DNA of 33,423 nt from Eubacteriales bacterium (GCA_030529125.1 JAUMXP010000001.1:1-33423); one strand, 5' to 3'. Shown: positions 1 to 33,423, counted from the stretch's first letter. The notes: a model not told the origin generated them from the sequence alone. Made by a program: numbers and translations.

Positions 1-1344
1 AACGGTGAATACTTTGAACAATTCAGTTTTTTCATAAGATATTTTAAAAATCTTCCTAGAATGTGGCCGTTAGTTATAATTCCTGTTGTTGTATGTGTGT
101 GCATAAGCTACCTTATTGCAAATCACAATTATGTACCTATGTACACAGCTTCTACTACGTTCACAGTTAATATAAAAAACGAACAGCTTATCAGTGACCA
201 GTCAGCTTTTTATGATAATGTTGCTGCAGAACAAATGGCTCAGACTTTTCCATATATTCTGACCAGTAATCTTCTCCAGAGAAGAGTTGCGGCTGACTTA
301 GGTGCACCACTCACTTCTTCTATTGATGCAAGCGTTGTTGAAAACACGAATCTGCTTACTCTTTCCGTAAGTGATGTGGACCCTCAGAAAGCCTATGACA
401 CACTCAATGCGGTTATAAAAAACTACCCACCTATTTCTGAACCTATTGTCGGTAAAGTCACATTAAACATACTTGATGAAACCGGAGTTCCAACTACACA
501 GGACAATCCGAAAATTTTTCGTCAGGAAATACTAAAAGGCTTTCTGATTGGTTTGTTTATAGCTTTGATGTGGACCTTATTAGTCTTTTCTATCAACAAG
601 ACTGTCACATCTGAAAATGAAATAAAAAAAGAATTCGGTCTTAGCACTCTGGGTAGTATGCCTAGAATAAAGAGCAAAAAGCGCTCTTCAAATATTAACA
701 GGTATTATCTTGTCACAGATTCTGATATGACGCAGGTGTTGGGCGAATCTTTCAGAAAAACAAGAAACAAGATTGAATATATAGCACATCAGCAAAAAAT
801 CAAAAAGATACTTATAACAAGTGCTTCAGCAGGTGAAGGAAAAAGTATGTTTTCTGCAAACTTGTCTATTTCACTTGCACAGGCAGGTAACAAGGTTACC
901 CTTATCGACTGCGATGTCAGACATCCAACCGGACGAATGATTTTTAAGATAGAACCCGGTTGCGGTCTATCCGATTATCTTAAAGGCGATTTAAGTCTTG
1001 AAGACTACATCGAAAGTTCGAAAACCGATATATTAAGAAAGGGCGAAAACCTGACTTTCTTTGCAGGAGGTACAGCAGTTGCAGACGGTACATCTTTACT
1101 TTCTTCTCAAAGAATGGATGAACTTATTATATTCTTGGAAAAAGAATCTGACTATATAATACTCGATAGTGCACCTGTCGGTATTCTTACTGATTCTGTT
1201 GTTCTCTCAAAAAATGTTGATGCATCCATCTTGATTATCAAAAACGATTACGCTCGTGTCGATATCATAAACGATGCTATAGAACATTTATGTGAAAATG
1301 ATATTCAGATTATCGGAGCTGTTTTTAACACAGCAAATAACTAA
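1..1344 (+). CDS. Polysaccharide co-polymerase/BY tyrosine kinase fusion (Wzc/CpsC-CpsD-like), probably 5'-partial
   Basis: Two TM segments flank a Wzz-like extracellular part. Walker A SASAGEGKS, A' LIDCD, B IILDSAP. The frame is open from position 1 (NGEYFEQF...), so the true start may lie before the window. Confidence 0.88.
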   Translation, partial: NGEYFEQFSFFIRYFKNLPRMWPLVIIPVVVCVCISYLIANHNYVPMYTASTTFTVNIKNEQLISDQSAFYDNVAAEQMAQTFPYILTSNLLQRRVAADLGAPLTSSIDASVVENTNLLTLSVSDVDPQKAYDTLNAVIKNYPPISEPIVGKVTLNILDETGVPTTQDNPKIFRQEILKGFLIGLFIALMWTLLVFSINKTVTSENEIKKEFGLSTLGSMPRIKSKKRSSNINRYYLVTDSDMTQVLGESFRKTRNKIEYIAHQQKIKKILITSASAGEGKSMFSANLSISLAQAGNKVTLIDCDVRHPTGRMIFKIEPGCGLSDYLKGDLSLEDYIESSKTDILRKGENLTFFAGGTAVADGTSLLSSQRMDELIIFLEKESDYIILDSAPVGILTDSVVLSKNVDASILIIKNDYARVDIINDAIEHLCENDIQIIGAVFNTANN

Positions 1345-1365
1345 ACTATTTCAGGACCAACTAAG

Positions 1366-2079
1366 ATGATTGATATACACTGTCATATACTTCCTCAGTT
1401 TGATGATGGAGCTAGAAGCCTGGACGAAGCCTTGGAGATGGCTTATTTAGCACACAAAAGTAAAGTCAATACTATCGTCGCTACTCCACATTGTAACGTA
1501 CCGGGTGAGGAAAACAACTATTACGACGATAATTACAAAAGAATATTTTGTAAACTTAGCGAAGCTTTAGCTGAAAACTCTATTCCAGTAAGGTTAATTC
1601 CCGGTATGGAGGTTTTTGTTACTTTTGATTTACCTAACCTCATAAAAAACGGAAAAGTCATAACCATTAACCACAGCCGCTACATTCTTTGTGAGTTTGG
1701 TTTTTCAGAAGACCCTGAGTTTATTGAGCTTATGATAAAACGTATAAAAGAACTTGGTCTGGTTCCGATTATCGCCCATCCCGAACGTTATGATATCGTA
1801 AAATATGACCTTGATTTTGCGAAAGCAATGGTTGATGCTGGTGGGTTATTGCAGGTAAACAAAGGTAGTTTTAAGCAAGCTTTCGGGCGAAGTGCTCAGA
1901 AATGCGCCTACGAACTGTTAAGCGAAAATCTTGTCAGCGCCATAGCCAGCGACGCACATTACAGTACATTCCGTACTCCATATATGCTTGATGTAAAAAA
2001 AGAGCTCGAAAGCATCTGCGATACAAAAACACTCTTTACAGATAACCCTTTTAAAATTTGCTCGGATATTATAATCTAA
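1366..2079 (+). CDS. PHP-family tyrosine-protein phosphatase (CpsB/CapC/YwqE-like)
   Basis: MIDIHCHILP..DDGA, TPH, IAHPERY and ASDAH motifs; directly follows the BY-kinase. Confidence 0.93.
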   Translation: MIDIHCHILPQFDDGARSLDEALEMAYLAHKSKVNTIVATPHCNVPGEENNYYDDNYKRIFCKLSEALAENSIPVRLIPGMEVFVTFDLPNLIKNGKVITINHSRYILCEFGFSEDPEFIELMIKRIKELGLVPIIAHPERYDIVKYDLDFAKAMVDAGGLLQVNKGSFKQAFGRSAQKCAYELLSENLVSAIASDAHYSTFRTPYMLDVKKELESICDTKTLFTDNPFKICSDIII

Positions 2080-2080
2080 A

Positions 2081-2114
2081 AATACCCTGTTAGGATTTTT
2101 CCTGACAGGGTATT
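2081..2114. terminator. Probable bidirectional intrinsic terminator
   Basis: Inverted repeat AATACCCTGTTAGGA / TCCTGACAGGGTATT between convergent genes. Confidence 0.75.
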
Positions 2115-2115
2115 A

Positions 2116-2604
2116 CTATTTATAAAACTTATATTTGATTTTACGCAAAAATCTCCTGAACGAAAAATATGTTTTCATAGCAAAATACCTGAATTTTATA
2201 TTCCGTATCCATATCTTGCTATAAAATTTCCAAATAAAAGTTGATGTATCTTTCCACTTTCGTCTTCGCTTATATTTTGTTACAACTCCTTTGACACAGC
2301 TATATGGCACAGGACCCTCAACCACAGACTGAGCATCACCAACAAAATATAAATCTTCACCGTCTACTTTATAAACTCTGTGCAAAATATAATCACCATT
2401 ACTTCTTACATATAAAGCGATATCCCCAACACTGAGATTATGTTCAGGCTTTTCAAGATAGACCCATGATTTATTGCTAATCAGAAAAGGAGCCATACTG
2501 GAGCCAGTGACCACAGTAGACACACCTTTGCCCTTAGAGATAATAGAGCATAAGGCGTTCATATATTCAGCTGTATCAATTTCTCTTAACGGTTTATCCC
2601 TCAT
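2116..2604 (-). CDS. S24/S26-family peptidase (signal-peptidase-like, soluble)
   Basis: GSSMAPFL (catalytic Ser), GDIALY, YILHRV and VGD motifs; no N-terminal TM anchor. Confidence 0.8.
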   Translation of the reverse strand: MRDKPLREIDTAEYMNALCSIISKGKGVSTVVTGSSMAPFLISNKSWVYLEKPEHNLSVGDIALYVRSNGDYILHRVYKVDGEDLYFVGDAQSVVEGPVPYSCVKGVVTKYKRRRKWKDTSTFIWKFYSKIWIRNIKFRYFAMKTYFSFRRFLRKIKYKFYK

Positions 2605-2637
2605 CTTATCACCACTGTTTTAGTAAAGCACCCACAT

Positions 2638-3855
2638 CTATGGCGTATTATTTTTAATCTTATAGATTTCAAACAGTTTGCTTCGCCTTTTGCCTATGTG
2701 CATAGATTCAATAACAACACTGACTTTCTGACGCTCTTTACCTGTCATCAAAAAGAAAAATCTGTGTACCCACGCAATCGGCAACAGAATAGGATATTTC
2801 TTAGCGTAAGCATATTTTTCATTCAGGTTTTTGCTCGAACAAAAAATCTTTTTCATAATTCCATTATTATCATTCTTTAACGTTGAAAAAGAAAACACGC
2901 TACTCAATGTTTGTGAGTCAGAAACTTTACCATATATTCCACTCGAAAGAACATCATCAAGCAATAATGTTTCATCTGTTTCTATTTTACTCCAATTTTT
3001 ATTGCTATGGAATATTTCTATATCTTTACCAAGATAATTCTTACCAATCTTGAATATTGCAGCAGCATAATACTGAGCATTTAAACTCACGCAACCTGAG
3101 TACAGTTTATCCCAATCAATATAAGTTTCATATTTATCAGCAAAGAGAATTATGTCGCAAAACTGTCGTATTCCGACACCTCTTCCAGTAAAATGCTTCA
3201 GGCTATGCAAAATAAGATATAGTAAATTTTCGGTATAATTAAAGGTTCTGACATCAACAAAGTTAATGTTCACAAAAACTCCATTATCATAAACATTTCC
3301 GAATAAATCATTATGGCTTTTATAAAAACTTTCATCGCGAATAAAAAGCTTTTTATGTAATTCAATAGTTATCAGATCGGAGTTCCTGAAAACAAGGTGG
3401 TTTTCACAATCATTGACAGTATCATCTGGTGTAAATCCGTTATGATTTAAAACTTTTACACATTTTTCGAAATCATTTTCTGACACAAGGATGTCTTCAT
3501 CAGATGATATACGCAAATCAGGTTTTGGATAAACATAACTGCAAACAATCCCTTTGAATATCATCGGACTGATATTTTCAGCTTCGAAATCTTTATACAA
3601 GCTGAGGATACACTCAGTTTTCTCGATTTGTCTGTAAAACAAAAAACGAACCCTGCTTTTCACTTCATTAAGATTGCTTTTGTCATAAGGATATGTAGCA
3701 TACAATTTGTCAAATATCAGCGGTAAAAGTTTGTGTTTTTCTGCCAAATTAAAAAGCTGAACATACTCTGATAAAGATATAGGTGATTTCACGTCGAATT
3801 CTCGGTTGTTAATGGCTGCATTCAGTACATCTAGAAACAACAAATTGATTGACAC
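2638..3855 (-). CDS. Nucleotidyltransferase family protein (NTP_transf_5-like)
   Basis: FKG...YP.PDLR.SSDEDILV, IELH, LH..KH, GIRQFCD motifs. GTG start at 3855 preferred (SD GGTGGTGA). Confidence 0.82.
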   Translation of the reverse strand: MSINLLFLDVLNAAINNREFDVKSPISLSEYVQLFNLAEKHKLLPLIFDKLYATYPYDKSNLNEVKSRVRFLFYRQIEKTECILSLYKDFEAENISPMIFKGIVCSYVYPKPDLRISSDEDILVSENDFEKCVKVLNHNGFTPDDTVNDCENHLVFRNSDLITIELHKKLFIRDESFYKSHNDLFGNVYDNGVFVNINFVDVRTFNYTENLLYLILHSLKHFTGRGVGIRQFCDIILFADKYETYIDWDKLYSGCVSLNAQYYAAAIFKIGKNYLGKDIEIFHSNKNWSKIETDETLLLDDVLSSGIYGKVSDSQTLSSVFSFSTLKNDNNGIMKKIFCSSKNLNEKYAYAKKYPILLPIAWVHRFFFLMTGKERQKVSVVIESMHIGKRRSKLFEIYKIKNNTP

Positions 3856-3963
3856 AAAATCACCACCCTGATTTATTTGCAAAGCAAATTAATAATATTA
3901 TTATAATACTATGATGTTAAAAATCAAGCATTGCATTTAAAAACACAATCCAGTAAAAACTAA

Positions 3964-3995
3964 CCCCTGTTGCAGTATAAGCGTACAACAGGGGG
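3964..3995 (-). terminator. Intrinsic terminator after the giant gene
   Basis: CCCCTGTTG...CAACAGGGG hairpin with flanking A/T runs. Confidence 0.6.
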
Positions 3996-4078
3996 CGTTT
4001 TTATTTATATTTGTTTTCGAAAATATTTGTCAAACTATACACAGCTATTAATCTGTGCGTTTCAACCAAATCTCGTAA

Positions 4079-7000
4079 TTATTTTTTAGCAGTAATAGTA
4101 TCAGAGTATGCAATTCTGAGAATTCCATCAGCATCTCTGTACATTACGAATGCTCGAGCTATCATCTCGTCACCAAGCTCAACCCCAGTCTTTGTTATGG
4201 AGTGTGAACCAGTGCTTGTCTGATATTTCTTAGCTGGTACAAACTGGGTGACACCTCTGTCAAGTGTGCCTACTACAAATGTAGATTCGCTGTAGTTGTT
4301 CTTATCTGCAAAGAGCACACCTGCACTGATGAAAGTAAATTCGGATTTCTCAGGTACACTCCATGAGAAGAATATGGTGTTGCTATCGCCGAGAGTAGTG
4401 CTGTCTATACCGGCATTTACCAGAACATCATAATCAAGTTTCAGAGAAGTATTGGAAACATACATTGCTGTAAGCTCTGTATCCTTGTAAGGATAGAACT
4501 TATACTCTGCATCGTAGCTTTGGATGTTACCGTCTGCATCCTCCCAATGTGAGAACATCTGTCCATTTGGAGCAGCATTTGCGGTAACAGTTATGGACTT
4601 GTATGCAAGATACTTGCCATCGGTGTTGACACCTGCAGACTTGGTTACTGCTCCGCCGTTTACTGTGATATTGACATAAACATCCTTTACCTCCCAGATA
4701 GGACGAACAGTTACATCCTCGCCCTGAACAAGCAGTTCTCTGATCTCTTCTTCCGTGTGATCCCACTGGGCGAACTCGTAACCCAAGAAAGATGGATCCT
4801 CTGGGAATACGATATCGCTGTCAGGTGAATAGTATTGGATGTCGATAATCTGGTTGCTCTTGTCGTTTCTGAAGGTAACTGTGTTCATACCATCCAAATC
4901 AACCTTAAACATAGCAATCAGTACATCATTACCTGTTGTGTAGAAGGTGTAGGTACGCTCTGTGGTAAGGATATCACCTGTAGTAGCGTTTATCCAACCA
5001 ACAAAAGTGTTGTCGTTGGTGGTTTGGGCTGTTACCTTTACCTGTTTGCCAAAATCCATATGATGATTGTAGTAATGCTTACCCAGAGGACGAGCAATAC
5101 CGTCATCAACACTCATCAGAATATCAGTACCACCGGATACCTTCAGTTCTAGATAACCTGATGTATCATGATCTATCGCAGTCTCATCGTACTGAGCTGT
5201 AATTGTGAGGTTACCTGTGATGTTGCTGAAGTCCTTGTTCCAGCCTGCGAATGTGTATGTGTAGTACCCATCAGCAGGTCTTACAGGGGCAACAGGTGCC
5301 ACAGCAGACTCACCGAGTTTTACAGACTGAGTATCAATTACTGTACCATCATAATCTTTGAATGTTACTGTGTAAGATGGAAGGTACGCAGTATTGGACA
5401 CTTCTGTAGACTGAGGAAGAACCGCAGTGTTTGCATAATTCTGTGTTGAAGGTGTTGCTACATAACCTGGGAAGTATCCCATTGTATCACGAATTGTTTC
5501 ATAATTTGCAAAGGTAAGGTTACTATTAATATCCCAGTTCCACTGCTTTATAGCATTTGACCACATACGATCGATAAGGCTGTAGAAATACTTGCCTTTA
5601 TTAGCAGAGGTTGATTCATCCCATACACCGTTCCACATCTCTACTTCTGTGTTAACTGCAGCGTTATCACACCATACCATAAAGTAACCGCCCTGAAGCT
5701 GGTTATTTGTGAGCTCATACTTAGTTTTATTATATCCGCTGAGCAATCCTGGTGTCCACTCGTTGTAAATAGCGTCTTCGGTATTTCTATAGAAGCCCCA
5801 CCAATTGTTACTTGGGTCACGGGCATCTTTACCCCAATCAGGATATTTTGACAAATCAGTATAGTTTGGATGATCGAAATATCTGAGCACATAATATGTC
5901 CAGAAATTTATACCACCATATACTGTTCTTCCACTATCAACCCATTGGCTTGGAGGTGCTGTATAGGAGCCGTCTGCAGTCCAGATTACAACCTCAATAT
6001 CACTATCAAGCTGTGCGTTGGTTTGGAAAATCTTTGAATAATTATCAACTGTCGTCTTGCGATAGAAGAAATCATTATATACTCTTGAAGTATAATCGTG
6101 TTTTTTCAATACCTTATTAACGTCATTGATGTAATTATACACGTCAGTATATGTGTAACCACTGCTCGAATACAAACCAAGCTCGTCGCCACCAATATTG
6201 AACTTTGTACTTCCTGCATAAACCTTAAAGAACACAGCCATATCGTTATACATAGCGAATGCGAGATTCTTTACTGAATTGTTAGCAAGATTCAATGCTG
6301 AATAACCATTATTGTAATGGATTGTGTTAGGTAATGTATAAGTTGTGCCATTATACTTGAAAGTTTTGATAGAAGTGTTGCCTGCAGCAACCTGTTCAGC
6401 ATAGGTCGTTGTAATCCAATCAACGTGAGCAGGTGTATCAAATGATGGGATAATATCAATATGATATTCCTTAGCAGTTTCGCAAATCTCGATAAGCTCT
6501 GCAGTTGTAAGATATCTGCCAGCATCAGGATCCGCACCACCGCTGTAATTCCAAGATTGCTTTCTGCTACCGATTGCCCATGAGAAGTCATTTCCTGACA
6601 TTCCGTCAAGCTTGATTGTGTTTTCATCCCAGATATCTGAACGGAAACCACCGTCTTCTGACATATGGAATTCAAGAGCGTTGTAACCCATCCATGACAT
6701 CTCAGCAATATAGTTTTTGATCCAATCCTTTGTCAGATACTTTCTTGCAACGTCAAGATGAACTATACGGTCTTTTGTATCAGGTTTATCCTGTGTTGTG
6801 AAGCCCTTGATTGCGTTTGTGTCAGCCTTACGGAAGTGTTTCTGGAGAGTGTTGAGACCGTAGAGGAGACCGTCAACATCCTTAGAATAAACCTTTGCTT
6901 TTTCAGCAACTTCCAGCTTGTATTCCTCGTCGCCGTAGCTGTAGCTGGAATTTACATAGATAAGAATGTCGCCGTCTGTAGCGTATTTCTCAAGACCCCA

Positions 7001-10000
7001 TACGATTTCCATCGGCTCTGCAGATGGAAGACTGTCAGCTGCGAACTGGCTCTGTACAAGCTTCACAGTATCTACAACCTTATCTGAAGGCTTTGAGGAC
7101 TCGTTTTGAGTTACAATATAGAATTTGCTGTCTTCTGACAGTGCAAAGTTTTTACTGCTGTTTGCAGTAAATGTATCTGCCAGAACACCAAGTGAGCTTG
7201 TGTCTGTTCCTACAACAGTAGGCTTAGATGGCTCTACAGGCTCGTTACCTGTATTATCACTATTACCATCGTCCTCTTTGTCAGATGTCATCTGGTCAAC
7301 CAGTCCAATAAAGTCAACAAACTTGGATGTATCAAGGTTGTTGCCTGTGCTGTCAACAATTGTATTTCCCAGCTCATCATTATCATAGATAACGTCAGGA
7401 ACTTCACTTTCGTTTAGAGTACACAGTTTAATACCGTTGTACTTGATACTTGTAAATGATGCCATACCAGGTGTTTCGGTATCAGCTACTCTGATAACAA
7501 CCTGATATCTGTCATTCTCTGCATCATAAGGACATTCAGCATAAGGAATGGTGTAGTACTGCTCGGTACCTGTTGTGATCGTAGATAAGGTCTTCCATAC
7601 GTACTCGTCGTTTACGTAGACACCATACTGGAGCTCTGCGTTAAGACCTGTAGCCTTCTGAGCGTTGAATTGACCGTAGTCAATAGCTCTTACGGCAATC
7701 TGCATATTGTGGACGTCCGTACCGTCTTCCTGTACATAGAATGCTAATGCAGACTTGAGGTTTGCACTTACCTCCTGCATATAGACCTCGTTGTTAGGAC
7801 CTGCAAGGAGGTAATCATTAACGCTGTTTACTATGTTATTAGTCCATTTTAAGTTTTCATCACTAGGCAGAGTGTTGTTACGGTTCTCAATCCAGGTGTT
7901 TGTACCGCCGGATACGCTAAGACCGTCAGTATCGTCATACTTGATTGCAAATGCCTGTCGGTCAGCGATAAGATTTCGGATTTCTTCAAAATCAGCACCG
8001 TTTTCAGTGTCAATGTATGCATCGTTCTTGCCGGCTGTGCCATCTTCATCATCAGCAAGAGGCTGGAAGATTCTGATACCGTCAATAATAAGCCATGACT
8101 CTTTGACTGAAGGCTTATTGCCTACCATATTTGAGAAATCGTAAACAGGGACACCGTTAATCTCTACGGTGTATTTGCCAAAAGCAAGACCATTCACACG
8201 GACAATAGGCACCTGATTGATTGCATCGTCACCATCGTTTGCGTCATTATCAAACTCTGTAATAACTGCCACTGTCTTTACAACCTTACGTGTTGAATCC
8301 TTGACAACAACTCTTGCTGTACTTGAATCGACAGCATTGGTACGACCGATAATCTCAAATCCTGTACCTGTGAAATCAAATGTTGCAAAAGGCTTTGTAT
8401 CGCCGATAGATACCTGAGTCTGGCTATCGCCACTGTAATCCGGCTTCAAAGAATTCTGATATGTAGGGTCTTTACCATACTCAAGTTCTTGGTCGACATT
8501 CTGAGACAGACTGCCTGAGCCATTGCCGATGTGAACCATAGAGTTAGCTGAATCTGTCGTATCGTACTTGATACCTGTAAAATCGTCTTCGTAATAAACA
8601 ACGTTTGCAGGAAGCACCGTTACCTTCTTGTACATCTGTACTTCCTTGTTGATATCAAAGGTCTGACCCAAAGGTGTAGGATCATCTGTTGTCTCGTGAA
8701 CTGTTATAGCCATCCACAAGTCATACATACTGTCCATGAAGTCAGTAGGAGTAAAAGTAAATCCTAACTTTTCTGCATCCTCACCATAGGTAATATCTAC
8801 ATTGTAGCCTGTAGACACTTCAGACGTAGACGAAACAGCAAAATTATTATCTGTGTAAACATCAATTTTGTTTTCTGCGCCAAGGCAGAACTCTTCTATG
8901 TTGCCAGTCTGTCTGCCGTTGTTATTATTGATGATAAAGCCCGTTCTGTCACCATCAAGCTCGTAAATATATCTTCCATTTTCGTCTTGTTCGGTGACAA
9001 TATCACCAGGCCAAGTGGTGCTGCTTGTATCGTTCCAGTGATGAATCGCCACTGTACCCCAGTCATCAGGTACGGAAATAAACAGCTTGGTCTTGGTGTT
9101 TGTGTTTGCTTTACCGCTGTCGATAATGTAATAGCTATTAGTCTTATTAGGAGTCAACATTAAGTTCTGAGACTGAGTGCCGTTTCCGTTATTGACAATA
9201 ACTTTGGTTGCACCTGCAGGAGCCTTCATGGTGTATACACCATCGCCGTCTGTATCTGTTACATGGATACCAGGCCATGCCGGGCCAACATCTCCGTTAG
9301 GGCCGAAGAAGTAGAAATTCACATCTCCGTAGTTTGCAGGTACAGTTGCCTCAACAGTGGTGTTGATCACTATGCCACTGACATTAATCCAAGTTTCAAG
9401 ACCAGGGGTAATAAGCAGATCAGCAGTCTGCTTTGCGCCTTCCTTTTTGCCGTCGTTGACTATTACGTTGGTAACATCGGCAGGAATATTCTCTACTGTA
9501 TATGTGCCGTCAGATTGCTTTTCCATAGCAATACCAGGCCACTCGACGCCGGTACCACTGCCGTTACTGTTCCAGTAATAAAGGCTTGCTGCTTCCCAAT
9601 CATCAGGCACGGTAGCGTGCATCTTTACTTTCTCTGTAGAACGGGATGAAGTTGCACTGTAATAATATATTTTTGTTTCCTCGTTGTAGGATGGATTGTT
9701 GTCATTAACAGTAATCCACGTCTCTTTGCCTGCATATACAGGCTGGTTAGAGGTCTGTTTGCCTTTGTCGCCGTTGTTGATAATAACATTTGAGACATTA
9801 CCAGGGATGTTCATAGTATAGAAGCCGTTTTGATCAACCTCGAGCGGTTCACCCGGCCATTCGTTGTTGTTGTCATACTCATCCCAGTAGTACAGATACA
9901 CCTCTTCCCAGTCATCGGGAACCTGTGCGTGGATAATACCATCCTGAGTATGATATTCTGTGCTTGCGATAAGCTTACCTTCAGAGTTTGTTGTGCCGTC

Positions 10001-13000
10001 GATGGTAATCCATGCTTCCTCGCCTGGGTTGATATCAATATTGACAGTCTGTTGCTGACCGTTGCTAATGATAACATGTGGCACATCTCCAGGGATGCTC
10101 AGGCTGAAATGACCAACTTTATCCATATTCATCACAGTTCCTGGCCAACCATTATCTGCACCGCCATCGTACCAATAATACAGATACGCCTGACGCCACT
10201 GCACAGGGACTTGAACATGGAGAGGGACAGTACCTACAGCTGAAAGGGAGTATTTGTCGTTGTTTGCGTTGTATGTGATAATTTTTCCATTGTCAGGAAT
10301 ATTCATATTGAAAGTAAAATAACCATCAACGCTGTCGTCATCACCCTTTACATCAATTCTGTTTTTCTCATCCAAAGGCATTTTTTCAAAATTAATGCGG
10401 TTGAATTCGGAAATATTGTCTGCAGGGTCAAGGTATGTGGCACCTGTGGTATTGATACCCATAAGCTTTGCTGCAGTACCACTAAGATTTCCCAAAAGGT
10501 TGTCATTCTTAAAGAGCTCTCCATTTGCGTCCAGCTCCTCAGTCTTTAGACCATAGTCCAGAACATAGGTGCTATCCTGAACCTTGGTGCTATGAACCAT
10601 TACACGGACAATAGCATAATCACCCTGATTAAGTCCTGAAACGTCATCTATATATCCACCACCTGTGGACTGAAGGCGCATAAGCAGATAGAACTCGTGC
10701 GTACCCGGCTCTGTGTAATTGATCTGACAGCCCCAATCTCCAGTAGCCTGCTGAGTAAAGAAGCTTACATCCGGTGCATAATCAACCTTTCTGCCGTATT
10801 TATCACAGAATGAGGTATAAATAACGCTTGTGTCACCTTTTACTTTATCAAAGAACTCCTCATACTCTGAGAGTTTATTTCCTGTGGTTTTTGAAGCTTT
10901 AGTGGCATCGTCAAGTATTCTCTTCTCCTGTACAAAGAGGTTGTGCTCTGACCACTGGTAATAGTAAGGAATTCCTGCAACATATATACGGTGACTCGCT
11001 GCACTTCGCAGAGTTTCGTTGCCACTACCATTTGGATCAGACTTTGTAGTCGCAGTAACATTGACTGTATTATCAAATACACCCGCCTCAGCCTGTTCAT
11101 CGGTGAGGGTATAGTAGATGCCCTTGAAGGTAACTTCTGCATCAACCCACAGACCTGAACCACTCTGAGTAAGCTCGTCATCTATAGTTCCGTCACCAAG
11201 ACCGTCGCCCTCCAGAGTTTTCAGGAAAACTTTCAGAGCATTGTTATCATTGAAGCGGATTGTAACCTCTGTGTATACATGTGTACCTGTGCCTGCATCA
11301 ACCTTTGTATACTCGCCTGTTGCCAGATCCTTTATATAGTCACCATTGTTACTGTCAGGCTTATAGCCGGTAACCACCGCCGTAAGGTCGTTGGCTTCAA
11401 GAGTACCGCCTCGGGCATCGGTTACATAGTAACCATTGATATCATCGTTTAAATCATCTGGTGTATCGTCACCTTTAACCAAAAGTCCGTCGGTAGGATT
11501 CAGCTTTACACCGATGTTGCTATCATCAAATGTCAGGTTGTAAAGCTTTGTGTTACCTGTGTTCTTAGCCTTGAGGTTATACTCAATAGGAGCATTCGGG
11601 TTGACAATACCGCCAACCTCAACCTGCTCACCAAACTGGTATGCAGATTTCTCAACACGGAGAGCAGGGTCAGTAACATGCATATTTGTAACAATACGCA
11701 TATTAGCACCGTAGCCGTGACGCTCCATATAATAGAAATCGAATTTTACAATCTCACCATCAACAAGATCAAGAGCCTGTGCACGCTTCACTTCTTCTGC
11801 AGAGTAATTGTCAGGATTAGCTACAACTTCTCTAGCCCATTTTACATAGTCGTTAACCTGGAAGCTAACGGTACTGATAGAGTGAGCACCACCAATATCA
11901 AGAACAAGTTGATCGTTGATGAACAAGTAAACGTCGTCGTCTCCTTCGAACTCGAAGAATAAACCATCCTCTTCGTTAAACACGAACTCACCGTTTGAAG
12001 TAAGAACGTAGTCAAAGTTTCTGTTTATATACGTACCGCCGTCCTTGGTGTATGAGCGATAGCCATCCTCCATCATATAGTATGATTTTGTCTGACCTGC
12101 ATAATCACCGGTTGCGTTCGTTACAGGCAGAAACGGGAATCGGGTAGTTGTGTTAGATCCTGAATAATAGAACAAATCCTTTCCCTGAACAGGACCCATA
12201 GAAATTGTGCCGTCACCACCCTGATTCAGAGAGCTATACTCGACAGAAGACTTAGACTGCTCTTTGTACTGATTCTGAGTGAGTTTTCCGGAGGTGAGAT
12301 CAGCGTTGCTTGCACCATTTGAAAAACCTGCGTCAAATACATAAGCGCTTTTTCCGTCTGACATATTAGCACTGCTAAGAGTAAGGTACTTATAGTCTGT
12401 CTGAAGCTGGTTGTAGGAGTTGTCCACGAAGAGGTTATTAAGCAGGAAGTAGGCAGCATCCATACAGGTATTGATGTTGTCCTTAACATCAAGGAATTCA
12501 CCCACAAGACTACTTGCTTTTGCCTTTGTTTCAGCATATGAACCGAATGTCGGAGCTGAGCCCTTATTCTGACCTGAAGTGAATTTAATGCCAAGACAGT
12601 TACGCAGTGCCTGTGCAAGATCACTCTTACCACTGGTAGCGTATTGGCTACTCTCCTGTCCTTTTACGAAGTTATAATTATATTTACCGCCTGAATCTTT
12701 CTGAGGAATAACAAGCGTTTTTTCAAGCATTTCTGCAATGTATGATATAGCTTCCTCACGATATACAGGACGACCGTTTTCGAGTTCACCCTCTAAAAGA
12801 CCAACAGTCATAAGACCCTGAGTAGCGTGGGTAAGCAGTTTGTATCCATCCAGATCCAGATCTGCCATATTAAAGCCATTCTGATAGTCGCTTGGGTACT
12901 TGTTTTTATAAGCATCCTGAGACGCATAGCTGCTAGATACATAGTAAATCTTGTTGTCGGTACCCAGATTTTTTCCGTTACGGTCTACACGCTTGTCGTT

Positions 13001-14113
13001 ATAAACAGATGAGTAACCACCTGTACCATATGTGTATGGTGTATATCCAACTCTATATGTATTGTATCCGTTGTTCATTGTGGAGGAGGTATCTCCGCCT
13101 CCCAGCGCCCATTTACCACCGGAAGATGGCAGAAGCATACCAAAGCCAAGGTTGTTACCTGCGTTCCAACCATTTGTTGTACTTTTGGTAGATTTTGTGC
13201 TCTTTCTTTCACCCGGATTCTTATCGAAAGCCACCGCAGCCTTGCCGTACTGCTCTGCTTCAAATGAGTTGTTAAAGAACGCAACGTGAGAAAGGTCAAA
13301 ATAGTCACTGGAAGCGTCCATATTAAGACGAATATATATCTTCCAAATATTTGAACTAATACTATCCCAGTAACCACTACCCTGATGTGCATCATAGGCT
13401 GCCTTGAGGTCGATAAGCATATATGTCCAGTCAGAAGAGTTCTGGAATGTGCCCGTATACTTCATCCGTGTCCAGTTAGAAGTAGAACCTATGTTAGAGT
13501 TCATATAAAAAGCAGGTGTACTTCCACTTGCGGTGAGTCCGCTGGAGCGATAAACCACTACCATATAGCGTACCTGATTTGCAGGCTTTGAACCCCAGTC
13601 ATTTACAAAGTCAGCAACACAATAGTTAGCATAATCATAATCACCCGCACGGGTAAGTCTTAAATACTGAGGCGAGGAATTCGCAACAGCAGTTCTTTTA
13701 GTTTTTGTATAGTTGTTACTAGGATTATAGTTACCAGACGGATAGTTCGCGGTGAATGTTGTATATATCCAGTCGCCTGTATAGTCTGAGCCCAATTTGG
13801 TTACGGGCATAGGTGCACCGCCACCATAAAGACCACCACCCGCGGTAGAATAGCTCTCATCTAAAATCGTTTCACCATTAAAGTTGGAATACTCAAAGAG
13901 CATACCATCTGCAAGGTAGTCATAAATTTTGACAGGCCAGTTTATAGTACCATTATTGCCCAAGGTATCGTTCTTGATACCTGTATTACCGGCGTCAGTT
14001 CCGGTTGCGATATCATTGATAGCTGCCAAAACAGATGCAGGAATCAATGAAAATACCATAATAAAGGTCAGAACCAGAGCCAGAACTCTGTTGCCGGATT
14101 TCCACTTCTTCAT
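4079..14113 (-). CDS. Giant secreted multidomain protein: signal peptide, fibro-slime/PA14 domain, five CBM26-like repeats, GH20 N-acetylhexosaminidase-like module, C-terminal beta-rich repeats
   Basis: ATG at 14113 after SD AAAGGAG; signal MKKWKSGNRVLALVLTFIMVFSLIPASVLA. FEGDDDVYLFIN..LVLDIGGAH (~11950-11880). Five VP..W...Y.W...WPG repeats (~10230-8850). HLDVARKY...FH.SED...FDTPAH...IGGDE (~6790-5530). Confidence 0.85.
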   Translation of the reverse strand: MKKWKSGNRVLALVLTFIMVFSLIPASVLAAINDIATGTDAGNTGIKNDTLGNNGTINWPVKIYDYLADGMLFEYSNFNGETILDESYSTAGGGLYGGGAPMPVTKLGSDYTGDWIYTTFTANYPSGNYNPSNNYTKTKRTAVANSSPQYLRLTRAGDYDYANYCVADFVNDWGSKPANQVRYMVVVYRSSGLTASGSTPAFYMNSNIGSTSNWTRMKYTGTFQNSSDWTYMLIDLKAAYDAHQGSGYWDSISSNIWKIYIRLNMDASSDYFDLSHVAFFNNSFEAEQYGKAAVAFDKNPGERKSTKSTKSTTNGWNAGNNLGFGMLLPSSGGKWALGGGDTSSTMNNGYNTYRVGYTPYTYGTGGYSSVYNDKRVDRNGKNLGTDNKIYYVSSSYASQDAYKNKYPSDYQNGFNMADLDLDGYKLLTHATQGLMTVGLLEGELENGRPVYREEAISYIAEMLEKTLVIPQKDSGGKYNYNFVKGQESSQYATSGKSDLAQALRNCLGIKFTSGQNKGSAPTFGSYAETKAKASSLVGEFLDVKDNINTCMDAAYFLLNNLFVDNSYNQLQTDYKYLTLSSANMSDGKSAYVFDAGFSNGASNADLTSGKLTQNQYKEQSKSSVEYSSLNQGGDGTISMGPVQGKDLFYYSGSNTTTRFPFLPVTNATGDYAGQTKSYYMMEDGYRSYTKDGGTYINRNFDYVLTSNGEFVFNEEDGLFFEFEGDDDVYLFINDQLVLDIGGAHSISTVSFQVNDYVKWAREVVANPDNYSAEEVKRAQALDLVDGEIVKFDFYYMERHGYGANMRIVTNMHVTDPALRVEKSAYQFGEQVEVGGIVNPNAPIEYNLKAKNTGNTKLYNLTFDDSNIGVKLNPTDGLLVKGDDTPDDLNDDINGYYVTDARGGTLEANDLTAVVTGYKPDSNNGDYIKDLATGEYTKVDAGTGTHVYTEVTIRFNDNNALKVFLKTLEGDGLGDGTIDDELTQSGSGLWVDAEVTFKGIYYTLTDEQAEAGVFDNTVNVTATTKSDPNGSGNETLRSAASHRIYVAGIPYYYQWSEHNLFVQEKRILDDATKASKTTGNKLSEYEEFFDKVKGDTSVIYTSFCDKYGRKVDYAPDVSFFTQQATGDWGCQINYTEPGTHEFYLLMRLQSTGGGYIDDVSGLNQGDYAIVRVMVHSTKVQDSTYVLDYGLKTEELDANGELFKNDNLLGNLSGTAAKLMGINTTGATYLDPADNISEFNRINFEKMPLDEKNRIDVKGDDDSVDGYFTFNMNIPDNGKIITYNANNDKYSLSAVGTVPLHVQVPVQWRQAYLYYWYDGGADNGWPGTVMNMDKVGHFSLSIPGDVPHVIISNGQQQTVNIDINPGEEAWITIDGTTNSEGKLIASTEYHTQDGIIHAQVPDDWEEVYLYYWDEYDNNNEWPGEPLEVDQNGFYTMNIPGNVSNVIINNGDKGKQTSNQPVYAGKETWITVNDNNPSYNEETKIYYYSATSSRSTEKVKMHATVPDDWEAASLYYWNSNGSGTGVEWPGIAMEKQSDGTYTVENIPADVTNVIVNDGKKEGAKQTADLLITPGLETWINVSGIVINTTVEATVPANYGDVNFYFFGPNGDVGPAWPGIHVTDTDGDGVYTMKAPAGATKVIVNNGNGTQSQNLMLTPNKTNSYYIIDSGKANTNTKTKLFISVPDDWGTVAIHHWNDTSSTTWPGDIVTEQDENGRYIYELDGDRTGFIINNNNGRQTGNIEEFCLGAENKIDVYTDNNFAVSSTSEVSTGYNVDITYGEDAEKLGFTFTPTDFMDSMYDLWMAITVHETTDDPTPLGQTFDINKEVQMYKKVTVLPANVVYYEDDFTGIKYDTTDSANSMVHIGNGSGSLSQNVDQELEYGKDPTYQNSLKPDYSGDSQTQVSIGDTKPFATFDFTGTGFEIIGRTNAVDSSTARVVVKDSTRKVVKTVAVITEFDNDANDGDDAINQVPIVRVNGLAFGKYTVEINGVPVYDFSNMVGNKPSVKESWLIIDGIRIFQPLADDEDGTAGKNDAYIDTENGADFEEIRNLIADRQAFAIKYDDTDGLSVSGGTNTWIENRNNTLPSDENLKWTNNIVNSVNDYLLAGPNNEVYMQEVSANLKSALAFYVQEDGTDVHNMQIAVRAIDYGQFNAQKATGLNAELQYGVYVNDEYVWKTLSTITTGTEQYYTIPYAECPYDAENDRYQVVIRVADTETPGMASFTSIKYNGIKLCTLNESEVPDVIYDNDELGNTIVDSTGNNLDTSKFVDFIGLVDQMTSDKEDDGNSDNTGNEPVEPSKPTVVGTDTSSLGVLADTFTANSSKNFALSEDSKFYIVTQNESSKPSDKVVDTVKLVQSQFAADSLPSAEPMEIVWGLEKYATDGDILIYVNSSYSYGDEEYKLEVAEKAKVYSKDVDGLLYGLNTLQKHFRKADTNAIKGFTTQDKPDTKDRIVHLDVARKYLTKDWIKNYIAEMSWMGYNALEFHMSEDGGFRSDIWDENTIKLDGMSGNDFSWAIGSRKQSWNYSGGADPDAGRYLTTAELIEICETAKEYHIDIIPSFDTPAHVDWITTTYAEQVAAGNTSIKTFKYNGTTYTLPNTIHYNNGYSALNLANNSVKNLAFAMYNDMAVFFKVYAGSTKFNIGGDELGLYSSSGYTYTDVYNYINDVNKVLKKHDYTSRVYNDFFYRKTTVDNYSKIFQTNAQLDSDIEVVIWTADGSYTAPPSQWVDSGRTVYGGINFWTYYVLRYFDHPNYTDLSKYPDWGKDARDPSNNWWGFYRNTEDAIYNEWTPGLLSGYNKTKYELTNNQLQGGYFMVWCDNAAVNTEVEMWNGVWDESTSANKGKYFYSLIDRMWSNAIKQWNWDINSNLTFANYETIRDTMGYFPGYVATPSTQNYANTAVLPQSTEVSNTAYLPSYTVTFKDYDGTVIDTQSVKLGESAVAPVAPVRPADGYYTYTFAGWNKDFSNITGNLTITAQYDETAIDHDTSGYLELKVSGGTDILMSVDDGIARPLGKHYYNHHMDFGKQVKVTAQTTNDNTFVGWINATTGDILTTERTYTFYTTGNDVLIAMFKVDLDGMNTVTFRNDKSNQIIDIQYYSPDSDIVFPEDPSFLGYEFAQWDHTEEEIRELLVQGEDVTVRPIWEVKDVYVNITVNGGAVTKSAGVNTDGKYLAYKSITVTANAAPNGQMFSHWEDADGNIQSYDAEYKFYPYKDTELTAMYVSNTSLKLDYDVLVNAGIDSTTLGDSNTIFFSWSVPEKSEFTFISAGVLFADKNNYSESTFVVGTLDRGVTQFVPAKKYQTSTGSHSITKTGVELGDEMIARAFVMYRDADGILRIAYSDTITAKK

Positions 14114-14214
14114 GGCTTTTACTCCTTTCAATCAACAACTTCTCGTTGTCATACAGAAATCTATGTGAACACTATATATCAATAATGTATTAAATACATT
14201 AACATTTTTCTTAA

Positions 14215-14910
14215 CTATTCCATTTGATAGCTATAACGGACAATGCGAGAGTTATCCTCATAATGTCCTGCTTGTTTTTTTTGGATATCATCAGGCTTCA
14301 AAGTATCAAAACCAACCATATAAGTAATACCACCAAGATAGTTTCCGTCAGAGTTTAGGTTCTTATAATAAACACAGGGATTAGAGAGGTTATCTTCAGA
14401 GATATTTTTAAGTGTCAGGGTATTCCCATCAACTTCTACCTCTAGCTTGTCCGTGGTCAAAAGAGCGTCGTCACGGAAGGTACTCTGACAATCCAGAAAC
14501 TCAAACTCCGAGTCTGCTTTTACTCCCATACGGTTTGCCTCAAGGACCCAGGCTCTCTTTGAGGGTGGAAGTCCCGAAACCACAAACTGGGCTGTCTTAC
14601 CGTCCACATCGTAGGTAACCGTCGCAAACTCCAGATACTCGTCTGAGCGATTCTCCAGAAGCACCGCCAGAATGTTCTCCACCTCTTCGTTTGAGCCGTC
14701 CTCCACATAGGGCCCGCTGTAGCTTGTAAACTCCAGACAGTACAAATCCTCTGAGGACGCTCTGTTCTGGGTTGCACCATACGAAATGTCCTTGGTGGAA
14801 TCCTCTTTCGTACAGCCAGAAAATGTCACAGCCAACAACAGCACCAACACCGAAGCCATAACTCGCAGGGTAACAGTCCCATTTAAGTATATTCGATTGT
14901 TTCTTGCCAC
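14215..14910 (-). CDS. Hypothetical lipoprotein
   Basis: GTG at 14910 after SD GGAGGTGA; hydrophobic stretch ending in lipobox FSG-C; acidic beta-rich body. Confidence 0.72.
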   Translation of the reverse strand: MARNNRIYLNGTVTLRVMASVLVLLLAVTFSGCTKEDSTKDISYGATQNRASSEDLYCLEFTSYSGPYVEDGSNEEVENILAVLLENRSDEYLEFATVTYDVDGKTAQFVVSGLPPSKRAWVLEANRMGVKADSEFEFLDCQSTFRDDALLTTDKLEVEVDGNTLTLKNISEDNLSNPCVYYKNLNSDGNYLGGITYMVGFDTLKPDDIQKKQAGHYEDNSRIVRYSYQME

Positions 14911-15065
14911 GGTTTCACCTCCGCTTCGGCTCTTTTTGTACATAATAACGATAATACCCCTTTTTACAGGCTATTACATATAGTATATAGTATCATCTTG
15001 ATTGTCCACAGTCAATTGTTTTTTGGTAAAATGAAGGGTTTTTTGGATAAATTTTCCAAAAAGTC

Positions 15066-15094
15066 TTGCATTTGTCTAACATAGGAGTTATAAT
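15066..15094 (+). promoter_or_regulatory. Sigma-A promoter for the PqqD-precursor-kinase-rSAM operon
   Basis: TTGCAT-17 nt-TATAAT. Confidence 0.65.
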
Positions 15095-15170
15095 GTAGGT
15101 CTAATTTGTATCATTAGGAGAGTGAGCTCTTTTTTTCTTGTCTTCTCCTGTGATATCTGGGAGGAAAAAG

Positions 15171-15443
15171 ATGCGCGTCTTAAGCGGATTTATCGTTCGG
15201 GAAGTCGCCGGCGAAACCATTGCTATCCCTTCCGGTGACGCTGCAAAAAGCCTCTCCGGTCTGCTAGCTCTCAACGAAAGCGGAAAGCTACTCTTCGAAC
15301 TACTCCAAAGCGAGCAGACAGAAACAAGCCTTGTTGAAGCTTTGCTCAACGAATTCGATATCGACTTTGCCACCGCACAAGCTGATGTCGCAGAATTTTT
15401 AGAGATTCTGCGGTCAAGTGGTGTGCTGGTAGAATCTGAATAA
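15171..15443 (+). CDS. PqqD-family RiPP recognition element (stand-alone RRE)
   Basis: ATG after GGGAGG; REVAGE...LNESG..LFELL...L..EFDID...A.ADV.EFL..L...G pattern; 90 aa. Confidence 0.9.
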   Translation: MRVLSGFIVREVAGETIAIPSGDAAKSLSGLLALNESGKLLFELLQSEQTETSLVEALLNEFDIDFATAQADVAEFLEILRSSGVLVESE

Positions 15444-15495
15444 TCCCGTATAAACTTCATTAGTTTTTGTTTTTGAGTTAGGTAGGTTAAAAACT

Positions 15496-15756
15496 ATGAA
15501 AAAGAAATATCAGAAGCCTATGGTTGCTGTTGAGTTTTATAAGCTCAGCCAATCTATCGCTGCATGCACTATTAAAATCGGTTTCCTGGACAACCAGTGC
15601 GTGGTCAACGACCCTGACTCACCGATAGAAATGCGCAGCTTAGCATATGCTTATCCTGAATACTTCAGCACAGGATGTGCTATACACTACAACAACATTC
15701 AGGAAAATGACTCTCTGTGTTTCCACACACAGGCTAACGCTACATTTACATCCTGA
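15496..15756 (+). CDS. Putative RiPP precursor peptide (86 aa)
   Basis: Leader MKKKYQKPMV matches the YxxP-hydrophobic RRE-binding pattern; core has Cys24, 35, 61, 75 and ends in Ser; lies between RRE and modifying enzymes. Confidence 0.78.
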   Translation: MKKKYQKPMVAVEFYKLSQSIAACTIKIGFLDNQCVVNDPDSPIEMRSLAYAYPEYFSTGCAIHYNNIQENDSLCFHTQANATFTS

Positions 15757-15757
15757 T

Positions 15758-16633
15758 ATGAATAGAGAAATTTCTTTTTGTATCCGTTTTTCAGGATTAA
15801 CCCTTCGCTTTGTATTACCTACAACTGTAAACCTACCCGAAAACTTCACCTCTCTTATCTGCGAGGATGTTGAAAATCCTACAGCAGAGTACAAAGTCTG
15901 CTTACTCAAGACCCCTCTTTGTCCTGAATCAAAACCCATTTCAAAAGAGGGAGACACACATATATATGTTACCGATAAAGGCTGTCTGCGCATTTACTCA
16001 GCTCTAACTGCTGACGATGGGTGCCAGGTGGCCTGTCTTTTATGTAAAAACGGCAAAAACATTCTATATTATCCTGCGAAAATGTGGGATTACTATCGAA
16101 AATACTGGCACTGTACACATCTTTTGGCAGGAGAGCTTTTGCTTATGTGGCACAATGCTTTTTTACTGCACAGCTCTGTTGTGATACTAAACGGAAAGGC
16201 TATTCTTTTTTGCGGTCCATCAGGTGTAGGAAAATCAACCCAAGCAACACTTTGGGCGCAACATCTGAATGCAGACATCATCAACGGTGACCGATGTGTC
16301 ATCACAAAAAAAGACGGGATTTTTTACGGTGGTGGCTCTCCCTGGAGCGGAACATCAGGTATTTTTAAAAGCGAGCAGGCTCCTATAGCAGGAATCTTAC
16401 TCCTCTCAAAATCCAACGAAAACAGTATCACAGGGCTTAAATCAGAGGCTTTTGCACCTTTATACAGTCAGACCACTGTAAACAGCTGGGATAGGGAATT
16501 CGTGGACAAGGTATCTGATTTTTATTCTGAGCTTCTTTCTAAGGTTTCTGTTTATGAACTTAAATGTCGACCCGACAAAGATGCAGTGATGCTCGCATAT
16601 AACACCTTGTTTAAAAAGGGGGACTTCGTATGA
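15758..16633 (+). CDS. HprK-related P-loop kinase (RiPP-associated)
   Basis: LLHSSVV, FCGPSGVGKSTQA, INGDR and GSPWSG motifs; ATG 1 nt after the precursor stop. Confidence 0.8.
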   Translation: MNREISFCIRFSGLTLRFVLPTTVNLPENFTSLICEDVENPTAEYKVCLLKTPLCPESKPISKEGDTHIYVTDKGCLRIYSALTADDGCQVACLLCKNGKNILYYPAKMWDYYRKYWHCTHLLAGELLLMWHNAFLLHSSVVILNGKAILFCGPSGVGKSTQATLWAQHLNADIINGDRCVITKKDGIFYGGGSPWSGTSGIFKSEQAPIAGILLLSKSNENSITGLKSEAFAPLYSQTTVNSWDREFVDKVSDFYSELLSKVSVYELKCRPDKDAVMLAYNTLFKKGDFV

Positions 16634-17738
16634 CCACTAATACAAGTGCAAATATCCGTCGCAATCTCTGCAGCCAGTGTGCAACTCTTGGCATTCCTAT
16701 CAGTGGCATTTTTGAGTTGACCCCAGATGCAATCTAAAGTGTAAAATGTGCTATGTCCGTCTGACTGATGAGCAGATGGCGCCTATCGGAAAAGAACGCA
16801 CCGCAAAGCAGTGGATCCAGTTTGCACAGGAATGTAAAGACGCAGGAATGGTCTTTCTGCTGATCACCGGTGGTGAACCCACCCTGCGCTCTGATTTTCC
16901 TGAAATTTACGAAAGCCTCGCTCAAATGGGGCTATCTATATCTATCAACACCAACGGCACCCTGCTGACTCCAAAGATAAGAGAACTCTGGCATCGTTTA
17001 CCTCCAGCGCAGGTCAACGTCACTCTCTACGGCGTGTGCCGAGAAGACTACGCGGACCTCTGCTCAAACCCTGACGCTTTTGACGCAGTTGTAGAAACTC
17101 TTAACTGGCTGAAAAAAGAGGGTATTCTGGTGCATCTCAACACCACTATAGTACCCTCCAATTATCCTAAGTGGATGAAGCTTGAGGAATTCGCAAACGA
17201 CAGAGACCTGGAGCTGAGAATGACCTGCTACTGCTTCCCTCCTACCAGAAGAGCCCTATGTGACAATTGTGACTCGTTTTCTCGTCTGACCCCACAAGAG
17301 GCAGGTACTCTTATCGCGCAGGACCTTCTCTATCGTGAAGGAATTGACGCGATAAAAGCAAGAGCAAAAAACCTGTCATCTCCTTTGCAGCGTAGCTGTG
17401 ACCTTGAAAACGGCGACCCTATCCAGTGTCTTGCCGGCCGATCACAGTTCTGGGTCACATGGGACGGAAGGATGACCCCGTGTGGAATGCTCAGCACTCC
17501 TGACACTCATCCCTTCAAAGAGGGATTTTCCGCGTCATGGGAACAACTACGCAAACATTGTTCCAAAATCCGTCTATGTCCTGATTGTGCCCGATGTGAA
17601 CATCAGAAATCCTGTATGAACTGTGCAGCAGTGACCTTTGCTGAAACCGGCAGATTTGACGGCAAGCCTGAATATATGTGCGAGCTAAACCGTGCCTACC
17701 GCGAATCCGTGACAAAACTTGTTGAAAAATCAAAGTAA
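16630..17738 (+). pseudogene. Radical SAM/SPASM peptide maturase with a 1-nt frameshift at ~16721-16724 (pseudogene or sequence error)
   Basis: ATG 16630 overlaps the kinase stop and reads MTTN...FELTP then stops at 16735. Another frame continues RCNLKCKMCY (CxxxCxxC), TGGEP, and SPASM cysteines CLAG...TPC...CARC...CMNC...MC. Confidence 0.85.
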
Positions 17739-17756
17739 TAACCCATCATTTATAAA

Positions 17757-17811
17757 TAAAAAGACCTTATACCTGAGCGAAACCCGCTTTCAGGAATAAG
17801 GTCTGTTTTTT
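17757..17811. terminator. Intrinsic terminator after rSAM (probably bidirectional)
   Basis: AGACCTTAT.CCTGA...TCAGG.ATAAGGTCT stem with A-run before and T-run after. Confidence 0.75.
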
Positions 17812-17873
17812 ATCCATCTGGAAATAGTCATGAATTTTTCTGTAAAAAGTGCTTACTATTTATCTCACAACTA

Positions 17874-18335
17874 TTATCTTTTGTTTTCAGACAGTGTTGA
17901 GTGGCCGTCATCGTTTATTTCAAGCAAATAGTCACAGTACTTTAACATTGATTGTCTGTGAGTGATTATGAAGCAAGTTTTATCATGTATTTGACTAAAC
18001 TTTTAAAATATTCTCGCCTCGGTTTTCTCATCCAAAGCAGAAGTTGCTTCGTCTAAAATCAGAACCGGCTTATCTCGAAGTAAAGCTCTTGCAATCGCAA
18101 TACGTTGAGCCTGCCCCTCAGAAATACCTCCTGCCCCTTCAGAAATCATCGTATCAAGCCCCAAATGAGTCTTCTTTAAAAATTTCTCTGCCTGAGAAAA
18201 CCTCAGTGCTTCCCACATCTGATCATCGGTAGCGTGAGGATTTCCTTTCAGCAGATTATCTCTGACCGTACCTGACATCAGTGTATTCCCCTGTGGTACA
18301 TAGGAAATAAACCTACGCGAAGCCGGACACGCCTG
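17874..18335 (-). pseudogene. 3' remnant of ABC exporter ATP-binding domain
   Basis: Q-loop YVPQ, signature ISEGQAQR, Walker B LILDEATSALD, in-frame TAA at 18003-18005, then H-loop IITHR to stop at 17874. Walker A and TMD absent. Confidence 0.85.
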
Positions 18336-18357
18336 CTCTGTCGCCCACGATAACCGC

Positions 18358-19344
18358 ATGAAGTTTTCTGACTTCGTGCCGATTTACCTCGACTCTGCAA
18401 AGCTGACGATGTCGGAGTCTGTGTATTACCGCTACGAAAAAATGCTACAGTACAGCATCATTCCCGAACTCGGTCACCTGAAACTCAAGGACATCAAACC
18501 GCTACACATTCAGCGATATGTCGACTCGCTTATCAGACGAAATGAACGATATGACGGAGTGAAAAAGCCTCTCTCGCCATCGTCAATTCAGCGCTACTAC
18601 ACGGTGCTCCGCTCGGTGATGCGTTACGCGTACAAGCTCGATATTATAGGAACAAACCCTGCCGACAAGGATAGAATCACCCTGCCAAGGCAGATTGAAC
18701 CCGACACCGAAATTATTAAAGAATCGGAGCTCCCACAGCTCTTCTCGGCACTATCACAAGAGCCACTGCAGTATCAGGTTATCATACACTTAGCGCTCTC
18801 GACAGGCTGTCGCCGAGGTGAAATAGTCGGAATCAAATGGAGCGATTTTGACTTTGCAACGGGCTACCTCACCATCAGTCGCTCAAACTACAAGGTCGCA
18901 AATGACTCTGAAATCAGGAGCAAGTCCACAAAGACGGGCAAGACCCGACAGATTATCGTCCCGCCGTACTGCATCGCGATGCTCAAAAAGCTCAAGGCAG
19001 AGCAAGCGAAAGAGATACTAAAACTCGGCGATGCGTACAAAAACGACGGCTGGGTGTTCACCCAAGCAGACGGAAGTCCGATGTACCCGACCACGCCGAC
19101 ACAGTGGTTTGACAGATTCCAGAAGCGCCACAACCTGCCTCACCGCAAGTTCCACGCCCTGCGTCATACTTCCGCTACCCTACTACTGAGTAACGGCACA
19201 AACATCAAAAACGTCGCCACAAGGCTCGGCCACTCACAGCTAAAGACAACTAACCGCTATGTCCACGCAACAGACCAAGCCGAACGCGAAAGTGCTAACC
19301 TGCTCGAGAATATCCTCAACAAAAAGGGACAACACACAGCATAG
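18358..19344 (+). CDS. Tyrosine integrase, probably N-terminally truncated
   Basis: TGCRRGE, HALRH, LGH and RY catalytic residues; SAM-like core-binding part present. No SD; in-frame stop at 18301, so no room for an arm-binding domain. Confidence 0.88.
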   Translation: MKFSDFVPIYLDSAKLTMSESVYYRYEKMLQYSIIPELGHLKLKDIKPLHIQRYVDSLIRRNERYDGVKKPLSPSSIQRYYTVLRSVMRYAYKLDIIGTNPADKDRITLPRQIEPDTEIIKESELPQLFSALSQEPLQYQVIIHLALSTGCRRGEIVGIKWSDFDFATGYLTISRSNYKVANDSEIRSKSTKTGKTRQIIVPPYCIAMLKKLKAEQAKEILKLGDAYKNDGWVFTQADGSPMYPTTPTQWFDRFQKRHNLPHRKFHALRHTSATLLLSNGTNIKNVATRLGHSQLKTTNRYVHATDQAERESANLLENILNKKGQHTA

Positions 19345-19380
19345 GCAGAAACTCATACCTTAATCTCTCTTACAAAAATC

Positions 19381-19429
19381 ACATACAAACAGAAAGGCTG
19401 TATCCTAAATTAGGATACAGCCTATTTTA
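19381..19429. repeat. Palindromic repeat copy 1 (terminator-like)
   Basis: AGGCTGTATCCTAA-A-TTAGGATACAGCCT followed by ATTTTA; 40/49 identical to 20422-20470. Confidence 0.8.
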
Positions 19430-19525
19430 TCGGCAATATTTGTTGTTCTGTTTTTTGATTAAATAGTTGTATTTTTGCCGATGATGTGGTACAATAATAG
19501 CGTAGAAATTTAATCGGAGGTATTT

Positions 19526-20413
19526 ATGAACTATTTATCAGTTTCAAAAACCGCAGAAAAATGGGGACTCTCCGAGCGTAGTGTACGCAATTACTGTGCT
19601 CAAGGTCGCATTGACGGTGCTAAACTTATCGGCAAAACCTGGCACATCCCTGAAGATGCCGTAAAACCGACTCACGCAAATAAAAAGAAAACCACCGCTA
19701 CTTTGCTACAAATCCTGCGTCAGCAGAAACAGAGCAAAATAAACGGCGGTATTTATCACAAGGTTCAAATTGAACTGACATACAATTCGAACCACATTGA
19801 GGGTAGCAGACTGACTCACGACCAAACTAGATATATTTTTGAGACCAACACGATTGGCTTTGGAAACGAGGCGGTCAATGTTGACGATGTCATTGAAACT
19901 GCGAACCACTTCAAGTGCATCGATATGGTAATTGATCAGGCGACTGCTACGCTTTCAGAAAAACTCATCAAGGAGCTACACGCAACATTAAAGACGGGTA
20001 CTAGTGACAGTAGACTTGATTGGTTCAATGTTGGCGATTACAAGAAACTGCCTAACGAAGTCGGTGGCACAAGCACAACCTTGCCTGAAGATATTGCAGG
20101 TAGTATGCGTAAGCTCCTGAGCGAGTACAACTCCACTAAAGCGAAAACATTCGATGACATAGTAGCGTTTCACGTCGCTTTTGAGAAAATCCATCCGTTT
20201 CAGGACGGTAACGGCCGTGTGGGCAGACTTATCCTGTTCAAAGAATGTCTCAGACATAACATCGTGCCTTTCATCATCGAGGATGACCTCAAACTGTTCT
20301 ATTACCGAGGACTCAAGGAGTGGAACAACGAAAAAGGTTACCTGCTAGACACCTGCCTTACCGCACAGGATAGGTTCAAAGCGTATCTTGATTACTTCAG
20401 GATTGAGTATTGA
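19526..20413 (+). CDS. Fic-domain protein with N-terminal excisionase-like HTH
   Basis: HPFQDGNGRVGR Fic motif; SNHIEG inhibitory-type motif; N-terminal AEKWGLSERSVRNYC..GRI HTH; SD GGAGG. Confidence 0.92.
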   Translation: MNYLSVSKTAEKWGLSERSVRNYCAQGRIDGAKLIGKTWHIPEDAVKPTHANKKKTTATLLQILRQQKQSKINGGIYHKVQIELTYNSNHIEGSRLTHDQTRYIFETNTIGFGNEAVNVDDVIETANHFKCIDMVIDQATATLSEKLIKELHATLKTGTSDSRLDWFNVGDYKKLPNEVGGTSTTLPEDIAGSMRKLLSEYNSTKAKTFDDIVAFHVAFEKIHPFQDGNGRVGRLILFKECLRHNIVPFIIEDDLKLFYYRGLKEWNNEKGYLLDTCLTAQDRFKAYLDYFRIEY

Positions 20414-20421
20414 ACTAAATA

Positions 20422-20470
20422 GCACACAAACACAAAGGCTGTACTCTTATTTAGAGTACAGCCTATTTTA
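20422..20470. repeat. Palindromic repeat copy 2 (terminator-like)
   Basis: AGGCTGTACTCT-TATTT-AGAGTACAGCCT followed by ATTTTA. Confidence 0.8.
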
Positions 20471-20656
20471 CTGCTTACAAATTATCCAATTCACCCCAAA
20501 TAAACATCAATAAACATCAAATCGGCTATAAATGAAAAGAACCGCTTAGACAGGCTTTAAAAAATGCCTTGTTTAAGCGCCAAAATGGGGTCCCAAAAAT
20601 CTGAGATTTTGGGGAGAGGAGGAGCAACAAAGCGCATACTGTGGCGATTTTTAAGC

Positions 20657-20696
20657 AAAAAAGAAAATCGCCGCAAACAAGCGACGTTTGCGACGA
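20657..20696 (-). terminator. tRNA terminator
   Basis: Minus strand TCGTCGCAAAC-7-GTTTGCGGCGA followed by TTTTCTTTTTT. Confidence 0.65.
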
Positions 20697-20699
20697 CGA

Positions 20700-20775
20700 T
20701 GGAGCTGATAACCGGATTCGAACCGGTGACCTCGTCCTTACCAAGGACGTGCTCTGCCTCCTGAGCCATATCAGC
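20700..20775 (-). tRNA. tRNA-Thr(GGT)
   Basis: 76-nt cloverleaf GCTGATA...CGTCC-TT-GGT-AA-GGACG...GGTTCGAATCC...TATCAGC-T-CCA. Confidence 0.97.
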
Positions 20776-20798
20776 GTATTTAAATTTCGTACCACAGT

Positions 20799-20827
20799 AT
20801 AATATCACAAGTTAAGTTAAATTTCAA
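20799..20827 (-). promoter_or_regulatory. Probable tRNA promoter
   Basis: TTGAAA-17 nt-TATTAT on the minus strand. Confidence 0.5.
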
Positions 20828-20859
20828 TACCAATTTTAGATAGGTCTTGGTATTAATTA

Positions 20860-20886
20860 AAGCCCTGTATATTTACTACAGGGCTT
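20860..20886 (-). terminator. Terminator after the Zn-ribbon membrane gene
   Basis: AAGCCCTGTA...TACAGGGCTT hairpin. Confidence 0.6.
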
Positions 20887-20920
20887 CTTCGTTATCTATT
20901 TCCTATACTAAACCTAAATA

Positions 20921-21829
20921 TCATAAATGATATCTGCTCTTAATTCGATTAATTTCAGCCGTAATTTTATCTTCTTCATTAATTAACATATTAAGCCTAC
21001 TCTTATTTTCACTTAATAATGAGTTGTTGTCTGTTTCAATATTTTTATAATACGATATAGCACACTCTTGGTATATTGCATTTACTATCAAAGCAATCAA
21101 TACTATACTACCTATTGCAATAAACAACCCATTCCAAAAAATACCTAAAACTACTAATAAAATGCCAAGGAACAATATTTTTTTCCATCCTCGACTTATA
21201 AAATTCCCAGATTGTTTTGTACGTACATTAGTTGACGCTGTATCAACTATATTTTGGTATACATCTATATTATTGTTGATAATTTGCTCATGTTTATTTA
21301 ATTCATTTTTTTGAATATATAAATTGTTAAGCACTTGCACATGTTGCGCTAAAAGATTATTCCGTTGTAACACATAAGCATCCCACTGTGATTTAATTTT
21401 AGCCGCTTCCTCCGACGGCGCACAAACTAGTGCTTTATTCATGAAGGTCGATAATTCTTCAAATTTCTCGAATTCTAAATCTAATTTGCTAAAACTATTA
21501 GTAGAAATAGACACCATTCCTAGCCATCCTCTATACTCATCAGGGTAGTCATTAGTTATTTCTCGATAAATTTGAAAAGCTTTTTCGTAATCCCCAAAAC
21601 GTTCATTCACATTAGCGTTTTTTATCAAACGCTCTTTTTCAGCATCACCTTTTCCTGATATTATTACATTTTCGGCATTTATGTTATTTGTTACATAATA
21701 ATTGTAGTTCTGAATAGCTTGCTCAACAAAATAAGCAGAACCACAATACCCACATACCGATGTAACCTGTGTGTTATCCACCTCAAGTGTTGCACCACAA
21801 TTTGTGCATTTCGCATTAACCAATGGCAT
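20921..21829 (-). CDS. Hypothetical membrane protein (Zn ribbon, TPR-like helices, coiled coil, 2 TM)
   Basis: CTNCG...CGYCG; helical repeat region; two hydrophobic helices near the C-terminus; SD AAGGAGG; visibly AT-rich. Confidence 0.72.
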   Translation of the reverse strand: MPLVNAKCTNCGATLEVDNTQVTSVCGYCGSAYFVEQAIQNYNYYVTNNINAENVIISGKGDAEKERLIKNANVNERFGDYEKAFQIYREITNDYPDEYRGWLGMVSISTNSFSKLDLEFEKFEELSTFMNKALVCAPSEEAAKIKSQWDAYVLQRNNLLAQHVQVLNNLYIQKNELNKHEQIINNNIDVYQNIVDTASTNVRTKQSGNFISRGWKKILFLGILLVVLGIFWNGLFIAIGSIVLIALIVNAIYQECAISYYKNIETDNNSLLSENKSRLNMLINEEDKITAEINRIKSRYHL

Positions 21830-21845
21830 TTAATTATCCTCCTTA

Positions 21846-22003
21846 AAATAAAAAATGCGCCAACCGAAGTTAGCGCACTAAAAACACATAGCTCCGATTG
21901 TCGCCAAACAATTCCAATACCATATCAGTATGCAGAATAGAGCATGTATTTTTACAATAGTAAAATACACACTGACATGGTAGTTTATTCGAATTGTTTG
22001 GCA
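21846..22003 (-). ncRNA. Candidate structured leader RNA or sRNA with terminator
   Basis: Nested 12-bp stems, an inner hairpin and a cUUCGg terminator directly before the SD. Confidence 0.55.
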
Positions 22004-22008
22004 CTCTC

Positions 22009-22037
22009 ATCATAGCACAATAAAAATACAAAATCAA
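22009..22037 (-). promoter_or_regulatory. Sigma-A promoter with extended -10
   Basis: TTGATT-17 nt-TATGAT with TG at -15/-14. Confidence 0.65.
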
Positions 22038-22060
22038 TTATTTTTGAAAACATCATAAAG

Positions 22061-22090
22061 AAAAGCACCTGTCGTCTGACAGGTGCTTTA
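22061..22090 (-). terminator. asnB terminator
   Basis: AAAGCACCTGTC-GTCT-GACAGGTGCTTT. Confidence 0.8.
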
Positions 22091-22120
22091 TTGTTTAATA
22101 TTCTAGCTTTTCTGAGATTA

Positions 22121-24451
22121 TCAGTCTTCAGTTTCTTCTGCCTGAGGGGCTGAATCTTCCTGCGTTTTGGCATCGTCTGTCTCAAGCTGTACCTGCTCGA
22201 TTTCTTCCTCAGTTACTTCTTCTTGAAGCTTGCTCTTGAGGCTCTCGAAGAAGTCGTTGTGGTTTTCGAGTGTTGGTTTGAATGATGGCTTAACCTTTGT
22301 GTCATCTTCTGCGATAGTCATGTCATCGTCAGCTGACTCTTCAGGTGCTTCATCTACTAAAACCTCAGCTTCAATCTCAGGCTCATCAACAGACTCAACG
22401 TTAACATGTGTTGCAGCCTTAGGTGATGCAGAGTAAATCTCCTCGAACTCTTCTTCATCATCTTCTACATACTCAGGTGCAGCCTGTGCTTGTGAGCTGT
22501 CGATAGCATGGAATACTTTAGTTGTGCCATCTGCTGAATCATCATCGTAAGCCTCTTCCTCGTCATCTTCGAACGGAGAATTCTCAGGCATTGGTGCAGG
22601 CTCGTAGACTTCCTCTTCCTCAACATCGCCAAAGTAAATCTGATACCATACAAGGAACACGTAAACAGTCCAGATTTTACGTGAGTTATCTTCTTTCTCA
22701 ATGAAATGCTCATCAAGATAATCGATAAGCAGGTTAGTGTCAAAAAACTTCTCAGCAGTAGGAGAAACAAACAGTGATCTTACTACTGAGTAGTAGTGCT
22801 CATCTCTAAGCCATACTCTGGTTGGCACAGGGAAGCCGAGCTTCTCTTTCTCAGCTGTAGCCTGTGGCAGATGTCTGAGCGCTGCCTGACGCATAGCGTA
22901 CTTAGTGTTTTCTTTATTTACTCTTAAGTGTGACGGTATAGTAGAAGCAACAGAGAACACTTCTTTATCAAGGAAAGGTACTCTAAGCTCCAAAGAGTTA
23001 GCCATACTCATTCTGTCAGCCTTAAGGAGAATGTCGCCTACCATCCACATATTGATGTCGAGATACTGCATCTTAGTTACGTCGTCGTATCTACGAGCAC
23101 GGGTGTAGTGTCTTCTGACAAGCTTTGTAGGGTCAGTAGCAAGCGCAGAATTCTTGAGCAGAGCTTTCTTCTGCTTGCGGTCAAACATATATGCATTACC
23201 GATGAAACGCTTTTCAAGCGGATGAGTAGCACGGATGAGGTAATCTCTGCCCTTGATGTCAGGGAGCTTCTTGCACACTGCGCCTATTGCTTTACGCACA
23301 CAGTATGGGAATATCTTCTGGTACATTTTGAACACACGTGGTTCGTTGTAGCAGGTGTAACCGCCGAACAGCTCGTCAGCACCCTCACCTGAGAGAACAA
23401 CCTTAACGTATTCGCTTGCAAGCTTTGCAACAAAGTAGAGCGCAATACAAGAAGGGTCAGCAAGTGGCTGGTCCATGTGGTACTGTACCTTAGGCACAGC
23501 AGCCCAGAACTCCTCGCTTGAAATAAGCTTTGTGTGGTGTTCTACGCCAAGCTCTTTAGATAGATTCTCAGCCCAGCTGATTTCGTTATATCTTTCGCCA
23601 AAGTCAAAACCGACAGTAAATGTCTTCTGGTCTTTGAAGTAAGTTGAAACGTAGCTTGAGTCAACACCGCTTGAGAGGAAGCAACCAACCTCAACGTCAG
23701 CGATTTTATGAGCGTTGACAGAGTTTTCGAACACAGCCTCAATCTTATCGACTGCTTCTTCTTCTGACATATCTTCGTCAACTCTGAATTTAGCTTCGAA
23801 GTAACGCTGAGTTTCAACAACACCATCTCTAAACCACATGAAGTGGCCAGGAAGCAGACAGTAAACGCCCTTGAAGAAGGTCATAGGCTGTGGGCAATAC
23901 TGGAAAGAAAGATAGTGGTCGAGTGCTTTCTCGTTGAATTCTTTTACAAACTCAGGATGCTCTAAAATACTCTTGATTTCAGATGCATAGCAGAAGTTGT
24001 CGCCAATCATAGTATAGTGCAACGGCTTGATGCCGAAGAAGTCACGAGCTAAAAACAGCGCCTTGGTGTCTTTATTATAGATAGCAAAGGCAAACATACC
24101 GCGAAGATGCTCAAACATCTCCTCGTCCCATTCTTCAAATGCATGGAGCAGAACTTCGCTGTCAGTAGAAGTTGAGAAAACGTGACCGTATGATTCAAGC
24201 TCTTTTCTCAGCTCTTTGTAGTTATAGATTTCACCGTTGAAGGTGAGTACCAGATTTTTCTCCTCGTTGTAGATAGGCTGGTCGCCTTCATCAAGGTCGA
24301 TGATACTCAATCGTCTGAAACCCATTGAGATGTAATCATCACTATAAAAACCGCTGGAGTCAGGTCCTCTGTGAGTGATGACCTCGGTCATTTTTTCTAT
24401 GGTGTTTTCGCGCTGTTCGATTTGTCCGGTAAAGCCACAAATTCCGCACAT
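22121..24451 (-). CDS. asnB: Asparagine synthase (glutamine-hydrolysing) with acidic C-terminal extension
   Basis: MCGICG Ntn start, HRGPD, RLSIIDL, FNGEIYN, LSSGVDSS, SGEGADELFGGY, ELRVPFLD. Confidence 0.93.
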   Translation of the reverse strand: MCGICGFTGQIEQRENTIEKMTEVITHRGPDSSGFYSDDYISMGFRRLSIIDLDEGDQPIYNEEKNLVLTFNGEIYNYKELRKELESYGHVFSTSTDSEVLLHAFEEWDEEMFEHLRGMFAFAIYNKDTKALFLARDFFGIKPLHYTMIGDNFCYASEIKSILEHPEFVKEFNEKALDHYLSFQYCPQPMTFFKGVYCLLPGHFMWFRDGVVETQRYFEAKFRVDEDMSEEEAVDKIEAVFENSVNAHKIADVEVGCFLSSGVDSSYVSTYFKDQKTFTVGFDFGERYNEISWAENLSKELGVEHHTKLISSEEFWAAVPKVQYHMDQPLADPSCIALYFVAKLASEYVKVVLSGEGADELFGGYTCYNEPRVFKMYQKIFPYCVRKAIGAVCKKLPDIKGRDYLIRATHPLEKRFIGNAYMFDRKQKKALLKNSALATDPTKLVRRHYTRARRYDDVTKMQYLDINMWMVGDILLKADRMSMANSLELRVPFLDKEVFSVASTIPSHLRVNKENTKYAMRQAALRHLPQATAEKEKLGFPVPTRVWLRDEHYYSVVRSLFVSPTAEKFFDTNLLIDYLDEHFIEKEDNSRKIWTVYVFLVWYQIYFGDVEEEEVYEPAPMPENSPFEDDEEEAYDDDSADGTTKVFHAIDSSQAQAAPEYVEDDEEEFEEIYSASPKAATHVNVESVDEPEIEAEVLVDEAPEESADDDMTIAEDDTKVKPSFKPTLENHNDFFESLKSKLQEEVTEEEIEQVQLETDDAKTQEDSAPQAEETED

Positions 24452-24685
24452 ACAGCAAAACTCCTTTCGTTCAGGCGGTGCCTGAAAGCATTTATTTTAA
24501 AAATAATCATAATTTCTCATTATAATTACTCTAATAATAACACATTATATATAAAACTTCAATAAGAGATTGCCAAAAAATCACAAATAGACTTCTTGCA
24601 TAAGAAAGTTATATGATGTATAATGCGATATGCAAAGTAAATCAGCAAAAAATCCTTGGATTTACAGCAAAAGGCAGGTTGTATT

Positions 24686-25453
24686 ATGACGTCAATGTTA
24701 GGCACAATAGTCAACACCGTTGCGGTATTAATAGGCGGTGCGATCGGACTGTTATTCAAAAAAGCTATACCGGACAGACTATCAGACACAGTGTTCAAAG
24801 GACTTGGTCTATGCACGATGTTTATTGGCATCACAGGTGTTTTTCAAGATGGTGTAAACACGTTGGTTGTTATCATTTCCGTTGTACTGGGTGCGATTAT
24901 CGGCGAAGGGCTTAACCTTGATTTGCGTATCAATAAACTGGGAAAATGGATAGAGAATAAATGCTCTAAAAATAAAGACGACGATAATAAATCAACTGTC
25001 GCACAGGGCTTTGTGTCTGCATCACTTCTGTTCTGCGTTGGTGCTATGACCATAGTCGGCTCACTTCAAAGCGGTATCGCAAACGACCACACCACACTGT
25101 ATATAAAGAGTATACTTGACTTTGTAGCTGCTATTATTTTTGCTAGCTCACTGGGTTACGGTGTGCTGTTTTCATCTTTGTTTGTACTTATTTATCAGGG
25201 GTTAATCGCCTTAGGCTCTCATTTTGTAGCGTTAGCGTTTACTGACTCAGCAGTGCTCCTCAGTGCAACTAACGGCCTGACTCCGTTCATGGTGATTGTC
25301 AACACAATGAACTGTGTCGGCTATATCATCATCATAGGTCTTGCACTGAATATGCTCGGCATCACTAAGCTCAAGGTTATGAACTACGTTCCTGCGATAT
25401 TTATGCCTATTGCTTTGTGTCCGCTTGCTGATTATTTAGTAAGTTTGTTTTAA
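24686..25453 (+). CDS. DUF554-family membrane protein
   Basis: GTIVN...GG.IG, ASLLFCVGAM.IVGSLQSG, KSILD, YQG motifs; multiple TM helices. Confidence 0.85.
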   Translation: MTSMLGTIVNTVAVLIGGAIGLLFKKAIPDRLSDTVFKGLGLCTMFIGITGVFQDGVNTLVVIISVVLGAIIGEGLNLDLRINKLGKWIENKCSKNKDDDNKSTVAQGFVSASLLFCVGAMTIVGSLQSGIANDHTTLYIKSILDFVAAIIFASSLGYGVLFSSLFVLIYQGLIALGSHFVALAFTDSAVLLSATNGLTPFMVIVNTMNCVGYIIIIGLALNMLGITKLKVMNYVPAIFMPIALCPLADYLVSLF

Positions 25454-25458
25454 TCATC

Positions 25459-25485
25459 ACAGGTCACTGAAGTGGCCTGTTTTTT
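25459..25485 (+). terminator. Intrinsic terminator
   Basis: ACAGGTCAC-TGAA-GTGGCCTGT followed by a T run. Confidence 0.7.
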
Positions 25486-25545
25486 GTAATTATTTACTGC
25501 GAGCAAAAAATATAGTAGTATAAGCCCTGTAAAGGTGGAATACAT

Positions 25546-26130
25546 ATGGATTTAGGATTTACGTTCTTTTTTAATAGTATATTGCTAGGTCTGGGGCTTA
25601 GCATGGATGCGTTCTCGGTATCTGTGGCAAACGGACTCAACGAACCTAAAATGCGACTGCGAAAGCTCTTTATTATCGCGTTCACATTTGCGTTCTTTCA
25701 GGCGGCTATGCCACTAATTGGCTGGGTGTGTGTACACACTGCGGTCAATCAGTTCGAGGCTTTCTCTAAGTTTGTCCCGTACATCGCGTTAATCATTCTT
25801 TGCTACATCGGTATATCGATGATTGTAAGCTCGATAAAAAACAAGGGCGAATACGAAAAGCCTAGAGTAGGCGTGCTTGCACTGCTTATGCAGGGTATTG
25901 CTACGTCTATCGACGCACTGTCGGTCGGCTTCACGATTTCAGAGTATGATTTTCTAGAAGCACTTCTGTCTGCGCTGATTATCGCCGCTGTCACCTTTGT
26001 TATCTGCGCTGTAGGACTCAAGCTCGGCAAGAAGTTCTCAACTAAGCTCTCAAGCAAAGCTACCCTGTTTGGCGGTATTATACTGGTGCTCATAGGTGTG
26101 AAGATTTTCCTTGACGGTTTTCTCTCTTAA
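25546..26130 (+). CDS. mntP: Manganese efflux pump MntP family
   Basis: LSMDAFSVS, FQAAMPLIGW, ATSIDALSVG, GGIILVLIG. Confidence 0.88.
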   Translation: MDLGFTFFFNSILLGLGLSMDAFSVSVANGLNEPKMRLRKLFIIAFTFAFFQAAMPLIGWVCVHTAVNQFEAFSKFVPYIALIILCYIGISMIVSSIKNKGEYEKPRVGVLALLMQGIATSIDALSVGFTISEYDFLEALLSALIIAAVTFVICAVGLKLGKKFSTKLSSKATLFGGIILVLIGVKIFLDGFLS

Positions 26131-26161
26131 CATGGGAATTGTTAAAATATGTGACAAGTTT

Positions 26162-26236
26162 TTCACCAAAAATACTCAAAAAGTTCAATTTGCGTTCACA
26201 TCTAATTCACATATTCAGAAAATTACGCGTTATAAT
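26162..26236 (+). promoter_or_regulatory. Promoter with 11-bp-phased TTCACA-like direct repeats
   Basis: TTCACC 26162, TTCAAT 26184, TTCACA 26195, TTCACA 26206; TATAAT at 26231. Confidence 0.5.
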
Positions 26237-26242
26237 ATAGTT

Positions 26243-26400
26243 GTACAAAGTTAAGGACCGCAACTTGATTTTGTATTGTTCTACCCTCCTCAATGTAGAC
26301 AATAAGTCTATCATTGTACCCCTCATTTTTTATATGGGTCTTACCCAAAACAAAAGCAAAGGCACTAAGCTACCGCAAGGCTTAGTGCCTATTGTTTTAT
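26243..26400 (+). ncRNA. Candidate trans-acting sRNA with C-rich anti-SD loops
   Basis: Own -10 element, hairpins with CCCTCCTC and CCCCTC, terminator AGGCACTAAGC...GCTTAGTGCCT; no ORF in the track. Confidence 0.55.
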
Positions 26401-26416
26401 TTAAGCAAGGTTTTGT

Positions 26417-26445
26417 TTGACATTTATGCATCAGAAATGTATGAT
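26417..26445 (+). promoter_or_regulatory. Sigma-A promoter
   Basis: TTGACA-17 nt-TATGAT. Confidence 0.7.
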
Positions 26446-26480
26446 AAAATAGTAAGCAATAATGAAAGAGGGGAATTGTT

Positions 26481-28001
26481 ATGAAATTTAATGAATGCGT
26501 AGAAAAAGTATCGACTTTTACAGATCTAAAACGTTTTGCAAACGAGTATGTGATCGACTATAAACGATTATCGTTTGATGAACTTAAAGCCGCGGTAATA
26601 AAAACAGCTCCCCAATTTTCAAACGAAGATAATGTTCGCTCTGTAATCCGTTCTATTGAACTTAATCAAGACAGAAATATTCGTATTTTGTTCAATATAT
26701 ACATTAGAAATGTTCTACTCAACTGCGATGATTTTATGGAAAGTGTCCGCGTAGTTGAAGATAAAATTATAGCTTACGAACAGGATATTGTTGACACCGC
26801 TAACGAGTTTTCACTTAATGAAGAAGTAGATAACATTGAGCTTTATAAATATGTAGTTGAGGCTGCGTGGGAAGAAAACAACGATATATCTGTTGATGAA
26901 CAAAATTTAATAAATAAAATTAAAGACAAGCTCGGTATATCTGAAAAGCATCATCAAATACTTGAAGCTCAAATTGGAAAATTCCCAACTATAGGTAATT
27001 TATTGCACGCTAAAGATGATATATCGACAGTTAGAAGATACTTTCAGAACAAAGGTTTAATCATATCTGTCAGAGATACAAACAATGTTGATTATGATGT
27101 TATCCCTGAAGAAATTGCTACTGTTCTTAGAAAGCTGTTCAATATTGATATTAAAGAATCTTCTTACGCTACATTAATCGAAAGCAAGTATGTAAAGAGT
27201 AAAACATATTTAATCGATATGCTGACTAAAGCAAAAGTAATGGTACCAAAGTATCCAAAGTCAGCACAGCTCAAAGAACTAGCAATGAAAAATCTGACAG
27301 CTCATCAGTTGTTAGGTGGTTTTTCGGCTTTTGATGGTCTAGACAAGAAGACTCTATCAGAGTGGTGTAGTACTTTAGGCTTAATTGCTTATGGTACAAA
27401 ACCTGAACTTATTAATCGAATAGTTGAGTATTATGATAATATCAAACAAATACAGTGTACTGAAGAAGACGAACGCGAGCTACTATATCATTTTTATGAA
27501 GAGTTAGCTAGTCGTAAACTAGGCGAGTTAAGACAGCAAGGTGTTATCAATAAAGACTTAGAATGTGAGCATAAGTTTGAACTTGCGACAAACTATATCT
27601 TTGAAAAAATATTTAAAATAAAACCTCTTATTATGAGTGGTACAGAACACCCTGATGGTATCCTGTCATTTAATGATAAACTCATTATGTGGGATAATAA
27701 ATCTAAGGAAACAGATGTATCTCTAGCTGAACATATAAAACAATTCGACAGATACATAAAGAACTCTACTAAGCCAGTTTCTGTATTTATGGTAATTGGA
27801 CCATCATTTACAGCAGATTCACAAAAAGAATGTGCAAAATATGCGATGTCAAACGACACTATTATTTTGCTTATAACTGCATCAGAATTAAAAGAACTTG
27901 CTGAAAACTGGGCAAAAGCTCATACAACCGACAAAGAGCCTTTACCTTTAGGTGTGTTCAAGCAAAACGGTAGATTTAATCCAGATTTAGTATTACTATA
28001 A
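26481..28001 (+). CDS. Hypothetical protein with TerB-like helix motif, SAP domain and C-terminal PD-(D/E)xK-like nuclease
   Basis: AAWEENNDISVDEQNLI..IKDKLGIS; LSEWCSTLGL...GTKPELINRI; ECEHKFE...HPDG...IMWDNKS; SD GAGGGG. Confidence 0.6.
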   Translation: MKFNECVEKVSTFTDLKRFANEYVIDYKRLSFDELKAAVIKTAPQFSNEDNVRSVIRSIELNQDRNIRILFNIYIRNVLLNCDDFMESVRVVEDKIIAYEQDIVDTANEFSLNEEVDNIELYKYVVEAAWEENNDISVDEQNLINKIKDKLGISEKHHQILEAQIGKFPTIGNLLHAKDDISTVRRYFQNKGLIISVRDTNNVDYDVIPEEIATVLRKLFNIDIKESSYATLIESKYVKSKTYLIDMLTKAKVMVPKYPKSAQLKELAMKNLTAHQLLGGFSAFDGLDKKTLSEWCSTLGLIAYGTKPELINRIVEYYDNIKQIQCTEEDERELLYHFYEELASRKLGELRQQGVINKDLECEHKFELATNYIFEKIFKIKPLIMSGTEHPDGILSFNDKLIMWDNKSKETDVSLAEHIKQFDRYIKNSTKPVSVFMVIGPSFTADSQKECAKYAMSNDTIILLITASELKELAENWAKAHTTDKEPLPLGVFKQNGRFNPDLVLL

Positions 28002-28008
28002 TATTTAG

Positions 28009-28038
28009 AAAGGCTTGAGCATCAGTTCAAGCCTTTTT
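28009..28038 (+). terminator. Intrinsic terminator
   Basis: AAAGGCTTGAGC-ATCA-GTTCAAGCCTTT-TT. Confidence 0.75.
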
Positions 28039-28094
28039 ATATTCACAACGATTTTTGTTTACAATAAAATTGTATCAGGAACTTACGAAATAAT

Positions 28095-28583
28095 ATGGAG
28101 CTAAAAACAAGAAAACCAACCAGACTCAAAGGATATGATTATAGTAGTACAGGCGTGTATTTCATTACTCTGTGCAGTAAGGACAGAAAGCCTGTATTTA
28201 GCAGAGTTGTAGGGGATGGCGTCCTCGACATCCCGAAAATAATGCTTTCTGAATATGGTGCGATAATTGATAAACATCTGAACGCTACCTCAAACCATTA
28301 TGATTATTTAAGCATTGACAATTATGTTATTATGCCTAATCATATCCACATCTTGATAAGCGTTTATAATAACGGGATGTCGAGGACGCCATCCCCTACA
28401 AATGATATAATCCCATCGTTTGTATCTACACTTAAGCGTTTTGTTAACAGAGAGGTCGGGGAAAATGTTTTTCAACGCTCATATATCGACCACATTATCC
28501 GTGATGAGAAAGATTTTGTGGAACACTTCAGATATATCGAGAACAATCCCTATAAATGGGAGTGCGACGAGTTGTTTGTCTAA
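28095..28583 (+). mobile_element. REP-associated tyrosine (Y1/HUH) transposase, RAYT-like
   Basis: RL.GYDYS..G.YFIT.C, YVIMPNHIH (HUH), QRSY.DHIIR, YIENNP.KW. Confidence 0.88.
28207..28401. repeat. Perfect 29-bp inverted REP-like pair (28207-28235 and 28373-28401)
   Basis: TTGTAGGGGATGGCGTCCTCGACATCCCG and its exact reverse complement; GTAG tetranucleotide followed by an imperfect hairpin. Confidence 0.9.
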
Positions 28584-28590
28584 CTTTTCC

Positions 28591-28619
28591 TTGACACAAA
28601 ACTTATTACGCTGTATAAT
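28591..28619 (+). promoter_or_regulatory. Sigma-A promoter for the T-box/trpB unit
   Basis: TTGACA-17 nt-TATAAT (perfect consensus). Confidence 0.85.
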
Positions 28620-28635
28620 ACACCCATACTTTTTC

Positions 28636-28912
28636 AAACCGTTGACGCGGAGATAAAGACAGCAAATGACTTTGCAGAGAGCCCGTGATGCTGGGATACG
28701 GGTAAGATACAGGTTGTCAAATGGACCGCTGAGGGTGCAGTCAAATGCGAGGTTATTGCTCGCAGAGTATTCTGCAACGTATGGCACACGTCAGTTGCCA
28801 CGGGTATGTCAGTACCCTGTAAGCGCACCATACTGGTGAATCAAGGTGGCACCGCGGATAAGCATTTTATTCGTCCTTGACAGTAGCAATACTGTTGAGG
28901 ACGTTTTGTTTT
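28636..28912 (+). promoter_or_regulatory. T-box riboswitch, Trp specifier
   Basis: AGAGA and GCTG stem-I motifs, TGG at 28722-28724, T-box AAGGTGGCACCGCG at 28843-28856, terminator CGTCCTTGACAGT...ACTGTTGAGGACG-TTTT; upstream of trpB. Confidence 0.9.
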
Positions 28913-28974
28913 ATAAAACGTGTTATATTCGGAGGCAAGCTATGATACTACTAACTAAACGATGGCGTGTATAT

Positions 28975-29020
28975 GCCTTCCCCTTGAGGGGAAGGGGGAC
29001 CACTTGTGGTGGATGAGGTG
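28975..29020. repeat. Left palindromic repeat flanking the DUF559 gene
   Basis: GCCTTCCCCTTGAGGGGAAGG...GGTGGATGAGGTG. Confidence 0.75.
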
Positions 29021-29024
29021 TCAA

Positions 29025-29417
29025 ATGAATAAAATAAATAATCCAAAACTTACAGGATTATCTAAGACCCTCAGAAAAAATATGACCAAGGAAGAACGTC
29101 ACCTGTGGTACGGTTTTCTAAAAGATTTGCCTGTTACTTTCAATAGACAAAAAGTTATAGGAAACTATATTGTTGACTTCTACTGTGCAAGTGCTAAACT
29201 TGTTGTTGAACTTGACGGCTCACAGCATTTTGACACTAGCGGTTTAGAAAAAGATAAACTCAGAGATGAGTATCTTACAAGCTTAGACTTAACTGTGTTG
29301 AGATATACTAATCTTGAGATACATAAAAATCTCACAGGTGTGTGCGATGATATATGGAACCATGTTTCCACCTCACCACCGCCTACGGCGGAGCCTTTCC
29401 TCAAGGGGAAGCCTTGA
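29025..29417 (+). CDS. DUF559 (Vsr-like) endonuclease
   Basis: LRKNMTKEERHLW, FNRQKVIGNYIVDFYC, VELDGSQH, RDEYL...VLRY; ATG after GAGGTG. Confidence 0.9.
   Translation: MNKINNPKLTGLSKTLRKNMTKEERHLWYGFLKDLPVTFNRQKVIGNYIVDFYCASAKLVVELDGSQHFDTSGLEKDKLRDEYLTSLDLTVLRYTNLEIHKNLTGVCDDIWNHVSTSPPPTAEPFLKGKP
29369..29413. repeat. Right palindromic repeat, inverted relative to the left
   Basis: CACCTCACCACC...CCTCAAGGGGAAGCC. Confidence 0.75.
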
Positions 29418-29447
29418 TAAATTTATTACTTATTTTGGAGGTACATT

Positions 29448-30668
29448 ATGGTATTTAATAACATTGATTTTGACACATATTTCAGAAACTACCCTGACAA
29501 AGAGGGTTATTTCGGCAAGTACGGCGGTGTTTACATCGACGAAAAGCTCAAAAACGCTATGGCTGAGATTACTCAGGCTTACTTCACTATCTGCCAATCT
29601 CGAAAGTTCATCGCAGAGCTTCGAAGAATCAGAAAAGAGTTTCAGGGCAGACCTACTCCTGTATCACACCTAGAGCGTCTGTCAGATGCTATGGGCGGTC
29701 GAGTTCAGCTGTACGCTAAGCGCGAGGATCTCAACCACTCCGGCGCTCATAAACTCAACCACTGTATGGGCGAGGCGTTGCTCGCTAAATACATGGGCAA
29801 GAAAAAGGTCATCGCTGAAACAGGCGCAGGTCAGCACGGTGTAGCACTTGCTACCGCTGCTGCGTACTTCGGCCTTGAATGCGACATCTACATGGGCGCT
29901 GTTGATATTAAGAAACAGGCTCCTAACGTTGCAAGAATGAAGATTTTAGGCGCAAATGTCGTTGAGGTTACTCACGGCCTGCAAACACTCAAAGAAGCTG
30001 TCGACGCTGCTTTTGATGCATACAGCAAGGAATACGAAGATGCTATCTACTGCATCGGCTCAGTGCTCGGCCCTCACCCATTCCCTATGATGGTCAGAGA
30101 TTTCCAGAGCGTTATCGGCATTGAAGCCAGAGAGCAGTTCCTCGATATGACAGGTCACCTGCCTGACGCTGTTGTTGCTTGTGTTGGCGGTGGCTCAAAC
30201 GCTATGGGTCTTTTCTCAGGCTTTTTGAACGACCCTGTTGACATCTACGGCATCGAGCCTTTAGGTCGAGGCGAAAAGCTCGGCGACCACGCGGCATCAC
30301 TAAAATATGGTAGCGAAGGTGTTATGCACGGCTTCAACTCAATCATGCTCAAAGATGAAAACGGCGAGCCTGCTCCTGTATACTCAGTAGCGAGTGGTCT
30401 TGACTATCCGTCTTCTGGCCCTGAGCACGCTTTCTTACAGGAAATCGGCAGAGTTAAGTACGATGTAATCGACGACGAAGAAACAATCGACGCATTCTAT
30501 AAACTCTCTCGTTTAGAGGGTATCATCCCTGCTATCGAGAGCTCCCACGCTATCGCATACGGCATGAAACTCGCTCAGCGCATGGACCACGGTTCAGTGC
30601 TTATTAATCTTTCAGGCCGTGGCGACAAGGACATGGACTATGTAATTGAGAAGTACGGTATCCGCTAA
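29448..30668 (+). CDS. trpB: Tryptophan synthase beta chain
   Basis: [12 protein letters not shown] (PLP Lys), [31 protein letters not shown]. Confidence 0.96.
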
Positions 30669-30686
30669 GAAGAATAGAATAAAAAC

Positions 30687-30720
30687 AGCTCCCGAAGGAA
30701 TTACCCCTCGGGAGCTTTCT
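30687..30720. terminator. Bidirectional terminator between trpB and lexA
   Basis: AGCTCCCGA...TCGGGAGCT flanked by A and T runs. Confidence 0.75.
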
Positions 30721-30732
30721 TATGCTCTTTTA

Positions 30733-31341
30733 TCATTCGAAATTGCGGATTAATGTTACGACTTTGCCCAGTAGCACTGCGGATTTAACGATAATCGGCT
30801 CGTAGTCGTCGTTTTCAGGTTGGAGACGGATGTGGCCCTTCTCCTTGTAAAAGCGCTTGACTGTAGCACTCGCTTCGCCTGTGCACTCGTCCTCGACCAT
30901 AGCAACAACGATGTCACCGTTTAACGCAGTCGGTGTGCGGTGAACAACGATAATATCGCCATCAAAAATGCCTGCGTTGATCATACTGTCGCCAACTACG
31001 TTGAGGGCAAACATATCCCTGCCTCTGACTACAGACTGAGCTATAGGGATATAGCTCTCAATTTCTTCAACCGCCAGTATAGGCACACCCGCGGTAACTC
31101 GACCCAGAAGTGGTACTTTAGAGGTAGGTTCATCGTTTTTGATACGGATACAGCGGTTGAGTCCGCTCTCGCGCTCAATCAGACCGCGGTCTTCAAGAGT
31201 CTTTAGGTGCAGGTGCACAGTAGACGTAGATTTGAATCCCGTAGCTTCGCACAGCTCACGCACAGACGGCACTCTGCCCTGCTCGCTACAGCTAAGTATA
31301 TAATCATAAACCTTTTGTTGGCTTTTGCTCAGTGGTTTCAT
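30733..31341 (-). CDS. lexA: SOS repressor LexA
   Basis: PSVREL...STSTVH.HL wHTH, TAG cleavage site, GDSM, TVKRF; ATG at 31341 after SD AGAGGTGA. Confidence 0.95.
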   Translation of the reverse strand: MKPLSKSQQKVYDYILSCSEQGRVPSVRELCEATGFKSTSTVHLHLKTLEDRGLIERESGLNRCIRIKNDEPTSKVPLLGRVTAGVPILAVEEIESYIPIAQSVVRGRDMFALNVVGDSMINAGIFDGDIIVVHRTPTALNGDIVVAMVEDECTGEASATVKRFYKEKGHIRLQPENDDYEPIIVKSAVLLGKVVTLIRNFE

Positions 31342-31360
31342 AATATCACCTCTATGACAA

Positions 31361-31400
31361 ATTCTAACACACTTCGACAAAAAAATCAAACATTTATTCG
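31361..31400 (-). promoter_or_regulatory. lexA promoter with overlapping SOS box
   Basis: TTGATT-17 nt-TAGAAT; CGAATAAATGTTTG (31400-31387) matches 12/14 of the Gram-positive CGAACRNRYGTTCG box and overlaps the -35. Confidence 0.65.
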
Positions 31401-31479
31401 AATAAATTATAGTTTTTTCTGGTTTTTTTAAAATAAAAGCACCCACCAAAAAGTGAGTGCTTATAATATAGCCTAAATA

Positions 31480-32964
31480 TTACTCTACAACTAAAATGTA
31501 AAATTCGTATGGCTTGTATGATTTATTCTCAAAGTCAGCCTTTGTGACGTCTGTTTCTTCAGTACTCAGGGTTTCACCGTCATAGTGCATTACGCACTTA
31601 GCGTTTTCTATATCAAGTGTAACGCCTGCGTCTTTGATTTCTTCAAAGAACAGGTTGCCCACGTAAACCACCTTGTTATCGCCACTTTGTCTTGTAAAAG
31701 CGAAGATGTGAGTGTTAGAAACCTCGTTGATAGTCAAATCAGTATTTGTAGATGCAAGCGCTTTGTTCTCTACTTTCAGTTTTGAAAGCTCAGTGATGAG
31801 CTGAGCATACTTCATATCATCTTCCCACACAACCGCGTCTTTCTCGAAGAAAGCAATCTCGTGGTCGTAGCCCTGCTCGTTAGATGTATAAATCAGAGGG
31901 AAACCAGGAGCAAGATAAGTCAGCGCAAGCATAGGCTCGTAGGTATCGCCGAATCTGTCAACAATACTTCCGTCGTAAGAATTCTTGTCGTGATTATCAA
32001 GATAGTTCATCGGGAAACTACCATCAACGTAGTTAGCATTCTGAATCATACCCTGCTGGATAGTAGAGGTAGCCACGCCGCCTTTGACCATCATAGCCTG
32101 ACCATACAGTGCGTCGTTGTAGCATGTATCAAAAGCGTACTGTGTCAGACTCTGCGCAGCAGAAACCTCAGCAAGCATCATTATCTCACTGTTAATGGAC
32201 TTTAGCTTGTACACAGCAGCATTCCAGAAAGATGCAGGCACACCGATAGCGTGGTCGCATCTGAAACCGTCAATACCAACTTCTTCAACCCAGTACTGCA
32301 TGCACTTAATCATTTCTGCGCGCATCTCGTAGTTATCAAAATTAAGCTCAGCGGTGTCTGTCCAATCGTATGGGGAGGTTATCTTGCCGCTTTCGCCATG
32401 CATGAACCAGTCGTCGTGCTCTTTAACCCAAGCATTATCCCAGCCTGTATGGTTAGCTACCCAGTCGATAATAACCTTAAAGCCCATGTCATGAGCCTTG
32501 TATACAAGATTCTGAAAATCCTCTTTTGTACCAAATTCAGGGTTTACTTCCATGTAATCATCAACAGCGTAATATGAACCGAGTGTACCCTTGCGCTCTG
32601 TTTCGCTTATTGGGTGAATCGGCATAAACCATAGGGTGTTGATGCCCATGTCTTTGAGTCTTTGGAGGTGGTCTTCAAACGCTTTGAAGGTGCCTTCCTC
32701 TGTATACTGGCGAACGTTTACTTCATAAAGCACGCAAGTATCAAGCCATGACGCAGTTGTTTTCTCAAGTATAGGGTCACTGCCTGCGATATCGGTCATA
32801 ACACCGTCAATCACACTACCCTCTTTAACGTCTTTTGAAAGAACGTATTCATTTGTTTTTACAGCTGTGGTTTCTTTTGTAACGTCTGCAGTGTCATCAG
32901 CAGAGCATGCACAAAACGACAAAACCATAACAATAGCAAGCAAAAATGCTAAACATTTTTTCAT
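31480..32964 (-). CDS. GH13 alpha-amylase-family lipoprotein
   Basis: Lipobox FCA-C; DWVANH, DGFRCD, LAE, YLDNHD conserved regions; ATG at 32964 after GAGGAG. Confidence 0.9.
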   Translation of the reverse strand: MKKCLAFLLAIVMVLSFCACSADDTADVTKETTAVKTNEYVLSKDVKEGSVIDGVMTDIAGSDPILEKTTASWLDTCVLYEVNVRQYTEEGTFKAFEDHLQRLKDMGINTLWFMPIHPISETERKGTLGSYYAVDDYMEVNPEFGTKEDFQNLVYKAHDMGFKVIIDWVANHTGWDNAWVKEHDDWFMHGESGKITSPYDWTDTAELNFDNYEMRAEMIKCMQYWVEEVGIDGFRCDHAIGVPASFWNAAVYKLKSINSEIMMLAEVSAAQSLTQYAFDTCYNDALYGQAMMVKGGVATSTIQQGMIQNANYVDGSFPMNYLDNHDKNSYDGSIVDRFGDTYEPMLALTYLAPGFPLIYTSNEQGYDHEIAFFEKDAVVWEDDMKYAQLITELSKLKVENKALASTNTDLTINEVSNTHIFAFTRQSGDNKVVYVGNLFFEEIKDAGVTLDIENAKCVMHYDGETLSTEETDVTKADFENKSYKPYEFYILVVE

Positions 32965-33081
32965 ATTATTTCTCCTCATCGGTTTGATATGTTAATTATA
33001 ATACCGCATATTTTTTTGTCAATAAAAATGAGATTGCAAGATAGCGTGCATCAAAACTTTTGACACTATCAAAAATACCTG

Positions 33082-33423
33082 TTAACTGAAAGTCTGACTT
33101 AACCAATTTGAAATTTTCTCAGCATCATCTATATGAAGTCCGTGCACGTTATCTTCGTAAGTTATGATACTGCAATTTTCATTAGTTGTTTTAAGTTTAC
33201 TGTACATCTCTTCAGCTTGAGAATACGATACCTGCTCATCTAGTCTGCTGTGGATTATTAATACAGGTACAGTTATTTCATCTGCCCAATATACAGCAGA
33301 ACGTTTTTCGTATTCATCAGGTGCACTCTCTGGGGTTTCACCTATGTAATTCTCAAGTATAGTTTTCATATCATCTCTATCATCGTAAGCCTGATTATGA
33401 TGCTGTCCGTCAGCGCCTGTGCA
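33082..33423 (-). CDS. S9 prolyl-oligopeptidase-family alpha/beta hydrolase, C-terminal part (partial)
   Basis: RSAVYWA..I.VPVLIIHS..DEQV...YED.VH (catalytic Asp and His); the frame stays open to the window end. Confidence 0.75.
   Translation of the reverse strand, partial: CTGADGQHHNQAYDDRDDMKTILENYIGETPESAPDEYEKRSAVYWADEITVPVLIIHSRLDEQVSYSQAEEMYSKLKTTNENCSIITYEDNVHGLHIDDAEKISNWLSQTFS

What the first reader, a model, noticed from the sequence alone, without database searches (positions are those of the whole stretch)
2116..17738. Hybrid RiPP system: lasso-type leader, kinase and nucleotidyltransferase logic with a radical SAM/SPASM maturase and an S26 peptidase instead of lasso cyclase and B2 protease
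Seen: a compact operon of RRE, 86-aa Cys-rich peptide, HprK-like kinase and rSAM/SPASM (15171-17738), an adjacent ABC exporter remnant, and a nucleotidyltransferase plus soluble S26 peptidase pair (2116-3855). Established: paeninodin/pseudomycoidin-type lasso clusters use RRE, an HprK-like kinase acting on the C-terminal Ser, and a nucleotidyltransferase; rSAM/SPASM enzymes make Cys thioether crosslinks in sacti/ranthipeptides. Inference: the product is an rSAM-crosslinked peptide carrying a phosphorylated and further decorated C-terminal Ser, a combination I do not know as a characterised class.
Basis: partly seen in the sequence, partly recalled or inferred. Interest (0 to 1): 0.9.

Follow-up and report, generated by a model that had tools for sequence, protein, structure and literature searches.

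The report
Four-cysteine peptide pathway, giant surface partner
These genes of a ruminant gut bacterium encode a small four-cysteine peptide beside enzymes predicted to cross-link, phosphorylate, trim and sugar-tag it, and in related bacteria they mostly sit next to giant secreted proteins sharing one unnamed region that likely binds the finished peptide.

Summary
All six genes are real. The radical-SAM frameshift is not fixed in the population: 7 of 7 runs laid carry the missing base. The 86-aa peptide belongs to an unnamed family (195 clusters) with a YxxP leader, four Cys and a terminal F-x-S. The S26/NTase pair co-occurs with the operon and is probably transcribed divergently from it. The closest described system is LPP (PMC13381572), which already has RRE, S26-type leader peptidase, kinase, NTase and exporter without a cyclase. 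That part is known, and this scan noted radical-SAM variants in at least 24 other genomes. LPP's Ser site is not conserved here, while the terminal Ser is. Precursor genes in 8 families sit beside giant secreted proteins of varied make-up that share one unannotated ~440-aa pair of lectin-like beta-sandwiches. In a draw of 150 relatives that region occurs only in the 6 genomes with a precursor, and it led to 3 missed precursors. Binding is untested and no product is known. Verdict: new variant of a known kind.

The parts
15171..15443 (+). Stand-alone RRE (PqqD family), 90 aa
   Evidence: PF05402 53 bits over cut-off 23.4; present in 15 of 15 close and 16 of 20 distant loci
15496..15756 (+). Precursor, 86 aa: YxxP leader (Y5, P8), Cys24, Cys35, Cys61, Cys75, C-F-H-T, terminal F-T-S
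   Evidence: 17 near homologues; 195 clusters at E<=0.001; column counts; no Pfam or NCBIfam family
15758..16633 (+). HprK-like kinase, 291 aa: His138, Walker A GPSGVGKST at 153, N-G-D-R at 176
   Evidence: weak HprK_rel_A/B hits, E about 0.001, far below cut-off; motifs conserved in the family alignment
16630..17738 (+). Radical SAM/SPASM enzyme; one base missing near 16720 in this assembly; CxxxCxxC plus seven conserved C-terminal Cys
   Evidence: PF04055; conserved Cys; extra C in 7 of 7 runs; intact in relatives
17874..18343 (-). 3' remnant of an ABC exporter, cut by an integrase gene; one in-frame stop
   Evidence: PF00005; continues in 4 runs; a whole ABC gene lies at the same place in L006
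14215..14943 (-). Predicted lipoprotein with a FxLYD-like domain (start codon uncertain)
   Evidence: FSGC lipobox-like stretch; NF038353 E 5e-4, below cut-off; in 14 of 15 close and 7 of 20 distant loci
4079..14113 (-). Giant secreted protein, 3344 aa: fibro-slime/PA14, five CBM26, shared region, GH20
7421..8740 (-). Shared unannotated region of the giant protein (aa 1792-2231): two beta-sandwiches of carbohydrate-binding-module-like fold
   Evidence: common to otherwise unlike giants; no Pfam hit for the window's copy and no PDB sequence hit; models; fold matches
2638..3855 (-). NTP_transf_5 nucleotidyltransferase, 405 aa, with K-G and R-x-S-x-D-x-D motifs
   Evidence: PF14907; conserved residues
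2116..2604 (-). S26/S24-type peptidase, 162 aa, with invariant Ser36, His75, Asp90; no membrane anchor evident by eye
14968..15114 (.). Intergenic stretch, probable divergent promoter region
   Evidence: RNA-library contigs of two runs of one study end at 14964/14967 and begin at 15118/15115, while a DNA contig bridges it; TATAAT at 15089-15094
61..2079 (+). wzc-type tyrosine kinase and cpsB phosphatase (polysaccharide locus), the usual home of the S26 gene in relatives

Best explanation
This is a conserved peptide-modification (RiPP) system in which a four-cysteine precursor is predicted to be held by the RRE through its YxxP leader, likely phosphorylated on its last serine, likely thioether cross-linked by the radical-SAM enzyme, likely trimmed by the S26 peptidase, possibly sugar- or nucleotide-tagged by the NTase and exported, and the product likely works with the giant secreted protein encoded beside it. 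Shown: gene content, conserved motifs and co-occurrence. Inferred from LPP and paeninodin/pseudomycoidin work: RRE-dependent leader cleavage by the Ser/His/Asp peptidase, phosphorylation, and glycosylation or nucleotidylation of the phosphate. Inferred from conservation: Ser86 as the phosphate site; Cys35 to Asp39 (C-x3-D) and Cys75 to Asp72 as candidate beta-thioether pairs; cleavage most simply after I21-A22-A23, leaving Cys24 first (Q19|S20 is the alternative). Inferred from co-occurrence and fold only: the shared pair of lectin-like beta-sandwiches binds the (glyco)phospho-peptide, which would then act at the cell surface rather than as a free antibiotic.
For: Core four genes together in 15 of 15 close loci. 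Exactly four core Cys in 117 of 129 precursors, Ser in the last two residues in 129 of 129, and a terminal F-x-S in 113 of 129. Asp/Glu at Cys2+4 in 56 of 117 (shuffled mean 15.8, maximum 28 in 300 shuffles) and at Cys4-3 in 89 of 129 (mean 17.9, maximum 31). PapB links Cys to Asp in C-x3-D (PMC9413430, passages). Seven conserved SPASM Cys. S26 Ser36/His75/Asp90 are invariant; the Ser-His spacing of 39 equals that of LppS S29/H68. S26 and NTase orthologues at tight thresholds occur in 6 of 90 genus members against 5 of 90 with the precursor, and the sixth has its contig end inside the giant gene. One RNA-library contig spans S26, NTase, giant and lipoprotein (2246-14967). Shared region: 18 of 20 distant loci; in the own genome only at the two four-Cys loci and at none of the four other RRE loci; 6 of 150 relatives, all with a precursor; 14 of 400 order genomes, 13 with a precursor and 1 cut by a contig end. 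Three of 6 assessable new region loci have a precursor directly downstream that the genome searches had not reported.
Against: No chemistry or binding was tested. The rSAM reaches no family cut-off (PapB model 44 of 340 bits), so its reaction is not predicted by family. Only two of four Cys have an enriched acidic neighbour. The kinase has N-G-D where lasso kinases have Asp-Asp. S26 is adjacent in only 3 of 20 distant loci and NTase in 2 of 20. An S26 of this type is present somewhere in 10 of 10 distant precursor genomes but also in 3 of 5 genomes without a precursor hit, and the own genome has other RRE/peptide sets it could serve. The region model was built from giants at precursor loci (11 of the 12 order genomes), so precursor-to-region counts are partly circular. 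Three of 6 new region loci have no precursor nearby (G890:C22, G885:C15, G044:C81), and L001, L013 and G890:C53 have a precursor without the region in the DNA held. Kin are not independent. The RNA runs come from one study and are contigs. In LPP, deleting lppN changed nothing detectable.
Confidence: 0.55

Rival explanations
1. The peptide pathway is as described, but the giant protein only travels with it on one surface/polysaccharide island. The product is a diffusible signal or bacteriocin, and the shared region is an ordinary glycan-binding module.
For: Both halves fold like carbohydrate-binding modules (Z 12.1, rmsd 4.2, 129 aligned to 3nqh; Z 9.8, rmsd 3.2, 116 aligned to 2waa). The giants carry glycoside hydrolase domains. 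Orphan copies of the region exist. Sequence distances of region and precursor correlate (rho 0.46) about as those of rSAM and kinase do (0.51), which joint descent alone gives.
Against: The rest of the giant is swapped freely (GH20, GH88, VWA, PA14, X25, dockerin) while this region stays. Gene order is reshuffled, yet the giant is usually directly upstream of the precursor on the same strand, at times between RRE and precursor. A second giant at two loci lacks the region (L051b, L067). None of 144 other relatives has it.
Confidence: 0.35
2. The radical-SAM enzyme does not make thioethers. It links an aromatic ring to a neighbouring carbon (the terminal F-x-S as a Phe-Ser cyclophane, or the C-Y-H-T motif), and the four Cys form disulfides or bind a metal. 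The kinase then acts on Thr78 or on the residue before Cys24.
For: F84 (116 of 129), F57 (122 of 129), Y76 (117 of 129) and H77 (100 of 129) are better conserved than any candidate acidic acceptor. F-x-S is the motif of FxsB-type cyclophane formers (recalled, not from a call). An even number of Cys is typical.
Against: The kinase needs a Ser/Thr, and Ser86 is the only nearly invariant one. No cyclophane-former model is among the best 25 NCBIfam hits of two intact homologues (inconclusive). Several distant precursors have three Cys, which fits two disulfides poorly. Asp/Glu is enriched next to two Cys.
Confidence: 0.2
3. The S26 and NTase belong to a separate, LPP-like module of the polysaccharide locus that processes other short peptides; the four-Cys precursor is trimmed by another protease and is not NTase-modified.
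For: In relatives S26 usually sits inside wzc-wzc-S26-cpsB. It is present in genomes with no precursor hit. The own genome has short YxxP-type peptides with their own RRE and S26 on C43, C62 and C68.
Against: This particular S26/NTase clade tracks the precursor within the genus. In G852 precursor, kinase, rSAM, ABC, S26, RRE, cpsB and wzc form one run of genes. The S26-bearing polysaccharide loci of G658 and G773 show no RRE or precursor of their own in the DNA held.
Confidence: 0.2

Closest known systems
LPP, linear polyphosphorylated peptides (lppA-K-B-S-D-N; Popov et al. 2026, PMC13381572; read: abstract, introduction, sections 6, 7, 9, 11, 12, term searches of main text and 6 supplements)
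   Same: Discrete RRE, YxxP leader, signal-peptidase-type leader peptidase with Ser/His/Asp, HprK-like kinase, NTase, MsbA-like exporter, no cyclase, position in polysaccharide loci.
   Different: The main text has no mention of radical SAM or SPASM. LPP's leader YxxPxVLxHQxIxFETxxS is matched only in YxxP. LppK modifies core Ser3; the matching position is Ala here and Ser in only 52 of 129 relatives. LPP cores are variable, whereas these have four fixed Cys and a fixed C-terminus. The supplement lists one Ruminococcus peptidase with an RRE in network cluster 9, outside the LPP cluster, with no precursor determined.
Paeninodin/pseudomycoidin phospho(glyco)-lasso peptides (PadeK, PsmK, PsmN; review PMC9266682, passages)
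   Same: Kinase acting on a conserved C-terminal Ser; NTase needed for hexose addition to the phosphate; RRE.
   Different: No macrolactam cyclase or B2 protease is linked here. The kinase shows His, Lys and one Asp (N-G-D) instead of His-Lys-Asp-Asp.
Ranthipeptides of the PapB/freyrasin type (PMC9413430, passages; PMC10288494, part 2 and section 7)
   Same: rSAM/SPASM enzyme with an RRE; Cys-containing core; one C-x3-D motif (C35-D39).
   Different: Enzyme far below the PapB cut-off; stand-alone RRE; one C-x3-D rather than six; kinase, NTase and S26 peptidase.
NCBIfam-defined uncharacterised cassettes SynChlorMet (ScmC/E/F), GeoRSP, HPr-rel-A/B, ACGX
   Same: PqqD-family protein, rSAM/SPASM and HprK-like kinase in one cassette (cassette make-up partly recalled; model names).
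   Different: All scores are far below cut-off (ScmE 66 of 400, GeoRSP 55 of 400, HprK_rel 18 of 200).

Membership tests
LPP | Discrete RRE and YxxP leader | tested here: met
LPP | SpI-like peptidase with Ser/His/Asp | tested here: met
   S36, H75, D90 invariant in 9 of 9; not aligned to LppS itself
LPP | HprK-like kinase, NTase and MsbA-like exporter | tested here: met
   kinase hits are weak; exporter is a remnant here and continues in 4 runs
LPP | Leader consensus YxxPxVLxHQxIxFETxxS with Ser at core position 3 | tested here: not met
   family consensus YxKPxxxVExFxLxQxIAxC; the position 18 after Tyr is Ala here and Ser in 52 of 129
LPP | Linear product, no cross-linking enzyme in the core set | tested here: not met
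   rSAM/SPASM in 15 of 15 close and 17 of 20 distant loci
Lasso peptides (paeninodin type) | Macrolactam cyclase and B2 cysteine protease | tested here: not met
   the only asparagine-synthetase-like gene (22121-24451) passes the AsnB cut-off and scores 210 of 525 bits on the lasso cyclase model; no B2 hit among 24 window proteins
Lasso peptides (paeninodin type) | Conserved C-terminal Ser with tailoring kinase | tested here: met
   phosphorylation itself untested
Ranthipeptides/sactipeptides | rSAM with SPASM domain, RRE and Cys-containing core | tested here: met
Ranthipeptides/sactipeptides | Enzyme belongs to a described thioether-forming family (PapB, AlbA, SkfB, StsB) | tested here: not met
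   all far below cut-off; sactisynthases are known to be sequence-divergent (PMC10288494)
Ranthipeptides/sactipeptides | S-C thioether cross-links in the product | not testable with these tools
   needs LC-MS/MS and alkylation
FxS-type cyclophane peptides | F-x-S motif and an enzyme of the FxsB family (family features recalled) | tested here: inconclusive
   motif present; no such model among the best 25 of 76-78 families shown
SynChlorMet / GeoRSP / HPr-rel cassettes | Members pass the NCBIfam cut-offs | tested here: not met

The most novel reading that the evidence does not exclude
A RiPP that is neither antibiotic nor signal but a built-in part of a cell-surface machine: a cross-linked, sugar-phosphate-tipped peptide made to dock on a dedicated, unnamed double beta-sandwich carried by many different giant secreted glycan-active proteins, possibly tying them to the capsule made by the neighbouring wzc/cpsB locus.
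Probability: 0.3. Interest if true: 0.88.

Novelty: new variant of a known kind. Interest (0 to 1): 0.68.

Why it matters
The LPP paper leaves the final product, the NTase's role and the biological function open, and notes an unexplained link to capsule loci. This family adds a fixed four-Cys scaffold, an unassigned radical-SAM enzyme, and a concrete candidate partner: one 440-aa region that can be expressed and tested for binding. If it binds, it would show a ribosomal natural product acting as a structural adaptor for surface enzymes of gut fibre-degrading bacteria. If not, it is still an uncharacterised rSAM plus phospho-tailoring peptide class with a defined substrate, and an unnamed domain family of at least 533 proteins.

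Tried and rejected
Complex prediction of the shared region with the core peptide was not available, so there is no structural evidence either way on binding. The ESM Atlas search gave no answer. The shared region has no Pfam family for the window's copy (best in any of 18 members E 0.0098) and no PDB sequence match at E<=1. Foldseek on the whole region gave only low TM-scores. The S26 has no meaningful PDB sequence match. Class-wide draw: precursor in 0 of 398 other genomes scored, 2 not scored, so the family was not found outside the order in those searched. A metagenome scan with the broad alignment was not possible; the narrow one gave 5 short loci. The promoter scan gave 13 sites against 7.4 expected, which is not used as evidence. 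The integrase region has almost no RNA cover, but DNA cover is patchy too, so it is no valid silent control. Rejected: rSAM as a pseudogene; the asparagine synthetase at 22121-24451 as a lasso cyclase; the longer kinase ORF start at 15647, which overlaps the precursor, whereas homologues begin near 15758. Literature: searches returned nothing; some searches returned listings with no description of this cassette or of a giant-protein link. Subscription journals are mostly missing from the library and bioRxiv supplements are closed. The supplementary dataset of PMC10288494 (about 15,000 RRE-linked rSAMs) was not searched and may list these enzymes.
Full report
Setting. The window is the whole contig C64 of a 1.67-Mb, 86%-complete genome. 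Records with the closest precursors are titled Ruminococcus sp., Oscillospiraceae or Clostridia bacterium, and runs holding the DNA are mostly gut metagenomes, some named sheep or bovine. The order name Oscillospirales is my inference from those titles.

Observation. The rSAM frame breaks near 16720, but all 7 distinct runs laid show an extra C there, and relatives are intact. The break is an assembly error or private to this strain. The ABC gene is cut by an integrase gene at 18343; in 4 runs the contig continues with ABC-like sequence. Between the two groups lie a 3344-aa secreted protein (fibro-slime/PA14, five CBM26, GH20) and a lipoprotein, and wzc and cpsB abut the S26 gene.

Precursor family. 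A word search gave 17 homologues. A profile of these found 195 clusters at E<=0.001, of which the best 150 were listed. I kept 129 of the 150 and dropped 21 as fragments or for lacking YxxP or a Cys near the end, so Y5, P8 and Cys75 are complete by construction. Not by construction: Cys24 128, Cys35 119, Cys61 128, Phe57 122, Tyr76 117, His77 100 and Phe84 116 of 129. Ser is the last residue in 121 and among the last two in 129. Exactly four core Cys occur in 117 of 129. Asp/Glu stands four after Cys2 in 56 of 117 and three before Cys4 in 89 of 129, against shuffled maxima of 28 and 31 (the sequences are related, so this is no probability). A broader profile (119 rows) found the precursor in 12 of 400 order genomes from 8 families and in 0 of 398 class-wide.

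Enzymes. The rSAM keeps CxxxCxxC and seven further conserved Cys. That such a set leaves an open iron site used by thioether formers is recalled, not tested. It reaches no NCBIfam cut-off, and its nearest solved relatives, PqqE and SkfB, match only the SAM barrel. The kinase keeps His, Walker A and N-G-D, whereas lasso kinases have His-Lys-Asp-Asp. The S26 has invariant Ser36, His75 and Asp90.

Do S26 and NTase belong? In 14 distinct genomes with a close precursor (18 handles, four of them duplicates), both orthologues are present in 14, and on the precursor's contig within 13 kb in 9. In the draw of 150 relatives, tight matches to each occur in 7 genomes: the 5 with the precursor, a sister whose contig ends inside the giant gene, and one more each. 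Of those two, G126 has a distant precursor, while none was found in G109 with the narrow profile. One RNA-library contig runs from 2246 to 14967, and RNA contigs of both runs stop at 14964-14967 and restart at 15115-15118, where a DNA contig runs through. This fits two divergent operons from one promoter region, but both runs are from one study and are contigs, so it is a weak hint. Against a tight link: in 20 distant loci S26 is near in 3 and NTase in 2. S26 is found elsewhere in 10 of 10 such genomes, often in polysaccharide operons, but also in 3 of 5 genomes without a precursor hit.

The overlooked partner. Nearly every precursor gene has a giant secreted protein beside it, in distant loci mostly directly upstream on the same strand, sometimes between RRE and precursor. 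These giants differ in Pfam content but share one unannotated region, aa 1792-2231 here, with conserved motifs such as PA-x-x-x-YYE, F-x-F-x-GTG and GP-x-NE. It is present in 18 of 20 distant loci (kinase 18, one of them a fragment; rSAM 17; RRE 16) and in 9 of 15 close loci; four of the six close misses are cut by contig or locus ends, and L001 and L013 lack it in the DNA held. These counts are partly circular, as the model was built from 16 such giants and 2 of the 20 loci were found through the region.

The less circular tests follow. In the own genome the region occurs only at the two four-Cys loci, not at four other RRE loci. In 150 relatives it occurs in 6 genomes, all with a precursor, 4 of them not in the model. 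In the order draw it occurs in 14 of 400, adding G852, which proved to hold a full cassette with a divergent precursor, and G873, cut by a contig end. Of 6 assessable new loci, 3 have a precursor directly downstream and 3 do not, the latter in genomes that have a cassette elsewhere. At least 533 proteins of 836-2385 aa carry the region. AlphaFold2 gives two beta-sandwiches (mean pLDDT 67.7 for the whole, 83.8 for the second half alone). Both resemble carbohydrate-binding jelly rolls (best Z 12.1 and 9.8), a shared fold that shows no function. Sequence distances of region, precursor and enzymes correlate (rho 0.19-0.51), which shows joint inheritance, not contact. No complex prediction was available.

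Mechanism. Most likely the RRE binds the YxxP leader; the kinase phosphorylates Ser86; the rSAM forms thioethers (candidates C35-D39 and C75-D72; partners of Cys24 and Cys61 are unclear); the S26 removes the leader; the NTase decorates the phosphate; and the ABC protein exports the product. Each step is inferred from LPP, paeninodin/pseudomycoidin and PapB precedents. The small residue before Cys24 (Ser 52, Ala 39, Gly 17, Asn 12 of 129) with Ile three before it fits a signal-peptidase -3/-1 pattern (recalled rule). I put this outline, with some functional tie to the giant protein, at 0.55, and direct binding as a surface adaptor at 0.3. The rivals are hitch-hiking of the giant, aromatic cross-linking instead of thioethers, and an unrelated S26/NTase; they are not exclusive.

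Comparison. It works like LPP plus a cross-linking enzyme but fails two LPP-defining features: the leader consensus with core Ser3, and a linear product. It is not a lasso cluster and belongs to no named rSAM family. The lead to the LPP paper came from earlier notes of this scan, which list 25 findings in at least 24 genomes holding the same search words; the eight shown describe rSAM plus LPP-like cassettes, and two mention giant surface proteases. I read the paper myself and did not check their clusters. My ten literature searches found no description of this family, within the limits of the library.

Verdict. Real, and a new variant of a known kind. The fixed four-Cys scaffold and the recurring, unnamed partner region make it specific and testable. 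Interest 0.68.

Noticed in passing
G000 contig C20 (L020, L089): A second four-Cys cassette in one run of genes: RRE, lipoprotein-like gene, N-terminal half of the giant with the shared region, precursor, kinase, a separate GH20 protein matching the giant's C-terminal half, rSAM. The same split occurs in G126, G885 and G599:C21.
   Followed up: yes
G000 contigs C62, C43, C68: Other RRE sets with short peptides of different type: C62 has two MYQxPDF-type precursors, kinase, RRE, rSAM, a 725-aa lanthipeptide-kinase-like protein (label by eye), S26 and ABC. C43 and C68 have acidic Cys-free peptides with RRE and S26 behind large secreted proteins, closer to plain LPP logic.
   Followed up: partly
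window 18358-20413: Tyrosine integrase (328 aa, apparently lacking its N-terminus) starting where the ABC gene is cut, followed by an HTH-Fic gene; apparently a strain-specific insertion, since four runs continue with ABC sequence at 18343.
   Followed up: partly
L001:5498-8554 and the same place in L002-L006, L008, L011: A 1000-aa secreted CotH-kinase + CBM26 + dockerin protein lies between the rSAM and the polysaccharide operon in relatives (Pfam run on the L001 copy); absent from the window.
   Followed up: partly
L002, L004, L006-L010, L012, L027: The shared region carries an insertion between its parts in these giants, so its modules tolerate separation.
   Followed up: no
L105:6326-9416 (G580:C38): A different cassette: RRE, rSAM, 96-aa two-Cys precursor ending in SVIA, kinase, S26. 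It could supply RRE and rSAM to that genome's four-Cys locus, which lacks both.
   Followed up: no
L113:8355-9482 (G247): A kinase-S26 fusion in one 375-aa ORF.
   Followed up: no
L057:16553-19528 (G890:C53): An orphan four-Cys precursor directly upstream of an 895-aa GDPD-domain lipoprotein, with no enzymes nearby.
   Followed up: no
window 26481-28001: 506-aa protein with weak SAP and FokI-cleavage-domain hits in a low-GC stretch; possibly a restriction-type defence gene.
   Followed up: no
window 22121-24451: Asparagine synthetase with a long acidic C-terminal extension of about 170 aa.
   Followed up: partly
G000 contig C95:1-1334: Paralogous NTase-S26 pair (63-76% identical) whose NTase has a frameshift in the assembly.
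   Followed up: no
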